64,000 nucleotides of DNA, from NCBI GenBank assembly GCA_963748215.1, contig CAVVHS010000006.1, positions 544,001 through 608,000 of the forward strand, read 5' to 3'. Below are positions 1 to 64,000 of this stretch, piece after piece. The DNA is from an uncultured Gammaproteobacteria bacterium (GTDB lineage: Bacteria > Pseudomonadota > Gammaproteobacteria > UBA9214). The notes under the pieces were generated by a model that was not told the origin of the DNA, made no database searches, and saw only the letters and a list, made by a program, of their open reading frames with translations. Both the position numbers and the translations under genes were made by a program. The stretch's first letter is position 1, and each line of letters begins with the position of its first letter.

Positions 1-1003
1 TAGCCTTTTTCGGGAACCTGAATACCATGTTCGCCAGGGCGATGCCGGCCTGGTACTCGGCCATGTGGGTAAATGGGTAGGGTCCGCAGACGTCGCCTGC
101 CGCGTAGATGTGGCGTTGCGAGGTGCGCTGCCGCGCGTTGACGCGGACTCCCGTCTTGTCGAACACGACGCCTGCCGCATCGAGGCCAAGCTCCAGCAGC
201 GCCGGGCGTCGACCGGTCGCCACCAGGATGCGCTCGCATTCGACGGTGGTGCCGTCGGCGAGCTGCAACTGGCGGCTGTCGCCATCGCGCCGCACCGACT
301 GGACGGCCGCGGCCGTGTGCACCTCGATCCCTTCCCGCTCCAGCACATTCTGCAATACCGCGGCCACGTCCGGTTCGCTCATGGGCAGAATCTGCCTGGC
401 CTGCTCGACCAGTGTCACGCGGGCGCCTAGGCGTGCGAAGGCCTGTGCCAGTTCCACGCCGACCGGGCCCGCCCCCAGCACGGCCAGGCGTCGCGGCAAC
501 TCACGCCGGGTGAAGATCGTTTCGTTGGTGTCGTAACCGGCCTCCGCCAGTCCCGGGATCGGCGGGATGGCCGGCGTGGAACCGGTGGCGATCAGAAAGC
601 GTCGGGCACGGATGATGTCATCCTCTACTGTGATTTCCCCGGGCCCGGTGAAGTGCGCTGCACCGAAGCGCACGTCGCAGCCGTAGCCGCGGAAGCGCTC
701 CGGATCGTCGTGCTGCTGAATCTGCCCGATGACGGCACGGACCCGGTCGATGGCTACGCCGAAATCGACCTCCGGCATACTCGACAGCAGGCCGTCGTGC
801 ACGCCTTGCCGGGTGACCTGTACGGTCTGTGCCAGGTGCAACAGGGTTTTGCTGGGCACACAGCCGGTGTGCAGGCAGTCACCGCCCAGCTGTGCGGACT
901 TTTCCACCAGTGTGACCCGCAGCCCGAGCTGTCCGGCGACGCTGGCCACCACCAGGCCGGCCGGCCCGCCGCCGATGATCGCGATATCCTGCCGGCGCTG
1001 CAT
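1..1003 (-). CDS. FAD-dependent pyridine nucleotide-disulfide oxidoreductase (MerA/LpdA-like), partial; runs off the left edge
   Basis: Manual translation from ATG 1003: MQRRQDIAIIGGGPAG (FAD motif), GGDCLHTGCVPSK (redox CxxxxC), later VLGAGPVG (NAD motif). Confidence 0.85.
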   Translation of the reverse strand, partial: MQRRQDIAIIGGGPAGLVVASVAGQLGLRVTLVEKSAQLGGDCLHTGCVPSKTLLHLAQTVQVTRQGVHDGLLSSMPEVDFGVAIDRVRAVIGQIQQHDDPERFRGYGCDVRFGAAHFTGPGEITVEDDIIRARRFLIATGSTPAIPPIPGLAEAGYDTNETIFTRRELPRRLAVLGAGPVGVELAQAFARLGARVTLVEQARQILPMSEPDVAAVLQNVLEREGIEVHTAAAVQSVRRDGDSRQLQLADGTTVECERILVATGRRPALLELGLDAAGVVFDKTGVRVNARQRTSQRHIYAAGDVCGPYPFTHMAEYQAGIALANMVFRFPKKA

Positions 1004-1008
1004 GACGG

Positions 1009-1665
1009 TCACCCTGCCCGGTTGCGGCGCAGGCGCAGGATGATGCGCGACAGGAAAGCGAGGCTCGCGACGACCGCCAGCGCCAGCAGGGCCTTGCGCA
1101 CCACGTCCTGGCCACCACCGGCCAGCTCGCGGCCGGCATAGCCGAGATAGGTGTAGGCGGCACCACCGGGGGCCATGAAGATGAAGGAGCTGATGATGTA
1201 GTGTGAGAGGCGGATGCGCGTAAGTCCCAGGGCATAGTTCAGCAGGTTGAACGGAAACAGCGGTACCAGGCGCACGAATGCGACGAAACGCCAGCCCTCA
1301 TCCTCCACGCCCTCGACCAGGGTGCGCAGGCGGCTGCCGGCGCGCTGCGCGATCCGGTCCTGGACGAGATAGCGCGCGATCAGGAACGCCAGCGTGGCAC
1401 CCAGTGTCGCGCCGGTCAGGCTGTACAGCGTGCCGTATACGGGTCCGAACAGCGCACCGCCGGCCAGCGTGAACAGCAGGCCGGGCAGGAAAAATACCGT
1501 GGCAATGGCGTAGCCGCCGATGAATACCAGCGGCGCCAGCACACCGAGCTGGCCGACCCAGGCCGTCAGCGCATCGGCCGATAGCCGATCACGCCAGTAA
1601 AAGGCGGCGCCGATACCGGCCAGCAGCAGGCACAGCAGCAATACCCGGCGCGCGGTCGCCGTCAC
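1009..1665 (-). CDS. TVP38/TMEM64 (DedA/SNARE-associated) membrane protein
   Basis: GxxFG and RLVPLFPFNLLNYALG motifs; GTG start overlaps the upstream stop. Confidence 0.85.
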   Translation of the reverse strand: MTATARRVLLLCLLLAGIGAAFYWRDRLSADALTAWVGQLGVLAPLVFIGGYAIATVFFLPGLLFTLAGGALFGPVYGTLYSLTGATLGATLAFLIARYLVQDRIAQRAGSRLRTLVEGVEDEGWRFVAFVRLVPLFPFNLLNYALGLTRIRLSHYIISSFIFMAPGGAAYTYLGYAGRELAGGGQDVVRKALLALAVVASLAFLSRIILRLRRNRAG

Positions 1666-2513
1666 TGGGGCTGTTTCCAGCTGCGCCGGTTGATGGCGTA
1701 GTCGATGACCTTGCCGCTGAACGGCTGCAGCAACAGGCCAGGTAACCGCACGCAGTGCGCGGCATCGCGCCAGGTATCGATACCGATGGTCATGCCGGTG
1801 TGGCCGTCCTCGGGCTGGGCGCGGTAGGTGCCGAGCAGGCGGTCCCACAGCGACAGGCTGAAACCGAAGTTGGAATTCGTCTCGTGCTCGAGATGCGAAT
1901 GGTGCACGCGGTGCATGTCCGGCGTGACGATGAACAGGCGCAGGTAGCGGTCCAGCCACAACGGCAGCCGCACATTGCCGTGGTTGAACATGGACGTGGC
2001 ATTCAGCACGACCTCGAAAATCACCACCGCCAGCAGCGGCGGTCCCAGCAGCACGATGGCGGCGAACTTGATCAGCATCGACAGGATGATCTCGATGGGA
2101 TGAAAGCGTGCCCCGGTGGTGACATCGAAATCCAGGTCCGCGTGATGCACGCGGTGCAGGCGCCACAGCGCCGGTACCGCGTGAAACATGACATGCTGCA
2201 GGTAGATCAGGCCGTCCAGGATCACCACCGTCGCGACCACGGCCAGTATGTCGGGGATATCGACCTGGTTGAACAGTCCCCACTGCCGCTCATTGCACAG
2301 GGCGGCCACGCCCACGGCGGCGGTCGGGAACAGCAACCGGAGCAGCAGCGTGTTGAGGACCACCAGCGTAATGTTGTTCAGCCAGCGCGAGCCCTTCGGC
2401 TGGGTCAGGCTGCGCCGCGGTGCCAGCACCTCCCACGCGGCCATGGCCAGAAAAACACCGAAGAAGGCAGCCAGGCGTATCGTGGTCTCGTGCGTGCTGA
2501 CGAACTCATCCAT
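1662..2513 (-). CDS. Sterol desaturase / fatty acid hydroxylase family protein
   Basis: His boxes HVMFH, HRVHH, FNH, HRVHHS; start at MDEFV. Confidence 0.9.
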
Positions 2514-3528
2514 GCTGCTGTCGGTATCCGGTTGATAAGGGTTGCTGTTGCGCGGCATTCATCACCTGAGCCAGTGCCGCGACGACGACCTCGGTGCCGG
2601 CTGACGGGTCTGGCGCATGGCAGCTCAGTTCCCGGCGCCAGGCGCGTGCGCCCGGCATACCCTGGAACAGACCCAGCATGTGCCGCGTAATGTGTTTGAG
2701 CGGTGTGCCGTCGTTCAGTTCCCTTTCAATATATGTCAGCATCCCTGCGACCACCTGCTCACGCGTCGGCAGTGCTTGGTGGTCGTCGAAGAAACGGCCG
2801 TCCACGTCCGCCAGCAGCCAGGGATTGTGGTAGACGGCACGTCCCAGCATGACACCGTCCACCTGTCGCAGCTGTTCCGCTGCCCCAGCCAGCGAATCGA
2901 TACCGCCGTTGACGATGATCGCCAGTTCGGGAAAGTCACGCTTGAGCTGCCTGACGACACCGTATTGCAGCGGCGGAATGCTCCGGTTCTCCTTCGGGCT
3001 CAGGCCCTGCAGCCATGCCTTGCGTGCATGGACGATGAAGCTGCGGCAGCCGGCCACGGCAACCGTCTGCACGAAATCCGCCAGCGCTTCATAGGAATCA
3101 CGATCGTCGATACCGATGCGGGTCTTGACGGTAACCGGGATGCCGGCCGCGCTGGCCATGGCCGCAACGCATTCCGCCACCAGCTCCGGTTCCGCCATCA
3201 GGCAGGCGCCGAAACGCCCTGACTGCACGCGGTCGCTGGGACAGCCGACATTGAGATTGATTTCGTCGTAGCCGCGGTCCGCAGCAATGGCGGCGCAGGT
3301 GGCCAGTGCGGCGGGGTCGCTGCCGCCCAGCTGCAGCGCCACCGGGTGCTCCGCCGGATCGTATCGCAGGTAGCGCTCGCGTGCGCCGTGCAGGATGGCC
3401 CCCGTGGTCACCATCTCCGTGTACAGCAGCGCATGCCGGCTCAGCAGCCTGAACAGGTAGCGGCAATGGCGGTCGGTCCAGTCCAGCATGGGCGCGACTG
3501 CGAAGCGATGCGTGATGCTGTGTGTGAT
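2506..3528 (-). CDS. dusA: tRNA-dihydrouridine(20/20a) synthase DusA; first ATG is at 3489 but homology extends to about 3528
   Basis: [44 protein letters not shown] motifs. Confidence 0.93.
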
Positions 3529-3594
3529 GCCGGTCTCTCCCGTTTACAGTATTTGACGACGCCCGCCGATAGCCTGACAGGTTATACGCAGGTT

Positions 3595-3610
3595 AGTGAT
3601 TTCAATCACA
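3595..3610. promoter_or_regulatory. Possible CRP/FNR-family binding site in the divergent dusA intergenic region
   Basis: AGTGA-TTTCAA-TCACA, one mismatch to TGTGA-N6-TCACA, in an AT-rich spacer. Confidence 0.3.
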
Positions 3611-3706
3611 TTATATTCAATTATCGCTTTTGTATTTCAGGCCTGAATGCTATAGTGCAGGCACCCCGGTGGGATTGTAAATGATATGTTTACCAAGGAG
3701 TTAGCT

Positions 3707-4006
3707 ATGAACCGTGTGCGCACACTGCTGCTGTCCCTGGCATTGCCCCTGACATTGGCCGGACCGGTAACGGCCGACGTGTTGCTGGTCGACAGTATCG
3801 AGTCCGCCCCTGCCATACAGACCCCGCGGGCCGGATTGAGCATGTCCGGCGTACGCCAGACGTTCGGAAGTCCGGCGGTCGAACAGCCCACCGTATCCGT
3901 CAATGGCGGGCCGTTTCAGCCACCGATCACGCGCTGGGACTACGATGGCTTCTCGGTCATCTTCGAGAATGACCGGGTGGTGCATTCCGTCGTCCACCGA
4001 CAGTAA
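3707..4006 (+). CDS. Small exported conserved hypothetical protein
   Basis: AAGGAG RBS, signal peptide, PPITRWDY-x-F-x-V-x-FE motif. Confidence 0.7.
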   Translation: MNRVRTLLLSLALPLTLAGPVTADVLLVDSIESAPAIQTPRAGLSMSGVRQTFGSPAVEQPTVSVNGGPFQPPITRWDYDGFSVIFENDRVVHSVVHRQ

Positions 4007-4018
4007 ACCAATCCGCAT

Positions 4019-5110
4019 TTGCTGATGTATCATAGCCGGTCTCATGACCGGCTATTGTTTTATTGTACTCACGTGCTGATATCCGAATTCGCATCCCAAT
4101 CGGGGGTAATACTCACCTGGCCGCACCGGCACTCGGACTGGCAAGACCAGCTTGCCGGTATCGAGCCGGTCTACATCGACATTGCGCGTGCCGTGGTCGA
4201 TCGCGAACACCTGCTGGTCATCTGCTATGACACCGAGCACCGGCAACATGTGCAGTCCGTACTGAGCGGGGCCGGCATCGTGCTGGACCGGGTCGTCTTC
4301 TGCTGCATACGCACCAACGATACCTGGGTGCGTGATTACGGTCCCCTGACGATACTTGCCGATGGCCGGCCGGCACTGCAGGATTATGTGTTCAATGCCT
4401 GGGGCGGCAAGTACAGCGCCACGCTGGATGATGCCGTTGCCGACAGCCTTTATGCCGCCGGCCTGTTCGGGACACTCGAGTATCAGCGCCTGCCACTGGT
4501 GCTGGAAGGTGGCAGTATCGATACCGACGGCGCGGGCTCGCTGCTGACGACGTCGCACTGCCTGCTGTCGCCGACCCGAAACCCCGGGCTGGACAAGCCG
4601 GCACTGGAAGTGGCGCTGCGCGAACACCTCGGAATTGAACGGGTGCTGTGGCTGGAGCATGGCGAGCTGGCCGGCGATGACACCGATGCGCACGTCGACA
4701 TGCTGGCACGCTTCTGCAATGCAGACACCATCGCCTACGCGCACTGCCCCGACCGTGCTGATATGCATTTTGCAGAACTGGCAGCCATGGAACAGGAGCT
4801 GCAGGCTTTCCGCACCCTGACCGGCGCGCCCTACCGGCTGGTACCGCTACCCCTGCCACGGGCTGTCCAGAACGCCAGTGGACAACGCCTGCCAGCGAGT
4901 TATGCCAACTTCCTGGTGATCAACGACGCGGTATTGCTGCCGGTCTACGACGATCCCGCCGACGCCATTGCAGTGCAGCGGCTGCAGGACTGTTTCCCCG
5001 GGCGCGACATCATACCGATCAACTGCCTGCCCTTGATCCAGCAATTCGGCAGTCTGCATTGCGCTACAATGCAGCTCCCGGCGGGCGTCCTCAAGGCGGC
5101 AAGTGACTGA
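4019..5110 (+). CDS. aguA: Agmatine deiminase family protein (start uncertain)
   Basis: LTWPH, DTWVRDYGP, LEGGSI, DDTDAHVD, GSLHCATMQ motifs. Confidence 0.85.
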   Translation: MLMYHSRSHDRLLFYCTHVLISEFASQSGVILTWPHRHSDWQDQLAGIEPVYIDIARAVVDREHLLVICYDTEHRQHVQSVLSGAGIVLDRVVFCCIRTNDTWVRDYGPLTILADGRPALQDYVFNAWGGKYSATLDDAVADSLYAAGLFGTLEYQRLPLVLEGGSIDTDGAGSLLTTSHCLLSPTRNPGLDKPALEVALREHLGIERVLWLEHGELAGDDTDAHVDMLARFCNADTIAYAHCPDRADMHFAELAAMEQELQAFRTLTGAPYRLVPLPLPRAVQNASGQRLPASYANFLVINDAVLLPVYDDPADAIAVQRLQDCFPGRDIIPINCLPLIQQFGSLHCATMQLPAGVLKAASD

Positions 5111-6002
5111 CATGAATGACAGGATTATCAGGGTTGCACTGGTGCAGCATGGCTGCAACACCGATTCCCAGGCGAACCTTGCAGCCACCATCGCCGGCAT
5201 CGAGAACGCCGCCGCCAACGGGGCGCAACTGGTGCTGCTGCAGGAACTGCACCGCGGCACTTACTTCTGCCAGGTGGAGGACGCCAGCAATTTTGACCAG
5301 GCGGAATCCATTCCTGGCCCGACCACCGAACGGCTCGGCAAACTGGCCGCGCAACACCAGCTGGTCATCGTTGCATCGCTGTTCGAGAAACGCACCGCCG
5401 GTCTGTATCACAACACCGCAGTGGTACTCGATGCCGACGGTTCGATTGCCGGCCGCTACCGCAAGATGCACATACCGGATGACCCCGGTTACTATGAGAA
5501 ATACTATTTCACGCCCGGCGATCTCGGTTTCACACCGATCGATACCTCGCTGGGCAGGCTCGGCGTACTGATATGCTGGGATCAGTGGTACCCGGAAGCC
5601 GCGCGCCTGATGGCACTGGCCGGTGCAGAACTGCTGCTGTACCCGACCGCAATCGGCTGGGACTACGACGACAGCAGCGACGAACAGGCACGGCAGCGCG
5701 AGGCCTGGCTGACGGTGCAACGCGGCCATGCCATCAGCAACTGCCTGCCCGTGCTGACCTGCAACCGGATCGGTCATGAACCGGATTCGTCCGGCGCGAC
5801 CGCCGGAATCCGCTTCTGGGGCAGCAGCAGCGTGATCGGGCCACAGGGTGAATTGCTCGCACAGGCCGGAACGGACGATGCGGAGACGCTGGTAGTGCCG
5901 GTGGATCTGGGACGCACCGAGCAGTTGCGACGCAGCTGGCCATTCCTGCGCGACCGTCGCATCGATGCCTACCAGCCGCTGACCGAGCGATTTCGCGACT
6001 AG
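5103..6002 (+). CDS. aguB: N-carbamoylputrescine amidase (carbon-nitrogen hydrolase)
   Basis: LQELH, YRKMHIPDDPGYYEKYYF, ICWDQWYPE motifs; coupled to the deiminase gene. Confidence 0.88.
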   Translation: MTDMNDRIIRVALVQHGCNTDSQANLAATIAGIENAAANGAQLVLLQELHRGTYFCQVEDASNFDQAESIPGPTTERLGKLAAQHQLVIVASLFEKRTAGLYHNTAVVLDADGSIAGRYRKMHIPDDPGYYEKYYFTPGDLGFTPIDTSLGRLGVLICWDQWYPEAARLMALAGAELLLYPTAIGWDYDDSSDEQARQREAWLTVQRGHAISNCLPVLTCNRIGHEPDSSGATAGIRFWGSSSVIGPQGELLAQAGTDDAETLVVPVDLGRTEQLRRSWPFLRDRRIDAYQPLTERFRD

Positions 6003-6086
6003 CTGACAGACTCGACGTGGCTGCGTGGCAGGCAGCTGCATGGATTCATGCTAGTGTTTTTTTACTGAAGATGGTGGACCAGGATA

Positions 6087-7220
6087 ATGATTCTCATTTT
6101 ATCTCCGGATACCGACAAGGACGGCGAAGAGTACCGGCAACTGCTGGAGTTTCTCTCCAACCTGAACAATATCCAGACGCGTGTACACGATGAAAAAGGT
6201 ATCCAGCAGACGCTGACAGAAATCTACCTGGTGGGTGACACGGCATCGCTGCAGACCGGGGACATGGCCAGCCTGCCCTGCGTCGAGCGCGTGGTTCGCG
6301 TGTCGGAGGAATACCGCATACTCGGCCGCCACCACGATGACAAGCGCCCCACCTGGTTCGACTACAACGGCATCCGCTTCGGCCAGGACAACCTGAATGT
6401 CTTCGCCGGGCTGTGCGCCGTGGACACACCCGAACACGTTGAACTGATGATGAAGGCGCTGAAGGAACACGGCCAGCAGTGCACGCGCATGGGCGCCTAC
6501 AAGCCGCGCACCAATCCCTACTCGTTTCAGGGGCACGGCAAGAAATGCCTGCCCTGGGTGTTCGAACTGGCCGGCAAGTACGGCATCAAGGTGATCGCAA
6601 TGGAGGTCACCCACGATTCGCATGTCACGGAAATCCACGAGGCGCTCGAGCAGACGGGTCATCCAACCGGTGTTATGCTGCAGGTCGGTACCCGCAATAC
6701 ACAGAATTTCGAATTGCTCAAGGTGATCGGTCGCGAACCCGAGTTCCCCGTGCTGCTCAAACGCGGTTTCGGCATTACACTCGAGGAATCGCTGAATGCG
6801 GCGGAGTACCTGGCCAGCGAAGGCAACCGTCGCGTCGTGTTCGGCCTGCGCGGCATGAAGACCAACATGGGTGATCCGCATCGCAACTTCATCGATTTCG
6901 CCCAGGTACCTGTCGTGCATCGGCTGACCCGCATGCCGGTCTGTATCGATCCTTCACATTCGGTAGGCTCAAGAGACGCGACCAGCGAGGGCATTCTCGA
7001 TATCTTCCATGTGACTGCACAGGGCATCATCGCCGGCGCCAACATGGTCCTGGCGGACTTCCACCCCTTCCCGAGCAAGGCACTCGTCGACGGGCCACAG
7101 GCGCTGCATATGGACGAGCTGGGATATTTCCTCGAGGATATCCGGATTGCGAGGAAAGCCTACGAGGCCCGGCTTGCATTACACGCAAAACATGTAAAGA
7201 AAATCAACAAGGCCGGCTAG
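6087..7220 (+). CDS. 3-deoxy-7-phosphoheptulonate (DAHP) synthase, class I-beta, with N-terminal regulatory domain
   Basis: GAYKPRTNPYSFQG, GTRNTQNFELL, LLKRG, DPSHSVG motifs. Confidence 0.88.
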   Translation: MILILSPDTDKDGEEYRQLLEFLSNLNNIQTRVHDEKGIQQTLTEIYLVGDTASLQTGDMASLPCVERVVRVSEEYRILGRHHDDKRPTWFDYNGIRFGQDNLNVFAGLCAVDTPEHVELMMKALKEHGQQCTRMGAYKPRTNPYSFQGHGKKCLPWVFELAGKYGIKVIAMEVTHDSHVTEIHEALEQTGHPTGVMLQVGTRNTQNFELLKVIGREPEFPVLLKRGFGITLEESLNAAEYLASEGNRRVVFGLRGMKTNMGDPHRNFIDFAQVPVVHRLTRMPVCIDPSHSVGSRDATSEGILDIFHVTAQGIIAGANMVLADFHPFPSKALVDGPQALHMDELGYFLEDIRIARKAYEARLALHAKHVKKINKAG

Positions 7221-7329
7221 CAATGCGGCACCATCGCCTGAAGGATACGGGCGAGCTGTCGATGCAGCGCATACCGCCTGTCACTGAAAATCGATACCGG
7301 CATCACCAAAACTGGAGGAAAACCCCGTA

Positions 7330-7533
7330 GTGAAGCACCTATTGATCGCCTTGTCACTGCTCATGACATCCGTTATGCAGCCGTTAATGGCCGGTGAGAC
7401 GGCAGATACCGCTACCAGACCACCGCCAGCGGAGCAGCCGGCGGATACTTCCAGCACCGGTAACGGCGGCGAAGCTGACACAAAGCCGCCGGTAAACAAA
7501 ACCGCTGAAGAGGAAGAACCGGATTGCGAATGA
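7330..7533 (+). CDS. Small secreted acidic protein ending EEEEPDCE
   Basis: GGAGGA RBS, signal peptide, low-complexity linker, single C-terminal Cys. Confidence 0.6.
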   Translation: MKHLLIALSLLMTSVMQPLMAGETADTATRPPPAEQPADTSSTGNGGEADTKPPVNKTAEEEEPDCE

Positions 7534-7593
7534 CAGATCGCTGTTTACCCGGCGTTGAAATGTAAATTCCCAGACAACAGAAGGAGCCAACAC

Positions 7594-8259
7594 ATGAAGT
7601 TAATCGAAAATCCTGTCCTGTCTTTGCTCATTGTCGCGGCAATCACGTCGCCAGTCTCGCTCATGGCTGCCAATGAGATCGCCGTCAAGATCACCCCGGA
7701 CATGGCCTCGGCCGATGTCATGCACAAGGGCAAGAAGACCACGATTTCGCGCATCCAGAACCAGAACAACGCCGTCAACCCGGCGTTTGGCAAGACCTCC
7801 AGGAAATGCCCGCCGTTCTGCATCCAGCCTGCCACGCTGGCACCCGGCGTCGAGACCATTGCGGAACTCGAGGTCATCGACTACCTCAGGAAAATGGCCG
7901 CCGGCGACGAAAGCATCCTGGTCATCGATTCACGCACCCCTGACTGGGTGAAGAAAGGCACTATCCCGGGATCGGTAAACATTCCCTGGACTGCACTGAA
8001 CCCGGCCCAGGGTGCGGATCCGATGTCGATTGGCGAGATCTTCACCGACCGTTTCAATGTCAGGGAGCAGGAAGGCCTGTGGGATTTCAGCAATGCCAGG
8101 ACGCTGGTGATGTTCTGTAACGGGATGTGGTGCGGTCAGTCACCGAACAATATCCAAAACCTGCTCAGGTTCGGCTACCCGGCGGACAAGCTCAAGTGGT
8201 ACCGCGGCGGTATGCAGGACTGGGAAATTCTCGGCCTCACCACCGTACCGGGGCAGTAA
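7594..8259 (+). CDS. Periplasmic rhodanese, SoxL-like sulfurtransferase
   Basis: AGGAG RBS, signal peptide, CPPFC, FCNGMWCGQS, WYRGGMQDW motifs. Confidence 0.85.
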   Translation: MKLIENPVLSLLIVAAITSPVSLMAANEIAVKITPDMASADVMHKGKKTTISRIQNQNNAVNPAFGKTSRKCPPFCIQPATLAPGVETIAELEVIDYLRKMAAGDESILVIDSRTPDWVKKGTIPGSVNIPWTALNPAQGADPMSIGEIFTDRFNVREQEGLWDFSNARTLVMFCNGMWCGQSPNNIQNLLRFGYPADKLKWYRGGMQDWEILGLTTVPGQ

Positions 8260-8290
8260 GCCCGGCCGTTACCGTTCGCTCGGCCTGAAT

Positions 8291-8322
8291 AATGCCCGCA
8301 TCGCAGGATGCGGGCATTTTTT
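8291..8322 (+). terminator. Rho-independent terminator
   Basis: aatgcccgcatc-gcag-gatgcgggcatt stem followed by a T run. Confidence 0.8.
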
Positions 8323-8348
8323 GCGCGGCAACCGGCGGATAACCGCCG

Positions 8349-8370
8349 CCCGGTGAGGAATGCGGGCTAG
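8349..8370. repeat. Solo copy of the terminal inverted repeat of the 24416-24914 element
   Basis: cccggtgaggaatgcgggct matches 24895-24914 at 19/20; its CTAG supplies the stop codon of the adjacent gene. Confidence 0.7.
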
Positions 8371-9104
8371 AATTCGTACTCCAGCAGCAGCCTGACGGTG
8401 CGATCGGGCGTCGCGTCCTTCATGCCAATGATCAGCCCGCCTTCCCAGTGCAACTGCTTGCCAGGAGCCAGTCGGTAGTTACCCATGAGCACAGGTCCGG
8501 CGCCGAGGATGCCTTCTCCGCTGTAGAACTCCAGCGCCGGCTCCAGCGACTTCGACAGCCGGTAGCGCGCCTGCAGCGCGAGCGCCGTCTCGAATTCGTT
8601 GCTGACATCATCCCCGAACTCGTAGGCCATGGAGAGATTCGCGGTACCCGTCCATTGCTGCCACTCCGTCTCGGCGAGCAGGGTACCGGAAATCTCCATC
8701 CTGTCGGGGTCTTCCGCCGAGGCGACTTCGAACAGCAACCCCCAGTCCGCGGCATACTCGCCCTGCTCGGTGATCTGCCAGAGGGCCTCCACTTCGTACT
8801 CGCTGAGACGGAAGGAGTTCATGCTGTCCTTCTCGCCGATCAGGTACACCTCGCCGAACCAGTTGTCACTGAACGCCATGCCGTAACCGAGACGCCAGGT
8901 CTGCCGGTCAACGTAGCGCGGGTTGCCACCGTTTTCCAGCGATGTCCTGAGCTCGAGTTCGCGCTCGAGGGGCTGCACATACGGATGGTATATCTTGTCA
9001 ATGACGCCACCATCGGCGTGTGCGGCATGCTGCCCGGCCAGTGCGATATGAAAAACCCACAGCAGGCATCTTAATGTACGTGGCGCGGACAGGTTCATAG
9101 TCAT
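8367..9104 (-). CDS. Exported, probable outer-membrane beta-barrel protein linked to the Ftr iron module
   Basis: Signal peptide, DKIYHPYV motif, amphipathic strands, C-terminal LEYEF. Confidence 0.7.
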   Translation of the reverse strand: MTMNLSAPRTLRCLLWVFHIALAGQHAAHADGGVIDKIYHPYVQPLERELELRTSLENGGNPRYVDRQTWRLGYGMAFSDNWFGEVYLIGEKDSMNSFRLSEYEVEALWQITEQGEYAADWGLLFEVASAEDPDRMEISGTLLAETEWQQWTGTANLSMAYEFGDDVSNEFETALALQARYRLSKSLEPALEFYSGEGILGAGPVLMGNYRLAPGKQLHWEGGLIIGMKDATPDRTVRLLLEYEF

Positions 9105-9907
9105 GCAGTCTCCCGTGTGCCCTTGCGCTGCAGTCTGCGCCGGAATGCGGAGCCTGCGCTGACTATCAGCATGAGCAGCGCTCCGCCGAAATAGAATCCC
9201 GCCTGGATAGCCGTTGGCGTGGCCTCGTAACCGAGCAGTGCATAGAGTAACTGGCCGGTCACCGAGTCCTCCGCAATCACGGAGGAGCTGTCCCAGACCG
9301 GCAGCTGTGCGGGCAGCCAGTCGGCCTGTATCAAAAGCAACGCCGCCTGCGAGACGAGCCCCGCCGCCACCAGCATCAGCAGGAACAGGCTGACGTAATG
9401 CGAAGGGATGTGCGGCATGCTGCGCAACAGGTAATAAATCAGCGCACCGATGCTGATACCGATGCCGGCGCCGATTGCCGAGCCGACCAGCACAACCAGC
9501 AGCTGTTTCAGGTTGCCGGCAAAACCGAACACGTAGACCAGGATCTCGAAGCCTTCCCGGGTAATCGCAAGTGCCACAATCGCTGCCATGACGATCGAGA
9601 GCGCCCCGGTGCTGCATTTCTCCGTCCTGGCCGGGTTTCCCAGAAGCAACAGCAGGACCGCGATGGCCAGGTAAATCGCGAATTGCAGGCTGGCGCTGCT
9701 GACTTCCTGGCCGACGCCGTCAAACCAGTTCGATACTGTGTCGATGCCATAGCCGAGACCGATTGCCGATGCCATGCCGCAGGCCAGCGCCAGGCCTATC
9801 CAGCCGCGACTGATGCCGTGCGCGGCGGACAGTGCAGACAGGATGCTGATCAGCAGCGCGGCCTCGAGCACCTCGCGCAGCACGATTATGACCGATGTCA
9901 GCAACAT
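9101..9907 (-). CDS. FTR1-family iron permease
   Basis: Two RExxE motifs (REVLE, REGFE); multi-pass membrane protein. Confidence 0.9.
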   Translation of the reverse strand: MLLTSVIIVLREVLEAALLISILSALSAAHGISRGWIGLALACGMASAIGLGYGIDTVSNWFDGVGQEVSSASLQFAIYLAIAVLLLLLGNPARTEKCSTGALSIVMAAIVALAITREGFEILVYVFGFAGNLKQLLVVLVGSAIGAGIGISIGALIYYLLRSMPHIPSHYVSLFLLMLVAAGLVSQAALLLIQADWLPAQLPVWDSSSVIAEDSVTGQLLYALLGYEATPTAIQAGFYFGGALLMLIVSAGSAFRRRLQRKGTRETA

Positions 9908-9917
9908 GAAGAGGTCC

Positions 9918-10262
9918 TCATTCCGCGATCACCTTGCCCTGTGCCGTTTTCGGGTGGAATTCGCCGAAAAACGGATACTCGCCAGGCGCCAGTGGACCGA
10001 TGAAAACCACCGCCGTGCGCCGTCCCATGATGACTTTTTCGCGGTTCAGCTCGTAACTCTCGAATTCCTCCGGTGTCGGGTCGTTATTGGTGATCAGCAG
10101 CTTGACCTTCGTGTGCGCAGGCACGACCAGCTCGGATGGCCAGAACAGGTGATTGCGAATCTCCAACTCGAATACCGGCTTGCCCGCCACGGCAGGCCCG
10201 GCTGTAGCGGATGCAAGCAGCAGTGCAGCGAGAACACCTGGCATGCGCTGCAGCGTTCTCAT
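9918..10262 (-). CDS. Periplasmic cupredoxin-domain protein (FtrB/EfeO-N-like)
   Basis: Signal peptide, PEEFES, GEYPFFGEFHP motifs. Confidence 0.85.
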   Translation of the reverse strand: MRTLQRMPGVLAALLLASATAGPAVAGKPVFELEIRNHLFWPSELVVPAHTKVKLLITNNDPTPEEFESYELNREKVIMGRRTAVVFIGPLAPGEYPFFGEFHPKTAQGKVIAE

Positions 10263-11620
10263 GATGGCTTGCCGCTGGTGCGTCCGTGTACCCTGCCACG
10301 TGTTTCTGCAGTACAGGCGGGAAACGATATGCTGACTGACAGGCCGCCTGCGAGTTCCGACACACCGAGACTGATGCTGGCATGGTGCAGGTCCGCGACG
10401 TGTCTGACGATAGACAGGCCCAGTCCACAACCGATGATGCCGGAAGCGTGCTGATCACCACCCCCCCGGTAGAAGCGATCGAATATACGATCGTGCTGGT
10501 CAGCGGGTATGCCGGGGCCCGAGTCCTGTACACGCAGGATGACATGCGCGCCCCGCTCCTGCACGGATACCCGGATCATGCCGCCGGCCGGGGTGTATTT
10601 GCAGGCATTATCGAGCAGGTTCTGCAGCAGCGTCTCGAGTGCGAAGCGGTCACCCGCCACGCAGGCCCGTGTGCCCTCGAGTTCCAGCTGCTGGTTTCTG
10701 TCCTCGAACCGGGAATATTTGCGTGCGATGTAGTCCTGCGCCAGCGCATGCAGGTCGATGGGTTCGAAGCGCACCATGATCTCGTCCGGTGCCGTGCGGT
10801 GCAGTGCCAGCACCTGTTCAACCACGTTCTGCATGCGGGTGGTGGCGGATTCCAGCTGTTGCAGGTTGTGGTTATCGGTCGGCAGGTCGCGAGCGAGATT
10901 ATGCAGGTGAATTTTCATTGCACTCAGGGGTGTTCGCAACTCGTGCGCAGCGTCCGCGGCAAAGGATTTCTCGCGCCGGAACGAGGCATCGAGGCGTCGC
11001 AGCAGGTCATTGATGGAGGTGACCACCTGCAGCAGTTCCCGGGGTTGCTCGTCGAACGGCAGCGGGCCGAGGTCGTCCGCACGCTTGTCGCGCAGGTGTA
11101 TGGCGAGCCTGCGCAGTGGCGCGAGCCCGTAGCCGACGACGAACCAGATCAGCAGGCCAGTCAGCGGCAGGGCCACCACGACAGGTGCGACGGACTTGAG
11201 AATGACACTTTCCGCAAGTTCGTTACGCACGTCGACACGTTCCGCCGTGATGATCCAGCGTTGCGTCGGCGGATCGGGCAGGACATAGGTACGCCAGCGG
11301 TAACTGCCGAAATTATTGTATTCGTAGCCGGCCTCCAGACGCGCCATGGGTGTCAGTGGCGCGTTGGCTGAATGTTGCCAGAGGTCATCGCCCTGCCACA
11401 CCTGAAAGGCGAACTGGCGGGCCGTATCACGCACGCCGCTGTCAGACAGGCTACGGCCATGCGTGATCGCGAGCAGTTGCGCGGCGTCGGCCAGCTTGAT
11501 GTCGAACAGTGTTTGTGCCTCGGACATGCTCTCGCGGTAACCGTGCAATGCAGAAAGAAAGACCGTCAGCGTCATGGTCGCCAGCAAGGCAACGACCAGG
11601 AAAATGCGGATCGAGCTCAC
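10259..11620 (-). CDS. Sensor histidine kinase, QseC/PmrB-like
   Basis: Two TM segments, HAMP, FAADAAHELRTPL, NLLDNA, DSGPGI, GLGLSIV motifs. Confidence 0.92.
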   Translation of the reverse strand: MSSIRIFLVVALLATMTLTVFLSALHGYRESMSEAQTLFDIKLADAAQLLAITHGRSLSDSGVRDTARQFAFQVWQGDDLWQHSANAPLTPMARLEAGYEYNNFGSYRWRTYVLPDPPTQRWIITAERVDVRNELAESVILKSVAPVVVALPLTGLLIWFVVGYGLAPLRRLAIHLRDKRADDLGPLPFDEQPRELLQVVTSINDLLRRLDASFRREKSFAADAAHELRTPLSAMKIHLHNLARDLPTDNHNLQQLESATTRMQNVVEQVLALHRTAPDEIMVRFEPIDLHALAQDYIARKYSRFEDRNQQLELEGTRACVAGDRFALETLLQNLLDNACKYTPAGGMIRVSVQERGAHVILRVQDSGPGIPADQHDRIFDRFYRGGGDQHASGIIGCGLGLSIVRHVADLHHASISLGVSELAGGLSVSISFPACTAETRGRVHGRTSGKPS

Positions 11621-12276
11621 GCCTTGCTTACCGTATAGCCAACGCCTCGCACGGTCTTGATGAATTCCGGTGCTATCTTCTTGCGCAGGTGGTGAATGTG
11701 GACTTCCACCGAATTGCTGCTGACCTCCTCGCCCCAGCCATACAGCTTCGTTTCCAGGCTCTCCCGCGAAAGTATCCGTCCCGGATTTTCCATCAGCAGC
11801 TTGAGCAGCATGAATTCGCGGCGCGGCAGTTCGACCAGTCGGCCATCGACGGAAACCTGGTGAGTCAGCATATCCAGCACTACCGGCCCCAGCACGATTT
11901 CGCTGCTGCGCGCGGCGCTGACCCTGCGCTCCAGGGCACGCAGGCGCGCCAGCAACTCGGGCATCTCGAACGGTTTGGCCAGGTAATCGTCCGCGCCCCG
12001 GTCCAGACCCGTCACCTTGTCGGCCGTGGTATCACGTGCGGTCAGTACCATGACCAGTGGATTGGCGGCGCTGCGGCGGATATCCCTGAGAACGTCGAGG
12101 CCTTCCATATCCGGCAGGCCGAGATCCAGGATGACAATGTCGGGGGTATCCGTGTCGATGGCAAGCAGCGCGGCCTTGCCCTGCTCGACATGGTTGACGG
12201 TAAAGCCTTCCCGCTTCAGCGCGCGCTGCAGGCCATCGGCCAGCGACAGGTCATCTTCCACCAGCAGTATTTGCAT
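11617..12276 (-). CDS. OmpR-family response regulator, QseB/PmrA-like
   Basis: LLVEDD, LDLGLP, SNSVEVHIHHLRKK, TVRGVGY motifs. Confidence 0.93.
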   Translation of the reverse strand: MQILLVEDDLSLADGLQRALKREGFTVNHVEQGKAALLAIDTDTPDIVILDLGLPDMEGLDVLRDIRRSAANPLVMVLTARDTTADKVTGLDRGADDYLAKPFEMPELLARLRALERRVSAARSSEIVLGPVVLDMLTHQVSVDGRLVELPRREFMLLKLLMENPGRILSRESLETKLYGWGEEVSSNSVEVHIHHLRKKIAPEFIKTVRGVGYTVSKA

Positions 12277-12299
12277 GTACCGGCTCTGGTCATATCCGG

Positions 12300-13091
12300 C
12301 TACCCCGCCCTGACTGCGAAGGCACGCGCGCGACGATCCTGTTTGCGCAGCGCCCTGTCCACCAGCCCCGGAAGCAACCCGTTGATTCGAACAAACAGCG
12401 ATTCAGGGAAGCCAATATAGCATTCTTTCCGGTGACTTCGAACCGCCTCGAGAATCCGGCGCGCCACGGGTTCCGGCTCGTCGAAATTCATCCTGACCGC
12501 CTTCGCCATGTCGTAGACCTGCTGCGAATTGATCCCGGTGCGTACCGCGCGCGGCGCCACGTACGTCACGTCGACACCGGTGTCGGCAAGCTCCCTGCGC
12601 AGCGCCTGCGAGAAGCCGCGTAATGCGAACTTGCTGGCCGAGTAGGCGGAGAACCAGGCGAAGCCGATGCTGCCGAAGGCCGAGCCGACATTGACGATCT
12701 GGCCACTGCCCTGTTCCAGCAGGGTTGGCAGTACCGCGTGGGTCAGCAACATCGGTGCCAGTGTGTTGATCTCCAGGGTCCTGCGCACCAGCTCGGCCGG
12801 TTGCTGCTCGAACGCCCCGAACGGGTTGATACCGGCGGAGTTGATCAGTATATCGATGCCACCTAAATGTCGCAGGGCTTCGCTGACGATCCGCTCGCGT
12901 GCCTCGGCCGTGGTGATGTCGGCGCAGACGGTGTGCACCCGCTCGGGGCCAAGCGCCTGCTGCCGGTCCGCCAGGGCCTGCTCGTTGAGATCGACCAGCA
13001 CCAGCCGGGCGCCGGCATTCGCCAGCTGGACGGCCAGCTGGCCGCCGATACCACCGCCGGCACCGGTCAGGATGACGCGCTTGTTTTCCAT
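12300..13091 (-). CDS. Short-chain dehydrogenase/reductase
   Basis: TGAGGGIG, NSAG, YSASK motifs. Confidence 0.92.
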   Translation of the reverse strand: MENKRVILTGAGGGIGGQLAVQLANAGARLVLVDLNEQALADRQQALGPERVHTVCADITTAEARERIVSEALRHLGGIDILINSAGINPFGAFEQQPAELVRRTLEINTLAPMLLTHAVLPTLLEQGSGQIVNVGSAFGSIGFAWFSAYSASKFALRGFSQALRRELADTGVDVTYVAPRAVRTGINSQQVYDMAKAVRMNFDEPEPVARRILEAVRSHRKECYIGFPESLFVRINGLLPGLVDRALRKQDRRARAFAVRAG

Positions 13092-13119
13092 CGGTTCACT
13101 CCCGGTTTGCCGCTCGATG

Positions 13120-13758
13120 TCAGAGTTTGCTGCGTGCCAGTTGCAGCTTGGTGGCAACTTCCTGCCGCCGGCCCTTGTCGGCCAGCGCGCGGTTCGGGCG
13201 CGGTGCGGCGGCCTGTGCCTTCTCGAGGAAGCGCACCGCCTCGGCCGGCTTGCCCTCTTCGAGCATGAAATCGCCGTAGAAATAGTTCGGATCGATGCCG
13301 TCCGGGTTCAGTGACAACGCCTTGCGCAGGTACAGCTCGGCCTTGGCGTCGCTGCCGAACGCGATCGGCCAGCCCGGTACCTGGTAATAAAGCGAACCCA
13401 GCGAGGTGTAGACCGAGCCGTTCAGCACCGTGGCGTCGATCTGCTCGGCCTTTTCGAGCAGCTTGCGCGCCTCCTTGACCTTGCCGAGCGCGCTGATACC
13501 ACCGGTGGCGCCGGCATCGGAACTCAGGATGATGGCCAGCCACACCAGCGGTTCGGCCTTGTCCGGGCTGGCAGCGACCAGCTTGCGTGCATCCTGGGTC
13601 AGCTGTTCAAAGGCCTTGCCCTGGGCATCTTTCACCGTGTCGTAATTGACGGTGGCCCAGCGCTGCTGAATGACCAGGAGATCCTCTTCCATACCGGCCA
13701 GCGCCGCGGCCGAGCCGGCGAGCAGAATGCCGGAGATGATGAATGCTGCAAATTTCAT
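13120..13758 (-). CDS. Exported tetratricopeptide-repeat protein
   Basis: Signal peptide, LGSLYYQVPGWP and NYFYGDF helical repeats. Confidence 0.8.
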   Translation of the reverse strand: MKFAAFIISGILLAGSAAALAGMEEDLLVIQQRWATVNYDTVKDAQGKAFEQLTQDARKLVAASPDKAEPLVWLAIILSSDAGATGGISALGKVKEARKLLEKAEQIDATVLNGSVYTSLGSLYYQVPGWPIAFGSDAKAELYLRKALSLNPDGIDPNYFYGDFMLEEGKPAEAVRFLEKAQAAAPRPNRALADKGRRQEVATKLQLARSKL

Positions 13759-13773
13759 GTCGGTTACCTCGTA

Positions 13774-14427
13774 TTAATCCAGTGGAAGACTGCGAAAAAC
13801 ATCGCCATAGAGGCGATACATCATGTTGGCCATGTGAATGACCGCCTGCCGGTCGTTGCTGTCATCCAGGCGGTTCATCAGCGACTCGAAAAATTCCATG
13901 TGCCCGATATCCAGCGAACCGTGCGAGCTCAGGTAGCTGAATGCGTTCTTCGGCAGGTCCAGTGCAGCAGCGATGGCACCGGCCGCGCCCGTTGCCAGCT
14001 GGATGCTGGTGCCTTCCAGCACGAGCACCATGCCGAAAAATCCCACCGGGTTGCCACGATTGATGGTGTCATAGGCGTAGGCCACCATCAGCTCTGTCTC
14101 GGGATGCGGCATGCCATGACGATACTGCTCCGGATCTGCTCCGCAGGCGCGAATGTCGTTGAGGATCCATTCCTGGTGCCCGGTTTCTTCCTCGATGTAG
14201 TCGCCGATCGCCTCGCGCAACCACTCCTTTTCCATGGGCAGTCGGCTGCCGCAGGCCATCAGCAGCGGCACCGTGTGCTTGACGTGATGATAGGCCTGCC
14301 CGAGGAAAGCGACGTAGGTATCACGTGATATTTTTCCCTGCGCGCCGCGCACCAGCTGCGGTACCGCGAGCAGCGACTCGCGTGCGGGTTGTGTTTCCGA
14401 CTGCAGCTGCGCGAAAAAATCACTCAT
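13774..14427 (-). CDS. Heme-oxygenase-like diiron enzyme (TenA/PqqC/CADD fold)
   Basis: EEETGH, VLEG and HGSLDIGH (HxxxDxxH) metal-ligand motifs. Confidence 0.85.
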   Translation of the reverse strand: MSDFFAQLQSETQPARESLLAVPQLVRGAQGKISRDTYVAFLGQAYHHVKHTVPLLMACGSRLPMEKEWLREAIGDYIEEETGHQEWILNDIRACGADPEQYRHGMPHPETELMVAYAYDTINRGNPVGFFGMVLVLEGTSIQLATGAAGAIAAALDLPKNAFSYLSSHGSLDIGHMEFFESLMNRLDDSNDRQAVIHMANMMYRLYGDVFRSLPLD

Positions 14428-15893
14428 GACTGCGCGGCCCGCTGTGGCGGTAAATAATGCTGTTCGATCACGTCCCGACGTGGCGTGCCGCCGGGTGCGA
14501 GTTCGCCGGATGCCGTGCTGAACGGTGTCTCGGCAGTCAGCCAGCTGGTGATCTGCGCATAGTCCGGCAGGCGTGCATTGGTGGCAGCGATAGCGGCTTC
14601 CATACTCGCAGTGGTATTCGTGCCGGATGGCACCAGTACCGCCAGCAAATGCGCCTGCTCATTGCCGAGCACCGCCGCCTGCGCGATGGACGGGTGCGAC
14701 AGCAGTTCCGCCTCGATCCATTCCGGCGACACGTTGCGGCCAAAGGCCGTAATGATGCGTTCGCGCATGCGCCCGGTGACGTACAGGAAACCGTCCGCGT
14801 CGAAATAGCCCGTGTCGCCGGTGGCCAGCAGGGCGCCGGAATCGCGGACCGGGTCGCCGAGATAGCCGGAAAAGGTCTTGCCCTGTACCAGGATTTCGCC
14901 CGTCTCGCTGATCAGGGCGCGTACGTGCGGCAACAGCTTGCCCACCGAGCCGGGACGGTTATGTGCCGCTGTATTCAGGGCTACCACGGAACCGGCCTCG
15001 GACAGGCCGTAGCCCTGGTAGACAGGCAGTCCGCAGGCCGCCGCATCTTCCAGCAAGGCCTTGCCCGCAGGGGCGCCGCCGACGGCGATGAAGCGCAGCG
15101 AGTCCGGCACACTCTCGCGCTGCGCCAGGACGGTCAGCAGCTTGAGCAGGCCGGGCGGCACGATCAGTGCCGTTGGGCGGTGTGTCTGCAATGCAGCCGC
15201 CAGCCGGACGGCATCGACCCGGCTCGACCCGTCCACGCCGGTGTCGGCCGGATCGGGCACGAGGATTTCCGCGCCGCTGAGTACCGGCACATAGACGGCG
15301 CCGATATTCTCCAGCAGGATCGACAGTGGCAGCAGCGCCATGGCCCGATCGGCAGCCACGGCGTTCGCGGCCCGGGCCAGTGCGCCGGCGACGGTTTCGA
15401 TGGTGTCCCTTGACAGGCGCACCCCGCGCGGTGTGCCGGTCGTGCCCGAGGTGTAGGTCACCTTGGCAGTGCCGGCGTTATGCGTCCGCGTCGCGACCGC
15501 TTGCAGCAGCACGCGGGTGTATTGCCGCCCGGCGATCCACAGCGTGTCGCTGCTGTGTACCGTCACCAGCTCCGCGATGCGTTGCGGGGCATCGGTAATG
15601 ACGGTATCGACGCCGGCATCCTGCAGTGCGTGCAGCAATTGCCCGTCGCTGAAAAACCCCGGCAGCGGGACATGCATGATACCGGCGCGCAGGGTGGCGA
15701 GATCCGTCACAACCCAGGCCGGCCCGTTGATCAGCAGGGTACCGAGCGTGCGGGCACCGTTCAGTATCGTGGCGAGCCGGGTAACCTCACCGTCCAGCTG
15801 CTGCCAGGTCAGCGCATCATGGCTGCCGGTGACGGCACGGCGCTGCGGTGTATGCGCGGCATGCTGCGCCAGCGCCTCCAGGATGACGGTCAC
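14424..15893 (-). CDS. AMP-binding enzyme (acyl-CoA ligase-like)
   Basis: YTSGTTGTPRG, GYGLSE, TGDTG, GRNVSPEWIE motifs; GTG overlaps the upstream stop. Confidence 0.9.
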   Translation of the reverse strand: MTVILEALAQHAAHTPQRRAVTGSHDALTWQQLDGEVTRLATILNGARTLGTLLINGPAWVVTDLATLRAGIMHVPLPGFFSDGQLLHALQDAGVDTVITDAPQRIAELVTVHSSDTLWIAGRQYTRVLLQAVATRTHNAGTAKVTYTSGTTGTPRGVRLSRDTIETVAGALARAANAVAADRAMALLPLSILLENIGAVYVPVLSGAEILVPDPADTGVDGSSRVDAVRLAAALQTHRPTALIVPPGLLKLLTVLAQRESVPDSLRFIAVGGAPAGKALLEDAAACGLPVYQGYGLSEAGSVVALNTAAHNRPGSVGKLLPHVRALISETGEILVQGKTFSGYLGDPVRDSGALLATGDTGYFDADGFLYVTGRMRERIITAFGRNVSPEWIEAELLSHPSIAQAAVLGNEQAHLLAVLVPSGTNTTASMEAAIAATNARLPDYAQITSWLTAETPFSTASGELAPGGTPRRDVIEQHYLPPQRAAQS

Positions 15894-16597
15894 AGCAGGA
15901 CCGCACGGGCATTGCGGGCGAAGGCACGACCGGCCTCGCATGCCTGCAGCGCCAGGCCCTGCAGCTCGGCGTCCGTAGCCATCAATGCCAGCAAGGCCGG
16001 TGTACCCGCGACGATGTCACCGGCATACACGGCGGGCCGGCAATCGTAATAGCTGCCCCATTCCGCCTGCTGCTCCGCCGGGAGACAGGTGCGCTGTGCG
16101 TCGGCAAGCCTCGTCAGCGGCAGGCCCATGCGGGCAAAGGCATTGCGCAGTTTCGGTACCGAAGTGAAAACCACGTGCGTAAAGCCCGCCCCCATCAGAA
16201 AGGCACTGAGGGTGCAGATCAGCCAGCGGGCCTGTCCGGCATTGGCCGGGGCAAGATTGCCGATCTCGGCGATGCCGGCACGCCCGGTCGTCAACAGCTG
16301 CTCAACCGGCTGGTCCAGGTAGTGCTCCGAGAACAGCGCTTCGGCACCCGCCGGCCGTAATCCGGCCACCGCCGCGTACTCGCCGTTGTCGCGCGTCAGT
16401 CCCAGCAACAGCGGATAGAAGGAGTTCAGTGTCGCGCCATAGGCCCGGCGAAAGATCGCACCCACGAATGTCTCCGCGAAGGTGCGCTGGGCATGCGCCG
16501 GGTCCATGAGCGTCAAGGTCAGCTCCGCGCCGGTGGCGGGTGCGCTGATCAGGCGTGGCGTAACTGTGGTCTGTTGCTTGTCCGGTTCCGTGTGCAT
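15890..16597 (-). CDS. 'Thermostable hemolysin' family protein (probable GNAT-like fold)
   Basis: YGA...F-x-E-x-YLD-x-P-x-E, EIGNLA, VVFT, WGSYY...P motifs. Confidence 0.8.
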   Translation of the reverse strand: MHTEPDKQQTTVTPRLISAPATGAELTLTLMDPAHAQRTFAETFVGAIFRRAYGATLNSFYPLLLGLTRDNGEYAAVAGLRPAGAEALFSEHYLDQPVEQLLTTGRAGIAEIGNLAPANAGQARWLICTLSAFLMGAGFTHVVFTSVPKLRNAFARMGLPLTRLADAQRTCLPAEQQAEWGSYYDCRPAVYAGDIVAGTPALLALMATDAELQGLALQACEAGRAFARNARAVLL

Positions 16598-16628
16598 GAC
16601 TGCATACCCTGATATTGAACTGGCGGGC

Positions 16629-16661
16629 AGTATGGAACAGTCAGCTTATGTGGAACTTAAG
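16629..16661 (-). promoter_or_regulatory. Putative promoter with a PmrA/BqsR-type direct-repeat box and -10 element
   Basis: Minus strand CTTAAG-TTCCA-CATAAG (16661-16645), then CATACT (16634-16629). Confidence 0.55.
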
Positions 16662-16853
16662 GCATGCCTCGACCACGCCAGCCACAGGCATGGAAATTGT
16701 GAGCCAGTTCACAGTGTTGGGTGTTATTTCCGGAATCTTTCCGGGTAATCACCGGCGGCACGGCCGCCATGGCTGGCGTGCGGCTGGCAGCGGGAACGCA
16801 AGCCGCTGGGCTATACTGACGGGCAGAGTCAGGCTGCGGGGGATAACGCGATC

Positions 16854-17369
16854 ATGACAGGCAGGATCATCACGTTGCTGCTGTGCCTGACGGCCGCCCT
16901 GCCGGGGCGGGCCGAGGAGGCGGTATCGCAGGCAGTGCAGACGCCCTATACCGAGCAAAAGGTCATATTCGATTTCTATTTCGACGAGCCGGAGAAGATC
17001 AACACGGCGCTGTTCTGGATCCGCTCGCTGATCAATCCCCTGATGGACGAACCCTACGGGCTGGCACCGGAATTCCTTGATATCAAGGTCATCATCCACG
17101 GCACCGAGATCGTCGCGCTGGCGCGCAAGAACTACACGAAATACGAGGATGCCGTCGAGCGCATGCGCTACTACGCCTCGCTGGGTGTGGAATTCAAGGT
17201 CTGCGGTCTGGCGGCCCAGGACTATCACTACGCCACCGGCGATTTCTATGACTTCGTCGACGTGGTCCCGTCGGCCATCACCGAACTCGCGCACTGGCAG
17301 CTCGCCGGCTATGCGCTGATCACGCCACAGGTGCTGGAGAAGAAGCACGCGATCGAGGATATCCGCTGA
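16854..17369 (+). CDS. Periplasmic DsrE/DsrF-like family protein
   Basis: Signal peptide, KVIFD, VIIHG, FKVC, VVPSA motifs. Confidence 0.7.
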   Translation: MTGRIITLLLCLTAALPGRAEEAVSQAVQTPYTEQKVIFDFYFDEPEKINTALFWIRSLINPLMDEPYGLAPEFLDIKVIIHGTEIVALARKNYTKYEDAVERMRYYASLGVEFKVCGLAAQDYHYATGDFYDFVDVVPSAITELAHWQLAGYALITPQVLEKKHAIEDIR

Positions 17370-17378
17370 CGTTCAACG

Positions 17379-19655
17379 CTATTTGTCGACCTTCATCAGC
17401 AGCGGTGGCAGGAGCAGAAAATCCGTCACCAGCGCCAGGGCAATGGTCACCGCCGTCAGCAGCCCCATGTCCGCATTCAGCTTGAAGCCGGACAGGGTCA
17501 GCACCAGGAAGCCGGCAATCAGCACCAGCGTGGTCACCAGCAAGGCCGTGCCCACGGTGTGGAAGGCGTAGCGCACCGCGTCCTGCGCATCCAGGCCACG
17601 TTCGCGGCGCGCGCGCAGGTACTTGCTGAGGAAGTGCACGGTGTCGTCGACCACGATACCCAGCGTCATGCCCGCGACCACGGACAGGCCCAGGCCGACC
17701 TGGCCGGATACCAGCCCCCACAGGCCGAAGCCCATGGCCGCCGGCGCCAGGTTGGGGATCAGGCTGACCAGCCCGATCTTGACCGAACGCAGCGCCACGA
17801 TCAGCACCAGCGAGATCAGCACCAGGGCGAAGCTGGTACCGCGCAGCATGCTGCGAATATTGCGCTGACCGATGTAGGCGAACATGACCGCCGAGCTGGC
17901 GCCGCTGGACTTCAGATGCGGCGCGTTCTTGCCCAGCCAGTCCTGGGCCTGGCGTTCGATCTCCAGCAAGGTATTACTGGAAACATTCTCCAGCGAGACG
18001 ATCAGGCGGGTCGATGACTTGCTGATGTCGATCTGGTTGTTGAGATCGAGCCCGTAGGGCAGCGACATCTCGTACAGCAGCAGGTATTGTGCTGCCAGCT
18101 CGCGCTCATCCGGCAGCCGGTACCAGTCCGGATCATCCGCGTGCATGTTCTTGTTCAGCCGGCGCATGATGTCGGTGATCGTGTTGACATGCAGTACATG
18201 CGGTCGTGTCCGGTACCACTCCGCGAAGCGGTCGACCTCGCGCAGGAATTCGGGATCGTTGATGCCGCCGCTCTCACCGCTGCCGAGCGAGTACTCGATG
18301 GTATAGACGCCGGTCAGGCGGGTGGTCGCGAATTCGGTATCGACCCGGAACGGAATACTCATGTCGAAATACTTGATGAACTCGTCGTTCAGTTCATTGC
18401 GCGGAATGAAGCTCACCAGCACCACCACCACGACGCCCATGACCCAGAACAGGATATTGCGGCGTGCCACCACGAAATCCGCGAAGCGGTCCATGTACAT
18501 CGCGCGGCGTGTCTCGCCCGTTTTTACACGCATTGGCAGAAGCGAGGCCAGTACCGGCAGCAACGTGACCGACAGTACGAAGGCGATGGCTACGCCCATG
18601 GCAACGATATTGCCCAGGTCGCGGAACGGTGGAGCATCGCTGAAATTCATGCTCATGAAACCGATGATGGTGGTCAACGAGGTCAGGAACACCGGCTGCA
18701 TGTTGATGCGCAGGCTCTCGACAATGGCCGCGCGCTTGCCCTCGCCCTTGCCCATCGCATGCAGCAGGGTGGCGAAGACGTGCACGCAATCGGCGACGGC
18801 CAGGGTCAGGATGATGGGCGGCGAAGACGCGGACGGCGGTGTCAGCGCAATGCCCAGCCAGCCGGCCAGACCCATGGCCGACACGATGCTCATGATGATC
18901 ACCAGGAAGGTCACGAGCATGGCGGTGAGCGAGCGTAACAGCAGGATCAGGGTCAGCAGCACGATGGCGAACATGATCGGTATCAGCGTGGCCTGATCAT
19001 GCAGGGCGACTTCCTGGAAGGTGTTGTTCATGATCACCATGCCGGTGAGATACACGTCCAGGTTGGGGTTCTGCGCCTTGACCTGTTCGACCAGGTCACG
19101 GGCAAACGCGGTGATCTCGGGTACTTCCCTGCCGGTTCCCTCATCCGGCAGCTGGATGGTCACGTTGACGCCGGCCACCTGCCCATTCGGAGATATCAGC
19201 CGGTTCACCAGCAGCGGTTCATGCACGGCGATGTCGTGGATCTCCTGCAGCTGACCTGCATCGAGCGAGCGCGGATCACCGACCAGGTCGGCGACGATCA
19301 GATCGTCGGCCTCGGCGCGGGTATGCTGGTAGTTGGTGAGCGAGTCGACGCGCAGCGAGTACGGCATCTGCCAGCAGGCCTTGGTCAGCTGCGCAATGCT
19401 TTCCAGGGTGTCCGGTGTAAACACACCGCCCTGTTTCGGCGCCAGCGCGAACAGTACGTTGTCGGTCTTGGTGTAGGTGTTCTGCAGCTGATCAAAGGCC
19501 TTCAGCTGCGGATTGTCGGCGCTGAAAAACACCCGGTAATCGGTCTTGAAGGTAATGAAGCGTCCGCCGCTGGCGGCCAGCGCCACCAGCACGATACACG
19601 CGAGCAGCACGGGAACGCGCCAGCGCAAGACCCATTCACCATACGATTTCACCAT
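17379..19655 (-). CDS. MMPL/RND superfamily transporter
   Basis: Duplicated TM bundles with LAVADCVH and GIVVDDTVH; two periplasmic loops. Confidence 0.9.
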   Translation of the reverse strand: MVKSYGEWVLRWRVPVLLACIVLVALAASGGRFITFKTDYRVFFSADNPQLKAFDQLQNTYTKTDNVLFALAPKQGGVFTPDTLESIAQLTKACWQMPYSLRVDSLTNYQHTRAEADDLIVADLVGDPRSLDAGQLQEIHDIAVHEPLLVNRLISPNGQVAGVNVTIQLPDEGTGREVPEITAFARDLVEQVKAQNPNLDVYLTGMVIMNNTFQEVALHDQATLIPIMFAIVLLTLILLLRSLTAMLVTFLVIIMSIVSAMGLAGWLGIALTPPSASSPPIILTLAVADCVHVFATLLHAMGKGEGKRAAIVESLRINMQPVFLTSLTTIIGFMSMNFSDAPPFRDLGNIVAMGVAIAFVLSVTLLPVLASLLPMRVKTGETRRAMYMDRFADFVVARRNILFWVMGVVVVVLVSFIPRNELNDEFIKYFDMSIPFRVDTEFATTRLTGVYTIEYSLGSGESGGINDPEFLREVDRFAEWYRTRPHVLHVNTITDIMRRLNKNMHADDPDWYRLPDERELAAQYLLLYEMSLPYGLDLNNQIDISKSSTRLIVSLENVSSNTLLEIERQAQDWLGKNAPHLKSSGASSAVMFAYIGQRNIRSMLRGTSFALVLISLVLIVALRSVKIGLVSLIPNLAPAAMGFGLWGLVSGQVGLGLSVVAGMTLGIVVDDTVHFLSKYLRARRERGLDAQDAVRYAFHTVGTALLVTTLVLIAGFLVLTLSGFKLNADMGLLTAVTIALALVTDFLLLPPLLMKVDK

Positions 19656-19792
19656 GAGTGTTCCCTGTAAATGTGCATTTGTATGTCGGGCGGGACTGGC
19701 AGATAATCCGCTATTGCAGCGCGACAGGCGACCCACTTGTCTGCAGGGTAACTGCTGCGTTTCGGGTAAGGATAATACAGGAGAATCGTAAA

Positions 19793-19996
19793 ATGAGCGC
19801 AATCCGCATGTTGTTTATCTTCATGGCCCTCTTGATCTGTGCCGGTATCTGGCTGACCGGTGTGGACAAGGTGCACTGGTTGCTCTACATACCACCGGCC
19901 GCGCTGTTGTTTGCCGGCATTACCGGCATTTGTCCGGGCTACATCATCTTCAGCAAGCTGGGCTTCAAGGGGCAGGGTATCGGCAACAAGCTCTGA
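19793..19996 (+). CDS. Small membrane protein, DUF2892/YgaP-like
   Basis: AGGAG RBS, two TM helices, TGICP motif. Confidence 0.7.
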   Translation: MSAIRMLFIFMALLICAGIWLTGVDKVHWLLYIPPAALLFAGITGICPGYIIFSKLGFKGQGIGNKL

Positions 19997-20131
19997 GCCG
20001 TTGCTGCATGCTTTCGAACGGGCCCCGTGTGCTGCACGGGGCCCTTTCATTGCATGCTCACGGTATCTGCCGGCAGCGTTGAATATGTGATAATACCTGC
20101 CTGACAGCGACCCGGACCCCGTGTCACACGC

Positions 20132-23100
20132 ATGACCCGCAGCATACAAGCAAACGATACCGCCACGACGACGCAGGAACTGCTTGCGCCGCGCTTGCCG
20201 CTCGCCCCGGGCCGCCAGACCTGGACCGGCCTGCACGGTGACAGCCTGCCGTTGCTGCTGGCCAGTGCCGTGCGCCAGTACACGCGCGGCCCGCTCGTCG
20301 TTATCGCGCCGGACACGCAGGGCGCGGAACTGCTGGCCGACCAGGTCGCATTTTTCGCCAGCGGCAGCGACGTGCCCGCGATCACCTTCCCCGACTGGGA
20401 AACCCTGCCCTACGACGTGTTTTCACCCTACCAGGACATCATCTCCGAGCGCCTGGCCACGCTGTACCGGCTGCCGTCACTCGCGCGGGGCCTGCTGATC
20501 GTCTCCGCCCCCACCCTGCTGCAGCGCCTGCCGCCGCGTGATTTCATCGAGCGCAACAGCCTGCTGCTGAAACGCGGCGACCGGCTCGACCTCGACACCA
20601 TGCGCGCACGGCTCGATGCCGCCGGCTACCGCTATGTCGCCCAGGTCATGGAACACGGCGAGTTCGCGGTACGCGGTGCCCTGCTCGACCTGTTCCCGAT
20701 GGGCAGCCGCGAGCCGTTCCGCATCGACCTGTTCGACGACGAAATCGAGACCATCCGCACCTTCGATCCCGAATCGCAGCGTTCGCTCGACAGCCGCGAC
20801 GAAATCCGTCTGTTGCCGGCGCGCGAGTTCCCCCTGGACGAGGCCGCGATACGCCTGTTCCGGCAGCGCTTCCGCGCCAGCTTCGAGGGCGATCCGCAGA
20901 GCTGCAACGTCTACCGCGAGGTCAGCCAGGGCAACGCGCCGGCCGGTGCCGAATACTACCTGCCGCTGTTCCTCGAGCAGACGGCCACGCTGTTCGATTA
21001 CCTGCCCGCGGGCAGTTGCATTGTGCAGCTGGATGCCACCGACCGGGCTGCCGCCACCTTTCAGGAACAGCTGCAGGAACGCTACGAGGCGCGCCGCCAT
21101 GACCGCGAGCGCCCCATCCTGCCGCCGGAGGCGCTGTTTCTCGGGCCCGACGAATTGCAGTCCAGGCTGACCGCCTATCCCTGCGTACAGATCGGACTGT
21201 TCAAGGAAGTGCTGCTGCAGGCCGGCAGCGTGAGCTTCGATACGCATCTGCCGGGCGACCTGAAAGTCCGGCCGCGCAGCGAACAGCCGGCCGGCGCACT
21301 GCGAACCTTCATCGACGGCTTCTCCGGTCGCATCCTCATCACCGCGGAATCCGCAGGGCGCCGCGAAACGCTGCGCGAGCAGCTGGCCGGCTTCGGCATC
21401 CATCCAGCCGTGCTGGACGACTGGCCGGCCTTCATGGCCTCCGGGGAGATGCTGGCGATCACGGTCGCGCCACTGGAACTGGGCCTGGTGCTGGACCACC
21501 CGCCACTGGCCGTAGTGCCGGAAGCGCTGCTGTTCGGCGAGCGTGCGCGCCAGGTGCGGCGGCGCAAGCCGGCGCGCGACCCGGCCAGCATCGTGCGCAA
21601 CCTCACCGACCTGGAGCTCAATGCCCCGGTGGTGCACGAGGAACACGGCGTCGGCCGCTATCTCGGGCTGGAGCGGCTCACGGTCGGCGGCATCGAAAAC
21701 GAGTTCCTGACGCTGGAGTATGCCGGCGGCGACAAGCTGTATGTGCCGGTCGGCGTCGCTGGACCGGGTCAGCCGCTATACCGGCGCCTCGCCCGAACGG
21801 GCGCCGCTGCACAAGCTGGGCAGCGACCAGTGGGAACGCGCGCGACGCAAGGCAACGCAGCGCATTCGCGACGTCGCGGCGGAACTGCTCGATATCTACG
21901 CCCGCCGCGCGGCACGTGGCGGGCATGCCTACCAGGCGCCGCGTGACGAGTACGCGGCATTCGCCGCGACCTTCCCGTTCGAGGAAACACCGGACCAGGA
22001 GGAAACCATCCAGCCAGGTGCTGGCAGACCTGCAGTCACCGATGCCCATGGACCGGCTGGTGTGCGGCGACGTCGGCTTCGGCAAGACCGAGGTCGCCAT
22101 GCGCGCAGCCTTCGTCGCGGTGCAGGACGGCAGGCAGGTGGCGGTGCTGGTGCCGACCACGCTGCTGGCCCAGCAGCACTACCAGAACTTCTGCGACCGC
22201 TTCGCCGACTGGCCGGTGCGCATCGAGATGCTGTCGCGCTTCCGCTCCGGCAAGCAGCAGGACAGCACGCTCAGGGGCCTCGCCGACGGCACTATCGACA
22301 TCGTGATCGGCACCCACAAACTGCTGCAGCGCGGCAGTGAAATTCAAGAATCTCGGCCTGGTCATCATCGACGAGGAACACCGCTTCGGCGTGCGCCAGA
22401 AGGAACGCCTCAAGAGTCTGCGCGCCGAGGTCGACATGCTGACCCTGACCGCGACGCCGATCCCGCGCACGCTCAACATGTCGCTGGCCGGCATGCGCGA
22501 CCTGTCGATCATCAGCACACCGCCGCCGGCACCGGCTGGCGGTCAAGACCTTCGTCTGCGAGTGGAACAACGGCCGTGATCCGCGAGGCCTGCCTGCGCG
22601 AGATCAAGCGCGGCGGCCAGGTCTATTTCCTGCACAACGAGGTGGAGACCATCGACAACATGGCCCGCGAGCTCGCCGCGCTGGTGCCCGGAGGCCGGTA
22701 TCGCCATCGCCCACGGCCAGATGCGCGAGCGCGATCTGGAGCAGGTGATGCTGGATTTCTACCACCGCCGCTTCAACATCCTGGTGTGCACCACCATCAT
22801 CGAAAGCGGCATCGACGTGCCCACGCGCCAATACCATCATCATCGAACCGCGCCGACAAGCTCGGGCTGGCGCAGCTGCACCAGCTGCGCGGCCGGGTCG
22901 GACGCTCGCACCATCGCGCCTACGCCTATCTGATCATTCCGCCGCGCCGCGCGCTGACGGCCGATGCCGAGAAGCGGCTCGACGCGATCGAATCGCTGGA
23001 GGAACTCGGCGCCGGCTTCACGCTCGCCACCCACGACCTGGAGATCCGCGGCGCCGGCGAGTTGCTGGGCGAGGAGCAGAGCGGGCAGATCCACGAAATC

Positions 23101-23631
23101 GGCTTCTCGCTGTACATGGACCTGCTGGAACGTGCCGTCAAGGCGCTCCGGGAAGGACGCACGCCGGCGCTGGACCAGCCCCTGCACCAGGGCCCGGAAA
23201 TCGACCTGCAGGTGCCCGCGCTGATCCCGGACGATTACCTGCCCGATGTGCACACCCGGCTGATGCTGTACAAGCGCATCGCCAGTGCCCAGGGTCAGCA
23301 GGAGCTGGACGATCTGCAGGTCGAGATGATCGACCGCTTCGGGCTGCTGCCCGAGGCGGCGAAGAACCTGTTCCGGATCGGCGCCCTGAAGTTGCAGGCC
23401 GCTCCGATGGGTATACGCAAGATCGAGCTCGGCAGCCAGGAAGGCCGTATCCTGTTCAGCGCCACCCCCGATATCGATACGGCAAAACTGATCGAACTCA
23501 TCCAGACCCAGGCGCAACACTACCGCTTCGACGGCGTCAACAAGCTGCGCCTGTTCGGTGATTTCGCGACGCCGGCCGCGCGTTTTGCTAAAGTGCAGCA
23601 GGTGCTGGACCTGCTCGCCGTGCGGGGCTGA
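20132..23631 (+). CDS. mfd: Transcription-repair coupling factor Mfd; about 8 apparent +1 frameshifts in 21750-22850, likely sequence errors
   Basis: [53 protein letters not shown] motifs spread across frames. Confidence 0.92.
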
Positions 23632-23663
23632 CCGGCACTGCTGTCCAACCGTACCGAGACCGG

Positions 23664-24386
23664 ATGACCGACATGAACCGCAACCACAAGCAACACCGTT
23701 TCGCCTGGCTCATTCTGCCCGTACTGGCGCTGCTGGCCGCGCACGCGGTCCACGCAGATACACAACTGTATGATGTCGAGGTGATCATCTTTGCCAACGA
23801 CAGCTCTGGCGGCGACGACGAGGTCACGAACCAGCCCGGCGGCGACGCCGTCAATGCACGGGGTTCGTTTCCGGCCAGCGGGTTCACCGAGCTGTCATCC
23901 GGCACTTACCGTCTGAACAATATCCGTGGTGGCCTGGCCGCGTCGCGCGGCTACCGGGTGTTGTTCCACCGCGCCTGGCGGCAACCGGCCTACGACCGGG
24001 CTCGCGCCATCGACTACCCGGTACACGCGCTGGCCGATAGCGGCCGTAACAGCGTCGAAGGCAGCATCACCCTCATCAAGGAACGCTACCTGCACCTGGA
24101 CGTGAACCTGCTGCTGATGACGGCACGCGGCAGTACGCCCGCGCTGTATGCCGATGGCCCCGGCAGCCGGCCCGCCTTTCGCCTTGCCGAAAAGCGCCGC
24201 ATCAAGAGCAACGAGCTGCACTACTTCGATCACCCGCGCTTCGGCATGATTGCACGCGTCACGCCCTACGAGTCGCCGGAGGAACCGGCCATCCCCGAGC
24301 CGGTAGTGGAAGGCATGCCGGACGATACCGCCGGCAGCGCGCAGGAGGATGAACCGGTACCGGCACAGGACCCGCTGACGCGCTGA
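23664..24386 (+). CDS. CsiV-family periplasmic protein
   Basis: YDVEVIIF, HRAWRQ, ELHYFDHPRFG motifs; lies directly downstream of mfd. Confidence 0.75.
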   Translation: MTDMNRNHKQHRFAWLILPVLALLAAHAVHADTQLYDVEVIIFANDSSGGDDEVTNQPGGDAVNARGSFPASGFTELSSGTYRLNNIRGGLAASRGYRVLFHRAWRQPAYDRARAIDYPVHALADSGRNSVEGSITLIKERYLHLDVNLLLMTARGSTPALYADGPGSRPAFRLAEKRRIKSNELHYFDHPRFGMIARVTPYESPEEPAIPEPVVEGMPDDTAGSAQEDEPVPAQDPLTR

Positions 24387-24415
24387 TGCACCTGCCACGG
24401 CCGGTCCGCCCCCTC

Positions 24416-24914
24416 AGCCCGCATTTCTCACCGGGCGGCTGTTGACGGACATAAACAATTGAAATCATGAAAGCGATGCCCATTCAGCAACAAACAGTGT
24501 GTCTTCGTGCAGCGCCTATCCCGGCCCTGGCGGGTTCTCGTGCACCCGTACTTGCGATGTACAGGGAAGTGCAAGTGCCGCGGGAGGCAGGAAGCCGGGA
24601 GCGGCCTGTTCATTCAAGTGGTAGCTACGGCTGCATCGCTTCGAGGGGAGGAAGAGGGGCCCCGCCGCGCAGCGGTGGGGATCTGACCCCCGGTGAAGCG
24701 AAGACCCGCGGTGGTATTCGAAGCGACATCCTGCCCACCGGCGGTCGCATCCCCGGCTACGCCGGGGCCCCTGCTCTGCGCCTCGAGCGGGTCTTTCATC
24801 CCAGAGCGGCGTCCGGTCACACGAGCCCTCGGCAACTGCTCCCTGCGTTGCTCTACCTCCTGCGTCCTTTCAGTCGTGCGCCAGCATCCGGGATCCCGGT
24901 GAGAAATGCGGGCT
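24416..24914. mobile_element. Non-autonomous composite MITE-like element
   Basis: Perfect 20-bp TIR agcccgcatttctcaccggg; long internal hairpin 24641-24786; nested 48-bp element 24829-24876; lies between convergent genes. Confidence 0.7.
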
Positions 24915-24918
24915 AGTT

Positions 24919-25662
24919 TCAGGCCGATGCGCTGATCACCTCCTCCAGGATTGCACGTACCCTCGCCATACCGGTTTTCAGGCTCAGCTGGATATCCACC
25001 ATTTCGATCGACCCCGGGCCGCGCCCGGCGGCGTCGTTGGCCGATACGGCGCAGACCGCATAACACAGCTCCAGCTCGCGTGCGAGCGCGGCTTCCGGCA
25101 TGCCGGTCATGCCCACGATGTCGCAGCCGTCACGTTCCATGCGGTCGATCTCCGCCGCTGTTTCCAGGCGTGGTCCCTGGGTGGCGCCATAGGTACCCGA
25201 GGTCAGCACGTCGATGCCGGCCTTGCCGGCGCTGGTGATCAGCAGCTCGCGCATCTCGCGACAATACGGTTCGGTGAAATCGATGTGCGTCACCCCGGCG
25301 AGATCGGTCTCGAAGAACGTGTGATCGCGTGACCAGGTATAGTCGATGATCTGGTCGGGTATGACGACCGCGGCGGGCGCGATACCGGCGCGGATCCCGC
25401 CCACGGCGCAGACGCCGATGATCCGCTGCACGCCGTGCTGTTGCAGTGCCCAGAGGTTGGCCCGGTAATTCACCTTGTGCGGCGGGATGGTGTGACCGTA
25501 ACCGTGCCGCGCGAGAAACACGACATCCTTGCCGCACAGGGTGCCGATGGTCAGCGCTCCGGACGGCTCGCCGTAGGGCGTGTGCATCACCTCGCGCCGT
25601 TCGATTTCGAGGTTTTTCAGCTTGGTCAGCCCGGTACCGCCGATGATTGCCAGTTCCGCCAT
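24919..25662 (-). CDS. mtnP: S-methyl-5'-thioinosine/thioadenosine phosphorylase
   Basis: IIGGTG, TPYG, RHG..H..PPH.VNYRAN, GPRLETAAE, VGMT motifs. Confidence 0.9.
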   Translation of the reverse strand: MAELAIIGGTGLTKLKNLEIERREVMHTPYGEPSGALTIGTLCGKDVVFLARHGYGHTIPPHKVNYRANLWALQQHGVQRIIGVCAVGGIRAGIAPAAVVIPDQIIDYTWSRDHTFFETDLAGVTHIDFTEPYCREMRELLITSAGKAGIDVLTSGTYGATQGPRLETAAEIDRMERDGCDIVGMTGMPEAALARELELCYAVCAVSANDAAGRGPGSIEMVDIQLSLKTGMARVRAILEEVISASA

Positions 25663-25853
25663 ATCAGTACCTGCCACGATTGTCCGGTTTAAACACGTTG
25701 TCCCGTATGCTCCCTCGCCCGGCGGGAGAAGGGGTCAATCACTGCTCTCCTGCGGCTGATGTCCCTGTGCGGCGCATCAACCGATTGCAGAACTGCCTGC
25801 CTTGCTGAGCTTGCGCTGGACTCAATCGCTGGATCGCGGCAGCGGTGAGTTGA

Positions 25854-26411
25854 CTATGAGGGCTCGCCCAGCGCGAAAATGCCGTTCAGGTTGCGCAGGT
25901 AGCCCTTGTAGTCCATGCCGAAACCGAACACGTAGCGGTCATCGACCTCCAGCCCGACAAAGTCGGCGCGGGCAGCCGGGTTGCGCCGGTCGTGGCGTTT
26001 CTGGACCAGCACCGCCGTGTAGACCACCTCGGCGCCCGCCTCCTTGCAGAAGCGGATGATATCGACCAGGGTGTTGCCCTCGTCCAGGATATCGTCCACC
26101 ACCAGTACCGTTCGGCCCGCCAGGGAGATGCCCGGCTCGGATACCCACCGCACGTCCTTGCCGCTGGTCTCGCCGCGGTAGCGCGTCGCATGCAGGTAAT
26201 CGGTCTCCAGCGGAAACGCCAGCCGGGTCAGCAGGTGGCCGGTCGGAATGATGCCACCGGTCAGCACACACAGCACCACCGGCAGCGCATCCCCGAGGCT
26301 GCGCGTGATCTCCCTGGCCATGCGGTCGAGCGCGGCATGGATTTCCGCCGGACCATACAGCTGCTCCGCGTCGGCGCGGATACCGAGAAGTTCAGCCTGG
26401 CTGAGCGGCAT
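25854..26411 (-). CDS. hpt: Hypoxanthine-guanine phosphoribosyltransferase
   Basis: VLVVDDILDEG PRPP motif; YVFGFGMDY. Confidence 0.9.
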   Translation of the reverse strand: MPLSQAELLGIRADAEQLYGPAEIHAALDRMAREITRSLGDALPVVLCVLTGGIIPTGHLLTRLAFPLETDYLHATRYRGETSGKDVRWVSEPGISLAGRTVLVVDDILDEGNTLVDIIRFCKEAGAEVVYTAVLVQKRHDRRNPAARADFVGLEVDDRYVFGFGMDYKGYLRNLNGIFALGEPS

Positions 26412-27501
26412 GGGCTGTTACCCGTTCCGGTTCCGGCAGGTGAAGCGTGCGGGTCGGATAGGCAATCTCCGCACCATGCCGTTGAATGATGTCACTGATC
26501 CTGAACAAAACGTCCTGCTTGATTTCATGGAATTCCGTCCACACCGTGGTGTGGGTAAAGGTATAGACGAAAAAGTCCAGCGACGAGGGCCCGAAGCTGT
26601 TGAAGTTAACCATCAGCGTCTGGGTCTCGTCGATTGCATCGTGTTTGGCCAGCATCTGTTTGATGTCCCCGAGTATCGCCGGCAACCGGTCGATGTCATC
26701 GTAGCGGATTCCGATGGTTTCATGAATACGCCGCCGCGTCATACGCGACGGGTTGACCACGGCGATGCTGGAAAAGATGCCGTTCGGAACGTAGATCGGC
26801 CGTTTGTCAAAGGTGCGGATACGGGTCAGTCGCCAGCCGATATGCTCCACCGTGCCTTCGATCTCGCGATCGTCGGAACGGATCCAGTCACCCACCGAGA
26901 ACGGCCTGTCGAGATAGATCATCAGGCCGCCGAAAAAATTTGCCAGCAGGTCCTTGGCGGCGAAACCGATTGCAATGCCGCCAATGCCGCCAAAGGCGAG
27001 TACGCCCGAGATGCTGAAGCCGAGCGTCTGCATCGCCACCAGTAGCGCGGTGATGATGACCGAGGCGCTGACCAGCTTGCCCAGCGCATCGACGGTAGTC
27101 TTGTCGATCGGCTCCTCCCGCGCCTTGTTCCGTTCGAGGACATTGGCCTGCACATTGTGTGTCAGGCGCAGCAGAAACCAGGCGATGGTGGTGATCACTC
27201 CGACGTCGCGGAGCGGTGGTATGGCGGTGAAGATCGCAGCCCCGGTCTCGACGCGCACGATGTCCGCGGCAAACGCGATGCCGACGATCCAGATCAGCAG
27301 CGACAGGGGCTTCTGCAGCGCGCCGACCACGGCGTCGTCCCAGGGCGTCGCGGTCGCCTGCAGTTTTCGATACAGGCGGTTCACCAGCAGGCGTAGCAGG
27401 AAGCTGGATAGCAGCACCAGGAACACGACGATGAACACCTGCACGATCCAGGCATTGTCACCGGTCCAGTCGACCAGGGCTTGATAAAACGGGTTGTCCA
27501 T
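26392..27501 (-). CDS. Small-conductance mechanosensitive channel (MscS family)
   Basis: GIAIGFAAKDLLANFFGG, RPFSVGDWI, AYPT motifs. Confidence 0.9.
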   Translation of the reverse strand: MDNPFYQALVDWTGDNAWIVQVFIVVFLVLLSSFLLRLLVNRLYRKLQATATPWDDAVVGALQKPLSLLIWIVGIAFAADIVRVETGAAIFTAIPPLRDVGVITTIAWFLLRLTHNVQANVLERNKAREEPIDKTTVDALGKLVSASVIITALLVAMQTLGFSISGVLAFGGIGGIAIGFAAKDLLANFFGGLMIYLDRPFSVGDWIRSDDREIEGTVEHIGWRLTRIRTFDKRPIYVPNGIFSSIAVVNPSRMTRRRIHETIGIRYDDIDRLPAILGDIKQMLAKHDAIDETQTLMVNFNSFGPSSLDFFVYTFTHTTVWTEFHEIKQDVLFRISDIIQRHGAEIAYPTRTLHLPEPERVTAHAAQPG

Positions 27502-27619
27502 AACAAGAAGTTTTCTAGGTAAACAGTTTAAATATATGTTTATACGATATATATTACTGACTTTCGCGCAGGCAGACGCTCGATAAGGGGGCGGCTGCCG
27601 GCACTGAAACCTGGCTAGC

Positions 27620-28666
27620 TCAGGCCTCCAGGTCCAGCTCCGGCTCCTCTTCGTAGCCTTGCACGGCCACCACCGCCTGCTCCCAGCGCGGTTCGGCGTG
27701 CAGTGCCTCCAGGGCGACCGGATGTTTGCCATGCATGCGCGCCATGCGCGTGTGTGCGACCGGGTCCTGGTGGCGCTCCAGCGCCTCGGCCACCTGCACG
27801 GCGCCCGGCCGGTCGTTGCACACCAGCACCATATCACAGCCGGCCTGCAGTGCAGCGTGCGCCCGTGCCGCATGATCGCCGGCAAGACAGGCACCTTCCA
27901 TGCTCAGGTCGTCGCTGAACACCAGGCCCTGGAATTTCAGCTGGCGCCGCAGGATGTCACGGATCCAGATGTGCGAGTAACCGGCCGGTTGCGCATCGAC
28001 CCGGGCGTACACCACGTGCGCCATCATCACCGCGGCCAGCCCCGCATCGATCAGGCGCCGAAACGGTACCAGGTCCCACTGCTCGATGTCCTCGAAGCGC
28101 CGCTCGTCGACCGGCAGATCGAGATGCGAATCCGCCGCCACCGCGCCGTGACCCGGGAAATGCTTGCCGGTCGCCGCCATGCCCGCGTCGTGCATGCCGG
28201 CCTGGTAGGCGGTCGCCAGCTCTGCGACGATCTCGGGGCGCCGGTGCAGGGCGCGGTTGCCGATGATGGTGGACACGCCGTAATCGAGATCGAGCACGGG
28301 CGCGAAACTGATATCCACGCCCACGGCACGCAATTCGCTGGCCATCAGCCAGCCGGTCACACGTGCCAGGTGTTTTGCGCGGGCACGATCCTTGTCATAT
28401 ATGCGTCCGAGGCAGGCGAGCGGCGGCAGACGAGTGAAGCCATCGCGAAAGCGCTGCACGCGGCCACCCTCCTGGTCAACTGCCACCAGCAGGTGCGGAT
28501 CGCGCAGCGCGTGCATGTCATCGACCAGTGCCCTGACCTGCTGCGGCGATTCGAAATTGCGCGTGAACAGGATCACGCCGCCGACCGCCGGGTGGCGCAG
28601 CAGCTCGCGGTCCTCCGCGTCCAGCTCACAGCCGGCCACATCGAGCATTAACGGTCCCAGTGTCAT
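27620..28666 (-). CDS. nagZ: Beta-N-acetylhexosaminidase
   Basis: VDQEGGRVQR, KHFPGHG..DSH, FSDDLSM motifs. Confidence 0.95.
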   Translation of the reverse strand: MTLGPLMLDVAGCELDAEDRELLRHPAVGGVILFTRNFESPQQVRALVDDMHALRDPHLLVAVDQEGGRVQRFRDGFTRLPPLACLGRIYDKDRARAKHLARVTGWLMASELRAVGVDISFAPVLDLDYGVSTIIGNRALHRRPEIVAELATAYQAGMHDAGMAATGKHFPGHGAVAADSHLDLPVDERRFEDIEQWDLVPFRRLIDAGLAAVMMAHVVYARVDAQPAGYSHIWIRDILRRQLKFQGLVFSDDLSMEGACLAGDHAARAHAALQAGCDMVLVCNDRPGAVQVAEALERHQDPVAHTRMARMHGKHPVALEALHAEPRWEQAVVAVQGYEEEPELDLEA

Positions 28667-29475
28667 TCACGCAGTCCTGTGTCGTTGACCAGTCGGATAT
28701 CGAGCCGGTCGCGCAGCCGGTCGCCGAGCAGGTTCACCGCCAGCACCACGGCCAGCATCGCCATGCCCGGCGCCAGCACCATGTGCGGCGCCACCAGCAG
28801 GTAGCGCGTACCGTCACGGATCATCGCCCCCCACGAGGCCGCCGGCGGCTGCACGCCGAGGCCGAGGAAGGACAGGCCTGCCTCGGCGACGACCACGGCG
28901 GCGATGCCGAAGGTCGCCTCCACGATCAGCGGCGCCGCCATCAGCGGCAGCAGGTGACGGCGCATGATGCGCCAGCGGCTGCTGCCGAGGGCCTCGGCCG
29001 CCTGCACGTGCTCGCGGTGCTTCAGCGACAGCACCTGCGCGCGTGCCAGGCGTGCATAGCCTACCCAGCCGACGGTGGTGAGTGCAATGACCACGTTGTC
29101 GATACCCGGTCCAAGCAGGCCGGCCAGCGCGATGGCCAGCAGGATGCCGGGAAAGGCCAGGAAGATATCCACCAGCTGTACCGCCACGCGGTCCCACCAG
29201 CCGCCGCGATAGGCCGTGGCCGTACCGAACAGCGTGCCGACCAGCAAGGACAGGCCGACCACCCACAGCGACACCAGGAACGAGGTGCGCGCCCCGACCG
29301 CCAGGCGCGCGCCGATATCGCGGCCGAGGTCGTCGAAGCCGAGCACGGCCGCACGGCCGGGCGGGTCGAGGATGTGTTCCAGCCGGATGTGATTGGGTGA
29401 CAGCGGCAACAGGTCTGCGCCCAACGCCGTCAGCGCCCAGACGAGCACGATCAGCAGCGGCAGCCACATGCGCAT
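28663..29475 (-). CDS. Peptide ABC transporter permease (DppC-like)
   Basis: LGFDDLGRD, EAA loop, LSFLGLG motifs. Confidence 0.9.
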   Translation of the reverse strand: MRMWLPLLIVLVWALTALGADLLPLSPNHIRLEHILDPPGRAAVLGFDDLGRDIGARLAVGARTSFLVSLWVVGLSLLVGTLFGTATAYRGGWWDRVAVQLVDIFLAFPGILLAIALAGLLGPGIDNVVIALTTVGWVGYARLARAQVLSLKHREHVQAAEALGSSRWRIMRRHLLPLMAAPLIVEATFGIAAVVVAEAGLSFLGLGVQPPAASWGAMIRDGTRYLLVAPHMVLAPGMAMLAVVLAVNLLGDRLRDRLDIRLVNDTGLRE

Positions 29476-30404
29476 CAGGCGTGCGCTCCCAGCCGGATGC
29501 GCGGATCGATCCAGGCATAGGCCAGATCGGTCAGCAGGTTCACGATGACGTAGGTCAGGCTGATCAGCAACACGCAGGACTGAACCACCGGGTAGTCACG
29601 CGACTGGATGGATTCGATCGTCAGCAGGCCGACGCCCGGCCAGGAAAACACGGTCTCGGTGATTACCGCGCCGGCCAGCAGGGCACCGAGCTGCAGACCG
29701 AGCAGCGTGATCACCGGCAGCAGGGCGTTGCGCAGGGCATGGTGCAGGATGACGCGCGCCGGCCCCATGCCCTTGGCACGCGCGGTGCGCAGGTAATCCT
29801 CGTGCAAGACCTCGAGCATGCTGCTGCGCACCATGCGCGACAGGACCGCGATCAGACCGGTGCCCAGCGTGAGCGCCGGCAGCACCACCGCGGCCGGACC
29901 GCCCTGCCCGCTGACCGGAAACCAGCCCAGCCACAGCGAGAACACCAGGATCAGCAGCGGCCCGAGCCAGAAATTGGGAATGGAGATACCGAGCAGAGAA
30001 ATACCCATCGCCGCACTGTCCCAGGCGGTGTTGCGCCGGATGGCGGCAACGATGCCCAGCGGCAACGCCAGCAGCACCGTCACGCACAGTGTCGCCAGCG
30101 CCAGCAGGCCGGTCGCCGGCAGGCGCTCCAGCAGCAGGTCCGTCACTGGCTGGCGCTGGTGGATGGATGTGCCGAGGTCGAGCTGCAGCAGTCCGCCCAG
30201 ATAGTCCAGGTACTGTGTCGCCAGTGGCTGGTCCAGCCCCAGCGCCGTGCGCAACGCCGTGCGGTCCGCCCCGGAGGCCGATTCGCCCAGCATGATCTCC
30301 ACCGGATCGCCCGGCACGAGATGAATGAGCAGGAATACGATGCTGACCACCCCGAAGATCACGAGGCAGGCACCGAACAGCCGCTGGAGGAGATACGACA
30401 GCAT
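29475..30404 (-). CDS. Peptide ABC transporter permease (DppB-like)
   Basis: PGDPV, DYLRTARAKG, ETVFSWPG motifs. Confidence 0.9.
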   Translation of the reverse strand: MLSYLLQRLFGACLVIFGVVSIVFLLIHLVPGDPVEIMLGESASGADRTALRTALGLDQPLATQYLDYLGGLLQLDLGTSIHQRQPVTDLLLERLPATGLLALATLCVTVLLALPLGIVAAIRRNTAWDSAAMGISLLGISIPNFWLGPLLILVFSLWLGWFPVSGQGGPAAVVLPALTLGTGLIAVLSRMVRSSMLEVLHEDYLRTARAKGMGPARVILHHALRNALLPVITLLGLQLGALLAGAVITETVFSWPGVGLLTIESIQSRDYPVVQSCVLLISLTYVIVNLLTDLAYAWIDPRIRLGAHA

Positions 30405-30513
30405 CGCGCTGGAAGTATACCGGGTCGGACGATGCCGCGGGCACTGGCCTGCGGCACATGCCACCTGCGGGACCGGGGGCTGTCCCGAAGGTGACAGGTT
30501 CAGGCAGGCGTCG

Positions 30514-31005
30514 CTAGAGTCCCGGCTCGCTGGCCGGCTGGCCGGCGTGGAATTCCGTGTAGACATAGACCGGGATATCGAGGTCGCCGAGGCGGTCCTG
30601 CACGACCGGCCAGACCTCGTCCCAGTCCAGTCCGCCGACGCCCGTGGCGAGGCGTGGCACGGCGATCGAGGAAAAAGACTCGCTGGTAGCCATCTTCGCC
30701 AGTGCGCGCAGCGCATCGCTGACATGCTTCAGCGTCGCCTTGCCGGGACGTGCACCGTGTCCGTAACCGCCTTCCTGGGTCAGCAGGTTCACGATACGCA
30801 CGCCATCCGCACCGCCCCACATCCAGGCTGCGCCGGGATCCGGGTGATGCTGGTTGCACCAGTGATGGTAATCCTTGTGCATGGCAGGATATTTTTCATG
30901 CAGCGATAACGCGAGTCCCTGGTTCATGGGGTCTTTCGGCGCCACGCCATGTGCTATCGCCTGTGCCCCGGAAAGCAGAATGTCACCTGAAACCTGATAG
31001 ATCAT
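30514..31005 (-). CDS. Macro domain (Appr-1''-p processing) protein
   Basis: GDIL, AHGV, GLA, PRLATGVGGLDW motifs. Confidence 0.85.
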   Translation of the reverse strand: MIYQVSGDILLSGAQAIAHGVAPKDPMNQGLALSLHEKYPAMHKDYHHWCNQHHPDPGAAWMWGGADGVRIVNLLTQEGGYGHGARPGKATLKHVSDALRALAKMATSESFSSIAVPRLATGVGGLDWDEVWPVVQDRLGDLDIPVYVYTEFHAGQPASEPGL

Positions 31006-31236
31006 AAGTCCTCTGTGCGATTGTGTTTCATTAGTAAAATGCCCAGTCTGCCGGTGCAATCGAACGTACCGCCTCCGCCAGCCAGCGCAGCGCGGATTAT
31101 AGAAGTCCGCTGAATCCGCACCTTGTTCTGGATCAATGGCAAAAGTCGACCGCACCGGTAGGATCGTGCGCATGCAGACATGCCTCGTCCACGTTTTCAC
31201 ATTACGGCGCCCGGCCCGGCGCGCACACCATACGCC

Positions 31237-31533
31237 ATGTCGGCTATCGTGACTATACAGAGTACCGGCGAACGCTTCACAGTGGCCGCTGGCGAGACCA
31301 TCCTGCACGCCGCACTGCGTCAGGGCATAAAGTTACCCCATGGCTGCTACAATGGCGTCTGCGGCGCCTGCATCAGCCGGATCATCAGCGGCGCGATCGA
31401 CTACCCGGACGGTCCGCCTCTGGCACTGTTCGAGGAGGAAGCCGGCAAGGGCCTGTGCTGCGTCGGACATCCGCGCGGCGATCTGGTAATCGAACCCGAC
31501 CGCCTTGGCACCGACTGCGAGCCCTGGGAATAG
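31237..31533 (+). CDS. 2Fe-2S ferredoxin
   Basis: CYNGVCGAC plus a distal LCC. Confidence 0.85.
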   Translation: MSAIVTIQSTGERFTVAAGETILHAALRQGIKLPHGCYNGVCGACISRIISGAIDYPDGPPLALFEEEAGKGLCCVGHPRGDLVIEPDRLGTDCEPWE

Positions 31534-31580
31534 CGGCACGCCGCAAACGCCGTCACACGATATGCTCAATGGATAATGCG

Positions 31581-32096
31581 ATGCCCGATACAAGCAGACC
31601 TGTGTTTGAAGGCAGGCTGGTCAAGCTGTCAATTGATTCTGTTACCTTGCCGAACGGGGTCGCTGCAGAACTCGAGATCGTCCACCACCCGGGTGGCGCC
31701 GCCGTTGTGGCACTCGACGAGCACGACAAGGTCTGCCTGTTGTGGCAATACCGGCACGCCGGTAGCGGCTGGCTGTGGGAACTGCCAGCCGGCAAACTGG
31801 ACCCGGGTGAAGCGCCGGACACCACGGCCTTGCGTGAACTGGAGGAGGAAGCCGGCATCCGGGCCGGACGGCTCGACCGTCTCGGCAGCATGATTACCAC
31901 GCCCGGTTTCTGCACCGAGATCGTGCACCTGTTCCTCGCCCGTGACCTGGTGCGGGTGCCTGCCGCGCCGGAGGAGCAGGAACTGTTCGAGGTGCACTGG
32001 CTGCCTTTCGAGGTGGCGCTCGGGCAGGTCTATGACGGCACCATCCGCGATGCCAAGACCATGCTCGGACTGACGCTGTGTGCCAACCGGCTGTAA
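31581..32096 (+). CDS. NUDIX hydrolase, ADP-ribose pyrophosphatase-like
   Basis: Nudix box ELPAGKLDPGE...ALRELEEEAG; IRDAKT. Confidence 0.88.
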   Translation: MPDTSRPVFEGRLVKLSIDSVTLPNGVAAELEIVHHPGGAAVVALDEHDKVCLLWQYRHAGSGWLWELPAGKLDPGEAPDTTALRELEEEAGIRAGRLDRLGSMITTPGFCTEIVHLFLARDLVRVPAAPEEQELFEVHWLPFEVALGQVYDGTIRDAKTMLGLTLCANRL

Positions 32097-32130
32097 ACAG
32101 CGTGCAGACAATCTTGCACACACACCCGGC

Positions 32131-32722
32131 ATGAACCACGCACTGCGGGAACAGCTCCTGGCATTGCAGCAACGCGATACCGATACCCGCAGCCGGCTCC
32201 TCGCCGAGGGTCGCCTGTATGGCGACTATGCGGAGGACATGCAGCAGGTCCATCGCGACAATGCCGAAGCGCTGGAGTGCATCATCGCTCAATACGGCTG
32301 GCCCGGGGTGTACCCTGGTCGGCACAGACGGCGCAGGTGCGGCCTGGCTCATCGCTCAGCACGCCATCTGCATCCCGGCGCTGCAGCGCGGCTTTCTCGC
32401 GCACCTCGAGTCGGCCGTTGCGCACGGCGAGGCCCCGCCGCGACAGCTTGCCTATCTGACCGACCGCATCCGCTTCAACGAGGAACGTCCGCAACGCTAC
32501 GGCCTGGTGCTGGACTGGGACGCCGACGGTCAGCTGAACTGCACCGTGGAAGACCCGGAGCATCTCCATGCACGCCGCGCCGCCATCGGCCTGCCCCCGT
32601 TTGCAGAGGACCTGGCCCGGGATCGAGCGGCGGTCGCCGCGGAAGGCGGACACTGCCCGGAAGATGTTGCGGCCTACCAGGCCCGGCGCCGCGCCTGGGC
32701 GCACCGTGTCGGTTGGATCTAG
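32131..32722 (+). CDS. Conserved hypothetical protein (DUF6624-like) with one frameshift near 32310
   Basis: YGWPG continues as LVG..GA.AAWLIAQH and AYLTDR..QRYG in another frame. Confidence 0.65.
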
Positions 32723-32845
32723 CCGCATGGGGCCCCGCTGTTCCCTGGCCACACGAAAAGCCGTAGAGTGGCGTCATGCCGGCAGGCACCCCCGTGACGG
32801 CCTGATGCATCGGGCCGGCATACCGACTCCTGCTGTAAGGATCAC

Positions 32846-33817
32846 ATGACATACGCCTTTCGCACTCTCCTGCTCGTGGCTGCGCTGGCGCTGGCAGGCT
32901 GCCAGCCCAGCCCGTCCTTTGAAGTCGTCGGCACGCTGGAATGGGACCGCATCGAGCTCACCGCCGATGCGGCCGAGCCCATCGTGACCATCGCGGTACA
33001 CGAGGGCGAGACCGTCACGGCCGGTCAACTCATCCTCAGCCAGGATGCGCGGCGCGTGCAGGCGCAACTGGACCAGGCTAACGCCCTGCTCGCCCAGCAG
33101 GAGGCACGGCTGGCGGAACTGCAACGCGGGCCGCGTGTCGAGCTGATCACGCAGGCACGGGCGCAGCTCGCCGGTGCCGAAGGCACGCTTGCCAGCGCCC
33201 GGCACGAGCTCGAGCGGGTCCGGCCGTTGGTCGCGAAGCAGCTGCTGAGCCCGCAGGACCTCGACCAGGCACAGGCAGCGTACGATACCGCGCTCGCCGC
33301 GCGCGATGCGGCACGTGCCGCACTGGCACAGCTCGAAGCGGGCAGCACGCGGGAAGAACTGGACCAGGCACGTGCTGCAAGTGCGGCCGCGGCCGCGGCC
33401 GTACGCGTGCTGGAGGTGAGCCTGGGACGTCTCGCGGTACACGCCCCTGCGAACGGGGTCATCGATGACCTGCCGCTGGAACCGGGCGAACGACCGCAGG
33501 CCGGTGCCGTGGTCGCGGTGCTGCTGGCAGGCCAGGCCCCGCATGCCCGCATCTACCTGCCGGAACCCCTGCGCACACAGGTACAGGTCGGCAGCAAGGC
33601 AACGGTGCTGGTCGACGGCATCGAACAACCGTTCCGCGGTCACGTACGCCGCGTCAGCGCCGATCCCGTCTTCACGCCCTATTATTCACTCACCGCTCAC
33701 GACCGCTCCCGGCTCAGCTACCTGGCCGAGGTCGAGCTCGACGACGCGCAAGCCCGGCAACTGCCCGGTGGCGTTCCCCTGCAGGTCACCTTCGATGCCC
33801 AGCCCGCCGGACAGTGA
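32846..33817 (+). CDS. HlyD-family membrane fusion protein (lipoprotein)
   Basis: LAGC lipobox, biotinyl-like halves, coiled coil, FTPY motif. Confidence 0.88.
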   Translation: MTYAFRTLLLVAALALAGCQPSPSFEVVGTLEWDRIELTADAAEPIVTIAVHEGETVTAGQLILSQDARRVQAQLDQANALLAQQEARLAELQRGPRVELITQARAQLAGAEGTLASARHELERVRPLVAKQLLSPQDLDQAQAAYDTALAARDAARAALAQLEAGSTREELDQARAASAAAAAAVRVLEVSLGRLAVHAPANGVIDDLPLEPGERPQAGAVVAVLLAGQAPHARIYLPEPLRTQVQVGSKATVLVDGIEQPFRGHVRRVSADPVFTPYYSLTAHDRSRLSYLAEVELDDAQARQLPGGVPLQVTFDAQPAGQ

Positions 33818-34772
33818 ACCGGTTGGCACGGATGCAGCCGTCGTCACACGCGGCCTGACGCGCCGCTTCGGCACCCTCACCGCCGTCGACCACGTCGACC
33901 TCGACATCCCGCGCAATGCCATCTACGGCTTTCTTGGCCCGAACGGTTCCGGCAAGTCGACCACCATTCGCATGTTCTGCGGCCTGCTCACGCCCAGCAG
34001 CGGCACGGCAACAGTGCTGGGTCTGCAGATGCCGGACGAGGCCGAGGCGCTCAAGCACAGGATCGGTTACATGACCCAGCGCTTCTCGCTGTACGAAGAC
34101 CTGACGGTACGGGAGAACCTCGATTTCGTTGCGCGCATCTACTGCCTGCCTGCCGCGCGCCGCCATGCGCGCATCGGGGAATTGCTGACCGACTACCACC
34201 TGGAAGACATGGCCGGCCAGCGCGCCGGCACCCTGAGCGGCGGCGAGAAACAGCGCCTGTCGCTGGCTGCAGCGACCCTGCATGAACCGGAACTGCTGTT
34301 CCTGGACGAGCCGACCAGCGCGGTCGATCCGCAGAGCCGGCGTGATTTCTGGGAAAACCTGTTCCGGCTGGTCGATGCCGGCACCACCATCCTGGTGTCG
34401 ACACACTACATGGACGAGGCCGAGCGCTGTCACCGCCTCGCCATCCTCGACCACGGCGTGGTGCGTGCCGAAGGCACGCCGCAGCGGCTGATGGCAGACA
34501 TGGCGGCGACCGTCGTCGAGGTGCAGGCAGAGGACTACCGGCAGATACGTGCGGCGCTGCGCGCGCTGCCCGAGGTGCTCAGCGTTGCGCAGATCGGTGA
34601 GCGGCTGCGGGTATTGCTGTACCGCGAGACTGTGGCGCCGGACAGCGTGGTGCGCGACGCCCTGCAGCAGGCCGGTGTGGTGGCAGACGTCGGTATCGTC
34701 GAGCCCAGCCTGGAGGACGTGTTCGTGACCGCCACGCAGGCGGCCAGGCAGACAGGCGGTGCCGCGGCATGA
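33795..34772 (+). CDS. ABC transporter ATP-binding protein (start uncertain)
   Basis: GPNGSGKST, LSGG, LDEPT motifs. Confidence 0.9.
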   Translation: MPSPPDSEPVGTDAAVVTRGLTRRFGTLTAVDHVDLDIPRNAIYGFLGPNGSGKSTTIRMFCGLLTPSSGTATVLGLQMPDEAEALKHRIGYMTQRFSLYEDLTVRENLDFVARIYCLPAARRHARIGELLTDYHLEDMAGQRAGTLSGGEKQRLSLAAATLHEPELLFLDEPTSAVDPQSRRDFWENLFRLVDAGTTILVSTHYMDEAERCHRLAILDHGVVRAEGTPQRLMADMAATVVEVQAEDYRQIRAALRALPEVLSVAQIGERLRVLLYRETVAPDSVVRDALQQAGVVADVGIVEPSLEDVFVTATQAARQTGGAAA

Positions 34773-35884
34773 CCCGCTGTTACATGCGCCTGTTCGCGAT
34801 TATGCGCAAGGAGGTGCAGCAGCTGGCGCGCGACCGCCTGACACTGGGCATGATCGTCGGCATACCCATGATGCAGATGATCCTGTTCGGCTACGCCATC
34901 AATACCGATGTCCGGCATCTGCACGGGGCAGTGGCCGACGCGGCGCAGACGCAGCTGTCGCGGCAGCTGGTGGCCGATGTCCAGGCCTCGCAGGTGATCG
35001 ATGTGATTCATGTTGTGCAGACCGGTGCACAGGTGCAGGCGCTGCTCGATCGCGGCACGATCGCCGTCGGCATCGTCATTCCACGCGATTTCGAAAGGCG
35101 CCTGCAGGAACGCCGGCGCCGTAATGGGCGTCCGGCCGCGCAGTTGCTGGTGGATGGCAGCGACCCGATCGTGCTGGGCGCCGCACGCGGTCTGACGGGC
35201 CTGCAGCTGCAGCAGGATACCGACCGGCACGAACCGCCCGTCGTGCCGCTGTTCGAGGTGCGCAATTTCTACAATCCGGAGCGACGCTCGGCCGTGTTCG
35301 TGGTACCCGGACTGATCGGTGTGATCCTGACCATGACCATGGCGATGTTCACGGCGGTGGCCATCGTACGCGAGCGCGAACGCGGCAACCTGGAGATGCT
35401 GATCAACACCCCGGTCAGCTCGCTGGAGCTGATGATCGGCAAGGTACTGCCGTTTGTGGCGATCGGTCTGGTGCAGGTGACGCTCATCATGCTGGTAGGC
35501 ATGTGGCTGTTCGATGTGCCCATCACGGGACAGGTGCGCGATGTCTACCTCGCCGCGCTGCTGTTCATCGCCGCCAACCTCACGCTCGGGCTGCTGATCT
35601 CGACGCTGGTACAGACCCAGTTCCAGGCCATGCAGATGACCATGTTCTTTTTTCTGCCCTCGATCCTGCTGTCCGGTTTCATGTTCCCGTTCGACGGCAT
35701 GCCGCGCGCGGCGCAGTACATCGCCGAGCTGCTGCCGCTCACGCATTTCGTGCGCCTGATCCGCGGCATCATGCTGCGCGGCGCGGAGCTGGGCATGATG
35801 ACCGGCGAACTCTATGCCCTGGCGGCCTTCCTGCTGGTGACCATGGGGATCGCGGTGCTGCGCTTCAGCAAGCGACTGGACTGA
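34769..35884 (+). CDS. ABC-2 type exporter permease
   Basis: VRERERGNLE, LSGFMFP motifs. Confidence 0.9.
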   Translation: MTRCYMRLFAIMRKEVQQLARDRLTLGMIVGIPMMQMILFGYAINTDVRHLHGAVADAAQTQLSRQLVADVQASQVIDVIHVVQTGAQVQALLDRGTIAVGIVIPRDFERRLQERRRRNGRPAAQLLVDGSDPIVLGAARGLTGLQLQQDTDRHEPPVVPLFEVRNFYNPERRSAVFVVPGLIGVILTMTMAMFTAVAIVRERERGNLEMLINTPVSSLELMIGKVLPFVAIGLVQVTLIMLVGMWLFDVPITGQVRDVYLAALLFIAANLTLGLLISTLVQTQFQAMQMTMFFFLPSILLSGFMFPFDGMPRAAQYIAELLPLTHFVRLIRGIMLRGAELGMMTGELYALAAFLLVTMGIAVLRFSKRLD

Positions 35885-35936
35885 TGGCGGCCGGCCGTCG
35901 CAGAATCAGCGCGGGTTGCCACCGGGAGGTACCCTA

Positions 35937-36584
35937 ATGCCCCCGCGTATGGTGTTGCTGCTGGTCGGGCTCGCACTGCTGACCGTGCTGATCCAGATCA
36001 ACCTGCTGGCGATCGCCTTCGACAAGCTGGGGCTGTCGCCGCACGCCGCCATGACCCTGGTGCTGTTTGCGCTGTTCGGCAGCGCCATCAACCTGCCGCT
36101 GGCGCGGATCACGGCCGAGGCGCCGGCGGAACCCCCGCCGCCCCTGCCCGCCTGGCTGCAACCGCTGCAGATTCCGTTCGAGGGCACGACCCTGATCGCG
36201 GTCAACCTCGGCGGCTGCATCATCCCGGTGGCTTTCTCGGCCTACCTGATGGCGCACAATCCGCTGCCATTCATCGAGGTACTGTCGGCCATCGCCATTG
36301 TCAGCCTCGTCAGCAACCGGCTCAGCCGCCCCATACCGCGACTGGGTATCGCCATGCCGGTACTGGTCGCGCCGTTCACCGCCGCCCTCACCGCCCTGCT
36401 GATCAATGCCGAACACGCCGCCCCGCTGGCCTACATCAGCGGCACCCTCGGCGTGCTGATCGGTGCCGACCTCCTGCGTCTCGGCGATATACGCAAAATG
36501 GGTACACCCCTCGCATCCATCGGCGGCGCCGGCACCTTCGACGGCATTTTCATTACGGGGATCGTGGCGGCGCTGCTGGCCTGA
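35937..36584 (+). CDS. DUF1614 membrane protein
   Basis: GSAINLP, AVNLGGCIIP, SIGGAGTFDGIF motifs. Confidence 0.85.
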   Translation: MPPRMVLLLVGLALLTVLIQINLLAIAFDKLGLSPHAAMTLVLFALFGSAINLPLARITAEAPAEPPPPLPAWLQPLQIPFEGTTLIAVNLGGCIIPVAFSAYLMAHNPLPFIEVLSAIAIVSLVSNRLSRPIPRLGIAMPVLVAPFTAALTALLINAEHAAPLAYISGTLGVLIGADLLRLGDIRKMGTPLASIGGAGTFDGIFITGIVAALLA

Positions 36585-36658
36585 TCATCTATTGAAAGAT
36601 CCGGATGCATGCCGCGTAAAACGCGTAAACTGTATCCGGCCCCTCTCTGGGGGAAATC

Positions 36659-36710
36659 GGGGTCAGAGCACAATATTCGCTAATATTAGGAACAATTGTG
36701 ATCTGACCCC
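36659..36710. repeat. 52-bp palindromic site, subfamily A (A1)
   Basis: ggggtcagagcacaat...attgtgatctgacccc. Confidence 0.85.
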
Positions 36711-36823
36711 AGTTGCTCCAGTTGCCATGCCGTTCTAGATTCTTGCAGGAATGACCACTTTGGGTCGCCTTCCGGCTACAAGACAATTCTTTTAGAGAGC
36801 AGTCTACGGATGTGTTCCTGTTG

Positions 36824-37360
36824 CTAGTCCAGTGACAGCGCAGCTATTTTCTGCAATCCCTGGCGGATGTTGTCTTGTGCGGCTCCCTCAACTGCAAGTC
36901 GGATTCGCGTTACGGCAGCGAATGCTTCGCCAGCGGTTGCTGTATGAGAAGACTTTACAGATTCTCTCATGACGGCATTGCCAGTTCTCGTATTCACCAG
37001 TGACCATGCCATTTCCATATCGATCGTGAAAGAAAATCCGAACATGGGTTTTGACATGCTGATCAGTGACACGCTCAGCATGTAATCCGCACCATCGCCC
37101 TTGATCACGCTGGAAAACAGACCGGACGTCTTAATGGATTCCTCGATAGCGGCGGCCAGATCCTCGTTGGATATGTTTGTATAGTCCATGGCGCCGGTTT
37201 CGCCACCACCACTTGTTCTGATGCTGACTGAATACGGATGCCTGGCACCGAACGACGTGTCATCGACCACGAGTGCTTGCTTGCTTGCCGGCGATGCGCA
37301 GCCGGAGAGCCACACAACGATGGAGCATGCCAGTACCTGACGGATAAGATTAATTGGCAT
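36824..37360 (-). CDS. Hypothetical lipoprotein
   Basis: LSGC lipobox; AGGAG RBS; lower GC. Confidence 0.75.
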   Translation of the reverse strand: MPINLIRQVLACSIVVWLSGCASPASKQALVVDDTSFGARHPYSVSIRTSGGGETGAMDYTNISNEDLAAAIEESIKTSGLFSSVIKGDGADYMLSVSLISMSKPMFGFSFTIDMEMAWSLVNTRTGNAVMRESVKSSHTATAGEAFAAVTRIRLAVEGAAQDNIRQGLQKIAALSLD

Positions 37361-37805
37361 TGTCGGCTCCTTGCTTCTGCTTACTGAAGAAGATGTTGGT
37401 GAGTACCTCGTCCACCATTCCCTCCTGCGATTTTCTTGTCATGGATGTATGAAATGAGTTCCCGGTAGCAAGCGGGAAATCTGTTTTTGGCTCTCTCAGA
37501 GTTACGGTCAGTTCGAGCATGTACATCGTGATATCCCAGAACCATTTATCTACGTAGGTGACGATTGCATCGACATCGGCTTCGGTCTCTGACACCTGAA
37601 AGCCCATTTCCAAAAGTTTTCTCTTTATCACGAGATTGGTATCCCTCGTGTCATCGCTGTATTTTTTCACATAGAATAGCTTGAGACTGGACAGGTCTGT
37701 CGTCTGGTCAACGGTTGCCGTCGCCCGGTTTATAGCGCAGCCATGCAGTAAGGCAAGCACCATCAGCAACACAACGATAAATTCCGTTTTTTCCTTTTGT
37801 AGCAT
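37350..37805 (-). CDS. Hypothetical lipoprotein
   Basis: LHGC lipobox; DKWFWDITMYM motif; AGGAG RBS. Confidence 0.75.
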   Translation of the reverse strand: MLQKEKTEFIVVLLMVLALLHGCAINRATATVDQTTDLSSLKLFYVKKYSDDTRDTNLVIKRKLLEMGFQVSETEADVDAIVTYVDKWFWDITMYMLELTVTLREPKTDFPLATGNSFHTSMTRKSQEGMVDEVLTNIFFSKQKQGADNAN

Positions 37806-37851
37806 GGCTTGCTCCTTGTTTTATGTCTTTACCCGGTTGTGCAGCAATATG

Positions 37852-38373
37852 TTACTCAAACGCGTCGTCACTTCCAGAAAATGTTTTATCCTGTCCGGCA
37901 GATACCGATTCCTGTATGTACGCGCGCTTTTCTTCTTCCCATTGTATTTTCGAATTTTCGTCGAGCCAAACTTCAGGTTCCATCCAGATTACTACCTTGT
38001 CCGGGTAGCGCTGGGCAGCTCCGGACGATGCGTCGAATAGAATCCCTATTCCACCACCGAGGATTACATTACCCATGGTTGCGCCGGCAATCGCCTCATC
38101 GAGCTTCAGGGTGGCAGGCTTGTAGCCGGGCTTTGTGCAAGTAACTATTAGCGGGGCATTCCCCCTGGTCATATAAGTCGTTCCGGGTGTGCGGGGTATG
38201 AATGACCGGTTGCCCTTGCTGTCAACCAAAGTACAGCTTGCGCCGGTTACATTCTTTTCAGTAACGACCCGGATGCCCTGGTCCGTACCAGAAGTGATAG
38301 TGGCGCAACTTGATATTGCACAGCCAGCGAATGCCGCGATGCAAATGCATTTTAATTTCCACAAAACTTCCAT
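37852..38373 (-). CDS. Hypothetical lipoprotein
   Basis: ISSCATI lipobox; GNVILGGGIG..D..SGA glycine-rich motif. Confidence 0.7.
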   Translation of the reverse strand: MEVLWKLKCICIAAFAGCAISSCATITSGTDQGIRVVTEKNVTGASCTLVDSKGNRSFIPRTPGTTYMTRGNAPLIVTCTKPGYKPATLKLDEAIAGATMGNVILGGGIGILFDASSGAAQRYPDKVVIWMEPEVWLDENSKIQWEEEKRAYIQESVSAGQDKTFSGSDDAFE

Positions 38374-38532
38374 GTTGCTCTGCCGTCGCAAGTTATATCC
38401 CGTCCAATCGCTAATACATGAAACCGGTAATAAACAAGCGCTCCGGGTACTGATCCTTGTCAGTTTGGGTGGTAATAATATGCAATACAGGGGACAGCGC
38501 CTACCTCTGGAGTGGAATGACGAGGGTAAATC

Positions 38533-38584
38533 GGGCTCAGAGCACAATATTCGCCAATATCAGGAACAATTGTGCTCTGAGCCC
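38533..38584. repeat. 52-bp palindromic site A2
   Basis: gggctcagagcacaat...attgtgctctgagccc; compensatory change relative to A1. Confidence 0.85.
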
Positions 38585-38597
38585 AGTTGTTTTCGCT

Positions 38598-38679
38598 ACC
38601 GGCTAAGCCGCCCCATACCGCGACTGGGTATCGCCATGCCGGTACTGGTCGCGCCGTTCACCGCCGCCATCACCGCCCT
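38598..38679 (+). repeat. Direct copy of DUF1614 internal segment 36316-36397
   Basis: 80/82 identical by manual alignment. Confidence 0.9.
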
Positions 38680-39269
38680 TTGAATACTGCCTTGAGTATG
38701 AAATGGGTCGGCATGAATATGAGTAAGGGGTACGCACACATCAGCAACGCCAGATACAGAGGACCGGAGACCCATGTCTGGGGCGGGTTGCCGATACCAA
38801 AGACCCAGTTGAGGTTTCTTTCCGGATCGGTGGCCAGGTAACAGACCGGAAGCAGAACCCAGATCAACACTGTCTGCGCATAAACGGCACGCCTGTCGTA
38901 GCCCAGACGATGGATCATCCAGAGCAGTAGCACGGGCAGGACGACATGGAACAGGGAAAAGAACCTGAACAATAGCGTGTGACGGGATTCAAACATGTAC
39001 CCGGTCGCGTTGAGGCCGATCACATCGAAACCTGCAATCAGGCGCAGAAAATAATCCAGGTTCCAGGCCAGCTCCGGCAGCAGCACGCCAACCGCCATCA
39101 TACTGGTGAGAAACCGGTTCTCCATCCAGAGCGCCGGCACAACAGACAGCAGCGCGATATCCGATAACCAGAGAAAATTCGCCGGCCCCCGCTCCATCCA
39201 GTAAACAGGCACAAGGATACAGACAAAGAGCGTACAGGCTATCTTCAGCCACAGGGAAAGCATCATCAC
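38670..39269 (-). CDS. Conserved hypothetical membrane protein
   Basis: NFLWLSDIA, YMF, SLFH, NLNWVFG motifs; several TM helices. Confidence 0.8.
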   Translation of the reverse strand: MMMLSLWLKIACTLFVCILVPVYWMERGPANFLWLSDIALLSVVPALWMENRFLTSMMAVGVLLPELAWNLDYFLRLIAGFDVIGLNATGYMFESRHTLLFRFFSLFHVVLPVLLLWMIHRLGYDRRAVYAQTVLIWVLLPVCYLATDPERNLNWVFGIGNPPQTWVSGPLYLALLMCAYPLLIFMPTHFILKAVFKGR

Positions 39270-39383
39270 GACAGGTATCCAGTGTCTATGCGGGCCTGTT
39301 TATCATTTGTCAAACGACAAACCGTTCGCGTTTTATATCATTGAAATGCCGGCTTGCCAGCAGATCAATCGAGTCTGACACAC

Positions 39384-39703
39384 TACTGTCCCTCATAACC
39401 GTCATTCCCGCGAAGGCGGGAATCCAGGAATTTTTGTGCCCCTGCTAATCAGTGACTGGCTGGATACCCGCCTTCGCGGGTATGACATCATTGTTGTTCT
39501 GGAACTTCATGTCCAGGTACAGCCCAACACAATCCAAGGAACCTCTGATTAATTCACTCACCGTCATCCCGGCGCATGCCGGGATCCAGTGTTATTAATG
39601 GCCTGGATGCCGGCTATCGCCGGCATGACGAATCAATCGGAGATTCCCTTATCACTGGATCAGCCACATTCAATAAATTTCCAAATGATTATGAGGGACA
39701 GCA
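39384..39703. mobile_element. Composite MITE containing REP-like dyads and an inner TIR element
   Basis: TIR tactgtccctcataa / ttatgagggacagca (14/15); dyad 39401-39486; inner element 39536-39650 with dyad 39563-39629. Confidence 0.7.
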
Positions 39704-39728
39704 GGGAATCTGATCCCCATTGATCCTG

Positions 39729-41267
39729 CTATTGCTCTACCCCCGCAAACGCGATCCCGCTCAACTGCGCCAGTTCCGGCTTGCAGGTCGCAAGATCGTC
39801 CCGGCTGAACGCGTTCAGGTGCGCATGGCCGCAGGCCCTGGCCATCACCTGCATCAGCTCGACGGAGGCGCCGAGAAATCTCGCCAGCTTCAGCGCGGAC
39901 GCGTCGACGTCCAGGCGCCGGCGCAGTTCGGGTTGCTGGGTGGCGATACCGGAGGGGCAGTTGTTGGTGTTACAGATGCGTGCCGCGATACAGCCGATGG
40001 CCTGGATGGCACTGTTTGCAATGGCGATGCCGTCCGCGCCGAGCGCCAGCGCCTTGATGAAATCCGCCGGCACCCGCAGGCCGCCGGTAATGATCAGCGT
40101 GACCCGCCCGCTGGCGCCTGCCTGGTCGAGGCAGCGCCGGGCGCGCGCCAGTGCCGGGATAGTGGGTACGCTGATGTGATCGCGGAACAGCAGCGGGGCC
40201 GCGCCGGTGCCGCCACCGCGCCCGTCCAGGATGATGTAATCCGCGCCGGCCTGCAGGGCGAACTCGATGTCGCGTTCGATGTGGTTCGCGCTCAGCTTGA
40301 AGCCGACCGGGATGCCGCCGCTCACTTCGCGCACCCGGTCGGCGAAACGCCTGAAGTCCGCCGGGTTCTCCAGGTCGGCGAAGCGCGGCGGTGAGACCGC
40401 CGCCTGTCCCGCCGGGATGCCGCGCACCTCGGCGATCCTGTCCGAGACCTTCGCCGCGGGCAGGTGTCCGCCGGTGCCCGTCTTGGCGGCCTGGCCGCCC
40501 TTGAAGTGGAACGCCTGCACCTGCCGCAGCAGTTCCTCGCGATAACCGAACTTCGCACTCGCCAGCTCGTAGAAGTAACGGCTGTTGGCCGCCTGCTCCT
40601 CCGGCAGCATGCCGCCCTCCCCCGAGCAGATACCGGTACCCGCCAGTTCGGCGCCCTGCGCCAGCGCGACCTTCGCCTCCTGCGACAGCGAGCCGAAGCT
40701 CATGTCCGAGACGAACAGCGGCATCTCCAGGCGCAGCGGCCGGCGCGCTTCCGGGCCGATGACGAGGTCCGTTCCCACTGCCGCGTCCTCCGCGAGTGGC
40801 CTGTGGGCGAGCTGCGCGACCATTAGCTGGATGTCGTCCCAGTGTGGCAGGCGGTCGCGCGGCACCCCCATCGCCGCCATCGGCCCGTGATGCCCGAACA
40901 CCGCCAGGCCGTCGCCGGCCAGCGCATGGATGAACTCCACCGTCGGCTCCTCGGCCGTGGGGTGTACCGGCGGTACGGGGCCCTCATCGCCCGCGACCCC
41001 CGGTCCCTCCTTGCCCACCTGCTCCGCCGTGAACTGCTTGTGGCTACCGTCGCAGTACGGCGCGTTGCGGGTGTGCTTGCAGGCGCACAGATAGGCCTCG
41101 CTGTCCTCGTCGGCGACGATGACCTTCGGCGCAAACGGGGTGTTGACGTGCGAACCGTCGCAAAACGGCTGGCTGCGCGAGCGGCCGCAGGTGCAGAAAT
41201 GGTATTCGTGCCCCTTTTTCAGGTTGACCCTGACGGGCTTGTTGTCGGCGACAATCGGGTGCTTCAT
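39729..41267 (-). CDS. FMN-binding glutamate-synthase-family protein with two N-terminal CDGSH Fe-S domains
   Basis: Two CxC..S/T..PF/YCDGSH motifs; MSFGSLS, GGHLP, DGRGGGTGAAP, C-x5-C-x4-C. Confidence 0.88.
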   Translation of the reverse strand: MKHPIVADNKPVRVNLKKGHEYHFCTCGRSRSQPFCDGSHVNTPFAPKVIVADEDSEAYLCACKHTRNAPYCDGSHKQFTAEQVGKEGPGVAGDEGPVPPVHPTAEEPTVEFIHALAGDGLAVFGHHGPMAAMGVPRDRLPHWDDIQLMVAQLAHRPLAEDAAVGTDLVIGPEARRPLRLEMPLFVSDMSFGSLSQEAKVALAQGAELAGTGICSGEGGMLPEEQAANSRYFYELASAKFGYREELLRQVQAFHFKGGQAAKTGTGGHLPAAKVSDRIAEVRGIPAGQAAVSPPRFADLENPADFRRFADRVREVSGGIPVGFKLSANHIERDIEFALQAGADYIILDGRGGGTGAAPLLFRDHISVPTIPALARARRCLDQAGASGRVTLIITGGLRVPADFIKALALGADGIAIANSAIQAIGCIAARICNTNNCPSGIATQQPELRRRLDVDASALKLARFLGASVELMQVMARACGHAHLNAFSRDDLATCKPELAQLSGIAFAGVEQ

Positions 41268-41392
41268 GGTGGCTCCTGTGCATGCGCAAAGGTTATCCGG
41301 AACCTGCACAGGGTACCGGCCGACACCGCTCATGAAAAGCCGGCAGCCGCAGGGGGCTTCAGTGTCACCCGGCAGGAACCGATGTAATCTTC

Positions 41393-41446
41393 AGGGTCAG
41401 ACGCCAATAATTGCCGGACACCCGAAGATCGATGGCCTCTGACCCC
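41393..41446. repeat. Divergent palindromic site (54 bp)
   Basis: agggtcaga...tctgacccc. Confidence 0.6.
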
Positions 41447-41492
41447 GTGTAGCGTTTGCTATACTTGTTTTCAGTTGCTGACATAGGAGGGT

Positions 41493-41810
41493 GTGGCAGT
41501 GATGGAAGATTCAGGCAAGCCCCGCGAGGTGCTGTCAATCACCGAAAGTGCCGGCGATGTACCGGACTGGATCATGTCGCTCGCCCCGGTCGGGGTGGCA
41601 TTCGTCTGTTACGTCAGCATCATCCTGGCCGCGGGCATTGATCCGAAAGAGAAAATCATCGCCTACGGCGCGGCGGCAGCTTTCATCGGCCTGGAATGCT
41701 ACTGGATACTCCGCGGCCTGCAAAACAATCATTTCGGCACGATGGTGACGGGGTTCCTCGGCGCGGCAATGGCAGTACTCGTCCTCGACCTGTACCTGTC
41801 ACTGCTATGA
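41493..41810 (+). CDS. Small hypothetical membrane protein
   Basis: AGGAGG RBS; three hydrophobic helices. Confidence 0.65.
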   Translation: MAVMEDSGKPREVLSITESAGDVPDWIMSLAPVGVAFVCYVSIILAAGIDPKEKIIAYGAAAAFIGLECYWILRGLQNNHFGTMVTGFLGAAMAVLVLDLYLSLL

Positions 41811-41846
41811 TGGCCGTGAAGCCGGGGGCGCTGCAAATGCAGCAAA

Positions 41847-41898
41847 GGTACCAGAGCGCAATTGCCGCGAATATTCGGGAAACGTGTGCCCTGACACC
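41847..41898. repeat. Degenerate 52-bp site A4
   Basis: ggtaccagagcgcaatt...gtgccctgacacc; same length as A1-A3. Confidence 0.55.
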
Positions 41899-41905
41899 AA
41901 CGGTT

Positions 41906-42400
41906 CTATTGCTTGACCGGTGAGGCGGCGGGTGGCGAATTCGCCTCTTTCGCACCCATGTAGGCAGTCAGTGACTTGAATCCGCCTTTCAGCACGTACA
42001 CATTCTCAAAACCGATATGACGCAGCGCGGTCCCGGCCGCAGCGGCCCGTGTACCGGACGCGCACACGATCACCACGGTCTTGTCTGTCGGTATGCGATC
42101 CAGGCCGGCCTCGGTAAACAACTCGTTAAACGGAATGACCTGTGAATCCGGCAGCGTCATGCTGTAGACAGCGGCCTCGGCGGGTGTCCTGATATCGATC
42201 ACCGCCAGCGGTTCCTTTGACTTCACCTTCTCTACGAACACATCCGGTGGCATCAGGTGCAAGGCCTTGCCGGCATCGGCACCCTGCACTGGCGCGAACA
42301 ACTTCGCATAGCTTTCCGCCAACGCCTTGTCATAGGACCAGGCCGACGTCGCAAAGGTCATGACAACCATCAGCAGAAGCGTTTCAGGCAGGTGTTTCAT
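41906..42400 (-). CDS. Exported rhodanese-domain protein
   Basis: Signal peptide; IDIRTPAE, VCASGTRA, VLKGG motifs. Confidence 0.85.
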   Translation of the reverse strand: MKHLPETLLLMVVMTFATSAWSYDKALAESYAKLFAPVQGADAGKALHLMPPDVFVEKVKSKEPLAVIDIRTPAEAAVYSMTLPDSQVIPFNELFTEAGLDRIPTDKTVVIVCASGTRAAAAGTALRHIGFENVYVLKGGFKSLTAYMGAKEANSPPAASPVKQ

Positions 42401-42431
42401 AACAGCAGTTCTCCATTGATGAATCGAAACC

Positions 42432-42483
42432 GGAGTCAGATACGAGTTTTCGATTATATAAGGGAAAACCGGGATCTGACCCC
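42432..42483. repeat. 52-bp palindromic site, subfamily B (B1)
   Basis: ggagtcagatac...gggatctgacccc, flanked by gaaacc/ggttttc. Confidence 0.85.
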
Positions 42484-42498
42484 GGTTTTCTAATATTG

Positions 42499-42578
42499 AT
42501 TTCGGCACAACGGTGACGGGGTTCCTCGGCGCGGCACTGGCAGTACTTGTCCTCGACAGGTACCTGTCGCTGGCCTGA
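42499..42578 (+). repeat. Copy of the 3' end (41731-41810) of the 41493 gene
   Basis: About 70/80 identical. Confidence 0.85.
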
Positions 42579-42604
42579 AGGCCGATCCGTCAGGCACGGA
42601 AATC

Positions 42605-42656
42605 GGGGTCAGAGCAGAATTGTTTCTGATATTCGCGAATATTGTGCGCTGACCCC
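42605..42656. repeat. 52-bp site A3, opposite orientation to A1
   Basis: ggggtcagagcagaatt...attgtgcgctgacccc. Confidence 0.85.
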
Positions 42657-42685
42657 GATTATTCGATTATTTCTATTTCCGCAGA

Positions 42686-43123
42686 TTACCTGTCGCGTAG
42701 TGCTTTTATGTCGCCAGGTGTAAACGTGGTGTAGGTCCTTGACCATTTGATTTTACCTGTATTGTTCTTCTTTTCTTGTTTGTAGTGATCGCCCTCCTTG
42801 TATATCGGGACGCAATTCTCCTTCGTGTTATTCCAGTTAATGCACAGGCCCTCTTCAGTCGCGCGCCAGACGCCAGTTTTATTGGTCTTGCCCTTAACCG
42901 AATACACTTCCCCATCATCGGCGAAGTAATTAATGAAAGGCTCTGAGTAAAAACTACTCATGCCCTGACTGCGGCCCTCCACGTAATCACCTTCGACAGT
43001 GTTGCCTGAAAACAGGGATCGAATCTCATCCGCGGACAAATTGTCGGATGCAGATGACGGGATTGTTGCAAGCAGAATGATTGCCGAGAAGAAAGCCCTG
43101 ATGAATGCCTGGTGCGTGTACAT
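42686..43123 (-). CDS. Exported hypothetical protein (low GC)
   Basis: Signal peptide; LSADEIRSLFSGNT, GVW..LCI.W motifs (DUF995-like). Confidence 0.65.
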   Translation of the reverse strand: MYTHQAFIRAFFSAIILLATIPSSASDNLSADEIRSLFSGNTVEGDYVEGRSQGMSSFYSEPFINYFADDGEVYSVKGKTNKTGVWRATEEGLCINWNNTKENCVPIYKEGDHYKQEKKNNTGKIKWSRTYTTFTPGDIKALRDR

Positions 43124-43260
43124 ATGCGTGCCTCATTATTTGGACGGTTATTACTGTTAAATTGAAGTGTAGACGACTCAAGCATAAAACCTCAATTGAA
43201 ATCGGGGTCAGAGCACAATTGTTTCTTCTGTGGAAAATGTATCCGGCCACTTTTTCCGGT

Positions 43261-43324
43261 CCGGTCGGGGTGGCATTCGTCTGTTACGTCGGCATCATCC
43301 TGGCTGCCGGCATTGAACCGAAAG
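43261..43324 (+). repeat. Copy of internal segment 41586-41649 of the 41493 gene
   Basis: 60/64 identical; lies between half-site A5 (43198-43225) and B2. Confidence 0.85.
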
Positions 43325-43334
43325 GTGCGAAACC

Positions 43335-43386
43335 GGAGTCAGATACGAGTTTCCGATAATATAAGGGAAAACCGGGATCTGACCCC
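43335..43386. repeat. 52-bp site B2
   Basis: Near-identical to B1. Confidence 0.85.
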
Positions 43387-43392
43387 GGTTTT

Positions 43393-43638
43393 CTATTGTT
43401 GTAAAGCGTAAAGCATCACCGCAACACCCACTGAGGTCAGGATAAGCGAAATGATATTCTTTGTTTTATTTGTTTTGATTGCTGTGTATGCCATACCGAT
43501 ATTCATACTGGATAGCGGACCATGTCGTTCGTTATCTTTTTTGTATGATGCGGGACCAAGCCGAACAAACATGAGGCCGATTCCCGCAACAATCAGAATC
43601 AATCCGTAAAATGCAAAGATCAAACCGTCAGCGCTCAT
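43393..43638 (-). CDS. Small hypothetical membrane protein (low GC)
   Basis: Two TM helices; stop abuts B2; GTTAGGC 16 nt upstream of ATG. Confidence 0.6.
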   Translation of the reverse strand: MSADGLIFAFYGLILIVAGIGLMFVRLGPASYKKDNERHGPLSSMNIGMAYTAIKTNKTKNIISLILTSVGVAVMLYALQQ

Positions 43639-43856
43639 ATATTATCTTCTTGTAGCCTAACTACCATTGGGCCAACCAATGAAAGCATCAAGACGACTGC
43701 TGATTCGCATAACATTTATATTATCTCGATAAGACCTGTCACTTTCCCAGCTTACAGGCATGATATACGGATTGAAACAGACCCGAAAATCGAACCCTGA
43801 ATTCGCTCAACCCGCCCCTCCCGTCTAATACAACACGAAACCGGGGTCACGAAACC

Positions 43857-43908
43857 GGGGTCAGAACCGAGTACCCGATAATATAAGGGGAAGCCGGGAT
43901 CTGACCCC
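43857..43908. repeat. 52-bp site B3 with a 14-bp tandem duplication of its left end
   Basis: cacgaaaccggggt twice at 43834-43861. Confidence 0.85.
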
Positions 43909-43940
43909 GGTTTTCTCATCGGGAACCGGCCCGGGATTTT

Positions 43941-45167
43941 TCAATCAGCGGCCTGCCTGCGGCAGGACACATACCACAGCAGCAGCGCGATCGACAGCAA
44001 CAACGCCTGCCCGATGACGAAATGGTGCCGCTGTGTGTGCAGGGCCGGCACGGCGATGCCGGCAACCGCCGCGTTGATCGCCATCTGGAAGAAACCCTGC
44101 ATCGACGCCGCCGTGCCGCGGTGATGCGGGAAACAGTCGAGGGCGAGAATGGTGATCGCGGGCATGAGCATGGCGGTGCCTACGGCATAGATCACGAGCG
44201 GTCCGATGGTGAACACGACGGTGGCCTCGAACAGCCCCACCTGGACGAGGTTGAGCACGACAGCAAGGACAAGGACACCGAATCCGGTACTGACAATGCG
44301 CAGCGGCGACAGGTATCGCGACAGTCGGCCGGAGGCGAAAGCGCCCAGCATCAGGCCGGCGACCATCGGGATGAACTGGACACCGAAATCATCGGTGCCC
44401 AGGCCGAGGAAGTCGTAGATGACCGTCGGCGCACCGGCGATGTAAAGAAAGAGTCCGCCGAAGCTGAAACCCAGGCTCAGGATCATCAGCGGGAACTGGC
44501 GGTGCTGCAAGGTCCGGGTGTAGACACTTGCCACGACCGAGGGCCGTACCGACTGGCGCTGGGCCTCGGGCAGGGTCTCGCGGATAACCGCCGTCAGACC
44601 GATCAGCAGCGCCCCGAGCAGGCACAGAAACCAGAACACGCTGCGCCAGCCGTAGTGATCATGCAGCCACGCACCCAGTACCGGCGCGATGGCCGGCGCC
44701 AGCGCGAACACCAGCATCACCTGGGACATCGCCCGGTGCGCGCTTGTCGTATCGTGCGCATCGCGGATCATCGCCCGCCCGGCGATCAGGCCGCCGCTGG
44801 CCGCGAAACCCTGCAGCGTGCGCCACACGAGGAAGGCCGTGGCATCAGCGGCCAGCGCGCAGCCTATGGACGCCAGGACATACAGCGACAGGCTGCCCAT
44901 GATCACCCGCCGGCGCCCGAAGCGGTCGGCCAGCGGCCCCCACAGCAGCGTCGAGGCCGCAAAGGCCGCCAGGTACACCGACAGGCTCTGACTCAGCAGC
45001 GCGCGACTGATACCGAACGTCGCCTCGATGTCCGGGAACGATGGCAGGTAGGCATCGATGGAGAACGGCCCCACCATCGACAGCAGCGCGACGATGAAGG
45101 TCAGGCGCGTGTGTACGCCTGGACGGATAACGGCGTTTTCGGAAGGAGGAAATGGTGGCTGGCTCAT
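43941..45167 (-). CDS. Bcr/CflA-family MFS multidrug efflux transporter
   Basis: SIDAYLPSFP, GPLADRFGRR, APAIAPVLG motifs. Confidence 0.9.
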   Translation of the reverse strand: MSQPPFPPSENAVIRPGVHTRLTFIVALLSMVGPFSIDAYLPSFPDIEATFGISRALLSQSLSVYLAAFAASTLLWGPLADRFGRRRVIMGSLSLYVLASIGCALAADATAFLVWRTLQGFAASGGLIAGRAMIRDAHDTTSAHRAMSQVMLVFALAPAIAPVLGAWLHDHYGWRSVFWFLCLLGALLIGLTAVIRETLPEAQRQSVRPSVVASVYTRTLQHRQFPLMILSLGFSFGGLFLYIAGAPTVIYDFLGLGTDDFGVQFIPMVAGLMLGAFASGRLSRYLSPLRIVSTGFGVLVLAVVLNLVQVGLFEATVVFTIGPLVIYAVGTAMLMPAITILALDCFPHHRGTAASMQGFFQMAINAAVAGIAVPALHTQRHHFVIGQALLLSIALLLWYVSCRRQAAD

Positions 45168-45248
45168 AGATCGCAGAGCCTAGCGATTCTTAAGCGCTTT
45201 TTCTACGACAGCTTATCTTGATAGTTAATTGTATTCACCCCTTTATTC

Positions 45249-45947
45249 TCAGGCTGTATTTAGACGTAATTGATCTCTGTCTACTGTTGTGCCTTCGGTA
45301 TCTCCAGCCAGACAGTCGAACAGCTCGGCCCAGGTCTCGCTGTCGCCCCGCACGTCACGGTTGTTCAGCTCGTGGATGCCGAGCCCCTGCTCCACGGCAC
45401 TGACATAATGCAGGGTGTCGCGCAGGCGTGCGGCGACCGGAATGTCGAGCTTGTTGAGAAAGCGTTCCAGCTTGTCGACGGCCCGCGTGCGGATGCGCGT
45501 CCGGTTCGTGACGATAGCAAGGCGCGTGTTGTGCACCCTGGCCTTGCCCACCAGCAACAGGTCCCTGATGAAGTCAGCCGTGGAATGGATATCGATCGAG
45601 GAAGGCAGCACCGGGATGAGAATGATGTCGGCCTCGGCAACCCGGTCTTCGAGATCGATCGCGGCACAACCAGCCGGCGTGTCGGTAATGATATAGCGGG
45701 TATCCTGCGGGACACGCATCTGCCAGGCACGCGTGACGCCCGCCGCCGGCGGTTCGTAGGCGGCCACACAATGAATCGGCGGGCTGCCGGCGGGCCGCGT
45801 CGTTGCCCAGCGGCTGGTGGAAGCCTGGCGGTCATAATCGAACAGCGCGGTTACACAACCGCGAGACGCGCAATAACTGGCCAGATTGGTGGCGATCGTG
45901 GTTTTACCGCAGCCACCCTTGCTGTTCATCACGCTGATCCTGAGCAT
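45249..45947 (-). CDS. ParA-family ATPase (orphan)
   Basis: NSKGGCGKTT, DYDRQ, DTPAG motifs. Confidence 0.85.
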   Translation of the reverse strand: MLRISVMNSKGGCGKTTIATNLASYCASRGCVTALFDYDRQASTSRWATTRPAGSPPIHCVAAYEPPAAGVTRAWQMRVPQDTRYIITDTPAGCAAIDLEDRVAEADIILIPVLPSSIDIHSTADFIRDLLLVGKARVHNTRLAIVTNRTRIRTRAVDKLERFLNKLDIPVAARLRDTLHYVSAVEQGLGIHELNNRDVRGDSETWAELFDCLAGDTEGTTVDRDQLRLNTA

Positions 45948-46230
45948 GTTTGATCCAGCCCCCGTGCTTGAGTACGTAGTTGCAATGCGATCCGTTTATT
46001 TTACCAGCATTGCCAGCTGTATCCAGCGATCAGCCAGAGACTTGATCAAAAGAAAAAATGCGCGTCGTGAACCTGAGCCTTGTTCGCAGCGGCAAGTCTG
46101 CTTTTTCAGGGGGTTCGTCGATAATCCTCTCGCACAACAGGATAAAGATGATGTAATTGTCTGGAAAGTCTACTTCGTTGGTCGGCCACTCGAACATGCG
46201 GTCGAGGAAGATGTAAATGGTGTCAGGACA

Positions 46231-46299
46231 ATCAATAGGGTCAGACACCATTGATTCGTCAAGACATCGTCAGATCAATCGAGTCTGACCCCATTGATT
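46231..46299. repeat. Palindromic site, subfamily C
   Basis: atcaatagggtcagacaccattgat...atcaatcgagtctgaccccattgat. Confidence 0.8.
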
Positions 46300-46538
46300 C
46301 AATTTTCTGTGGGTTTAGAAACGCCCGTGAACTTGAAAATGAGTTTGCTTAGGTACCTTTCAGTCGGACGAAAAACATACGCTGCACCAGCAGGCATTAT
46401 TGTGAAGAAAAACCTCTCTTCATTGTCCTCTGCGGCAAATAGTACCAATACAGCGATAAGGGCAATCGTGATCAGCGCATACATTGCCCAAGCTCTTTTA
46501 AGGTAGGATTGATATTTACCGTTTTGAATGTTTGTCAT
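46299..46538 (-). CDS. Small hypothetical membrane protein (low GC)
   Basis: TM helices; stop abuts site C; GTTAGGC upstream at 46619-46613. Confidence 0.6.
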   Translation of the reverse strand: MTNIQNGKYQSYLKRAWAMYALITIALIAVLVLFAAEDNEERFFFTIMPAGAAYVFRPTERYLSKLIFKFTGVSKPTEN

Positions 46539-47097
46539 AATGTGAAATACATAGTGCCGCTTATCGGTAATTTGTCTGTACAAAATACGATGGCTTTAAT
46601 AACCTTTTAGTTGCCTAACAGTATAATCGAAGTAATCTTTAGTATTACTACTTCTGCGTAACCGTTCTTTTGTGCGAATAAGCGATTCCGCATAGCATCA
46701 ACGGCAATGTAACGCATCAAGGCTTTCATTAAGACGGAAAACGGCCGCAGGATCAATACCCTGTCACTGGATCTACCCACTTCAACCGCGAAACCGCCCT
46801 CCATTAACAAGCGAGAGAGCGCCAGAACGGCCAGGATGACTGGCGTTTTCGCCACCTGTTTCGATGCGTTACGGATTCTGCGTTACGACCGGCTGCAGAC
46901 GCCTGCGGGATGGAAGGTGGATGAGCACTAATCGTAATGGCTCACTGACAACCCGATCAGCCAGTATATATGTACTAATCCAATAATTATATTTCTGCCG
47001 CCAAAATTGACGACCAGGACATTCTGCGCGCCCAGCGTGGCATCGCAATGTGACTATGTAAATTTGGTTTTATTTTTCTCTGCGACCTTTGCGTCTC

Positions 47098-47235
47098 TCG
47101 GCAACTGCTTCCTGCGTTGCCCTCGGTTCTGGTATCCTGCTTCGCCCTACCGAGTCCATCCCTGGACTCGTACCTCCTACATGGCCCAGGCCAGTTTCTC
47201 GACCGCTCTGCGGCCTCACCTTCTCCCTGTAGTCG
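47098..47235. repeat. 48-bp mini-element carrying two nested insertions
   Basis: Aligns to 24829-24876 once 47123-47170 and 47183-47224 are removed. Confidence 0.75.
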
Positions 47236-47254
47236 TGCGCAAGCCAGTTCTTTT

Positions 47255-49598
47255 CTAAACCCGCACCTCAAACCCACTAATCGCAATCTTCAACACCTCG
47301 TCGATCCGCGCCACCGGAATGAAGGTCATCGCCGCCCTCACCTCCTCCGGCAGTTCCTCCAGGTCGGCCTCATTGTCTTTCGGCAGGATCACTCGCTTGA
47401 ACCCGGCACGGTGCGCAGCGAGCATCTTCTCCTTGATGCCGCCGACCGGCAGCACCAGGCCGCTGAGCGTGATCTCGCCGGTCATGGCGATGTCGTCGTG
47501 GATCGAGGCGCCTGTGTAGGCAGAGGCCAGCGCGGTGGCCATGGTCACGCCGGCGGACGGGCCGTCCTTGGGCGTGGCGCCGGCCGGCACGTGGATGTGC
47601 ATGCCGGACTTGCGGATCAGGTCGGGTGCGATACCCAGTTCCTTCGCCTGTGACCAGATATAGCTTTGGGCAGCGCGTGCGGATTCCTGCATCACGCTGC
47701 CGAGCTGGCCGGTCAGGGTGAGGTCCTTGCCTTCCGGCAACATCACAGCCTCGACGTACAGCACCTCGCCGCCGGTCTCGGTCCAGGCCAGGCCGGCCAC
47801 GATGCCCGGGATCAGTTCCGCGCGCTTGCCCTCGCGCGCCATGCGCGGCGGGCCGAGATACTCGGTGATGAGTTCTTCGGTCAGCGTGACCGGCTCGGTG
47901 TGACCCTCGGCGATGCGTGTGGCGACCTTGCGCACGATGCGGCCCAGGGCGCGTTCCAGCGAACGCACGCCGGCCTCACGCGTGTAGTTGCGGATGACGT
48001 AGGCGAGCGAAGTGTCGTCGATGACGAGCTGTTCCTGCTTGACGCCGGCGTTATCCAGGGTACGGCCGAGGATGTAGCGGCGCGCGATCTGCAGCTTTTC
48101 CGCCTCGCTGTAGCCGGACAGGCGCAGCACCTCGATGCGGTCGAGCAGCGGCGCGGGGATGGTGTCGAGCGTGTTGGCGGTCACGACGAAGAACACCCCG
48201 GACAGGTCGAAGGGCTGGTCGAGGTAGTTGTCGCGGAACTCGTTGTTCTGCGCCGGGTCGAGGATCTCCATCAGGGCGGCGGCCGGATCGCCGCGGAAAT
48301 CGCGGCCCAGCTTGTCGATCTCGTCCAGCATCAGCAGCGGGTTGCTGACCCCGGCGCGGCGCACGGCGCGGATGATGCGCCCGGGCATGGCACCGACGTA
48401 GGTGCGGCGGTGGCCGCGCAGTTCCGCCTCGTCGTGCAGGCCGCCCAGGCTCATGCGTTCGAAGGTACGGCCCAGCGCGCGGGCGATGGACTGGCCGAGC
48501 GAGGTCTTGCCGACACCGGGCGGGCCGACGAAGCACAGGATCGGTGCCCGTGCATCGGGATTGAGTTTCATGACCGCCAGGTGCTCGATGATGCGGTCCT
48601 TGACCTCCTTGAGGTCGTAGTGGTCCGTATCCAGCACCTCGCGCGCCTGCACCAGGTCGAGCTTGTCCTCGGTGCGCTTCGTCCACGGCAGGTCCAGCAC
48701 CAGGTCGATGTAGCTGCGCATGGTCTGGTAGTCGGGCGAGTTGGCCGACATGCGTTCCAGCCTCGAGAGCTCCTTGTCGATCTCCTTGCGCACCGCTTCG
48801 GGTAGCTCTGCCGCCTCCAGGCGTTCGCGCAGCCCGGCCACCTCGGCCTGCTCGGGCGAGGATTCCCCGAGCTGCTCCTGGATCTCGCGCAGCTGCTGGC
48901 GCAGCATCATCTCGCGCTGCTCCTTGCTCATTTTCGTCGGTGACCGCGCTGGAGATCTGCTGCTGGATCTCCAGCACCTGGATCTCGTGGTTGAGGTAGT
49001 CGACGATCAGGCGCAGCGCATCGAGCTGGCTGTTGGCGGCCAGCAGCTGGTACTGCTTATCGATACTGATCGAGATCACCGCGGACAGTACGTAGGCCTG
49101 CTCGATCGGCTTGTCCAGGTCGGAGACCAGCTGCTTGAGGTCGATCTGCATCTGCGCGGGCCCGAGTTCCAGCATGCGCGCCGCCTGGTCGAGCATGGTG
49201 CGGTGCAGGGCCTCGAGCTCCGAACCGGTATCCTCCAGTTCGGGCAGATAGGCGGACTGGCATTCGAGGAACGGCGACTCGCTGGTGAGCAGCTCGCGCT
49301 CGATGCGCCGGCCGGCCTGCAGCACCAGGTTGATGGTGCCCTGGGTGCGCTGCATGCGCTTGATCACGCACAGCGTGCCGACCGGGTACAGATCATCCGC
49401 GCCCGGTTCCTCGACGGTGGCGTCGCGCTGCGTGAACACGACGATGCGCTTGTCCTCGGTCGCCAGTGCCGCCTCGACTGCGGCGACCGAACGCGCGCGG
49501 CCGGCGGTCACCGGCATGACCATGTGCGGGAAGATGACGCTGTTCTTGAGCGGGAACACCGGCAGGATCAGGGACGTGGCGTGGGAATCGGTCGTCAT
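47255..49598 (-). CDS. lon: Lon protease (endopeptidase La); one +1 frameshift near 48932
   Basis: LON N-domain [13 protein letters not shown]; [31 protein letters not shown] motifs. Confidence 0.92.
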
Positions 49599-49604
49599 GG
49601 TCCG

Positions 49605-49928
49605 TTACTCCGTATCTTGCAGGTAGATCATCAGCATGCCGTCGCGATACTGCATGCGCAGGGCAGCGGGATTGCCGGGCAGTCGAATGACGCGGCGGAA
49701 CCAGTCATAACTGATTTCCATGGACAGGTATTCCCGGGCCTCGGCGAAGCACAGGTCACGGCGCCGGCCCTCGACGAGCAGCTTATCGCCCTGCACCTCG
49801 ACCGTGAGGTCCTCTTCGGCCACCCCGGCCAGCTCGACCTTCACCAGCCAGCCGCCGGCGCAGCGATAGACGTCGGCACGCGGGTACCAGCCATTGCGTT
49901 CGTAGAGCATCATGTCTCGATCCTGCAT
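49605..49928 (-). CDS. Hsp20/alpha-crystallin family protein
   Basis: W.P.ADVY, VELAGV, F.R.I.LP, YRDGML motifs. Confidence 0.85.
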   Translation of the reverse strand: MQDRDMMLYERNGWYPRADVYRCAGGWLVKVELAGVAEEDLTVEVQGDKLLVEGRRRDLCFAEAREYLSMEISYDWFRRVIRLPGNPAALRMQYRDGMLMIYLQDTE

Positions 49929-50118
49929 TCGCCCGTATTGCGCATGGGGTAATCATACCCGAGTGGGCGCAGTTTGCAGCCGGTGCCGCAGCGGGCGTTG
50001 ACATGGCGCAAGAAACGGGCGTGGATTGCCCTCCGCAATGCGATTATCGGGGCGGGAACCCTTCTCAAGCGTGAAGAATTTTTGGCCCTTCCCCAAATCG
50101 AGTGGGCAGATTAGCGTT

Positions 50119-50143
50119 GTAGGGCCGAATTCATTCGGCCTAC
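50119..50143. repeat. GTAG-type REP-like palindrome; related sequences near 50175-50201 and 50918-50941
   Basis: gtagggccgaattcattcggcctac. Confidence 0.55.
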
Positions 50144-50218
50144 AACCATGCCATCAGAAGCAATGCGTCTCGGAGCAATTCGCGGACGCGTTACGCTCCT
50201 GCGGGTTATGATAGCCGC

Positions 50219-50914
50219 ATGGAATCCGAAACCATCCGCTATGTGAAGATCTGGTCCGGCTGGCTACGGCTGGCGCACTGGCTGATCGCCGCCGGCGTGC
50301 TGTTCGAACTCGCCAGCGCCTGGGCGCTGGCGCATGACGGCATCGACCCGATGTTCTGGTACGACTGGCATCTCATGATCGGACAGCTGACCGCGCTGGC
50401 CGTGTTGCTGCGCGTGGCACTGCTGTTCGTGCCCGGCAGCAGTCACTGGCGCGCCCTGCTGCCGAACCGTACCGACCGGCAGGCCATGGTACAGATGCTG
50501 AAGTTCTACCTGAGCCTGGCACGCACCCCGCTGCCGGCCTGGTATGCGCACAATCCGCTCTGGAAACCGCTTTACCTGCTGGTCCTTGCCGTGCTTCTCG
50601 CCTGCGTGGCGACGGGACAGTTCCAGGATGCGCCGTGGCTTGTGTTCGGCCAGGAACCTGACGCGCTGCACAGCTGGCTGGGTGGCGTCCTTGCGCTGTT
50701 TATCCTGTTGCATGTCATCGCGGTGTTTCTGCACGACCTCAAGGGCAAGGGCTCGCTCGTCTCGGCCATGATCAGCGGCTGGCGCTATTTTCATGTTACC
50801 CGTCAGGGCCCGATCGAAGACGCGGTGTTCAACCGGCGCACCCCGGTCGAGGTGAGCATCGACAGCCTTGGCCGGCAGAAGACCATGGACAATAACCGGG
50901 GTATCTCCGAATAA
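50219..50914 (+). CDS. Cytochrome b/b6-domain protein (hydrogenase b-type cytochrome-like)
   Basis: RLAHW, WH, HNPL, LH...LHV heme-ligand His residues; SAMISG. Confidence 0.82.
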   Translation: MESETIRYVKIWSGWLRLAHWLIAAGVLFELASAWALAHDGIDPMFWYDWHLMIGQLTALAVLLRVALLFVPGSSHWRALLPNRTDRQAMVQMLKFYLSLARTPLPAWYAHNPLWKPLYLLVLAVLLACVATGQFQDAPWLVFGQEPDALHSWLGGVLALFILLHVIAVFLHDLKGKGSLVSAMISGWRYFHVTRQGPIEDAVFNRRTPVEVSIDSLGRQKTMDNNRGISE

Positions 50915-50989
50915 AAGCTAGCGGACGCGGTCCGCTCCTACGGATGAGGGACGGATTACCGGCAAGTTACCGGCGTGTCAATCACGCAC

Positions 50990-51023
50990 AAAAAAACGGC
51001 CCGATGCGCGTGCACCGGGCCGT
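50990..51023 (-). terminator. Rho-independent terminator for the 51073 gene
   Basis: Stem acggcccg/cgggccgt with a T run on the minus strand. Confidence 0.65.
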
Positions 51024-51072
51024 GTGATCGAGAAACCGCCTGCGCCTATCGTGCGGGCGGTTCCGGTACCGC

Positions 51073-52497
51073 TTAACTGCCGAGCTTGATACCCAGCTTG
51101 TCCAGGGTCTGGATGGTCAGGCCACCAGTCGGCAGGTCGTTCTTGCGCTGGTAAGCGTCGATTGCCGACATGGTTGCACCGCCCAGCACACCATCGGCCG
51201 GACCCGGGTTGTAACCGGCCTTCTGCAGGCCCTGCTGGATCTGCACGACCAGGTCACGCGTGGTATTGGTTTCACACAGCACCTGCTGCCATTCCAGACG
51301 CGCATCCGACACCTTGCTCTGCTTGGTCACCATCTGGTGCTTGGCCGGAATCGGAATGCGTTTCTCGGCGGCGGCCGAGACCAGCTTCTTCATGCGAACG
51401 GTCTTGTAGGTTGCCGGTACGGACACCTTCTTGATGCTGGCCGGTTCCTTGACTACCTGCTTGGTGATGGTCTTGAACTTCGCCGGCACCTCCGCGAGGC
51501 AGTAGGTCCTGCCGGTCGCCTCGCCATCGCCGCTCATGCCGGCCAGGCTCCAGCCGACCTTGGCGTCGGACATCTTCACACGCTTCGAGACGGTCTGGTA
51601 TTCGGCCTCGATCGGCGTGCGGTTTTCGGCCGAGGGCTTGACCAGCTTCTGCACGCGCACGGTATTGTACTCGGCAGGGATCTCGATCTTTTTGATCGTG
51701 GCCGGCGTCTTCAGCACGCGCTTCTCGATGGTGGTGTACTTGGCCGGGATTTCCACCAGGCACATGATCTCGCCGGTGGCATTGTCGATGCGTTCGTTCA
51801 GGCCACGACCTGTTTTCCAGGTGGTATAGGCCGGTGACTCGAGGACCTTTTCGGAGATCACGTCATACTCGGCGGGCACCTCGACGAACTTCTCCGAAGC
51901 CTCCTTCACCAGCACCTTTTCCTCGACCCACTCGAACTGCGGCTCGGACGTGGTGATTTCCTCGGCGGCAGCGGTCTTCAGCAGCTTTTCCGTCTTGGTT
52001 TCGAACTTCGCCGGCTGATAGTACTCGTTGTAGCATTGTCCGGCCTTGGCGGCGGACGGCAGCCCCAGTGCCAGTGCCATGGCAAGATCGCGATCACCGA
52101 CATCCTTCGCCTTGTTGCCGGGGCCGAGACGCCAGACCGTATGTGCGGGCTCGATTTCGATCTTTTCCTCGACCGTTTCGAACTTGGCAGGCACAGCGAT
52201 CAGCTTTTCCGATTCCTGCTGCACGGGCACCTTGACCTCGCTCCATTCATACTTGGCCGGGATGACCTCGATTTTCTCGCTGGCTTCCGCAACCACCACT
52301 TTTTCTTCAACTGTCTTGTACTGTGCCGGCACCATCACCTTGGCATAGCATTCGCCCGCGCGTGCATTGGCCGGCAGCAGACCCGCGCCTGATGCGTTGC
52401 CGTCCTCTGCAGCCTGGATTGGTGCAAACAGCATCGCACCGGTCACCGCGGTCACCGCAACGATGCCTGCAAGTGTCGATAGCTTACGAATTTCCAT
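51073..52497 (-). CDS. Exported repeat protein with a C-terminal peptidoglycan-binding domain
   Basis: Signal peptide; many (V/I)PA-x-(Y/F)-x-T(V/I) repeats; IQQGLQKAGY..G.ADG..G..T..AI..YQ. Confidence 0.82.
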   Translation of the reverse strand: MEIRKLSTLAGIVAVTAVTGAMLFAPIQAAEDGNASGAGLLPANARAGECYAKVMVPAQYKTVEEKVVVAEASEKIEVIPAKYEWSEVKVPVQQESEKLIAVPAKFETVEEKIEIEPAHTVWRLGPGNKAKDVGDRDLAMALALGLPSAAKAGQCYNEYYQPAKFETKTEKLLKTAAAEEITTSEPQFEWVEEKVLVKEASEKFVEVPAEYDVISEKVLESPAYTTWKTGRGLNERIDNATGEIMCLVEIPAKYTTIEKRVLKTPATIKKIEIPAEYNTVRVQKLVKPSAENRTPIEAEYQTVSKRVKMSDAKVGWSLAGMSGDGEATGRTYCLAEVPAKFKTITKQVVKEPASIKKVSVPATYKTVRMKKLVSAAAEKRIPIPAKHQMVTKQSKVSDARLEWQQVLCETNTTRDLVVQIQQGLQKAGYNPGPADGVLGGATMSAIDAYQRKNDLPTGGLTIQTLDKLGIKLGS

Positions 52498-52941
52498 ACT
52501 CAGGACCTCTCTGGTTTTTCTGGATGAATCGAGTGCGGTCAGCGCTCTGACGTGGCGTCAATCTCTCGCCGGGACAGCACGATGTCTGCTGGCAGACCCA
52601 CTCATTTGTCGGGGCCTACTATACGGACACAGCCCCGCCGAGTCTAAAGGAAAGGACGCGGATTTCAGGCCTGTCACAAACATTCACAAAGCATGAACTG
52701 CCAGGACAATACACTGAATAATGTGGGGGTAATGGTGAGCTGCCGGCACAACAAATCGGCGTGAGTGAACAGCTTATCTTCATGTGTTTATGCAACACGT
52801 GATGATATTTTGACGAATTACGCGACAAAGTCATGCTGAATGGATGGTTTTGATCTGGCATTCAGTCGTCTGTCAGAACGGCCTGTTGCCCAGGACTCGG
52901 TGAATACTTTCGCGGATGCGATATAGGAAGCGTGCCTTTAC

Positions 52942-54081
52942 CTAGTCGACTGCCACCACCAGCAGGACGGATGACTGGATACGTTCGGCGAGATCAGCCA
53001 GTGGTGTACGCAGACCCTTCGTCGCGGCCTGGCTGCCCTCGCGATCAGGCAAGGCCTGCAGCATGACCTGCAGCATCTCCACCTTCACGGCATAGCTGAT
53101 GTTGGGCATGACCACGGGTTCCGCTGACTCGCTGACAGTACCCAGCATGGACGAGACGATACCGACCACTTCGCCATCCATGTTCAGCAGCGGTCCGCCG
53201 CTGTTGCCCGGCTGAATCTGTACCGAGGTCTGGTAACTGCCCGGGTCGTCCCGGTACCCGTTCACCGAGCTGATGATGCCGTCGGTGAGTTTCGGTGTCC
53301 GGCCCAGGATGTCGACACGCGGAAAGCCCAGCGTAAACACATTACTGCCCAGGCGTTCCGGCCCGTGCGACAGCGGCAGCGCCGGCGGCAGGCTGTCGGC
53401 GTCGTTGACGCTGAGTATCGCCAGGTCATTGACTGTATCGCGGACCGCCACCGTGGCATGCAGCTTGTGTCCGCCGACATCGTACAGGGTCACTGTTTCA
53501 CTGGAAGCCACGACGTGATTGCTGGTGATTGCATAGCCGCCGGCTACTGGCCAGGCGGTACCCGTTGATGTGCCGCTCAGGGAGTCGATGAAGATTTCGT
53601 GATCGCTGTCGGCGGTGCCCGGCACGGCGTGTACGGTCCTGCCGCCACCGTCCACGTCCGGCAGCATCGCCCGCGCCTCCTGCAAACCCTGCCCGGCCGC
53701 CTGTGCCAGCCAGTAACGCGCCTGATCACGGTCGTGTGCCACACCGCGTCCGTCGGCGTACATCATGCCAAGATTATATTGCGCGGCAGCATGTCCGCGT
53801 TCGGCAGACCTGCGATACCAGCTCGCGGCCAGTAACGGATTCACCGGCACACCCTGCCCCGCGTCATAGAGGATGCCGATATTGAGCTGTGCGTCGGCAT
53901 TACCCGCGTCGGCCAGCGGCAGCCACAATTGCAGCGCACCGCGGTAGTGGCCCGACTGGTAGGCGTCCCAGCCCCGGGCGAAGGAATCGTCCGGCAGCTC
54001 GGATGCGACGCCAATACCTGCCACCAGGGCCAGCAATATGAGGCCCTGCCACGCCACCCGGTTACTCCGACTGACTTCCAT
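52942..54081 (-). CDS. Sel1-repeat plus trypsin-like serine protease
   Basis: AQLNIG/AQYNLG Sel1 repeats; TSNHVV, DLAIL, PGNSGGP catalytic triad. Confidence 0.88.
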   Translation of the reverse strand: MEVSRSNRVAWQGLILLALVAGIGVASELPDDSFARGWDAYQSGHYRGALQLWLPLADAGNADAQLNIGILYDAGQGVPVNPLLAASWYRRSAERGHAAAQYNLGMMYADGRGVAHDRDQARYWLAQAAGQGLQEARAMLPDVDGGGRTVHAVPGTADSDHEIFIDSLSGTSTGTAWPVAGGYAITSNHVVASSETVTLYDVGGHKLHATVAVRDTVNDLAILSVNDADSLPPALPLSHGPERLGSNVFTLGFPRVDILGRTPKLTDGIISSVNGYRDDPGSYQTSVQIQPGNSGGPLLNMDGEVVGIVSSMLGTVSESAEPVVMPNISYAVKVEMLQVMLQALPDREGSQAATKGLRTPLADLAERIQSSVLLVVAVD

Positions 54082-54291
54082 GGCTGTCTCCGAACTTGAG
54101 TTCAATAGTACCGCTGTGGATTATCCGCACACTCTCGGTACGTCGATCACACCCGCACAGTATTTAGCGGCAGACCGGCTGGCACCCTTGAGCCGGGCGT
54201 ATTCGCCTCGTCCTGCGGCGCCATCAACCCGACCGTACCACGTACGCGCCGCTCGGCTATACTGGCGCTGTTTTCCTCACCGGGACCGACC

Positions 54292-56112
54292 ATGCCACCA
54301 ATACCCAACCAGCACGCACTGGCCCTTCTCGTATTGACAGCTGTCGCCCTGTTTCTGTTCACGCGTGAGCGCATTCCGCTGGAAACCTCCAGCCTGGTTG
54401 TGCTGGTATTGCTGACCCTCGGTTTCGAATGGTTTCCATACCATGACGGGGCCGTAACCCTGCACACGGTCGATTTTTTCAGTGGCTTCGGCCACGAGGC
54501 ACTGGTTGCGGTCTGCGGGCTGATGATCGTCGGTCACGGCCTGGTGCGGACCGGCGCGCTGGAACCGGTGGGACGCCTGCTGGCCCGCATCTGGTCGCAC
54601 AGTCCGCAGCTGACGCTGCTGCTGACACTGGTGCTGGCCGGCCTGCTGAGCGCCTTCGTCAACAATACCCCTATCGTGGTGTTGCTGCTGCCTATCCTGG
54701 TGAGCGTCTCGCTGCGTGCCGGCACCAGCGCGTCCGGCATCCTGATGCCGATGGGGCTGGCCACACTGGTCGGTGGCATGGCCACCACCATCGGCACCTC
54801 CACCAACCTGCTGGTGGTCAGCGTCGCGGCCGATCTCGGCCTGCGCCGCTTCGGCATGTTCGATTTCTTCGTACCCGCCATCATCGCCGGCAGCCTGGGC
54901 GTACTGTACCTGTGGCTGGTCGCACCGCGCCTGTTGCCGGAACGCCAGACCGCGTTGACCGATACCTCGCCGCGCATCTTCTCCGCGCGACTCAATATCA
55001 CCGAGGAGAGTTTTGCCGTCGGCCGCACACTCACGGAGTTGCTGGAGAAAACCGGCAAGGATATGAAGGTGCAGCGCATCCAGCGCGGCGAGAGCGTGCT
55101 GCTGCCGCTGCCCGATGTCACGCTGCGGGCGGGCGATCAACTGATCCTCGAGGATACGCCGGCGCAACTGAAGGAATACGAGCAGGTGCTGGGTGCCCAG
55201 CTGTTTTCCGACGGCAATGCGGTGGACGAGGAACATCCGCTGGAGGCAAAGGACCAGCAACTGGCGGAGATCGTCGTGGTACAGGGTTCGCCGCTGGTCA
55301 ACCGCACGCTGAACGCCAGCCGTTTCATCGACCGCTACCAGCTCGCCACGCTGGCCCTGGCCCAGGCCGGCCGCAAAGTGCATACGCTCAGCAAGGATAT
55401 CGGCGACATCCCTCTGCAGGTCGGCGACATACTGCTGGTACAGGGCGCGCGTGAACAGCTGGCACAGATCAAGCGCGCTGGCGACCTGCTGGTGCTGGAT
55501 GCGACCGCCGACCTGCCCTCGACGAAGAAGGCGCCGCTGGCCCTGCTGATCATGGGACTGGTGATCGTCAGCGCGGCAACCGGCCTGCTGCCTATTGCGG
55601 TCAGCGCCGTGGCCGGCGCCCTGCTGATGCTGCTGTTCGGTGGACTCGCCTGGCGCGATGTCGGCAATGCGCTGAGCAGCGCAGTTATCATGATCGTGGT
55701 GGTCAGCCTGGCACTGGGCATGGCCCTGACCCGGACCGGCGCGACGGCATGGCTTGCCGATGTCTATCTCGCGCTGACGGCCGGGCTGGCGCCTCACCTG
55801 ATCCTGAGCGGACTGATCCTGCTGATGGCCATCCTGACCAACATCGTGTCCAACAATGCCGCGGCCGTCATCGGTACGCCCGTGGCCATATCGATCGCGA
55901 ACGGTCTGGGCCTGCCGCCCGAGGCCTTCGTGCTGGCGGTGCTGTTCGGCGCCAACATGAGCTATGCCACGCCGATGGCCTACAAGACCAACCTGCTGGT
56001 GATGAATGCCGGCGGTTACACCTTTGGCGATTTCGTGCGCATCGGGCTGCCGCTGACGCTGCTCATGTGGCTGACCCTGAGCTGGCTGTTGCCGCGCCTG
56101 TATGGCTTTTGA
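54292..56112 (+). CDS. SLC13-family permease with TrkA-C domains
   Basis: SAFVNNT, TTIGTSTN, SNNAAA, TPMAYKTN motifs. Confidence 0.9.
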   Translation: MPPIPNQHALALLVLTAVALFLFTRERIPLETSSLVVLVLLTLGFEWFPYHDGAVTLHTVDFFSGFGHEALVAVCGLMIVGHGLVRTGALEPVGRLLARIWSHSPQLTLLLTLVLAGLLSAFVNNTPIVVLLLPILVSVSLRAGTSASGILMPMGLATLVGGMATTIGTSTNLLVVSVAADLGLRRFGMFDFFVPAIIAGSLGVLYLWLVAPRLLPERQTALTDTSPRIFSARLNITEESFAVGRTLTELLEKTGKDMKVQRIQRGESVLLPLPDVTLRAGDQLILEDTPAQLKEYEQVLGAQLFSDGNAVDEEHPLEAKDQQLAEIVVVQGSPLVNRTLNASRFIDRYQLATLALAQAGRKVHTLSKDIGDIPLQVGDILLVQGAREQLAQIKRAGDLLVLDATADLPSTKKAPLALLIMGLVIVSAATGLLPIAVSAVAGALLMLLFGGLAWRDVGNALSSAVIMIVVVSLALGMALTRTGATAWLADVYLALTAGLAPHLILSGLILLMAILTNIVSNNAAAVIGTPVAISIANGLGLPPEAFVLAVLFGANMSYATPMAYKTNLLVMNAGGYTFGDFVRIGLPLTLLMWLTLSWLLPRLYGF

Positions 56113-56194
56113 TGGTTCAGGCAGTACTCCCGCGCAGCACACCTGTCCGTGACGAGCTAGAATCGGGTTATACGACGCCGGGGGGCGAACTGCC

Positions 56195-56839
56195 ATGAAA
56201 CTGATAACGCGTGTGATTGCAGCATTGCTGCTGGCCGGTAACGCGGTGAGTGCAGCACCGGCCGGCACTGCCGCCGCCGGCACACTGGAGCCGGCCGCAG
56301 GCCGCTTCCTGGTCGCAAGTCGCGGTCTGTACGGACCGTATTTCAGCAAGAGCGTGATCTACCTGCTGCAGCACAATTCCACGGGTACCGTCGGCCTTAT
56401 CGTCAACCGCCCGCTGGGCAGGAATGTCGCGGAGGTGTTACCGGACGTGACAACCTTCGGGCTGGGCGGCTATCCCGTCTATAACGGCGGCCCGGTCAAT
56501 CCGAACATCATGGTGATGCTGTTCAGGGGCAGCTACAGCACGGAGCTGGCAGTGCACGTCGACGGCGATGTCTATGCCAGCAGCAACAGCGCCATACTTG
56601 AACAGATGATGACTGAGCAAAAACCCGCCCGGGAACTGCGTATGTTCGCCGGCCAGGCCGGCTGGTTACCGGGTCAGCTGGCACGAGAACTCGTGCAAGG
56701 CTCCTGGCATGTTACGGACGGTGACCCGGATACCCTGTTTGCAGGTGGCGGCAACGATCTCTGGATAAAACTGATCGACCGTCTGGATCCGCTGGGTATC
56801 CTGGTTATGGACCAGTTCCTGCCCGCACCCCGACTATAA
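56195..56839 (+). CDS. YqgE/AlgH-family protein with an N-terminal signal peptide
   Basis: FLVAS, GLIVNRP, GGPV, GQAGW.PGQL..E motifs. Confidence 0.8.
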   Translation: MKLITRVIAALLLAGNAVSAAPAGTAAAGTLEPAAGRFLVASRGLYGPYFSKSVIYLLQHNSTGTVGLIVNRPLGRNVAEVLPDVTTFGLGGYPVYNGGPVNPNIMVMLFRGSYSTELAVHVDGDVYASSNSAILEQMMTEQKPARELRMFAGQAGWLPGQLARELVQGSWHVTDGDPDTLFAGGGNDLWIKLIDRLDPLGILVMDQFLPAPRL

Positions 56840-57334
56840 CGGCGCTTCCTGGATCAACACCTGCGTACCGACCGGTACGCGCTCGAACAGCTCGATCACC
56901 TCGGCGTTGCGCATTTTCACGCAGCCGTGCGAGGACGGTACGCCCATGGCATCCTCGTCGGGGCAGCCATGGATGTAGATATAGCGGCGCATGGAATCGA
57001 CAGGGCCGAGCCGGTTGCGACCGCGCTCCAGCCCGCTCAGCCAGAGAATGCGGGTCAGCATCCAGTCACGTCCGGGGCTGGCGGCCTTCAATGCCGGCGT
57101 ATAGATCTCGCCGGTCGGACGCCGGCCGACGAACACGGTACCGTTTGCACAACCGGCGCCGATCTTCGCACGTATGACATGCCAGCCGCGCGGCGTGCAT
57201 TCGCTGTGCTGCACCTCGCCGGGCCCGTTGGCCGCGGTGGCCACGGCGACGTCCATCACGACCTTGCCGTCAGCGAGCAGCTGCAGGCGCTGTTCGTCGA
57301 TGCTGACCTTGATCAGGGAGTCGGACAGTTGCAT
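56834..57334 (-). CDS. L,D-transpeptidase family protein
   Basis: TPRG, IYIHG...SHGCVKM motifs. Confidence 0.88.
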   Translation of the reverse strand: MQLSDSLIKVSIDEQRLQLLADGKVVMDVAVATAANGPGEVQHSECTPRGWHVIRAKIGAGCANGTVFVGRRPTGEIYTPALKAASPGRDWMLTRILWLSGLERGRNRLGPVDSMRRYIYIHGCPDEDAMGVPSSHGCVKMRNAEVIELFERVPVGTQVLIQEAPL

Positions 57335-57397
57335 GGCGGGATTATACGGTATGGAACATACCGGAACAGCGCCTGTCCTGCCGGTGACACTGTCACA

Positions 57398-58933
57398 TCA
57401 TCGCGGCAGGGCAGCCGGGTGCGCACCGGTAACCTGTAACAGGCCATCGTAATTGCCGTCGCTCGCCAGCCGGTAACCCGTGACGGTATTGCGGGCGGCG
57501 TAGACATGGTCCTCGTACCACAGTGGCACGTACGGGAGCTGTTCCAGCAGGTGCGCCTGCACGGCACAGTAGCCCGTACCCTGCTCTGTCAGCGTGGCGC
57601 CCTGCTCCGCCTGCTCGATGAGCCGGTCTATGGCGGCATCGGCAAAACGCCCGCGATTGGCACCCGCAGGCGGCAGCGAACTGCTGTGAAAGGCATAACG
57701 GAAAATATCCGGCGTCTTGATGCCGACCCACATCAGGCTGTACATCTGGAAATTGCCGGCCTTGATGTCACCGAAAAACGTACCCCAGTCGTAGCTGCTC
57801 AGATGCATGCGGATACCGACCTCGGCCAGCTGTTGCTGAATGATGGTGGCAATGCGCAGGCGCACCGGGTCGGTGGAGGTCTTGTAGTCGAGCACCAGTG
57901 GCCGCTCCCCGGTATAGCCGGCCTGCTGCAACAGGCCGCGTGAGCGCTGCGGATCATATTCCAGCGGCTGCAGCTGCGCGTTGCCGGCCCAGTGCTCCGG
58001 CGGCAGCAGCGCCGCGGCCGGTCGCGCCGCCCCGCCCAGCACGTAGCGGACGATGGCATCGCGATCGATGGCATGGGCAACCGCGCGACGGACCGCCAGT
58101 TCGCCGGTCACCGGTGACGCCAGGTTGAAACCGAGGTAGGCGAAATTGCTGCCCGGACCGCGCACCACATCGATGCCCGGCTGTCGTTCCAGGTAACGCT
58201 GCAGCTCGGCCGGCAGGTCGTTCTGCAGCAGGTCGATCTCGCCACGCAGCAATTTCAGGACGCGCACGGTGGGGTCGCCAATGCGCAGGAACTCGAAACG
58301 CTGGCGATCGGTGCGTCGTTCCAGCTGCAGGCGCCCCGGTTCCGGCCAGCCGGTGAAGCGGAATGGGCCGCTGCCGAGCGGGGCCTTGTGGAACGGGGTG
58401 CCGGCGTCGATTCCGCGCGCCGGCAGGATGCCGATCACCAGGTAGCCCGGAAACAGCGGATCGGCGCGATCCAGCAGGAAATCCAGCGTGTCGTCGTCAA
58501 CCACCCGGATGTCGTCGATCAGCTGCAGCGTGCCGGCATGCGGTGACTCGCTGCCCGGAGCCAGTATCGATCGGTAGGTCGCCGCGACGTCGGTTGCCAG
58601 CAACGGCGTGCCGTCGTGGAAGGCATCGCGCCGGGGATCCAGGTGAAAGCGGTAATGGCGCGGGGTGAGTTGCTCCCAGTGTGCGAGCGCGGCGACCGGA
58701 CGCACCTGGTCATCGAAGTCTACCAGGCGCCGGTACAGCAGACGGTTGATGCGCGCCGAGGTCGCGTCGGTGGCATAGCGCGGGTCCAGGTTGGCCGGGC
58801 TACTGGCCAGGCCGAAGCGGATGATGTCATCCGGTGCCGGTGTGCAGCCCACTATCACCAGCAAAACCACCGACAGCATTGCCGACAGTCGCAGCAGCCG
58901 GAGACCCGCTTTCGCCAGACTAGTGCTGATCAT
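57398..58933 (-). CDS. Peptide ABC transporter substrate-binding lipoprotein (family 5)
   Basis: IVGC lipobox; NLDPR, FHDG, GSGPF, VRRAVAHAIDR motifs. Confidence 0.88.
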   Translation of the reverse strand: MISTSLAKAGLRLLRLSAMLSVVLLVIVGCTPAPDDIIRFGLASSPANLDPRYATDATSARINRLLYRRLVDFDDQVRPVAALAHWEQLTPRHYRFHLDPRRDAFHDGTPLLATDVAATYRSILAPGSESPHAGTLQLIDDIRVVDDDTLDFLLDRADPLFPGYLVIGILPARGIDAGTPFHKAPLGSGPFRFTGWPEPGRLQLERRTDRQRFEFLRIGDPTVRVLKLLRGEIDLLQNDLPAELQRYLERQPGIDVVRGPGSNFAYLGFNLASPVTGELAVRRAVAHAIDRDAIVRYVLGGAARPAAALLPPEHWAGNAQLQPLEYDPQRSRGLLQQAGYTGERPLVLDYKTSTDPVRLRIATIIQQQLAEVGIRMHLSSYDWGTFFGDIKAGNFQMYSLMWVGIKTPDIFRYAFHSSSLPPAGANRGRFADAAIDRLIEQAEQGATLTEQGTGYCAVQAHLLEQLPYVPLWYEDHVYAARNTVTGYRLASDGNYDGLLQVTGAHPAALPR

Positions 58934-59384
58934 CCGTCCGGGCCAGTTCCATGCGCAGGCGCACCCGCAGGCGCCGAAAGGTCACCGGGTCAAGCATGTC
59001 GGGCAGGATCACCAGCTGTCGGCGCAGGCGGCTGCCCGTGCGGAGTTGCAGGATAACCAGCCACGGCTGCACGAAGGCCTGCCGGCACAGGGTCGCGCGG
59101 CTCACCGCACCGTCCTGCAGTTGCAGGTGACAGGTTCCGTCACCGTCCCAGGTCAGGGAGTGAATGCACCGAGGTGCCGCACGGCTGGCCTGACGCGGCC
59201 AGTGCCAGGCGAGGCTGGCCAGGATGCCGGTTGCGATGAGCAGCATGACCGGAATCGGTAACGTGGTAAACGGCAGCTGCAGGGCGGCTACCGCGTGCAC
59301 CAGCAACAGCCAGGCCGCCATGCGGCGTGAAGCCCCCAGCTCAAGACGCAGCGGCGTTGCGTATTTCCCGGACAAGGTTCGCAA
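58920..59384 (-). CDS. YgfX-like inner membrane protein
   Basis: Two TM helices; D..TFRRLRVRL motif; lies after sdhE. Confidence 0.75.
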   Translation of the reverse strand: MRTLSGKYATPLRLELGASRRMAAWLLLVHAVAALQLPFTTLPIPVMLLIATGILASLAWHWPRQASRAAPRCIHSLTWDGDGTCHLQLQDGAVSRATLCRQAFVQPWLVILQLRTGSRLRRQLVILPDMLDPVTFRRLRVRLRMELARTDDQH

Positions 59385-59604
59385 TATCCCGGTCGACCGG
59401 CGTCATGCGCCCCATCAGCAATTCCAGCAGTACGCCATCCGCATAGCCCAGCAGCGTATCGAAGCTACGCCGTTCGTTTGCATCCAGCGCCGCGCAGCGC
59501 GTGACCATGAAGGCGTGCAATAACTCGTCGAGCTCGCGCATGCCGCGGCGGCATTGCCAGGCCAGCCGGTTGTATTCGGCTGTCGTGCAGTCGAGGGTCG
59601 GCAT
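59341..59604 (-). CDS. sdhE: FAD assembly factor SdhE
   Basis: WQCRRGMRELD motif. Confidence 0.9.
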   Translation of the reverse strand: MPTLDCTTAEYNRLAWQCRRGMRELDELLHAFMVTRCAALDANERRSFDTLLGYADGVLLELLMGRMTPVDRDIANLVREIRNAAAS

Positions 59605-60305
59605 CAGGTGGCCCGCCGGATCATCAGTTCCTTGATCCGCCCGATGGCGCGCGTCGGGTTCAGGCCCTTGGGGCAGACCTCGACGCAGTTCATGATGGTG
59701 TGGCAGCGAAACAGCTTGAACGGACCGTCCAGGCTGGCGAGCCGTTCGTCGGTGGCCTGGTCGCGGCTGTCGGCGAGGAAACGCCAGGCCTGCAGCAACG
59801 CCGCCGGACCGAGGAACCTGTCGGGGTTCCACCAGAACGACGGACAGGAGGTGGAACAGCAGCCGCACAGGATGCATTCGTACAGGCCGTCCAGTTGTTC
59901 GCGTTGCTCCGGCGACTGCAGCCGTTCCACTTCCGGCACCGGATCCTTGTTGATCAGGTAGGGATCGACGGCACGGTACTGGTGGTAGAACTGCTGCATG
60001 TCGACGATGAGGTCGCGGATGACCGGCAGGCCCGGCATCGGCCGGATGTCGATCGGTGTGCGCAGCGAGAACAGCGGGGTGATACAGGCCAGCAGGTTGC
60101 GCCCGTTTACGTTCATGCCGTCCGAACCGCACACTCCCTCGCCGCAGGAGCGCCGGAATCCGAGCGTCTCGTCCTGCGTCTTGAGCAGGAGCAGCGCGTC
60201 CAGCAGCATCATGTCGCGGTTGATCTGACTGTCGTCCAGCTCGAAGTCCTGTACGTACGGTTCCCGGTCTGTCTCCGGGTTGTAGCGGTAGATGGTCAGC
60301 TTCAT
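59604..60305 (-). CDS. sdhB: Succinate dehydrogenase iron-sulfur subunit
   Basis: SCGEGVCGSD, CILCGCCSTSCP, CHTIMNCVEVCP motifs. Confidence 0.96.
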   Translation of the reverse strand: MKLTIYRYNPETDREPYVQDFELDDSQINRDMMLLDALLLLKTQDETLGFRRSCGEGVCGSDGMNVNGRNLLACITPLFSLRTPIDIRPMPGLPVIRDLIVDMQQFYHQYRAVDPYLINKDPVPEVERLQSPEQREQLDGLYECILCGCCSTSCPSFWWNPDRFLGPAALLQAWRFLADSRDQATDERLASLDGPFKLFRCHTIMNCVEVCPKGLNPTRAIGRIKELMIRRAT

Positions 60306-60318
60306 ATCGTGCGCTCGC

Positions 60319-62083
60319 TCAGTAGGTACGCGGCTTGGGCGGAAACGTGTCGACCGTCAGCGGTTTCATGCGTACCGGCTTGTAGTCGACGACGTTGCCC
60401 CGCTTGTGGTACAGGCTGTGACGCAGCCAGTTGACGTCGTCACGCTCCGGATGGTCGATGCGCGAATGCGCGCCCCGGCTTTCCTTGCGTTGCAACGCAG
60501 ACATGATGGTGGCAATCGCCACATCCATCAGGTTCTCCAGTTCCAGCGCCTCGATGCGCGCGGTATTGAATACCTGGCTGTGATCACGCAGCCGTACGTT
60601 CGGCAGACGCGCCTGCAGCGTCAGCATCTTCTCCACACCTTCACTAAGTACCTGTTCCGTGCGAAACACGCCACAGTGTTCTTCCATGGTGCGTGTCAGT
60701 TCCCTGCGCAAGGTATTGACGGATTCTCCCTCGCCCCGCTGTTCCCAGCGCGCCAGCCTTGCCAGGGCCGGTTCCAGCACCTCGTCCCGAAACGGCCGGT
60801 GATAGCGGTTTTCGCCGAGGTATTCGATGATGCGGTTGCCGGCAGCGCGGCCGAACACGATGATGTCGAGCAGCGAGTTGCCGCCCAGGCGGTTGCCACC
60901 GTGCACGGACACGCAGGCGCATTCACCGGCCGCGTAAAGGCCCGGCAACGGCTCCTCCGGACCGTGGTCGATCGGCGCCACCACCTCGCCGAAACGGTTG
61001 GTCGGGATGCCGCCCATGGTGTAGTGCGCGGTCGGGAACACCGGCACCGGCTCCTCGCACATGTCCACGCCGGCGAAGGTCAGCGCGCTGTCGCGTATTG
61101 CCGGCAGGCGCTTCTTGATCATCTCGCTGTCGAGGTGATGCAGCTTGCAGCAGCACGTGATCCCGGTTCGGGCCACAGCCGCGACCCTCGCGCACCTCGG
61201 TCACGATGGCGCGGCTGACCACGTCGCGGCTGGCCAGGTCCTTTGCGTGCGGGGCATAGCGTTCCATGAAACGCTCGCCTTCGCTGTTGACCAGGTAGCC
61301 GCCCTCGCCGCGCGCGCCCTCGCTGAGCAGCATGCCCTTGCCGGCGATGCCGGTGGGATGAAACTGGAAGAATTCCATGTCCTGCAGCGGCACGCCGGCG
61401 CGCAGCGCCATGGCCATGCCGTCGCCGGTGTTGATAAGGGCATTGGTGTTGGTGCGGAAGATCTGCCCGGCACCGCCGGTGGCAATCAGCGTGGTGCGCG
61501 CCTCGATCACCAGCTTTTCGCCGGTCGCGATATCCAGCACCAGGGCGCCGAGGATGAAACCCTCGTGGTCTGCGATCAGGTCGACGGCGAAGTATTCGTC
61601 GAAGAAATGCGTGCGTGCTCGAATGTTCTGCTGGTACAGGGCCTGCAGGATGGCGTGCCCGGTCCGGTCCGCCGCAGCACAGGTGCGTGCCGCCTGCTCG
61701 CCGCCGAAGTTCATGCTCTGGCCGCCGAACTGGCGCTGGTAGATGGTACCGTTGTCGAGTCGCGAGAACGGCACGCCGAAGTGCTCGAGGTCGTATACCG
61801 CTTGCGGTGCGGTGCGGCACATGTACTCGATGGCGTCCTGGTCGCCCAGGTAGTCGCTGCCCTTGACGGTATCGAACATGTGCCAGTGCCAGTTGTCCGG
61901 CCGCACGTTGGCCAGCGCGGCATTGACGCCACCCTGCGCGGCAACGGTATGCGAACGTGTCGGGAAAACCTTGGAGACCACGGCGACATGCGCATCGGCC
62001 TGTGACAGTTGCAGTGCGGCACGCAGCCCGCCGCCACCGGCACCGATAATCAGGGTATCGAACTGGCGACGCGGAATCGTCAT
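60319..62083 (-). CDS. sdhA: Succinate dehydrogenase flavoprotein; one +1 frameshift near 61148
   Basis: [39 protein letters not shown] motifs. Confidence 0.95.
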
Positions 62084-62085
62084 GT

Positions 62086-62424
62086 TCAGCTGCTGGTTAC
62101 GATCAGGATGCGCATGGCCCAGAAGCCGCAGCCGATCAGCAGAAAGGCCACCAGGGTCAGTACCACCAGGCGCAGACCCAGGTGGTGGATGTAGTCCAGC
62201 GTCACGTCGCGCAGGCCGACCCAGCCATGGATCAGCAACGCCAGGATAAAACCCGCGCCGGCGATGGACACCACCGGACTGGCGACCCAGCCGTGCCAGG
62301 CTGCGTAGTCCGGATGCGGGTTGAGCCAGAAATGAGCCAGCACGTAGAGCAGGAACACACCCAGGTAGATGGCACTGACACGTTGCAGCAACCAGGTTCG
62401 CAGGCCGTCTGCGCGATGGCTCAC
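62086..62424 (-). CDS. sdhD: Succinate dehydrogenase membrane anchor
   Basis: [21 protein letters not shown] motifs. Confidence 0.9.
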
Positions 62425-62801
62425 AGCACCCACCCGAGGTACAGCAGCGTGGCTGCCACGCCGGCGATATTCACCAGCCATGCCGAGGCGCGCGCCTGGC
62501 GCAGGCCGACGCCTGCCTCGATGTCGATGAGCAGGTAGCGCACGCCGGAGAACAGGTGGTGAAACAGCGACCAGGCGATGATGACGGAACCGAGCCTGAA
62601 TCCGGTCGACTGCAGCCAGGCCGTTGCCCGGTTGAAACCGTCGGCATCCCGCAGCGACAGGTCCAGCAGGTACACCAGCAAGGGAAACGAAAGGGTCAGC
62701 AGCACACCGGAGACGCGATGTGCAAACGAGGTCACCGCGCCGACCGGAAAACTTATCCGGAAAAGATTCAGGTAGACTGGAGCAGAGCGCCGTGTGGTCA
62801 T
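62421..62801 (-). CDS. sdhC: Succinate dehydrogenase cytochrome b556 subunit
   Basis: [24 protein letters not shown] motifs. Confidence 0.9.
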
Positions 62802-62937
62802 GTGTCGGGTTCGATGGCCTGCCGGTTTTATACCATTGCAGCGGCTGGAACACCAGCCGGGCCGCGCCTGCCGTGTACTGACAGGCATGCGGGCATGGTC
62901 TAGAATCCAACCCCTGTTACGCTGTTGCGGAGCTGTG

Positions 62938-63993
62938 ATGAAAGCTGAATGGAAAACCTTTCTCGAGGATGCCGGCGCCGAGTTCGACGGCGAACGGGTC
63001 GCTCATTTCGGCAACCCCGAACAGGCGCGGGAAGTCGCACTCAGCGGGCTGGTGTTCGCGGACCTCGAGTACATGGGTGTCATCGCCGTACACGGCAGCG
63101 ATGCCGGAACCTTCCTCCAGTCCCAGCTGAGCAACGATATCCGTGCACTGGATGAAGGTCGCAGCCAGCTGAGCGCATTCTGCACGCCCAAGGGCCGCAT
63201 GCTCGGCCTCATGCGCATCTTCCGTACCGACGACGGTTACTACCTGCGGCTGCCGGCCGATACACTGGACGCCGTGCTGCAACGTCTGCGCATGTACGTG
63301 CTGCGCGCCAATGTCACGCTGGAAGACGCCAGCGACAATTTCCTGCGCATCGGCATCAGCGGCAGGGGCGCCGACAACGAAATTCGCGGCATAACCGCGA
63401 CCTGTCCCGACACGGTCAACGGCGTGGCCCGGGCCGGACCGCTCACCGTCATCCGGGTGCCGGGCACGGAACCGCGCTTCGAGGTGTACGCCACTTCGCT
63501 GCAGGCCGCACAGACGTTATGGGATGCGCTCAACGTCCACGGTGCGCCGGTCGGCGAACCCGTCTGGCGCCTGCTGGAGATCAGGAATGGACTGCCGGTC
63601 GTGTTCAGCGCCACGGCGGAGCTTTTCGTGCCGCAGATGGCCAACCTGCAGCTGGTGGATGGCGTCAGTTTCAAGAAAGGCTGCTACCCCGGACAGGAAA
63701 TCGTTGCACGCATGCAGTATCTGGGCACCCTCAAGCGCCGCATGTATCTGGGCCTGGTCGAGTACGACGACCCGATAGCCCCCGGGGCCGAGCTGTATTC
63801 CGGCAGTGACAGCGAACAGGCGACCGGCCGCATTGTCGATGCCCAGCCCTATCCGGATGGCGGCCAGCTTGCGCTCGCCGTCCTGCAGATCCAGGCGGCC
63901 GATGCTGCGGATGTCTTTCTCGGCAGCCCCGCCGGACCCGCCTTCGATATTCGACCACTCCCTTACCGCTTCCCGGTGGAACAGGCGGATTGA
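62938..63993 (+). CDS. ygfZ: Folate-binding Fe-S/tRNA-modification protein YgfZ
   Basis: KGCYPGQE signature; FCTPKGR. Confidence 0.93.
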   Translation: MKAEWKTFLEDAGAEFDGERVAHFGNPEQAREVALSGLVFADLEYMGVIAVHGSDAGTFLQSQLSNDIRALDEGRSQLSAFCTPKGRMLGLMRIFRTDDGYYLRLPADTLDAVLQRLRMYVLRANVTLEDASDNFLRIGISGRGADNEIRGITATCPDTVNGVARAGPLTVIRVPGTEPRFEVYATSLQAAQTLWDALNVHGAPVGEPVWRLLEIRNGLPVVFSATAELFVPQMANLQLVDGVSFKKGCYPGQEIVARMQYLGTLKRRMYLGLVEYDDPIAPGAELYSGSDSEQATGRIVDAQPYPDGGQLALAVLQIQAADAADVFLGSPAGPAFDIRPLPYRFPVEQAD

Positions 63994-64000
63994 ACCCGGC

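Follow-up and report, generated by a model that had tools for sequence, protein, structure and literature searches.

The closest described counterparts of the palindromes reported here are the TIRtrons (Di Nocera, De Gregorio, Rocco 2013, BMC Genomics 14:522, PMC3733652). In the portion of that paper considered here, the TIRs of TIRYT genes share the motif GGGGWSAS and form moderately abundant families, present as dimers or clusters, and TIRYTs are said to be set apart from RAYTs by their length. A classical REP is a self-palindrome of 20-40 nt with a GTAG head; such REPs occur dispersed, in hundreds of copies, alongside a single-copy RAYT. Pseudomonas REPINs are likewise dispersed in their hundreds.

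The palindromes analysed here, of the form GGGGTCAGA...TCTGACCCC, lie at 36.6-46.3 kb of a 64,000-nucleotide stretch (the window) from the genome of an uncultured gammaproteobacterium (G000). With a probability of about 0.85, they are non-autonomous, REPIN-like repeats, head-to-head dimers of the TIRs that flank RAYT-like Y1 (HUH) transposase genes, and belong to the TIRYT/TIRtron elements described in part of PMC3733652, with GGGGTCAG as the core. As far as the portion of that account considered here goes, the likeness extends to RAYT-like Y1 genes with HUH and a catalytic Tyr, longer than RAYTs and flanked by long inverted repeats, to the GGGGWSAS motif (here GGGGTCAG, in the D type GGGGACAG), to moderately abundant families of dimers or clusters, and to several distinct transposase/TIR pairs per genome. 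The same portion does not name the present host, a genus of mostly uncultured Gammaproteobacteria, and makes no mention of dimers built to exactly 52 or 56 bp around a CTAATATTAG centre, of tight clustering near the transposase gene or of accumulation in flexible low-GC segments. The palindromes share with REPINs, as described in part of Bertels and Rainey (2011, PLoS Genet 7:e1002132, PMC3116915), the arrangement of two inverted units into a hairpin-capable doublet. They differ from classical REPs and REPINs in lacking GTAG, in numbering tens of copies (19 strict sites), in forming local clusters and in having multiple paralogous transposases per genome.

Palindromes in the window

Eight full palindromes and three half, split or decayed ones were found (Table 1). 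Matches to GGGGTCAGA with at most one mismatch on either strand numbered 21 in the window, a count unremarkable by itself (shuffle mean 14.1; 21 reached in 3 of 100 shuffles). However, 19 of the 21 fell in 36659-46292, and the matches paired as inverted repeats. A repeat search recovered palindromes at 36650-36719, 38533-38584, 41847-41898, 42601-42660, 43852-43913 and 46230-46299, together with B-type arms at 42464-42490 and 43367-43393. Core-to-core spans were 52 bp in seven cases, one of them decayed, and 54 and 56 bp in one case each. GC content dropped to 0.45-0.53 in the bins at 37-38, 43-44 and 46-47 kb, versus ~0.63 in the surroundings.

Table 1. Features between 36.6 and 46.3 kb of the window; core-to-core positions of palindromes in brackets, z for the ssDNA fold.
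Feature	Position	Strand	Remarks
A-type palindrome, putative TIR dimer	36650..36719 (36659-36710, 52 bp)	.	66 bp past DUF1614 stop; fold -17.6 kcal/mol, z -6.5; 91% identical to 38524-38589, direct orientation
'Lipoprotein trio' module	36824-37360, 37350-37805, 37852-~38375	-	three small ORFs without Pfam match; GC ~0.48; putative lipoproteins, from N-termini as read by eye only
A-type palindrome, putative TIR dimer	38524..38593 (38533-38584, 52 bp)	.	compensating changes in both cores, GGGCTCAGA/TCTGAGCCC; z -6.5
Duplicated internal fragment of DUF1614 gene	38595..38679	+	copy of 36313-36397, 96.5% identical; G000:C6:582588-582686
Single C-type arm, split	39352..39724 (39352-39377 + 39690-39724)	.	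~330 bp of nested MITE-like repeats inserted (~155-bp unit, ~8 genome copies; ~112-bp unit, >40); 39361/39709 in the initial annotation
GltS-like/CDGSH gene	39729-41333	-	resident
54-bp palindrome	41384..41455 (41393-41446)	.	divergent promoter region of GltS-like gene and gene-7; solo, no cargo; weak fold, z -2.6
Gene-7 (small membrane protein)	41493-41810	+	resident
Decayed A-type palindrome, putative TIR dimer	41847..41898 (52 bp)	.	between gene-7 and rhodanese gene; left core GGTACCAGA
Rhodanese gene	41906-42400	-	resident
B-type palindrome B1, putative TIR dimer	42423..42498 (42432-42483, 52 bp)	.	z -5.0
Copy of gene-7 3' end	42499..42584	+	from 41731-41816, 87% identical; abuts B1
A-type palindrome, putative TIR dimer	42596..42665 (42605-42656, 52 bp)	.	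inverted relative to site at 36659; z -5.6
'ORF145' module	42686..43123	-	145-aa ORF without Pfam match
Half site	43198..43226	.	left half of A-type palindrome; 43204 in the initial annotation
Copy of gene-7 middle	43261..43324	+	from 41586-41649, 93.8% identical; abuts B2
B-type palindrome B2, putative TIR dimer	43326..43401 (43335-43386, 52 bp)	.	overlaps stop of 81-aa ORF; z -4.4
81-aa ORF	43393..43638	-	no Pfam match; between B2 and B3
B-type palindrome B3, putative TIR dimer	43838..43919 (43857-43908, 52 bp)	.	preceded by 12-nt partial duplicate of own outer stem; z -5.6
MFS transporter gene	43941-45167	-	resident
C-type palindrome, putative TIR dimer	46230..46299 (46237-46292, 56 bp)	.	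type whose halves flank Y1 transposase gene G000:C3:109399-110121; z -5.6

These measurements bear out the description in the initial annotation, whose listed sites were all found, as were its seven 52-bp spans and the six minus-strand stop codons that it had placed near sites (39729, 41906, 43393, 46299, 42686 and 43941). It had also reported no integrase or transposase in the window, and none of these families was detected in a scan of 67 window ORFs (20 at E <= 0.01, 47 at E <= 1e-12). The Y1_Tnp and integron-integrase matches of the genome all lie on other contigs.

A strict rule (cores with at most one mismatch, a spacer of 30-42, self-complementarity of 60% or more) yields 19 sites in the genome, eight of them in the window. 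The even spread typical of ordinary REPs, which the initial annotation had named as evidence against its reading, was not seen: 17 of the 19 have a neighbour within 5 kb, whereas 2000 random placements gave 0.9 on average and never more than 8. Mean local GC at the sites (0.55 versus 0.604) does not clearly stand out, 10.7% of random 3-kb windows being equally low. By crude ORF calls, 11 sites lie between tandem, 6 between convergent and 2 between divergent genes, a context that resembles that of REPs.

The stem varies through compensatory changes while its length stays fixed. Over 43 sites, 76.5% of cells were paired in the long inter-arm hairpin, versus 68.8% in shuffles (none of 500 as high), 35-46% with the partners slid and 60% with the arms folded alone. 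Changes on both sides were present at all 7 pairs of the variable stem, and the GGTGTCAGA/TCTGACACC subfamily shows compensation within the core. Fold z-scores of -4.4 to -6.5 in seven of the eight window sites support the hairpins that the initial annotation had proposed. Copies from different loci, also across a species boundary, have the same imperfect stem, which argues that the dimer spreads as a unit.

In the genus, sites (N34 spacer, at most 2 mismatches) were present in 29 of 37 genomes; the reversed pattern, used as a control, gave one match in each of two genomes. Outside it, the core with 52-bp spacing was detected in at least 120 stretches; among the 80 loci listed, 53 of 85 inspected sites were also palindromic inside. 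The CTAATATTAG centre recurs, among the matches listed, in several records from Chromatiales, Thiohalobacter and Thiohalomonadales.

Y1 transposases and palindrome types

The guess of the initial annotation that an HUH/RAYT-type enzyme is involved held up outside the window. On contig C3 of the same genome, the ORF at 109399-110121 matches Y1_Tnp (PF01797; E 8.9e-16, 58.6 bits versus a cut-off of 23) and contains the motifs HVH and YIELNP; its best NCBIfam match is REP_Tyr_transpos (69.1 bits, under the curated cut-off of 80). The best PDB match of a profile built from 13 homologues is E. coli TnpA-REP (PDB 4ER8; E 2e-4, residues 3-144), followed by ISDra2 TnpA. HUH and Y-x3-NP align with these two solved relatives (for TnpA-REP, the portion considered of Messing et al. 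2012, NAR 40:9964, PMC3479197; for IS200/IS605 TnpA, PDB 2XM3). The similarity is remote, however, and the putative transposase has ~100 additional C-terminal residues.

On either side of the C3 gene lie the halves of the 56-bp C type, ...AATCAATAGGGTCAGACTCGATTGATT... and ...ATCAATCGAGTCTGACCCCATTGATT. Repeat halves of matching type bordered both sides of 8 of the 12 homologous transposase loci inspected: the C type in G008 and G002 as in G000 itself, the B type in G044 and G010, an A/B-like type with inner edges CTAATAT/ATATTAG in G005, a GTACTTG type in G017 and GGGGTCGGA in G018. One of the remaining loci had a single half, and three had none or another motif. Identities were 84-90% among C-type transposases, 78% and 64% for the B-type and D-type pairs, and ~44-64% for all others; clades of these predicted transposases and repeat types were shown to go together. 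Because paralogous transposases in sister species are flanked by 52-bp A/B-type halves, the flanking sequences show the 52-bp site to correspond to the left end plus the right end of a putative transposase element, minus the gene.

In G000, the transposases detected are of the C type (one), the D type (two) and the GGGGTCGGA type (one), besides a classical GTAG-REP RAYT. A cognate enzyme of the A or B type was not among them, which makes the six A/B sites of the window orphans that either moved in trans or are relics. Across genomes, sites occurred in 22 of 27 genomes with a transposase homologue and in 7 of 10 without, in a tally where many genomes are incomplete MAGs and the query also catches paralogues with other TIRs; presence of the two is not well correlated.

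Genes between the sites and alternative readings

The gene-then-site layout, mostly on one strand, and an integron integrase gene elsewhere in the genome (C2:97400-98338; TIGR02249, 443.7 bits versus a cut-off of 265) could suggest unusual attC sites of an integrase-less chromosomal array (CALIN) served in trans by this IntI. Such sites, too, are hairpin-forming imperfect palindromes after ORFs in co-oriented arrays, and both kinds would serve as single-stranded substrates. We nevertheless give this reading almost no credence. The IntI locus has its own small co-oriented ORFs with canonical sites, for example GCCTAAC...GTTATGT, GGCTAAC...GTTAGCG and ...GTTAGGC, and contig C2 contains no GGGGTCAGA palindrome. 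Identity with attC was rejected: the borders lack the R''/R' (AAC...GTT) boxes, the stems are nearly perfect, without bulged L boxes or the spacer-containing attC architecture, linkage to IntI is missing, and identical half-sites flank Y1 transposase genes. The initial annotation had likewise judged the palindromes not to be attC, in agreement with the missing boxes and with canonical attC sites in the integron on another contig.

The initial annotation had instead proposed gene capture by a trans-acting system. In the form weighed here, the Y1 transposase would recombine dimers, and the DNA between them would leave as a circle and reinsert at another dimer, yielding arrays of foreign genes both beside the transposase gene and at orphan arrays like that of the window. 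Several arrangements are of this kind. In G002, a C-type transposase gene is followed within 8 kb by seven full C-type dimers and one half site, all of them oriented as the gene's own TIRs and separating single ORFs, five of which have a GC of 0.40-0.42 versus 0.60 for the genome. The direct copies B1 and B2 of the window, 94.6% identical, exactly bracket the segment 42499-43327, which comprises a gene-7 3' fragment, an A site, ORF145, a half A site and a gene-7 middle fragment. Relative to gene-7, this segment has a circularly permuted order, such as integration of a circle at a B site would produce. Between G000 and G042, the ORF145 module is homologous at the DNA level up to points 2-25 bp from A sites. 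This is a rearrangement-prone region in which sites mark many junctions: joints read from assembled contigs of public runs revealed other arrangements whose junctions fall on sites or close to them. One joins 42424 to 43955, at the edge of B1; two others (43149 to 41852 and 41804 to 38528) place ORF145 between gene-7 and the rhodanese gene, as in G038; and in one contig of run X1 a joint of 36617 to 38667 removes the lipoprotein trio, its left junction being the edge of the first A site.

However, other observations make such capture unlikely. Some of these joints come from contigs 90-95% identical, which may represent other species (for example G038) rather than strain variants, and strand-specific ssDNA insertion could also account for the uniform orientation. 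Moved segments drag gene fragments along, and at the 2-kb indel the right junction falls 74 bp past the site; sloppy recombination or template switching fits these features better than precise site-specific exchange. Neither in G002 nor in the C3 cluster, the largest, do the genes keep one orientation relative to the sites, and those between the C3 sites are ordinary housekeeping-type genes on either strand. Elsewhere, the AT-rich modules stand in different surroundings and have no flanking sites: homologues of the trio (68-73% aa identity) in G016, G034 and G044, and of ORF145 (86% aa) in G042; in G038, a homologue of ORF145, likewise 86% identical, stands between A-type sites beside the rhodanese gene. 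Solo sites stand between resident genes, in two cases within divergent promoter regions, and are present or absent between conserved genes depending on species. The C-type site of the window has an orthologue in G008 between ParA and lon. Finally, four of the cargo genes, for GltS-like protein, gene-7, rhodanese and MFS transporter, are contiguous in G002 without palindromes between them. Cargo syntenic in relatives irrespective of sites, and sites after core genes, were what the initial annotation had said would speak against capture; the G002 synteny, the C3 context and the site-free modules show both in part.

A host function is a further candidate, with the hairpins kept as RNA or DNA elements (terminators, mRNA 3' stabilisers or protein-binding sites) and the transposase link merely historical; it does not exclude the TIR-dimer explanation. 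At least one gene end adjoins 17 of the 19 strict sites. The B-type arms, directly after the stop of the 81-aa ORF, score as terminator-like and make up 4 of the 17 terminator-like matches in the region; the right arm of B1 forms a 10-bp stem-loop by itself with a terminator-like score. The site at 41847 has an intact orthologue at the same position in G038, adjoining the rhodanese gene (L069:2029-2080). Yet this site is decaying in G000, which argues against strong constraint, and G002 lacks a palindrome in all three of the intergenic regions that bear sites in G000 (including 41384..41455 and 41847..41898). The T tract is missing from A- and C-type sites, and two sites lie between divergent starts. 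We therefore hold retention for host function to be very improbable.

Origin of the array

For the TIR dimers, analogy with E. coli TnpA-REP and IS200/IS605 TnpA suggests that the Y1 enzyme would recognise the hairpin on single-stranded DNA and cut and rejoin it. Dimers would thereby be copied at low frequency, mostly over short range, landing in extragenic DNA on the downstream side of genes. By this account the window would be a flexible segment, from the DUF1614 gene to lon, in which dimers have accumulated. Direct-repeat copies and hairpins may then favour deletions, duplications and template switches, which would generate the mosaic of gene fragments and make the array resemble cassettes. 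The palindromes of the window are a known kind of bacterial repeat, accumulated in a variable stretch of the chromosome, rather than a new gene-capture system.

Palindromic sites in the window and across genomes

Every palindrome listed in the initial annotation was located on reading the sequence, including the seven described there as spanning exactly 52 bp core to core; the stop codons close to sites and the low-GC bins were likewise as it had described them. Within the window, 19 of the 21 matches to GGGGTCAGA (≤1 mismatch) fall between 36659 and 46292, where they are paired as inverted repeats. Under a strict definition, 19 palindromes were found in the 3.52-Mb assembly of 9 contigs, in which the window is C6:544001-608000: 8 of them in the window, seven at 100-135 kb of contig C3, three at 132-137 kb of C5 and one at 210 kb of C7. 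The clustering of sites was confirmed by this genome scan, in which 17 of the 19 lie no more than 5 kb from another site; 2,000 random placements gave 0.9 such sites on average and 8 at most. The palindromes are a real, non-random feature, far from chance. Lowered local GC at the sites was not significant on its own.

Crude ORF calling places 17 of the 19 strict sites between flanking ORFs or in overlap with an ORF end only, and three inside a called ORF, which was taken as an over-extended start. By the same calls, neighbouring genes are in tandem at 11 sites, convergent at 6 and divergent at 2, the distribution that Di Nocera et al. (2013, PMC3733652) give for REPs. The clusters on C3 and C5 have sites between ordinary genes on both strands (PFK, PPDK, ferritin, MsrA, YaeQ, SelO, a sigma factor, AhpC and TfoX).

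When 43 sites are aligned without gaps, 76.5% of cells are paired in the long hairpin, compared with 68.8% in shuffles (0 of 500 as high), 35-46% with slid partners and 60.2% for the alternative fold in which each arm forms its own REP-like hairpin. The 7-bp stem adjoining the core has changes on both sides in all seven pairs, and in the GGTGTCAGA/TCTGACACC subfamily compensation reaches even into the core. Folding as single-stranded DNA gave z values of -4.4 to -6.5 for seven of eight window sites. The single-arm hairpin is strong for B-type arms (A to E denote repeat types). These arms are also terminator-like and account for 4 of the 17 matches of a terminator scan of the region (shuffle mean for the whole region, 10.0); no A- or C-type site passed this simple scan for a GC-rich stem plus T tract. 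A permissive Rfam search of 30-52 kb returned one sub-threshold miRNA match on a B site and nothing relevant, and a literature search with the motif letters returned unrelated primer and oligonucleotide matches only.

An imperfect stem, TACGAGT opposite ACCGGGA, is common to three window sites, C5:136798 and the genome of a relative, G037. Because the same imperfection recurs at separate loci and in another genome, the whole dimer (two terminal inverted repeats, TIRs, head to head) must have been copied as a unit. Sites were present in 29 of 37 genomes of the genus with an N34 spacer and ≤2 mismatches (reversed-pattern control: one match in each of 2 genomes) and in 18 of 37 with exact cores and an N30-40 spacer (no control matches), while 12 genomes of the same class but of other families contained no exact match. 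When one genome of each species was scanned for cores 52 bp apart, at least 120 stretches matched; because this spacing was set in the search, the scan is uninformative on any preference for 52 bp. Among the matches listed (80 loci), 53 of 85 sites were also palindromic inside, and several records from Chromatiales, Thiohalobacter, Thiohalomonadales and Methylococcales also had the CTAATATTAG centre.

At 39378-39689, two nested MITE-like repeats interrupt an arm of a C-type site. One, ~155 bp long, has GTCATTCCCGCGAAGGCGGGAATCCAG-type inverted repeats and ~8 copies in the genome; the other, ~112 bp long, has >40 copies, which are 72-93% identical. The ends of this composite (CTGTCCCTCATAA / TTATGAGGGACAG) resemble a degenerate GGGGACAG core, and a similar composite lies at C5:139014-139257.

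Y1 transposase genes between matching repeats

The initial annotation had guessed at an HUH/RAYT-type enzyme. It was right that the sites are linked to such an enzyme, judging from a Y1_Tnp gene on C3 and from the genus, in which 8 of 12 inspected homologous loci have the gene between matching repeat halves. The 56-bp C type, also present at 46230-46299 in the window, flanks the C3 gene with its left half on one side and its right half on the other. This gene is one of five Y1_Tnp genes in the genome, each between its own inverted repeats; searches with Y1_Tnp and with homologues found no A- or B-type transposase there. Since repeat halves flank transposase genes, the 52-bp site is both element ends joined, with the gene left out.

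Palindromic sites, genes named in the text and Y1 transposase genes (G000, genome under study; other G numbers, relatives; unprefixed coordinates, window)
Feature	Location	Repeat type or flanks	Detail
Site	36659		52 bp core to core
Site	38533		52 bp core to core
Site	39361/39709		arm interrupted by ~330 bp of other nested repeats
Site	41393		54 bp core to core
Site	41847		52 bp core to core; decayed
Site B1	42432	B type	52 bp core to core
Site	42605		52 bp core to core
Site	43204		half site
Site B2	43335	B type	52 bp core to core
Site B3	43857	B type	52 bp core to core
Site	46237	C type	56 bp core to core
Lipoprotein trio	36824-38375 (-)		three small ORFs; label from N-termini only
gene-7	41493-41810 (+)		small membrane protein
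ORF145	42686-43123 (-)		145 aa
Y1_Tnp ORF (PF01797, IS200-like, HUH)	C3:109399-110121	C type	240 aa; Pfam scan of largest cluster, 58.6 bits vs cut-off 23
Y1_Tnp, two identical copies	C9	GGGGACAGACCACGTTTT, D type	
Y1_Tnp gene	C9:71.7 kb	GGGGTCGGACC	
Y1_Tnp gene	C2:111.9 kb	classical GTAGGAGCG REPs	
Transposase	G008, G002 (plus G000)	C-type halves	
Transposase	G044, G010	B-type halves (GGGGTCAGATCC.GGTTTT)	
Transposase	G005	A/B-like halves	inner edges CTAATAT and ATATTAG
Transposase	G017	GTACTTG-type halves	
Transposase	G018	GGGGTCGGA halves	

Transposase clades follow repeat type: identity is 84-90% among C-type transposases, 78% for the B-type pair, 64% for the D-type pair and ~44-64% in all other comparisons. 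The C3 protein has HVH and Y-x3-NP motifs, and H60, H62, Y120, N124 and P125 are invariant among 13 homologues. A profile of the family best matched structure 4ER8 (E. coli TnpA-REP; E 2e-4), followed by ISDra2 TnpA; the profile search was needed, phmmer with a single transposase giving no PDB match at E ≤ 0.01. Homologues were detected (E ≤ 1e-10) in 27 of the 37 genus genomes searched, G000 included. Sites occur in 22 of these 27 and also in 7 of the 10 others, a weak tracking among genomes that are mostly incomplete.

Relation to TIRtrons, REPs and integrons

In the part of their paper used here, Di Nocera et al. (2013, PMC3733652) describe RAYT-like genes that have long terminal inverted repeats instead of REPs, named TIRtrons or TIRYTs. 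Their TIRs have GGGGWSAS in common, some TIRs constitute moderately abundant families, as dimers or clusters, and length separates TIRYTs from RAYTs. Compared with the consensus as given in that part, the cores GGGGTCAG (A, B and C types) and GGGGACAG (D type) match, and GGGGTCGG (E type) is one position off. Further traits are shared with TIRtrons: a Y1 HUH gene with inverted repeat copies as flanks, an HUH motif with a catalytic tyrosine, and an extragenic repeat family of dimers and clusters. On the strength of these sequence features, the palindromes very probably belong, as a new instance, to the described class of TIRYT/TIRtron repeats, which are REPIN-like.

These elements differ from a classical REP/RAYT system. 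The best NCBIfam family of the C3 protein is REP_Tyr_transpos (NF047646), but its 69.1 bits fall below the curated cut-off of 80. Classical REPs are palindromes of 20-40 nt, one end of which bears an unpaired GTAG or CGTC tag, whereas the sites here are without GTAG; CGTC is present twice, in direct orientation, in the centre of C-type sites. Distinct from these sites, a classical REP family (CTGTAGGAGCGGATCCCATCCGCGA...) occurs in tandem or inverted groups at C2:106240-106470 and 111540-112420, and flanks its own shorter RAYT-like gene (C2:111905-112123).

The initial annotation had also held that the sites are not attC, and their borders bear this out: AAATC/GATTT, AAACC/GGTTT and TCAAT/ATTGA, without RYYYAAC/GTTRRRY, on nearly perfect stems. 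The genome does contain a genuine chromosomal integron at C2:80001-98338 (locus L016). Its integrase gene (C2:97400-98338; TIGR02249, 443.7 bits vs cut-off 265) has one in-frame TGA, and on its upstream side lie ~25 small co-oriented minus-strand ORFs with canonical attC between them, for example GCCTAAC...GTTATGT and GGCTAAC...GTTAGCG, with RYYYAAC...GTTRRRY-type borders. No GGGGTCAGA palindromes were found on this contig.

In the window, mfd (20132-23631), lon (47255-49598) and sdhA (60319-62083) each appear as two overlapping ORFs in different frames. Frameshifts are suggested, which may be indel errors of assembly, and the in-frame TGA of intI may belong to the same category. The T_hemolysin gene (thermostable hemolysin family, 15890-16597) and that of CptA, the membrane toxin of a toxin-antitoxin pair (58920-59384), beside the Sdh5/SdhE flavinator, were recognized by Pfam and look like ordinary chromosomal genes unrelated to the palindromes.

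Gene content and rearrangement of the array

The array interval is bounded by a DUF1614 gene (end 36584) and lon (from 47255). The relative G002 has the GltS-like, gene-7, rhodanese and MFS genes in one uninterrupted run without palindromes, and the DNA adjoining DUF1614 and lon differs from that of G000. Because this block is contiguous and site-free in G002, four of the supposed cargo genes are residents, and the solo sites at 41393, 41847 and B were gained by G000. In a second relative, G008, the interval is rearranged in a different way, and a single C-type site separates ParA from lon. The distribution of the AT-rich ORFs in the genus is patchy. ORF145 occurs in 5 of 37 genomes, lying between A-type sites beside rhodanese in G038 and in an unrelated context with no sites in G042. 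The first gene of the lipoprotein trio has matches in 7 of 37 genomes, G000 included; its close homologues (68-73% amino acid identity) are present in G016, G034 and G044, where the other two genes are also recognizable by DNA match, in none with flanking A sites. The gene-capture reading of the initial annotation is mostly contradicted by resident genes that are site-free in G002, modules without sites elsewhere and sites among ordinary genes. Nor does an ORF plus its site fit as a unit of mobility, given the G002 synteny, the site-free modules and the gene contexts on C3 and C5.

The ParA-like ATPase gene with its upstream region (45249-46078) is 94% identical to G008, while for lon and MFS on either side the figure is 86-87%, which hints at recent exchange of the segment; it ends at a C-type site in both genomes. 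Just upstream of lon, a short-repeat block (47075-47247) has more than 60 partial genome copies and, in public-run contigs, breaks and variation, depth up 3-5 fold and small joints at 47120-47230.

The array itself is a patchwork. An internal DUF1614 fragment lies just after the second A site (38595-38679), and gene-7 fragments adjoin B1 and B2 in a circularly permuted order, B1-[gene-7 3' end, A, ORF145, half A, gene-7 middle]-B2. Contigs assembled from public runs back the local arrangement across several sites, for example at 36381-38635 and 43057-43388 (run X5) and 41005-42097 (run X2). Alternative joints were sought in assembled contigs from four public runs, one possibly the source sample; those seen reflect other arrangements, not intermediates, and several lie on contigs with no more than 90-95% identity. 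One joint, 36617->38667, lacks the A-trio-A segment and the DUF1614 fragment and has 24 intervening letters; because these resemble 36627-36650, the left junction is placed at the edge of the first A site, and the right junction lies 74 bp past the second. Another, 42424->43955, lacks everything from B1 through B3. Joints 43149->41852 and 41804->38528 together give the G038-like order gene-7-A-ORF145-A-rhodanese. Starting from a G038-like ancestor, neither simple insertion nor inversion nor tandem duplication plus deletion yields the permuted order between B1 and B2; a circular intermediate does, yet the donor arrangement that it requires was not found.

The neighbourhood of the transposase gene is scrambled among G000, G002 and G008. 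The 8 kb downstream of the G002 gene hold 7 full C-type dimers plus a half site, all oriented like the gene's own TIRs, with single ORFs between, five of them at GC 0.40-0.42. In the same genome, C5:236800-241850 (locus L063:10796-15851) comprises ~5 kb of ORFs at GC 0.40-0.42, against 0.60 for the genome, interspersed with C-type dimers and with half sites of the E and GGTGTCAGA types, which occupy almost all of the gaps between genes.

The uniform orientation of 7/7 full dimers beside the G002 gene and the permuted gene-7 fragments around ORF145, between two direct B copies, are possible footprints of shuffling. The Y1 (TIRYT) transposase and its TIR dimers could then form a low-fidelity integron-like platform. 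The stretch lying between a pair of like-oriented dimers would be excised, probably in the form of a single-stranded circle, and would re-enter at a different dimer. Foreign low-GC genes would thereby collect in arrays next to the transposase gene, as in G002, and in orphan arrays like that of the window. We consider this improbable. Under the TIRtron reading, dimers would insert locally and strand-specifically, and their hairpins and direct repeats might then trigger deletions, duplications and template switches.

As TIRtron repeats, the palindromes would be a clean further example of a little-studied class, the families of repeats that descend from RAYT-like transposases and have a GGGGWSAS core. 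To this class they add that the 52/56-bp palindromes are exactly the left plus right end of the transposase element, that repeat type and transposase clade co-diversify within one genus, and that the core recurs at the same 52-bp spacing in many further lineages. This is useful for annotation, in which an array of this sort could otherwise be taken for an integron-like or novel recombination system. Low copy number, local clusters and accumulation in flexible DNA indicate an unusual population biology. Were the dimers the actual breakpoints of gene gain and loss, the importance would be much greater, and a Y1 HUH transposase would offer a second, independent route to cassette-like gene shuffling.
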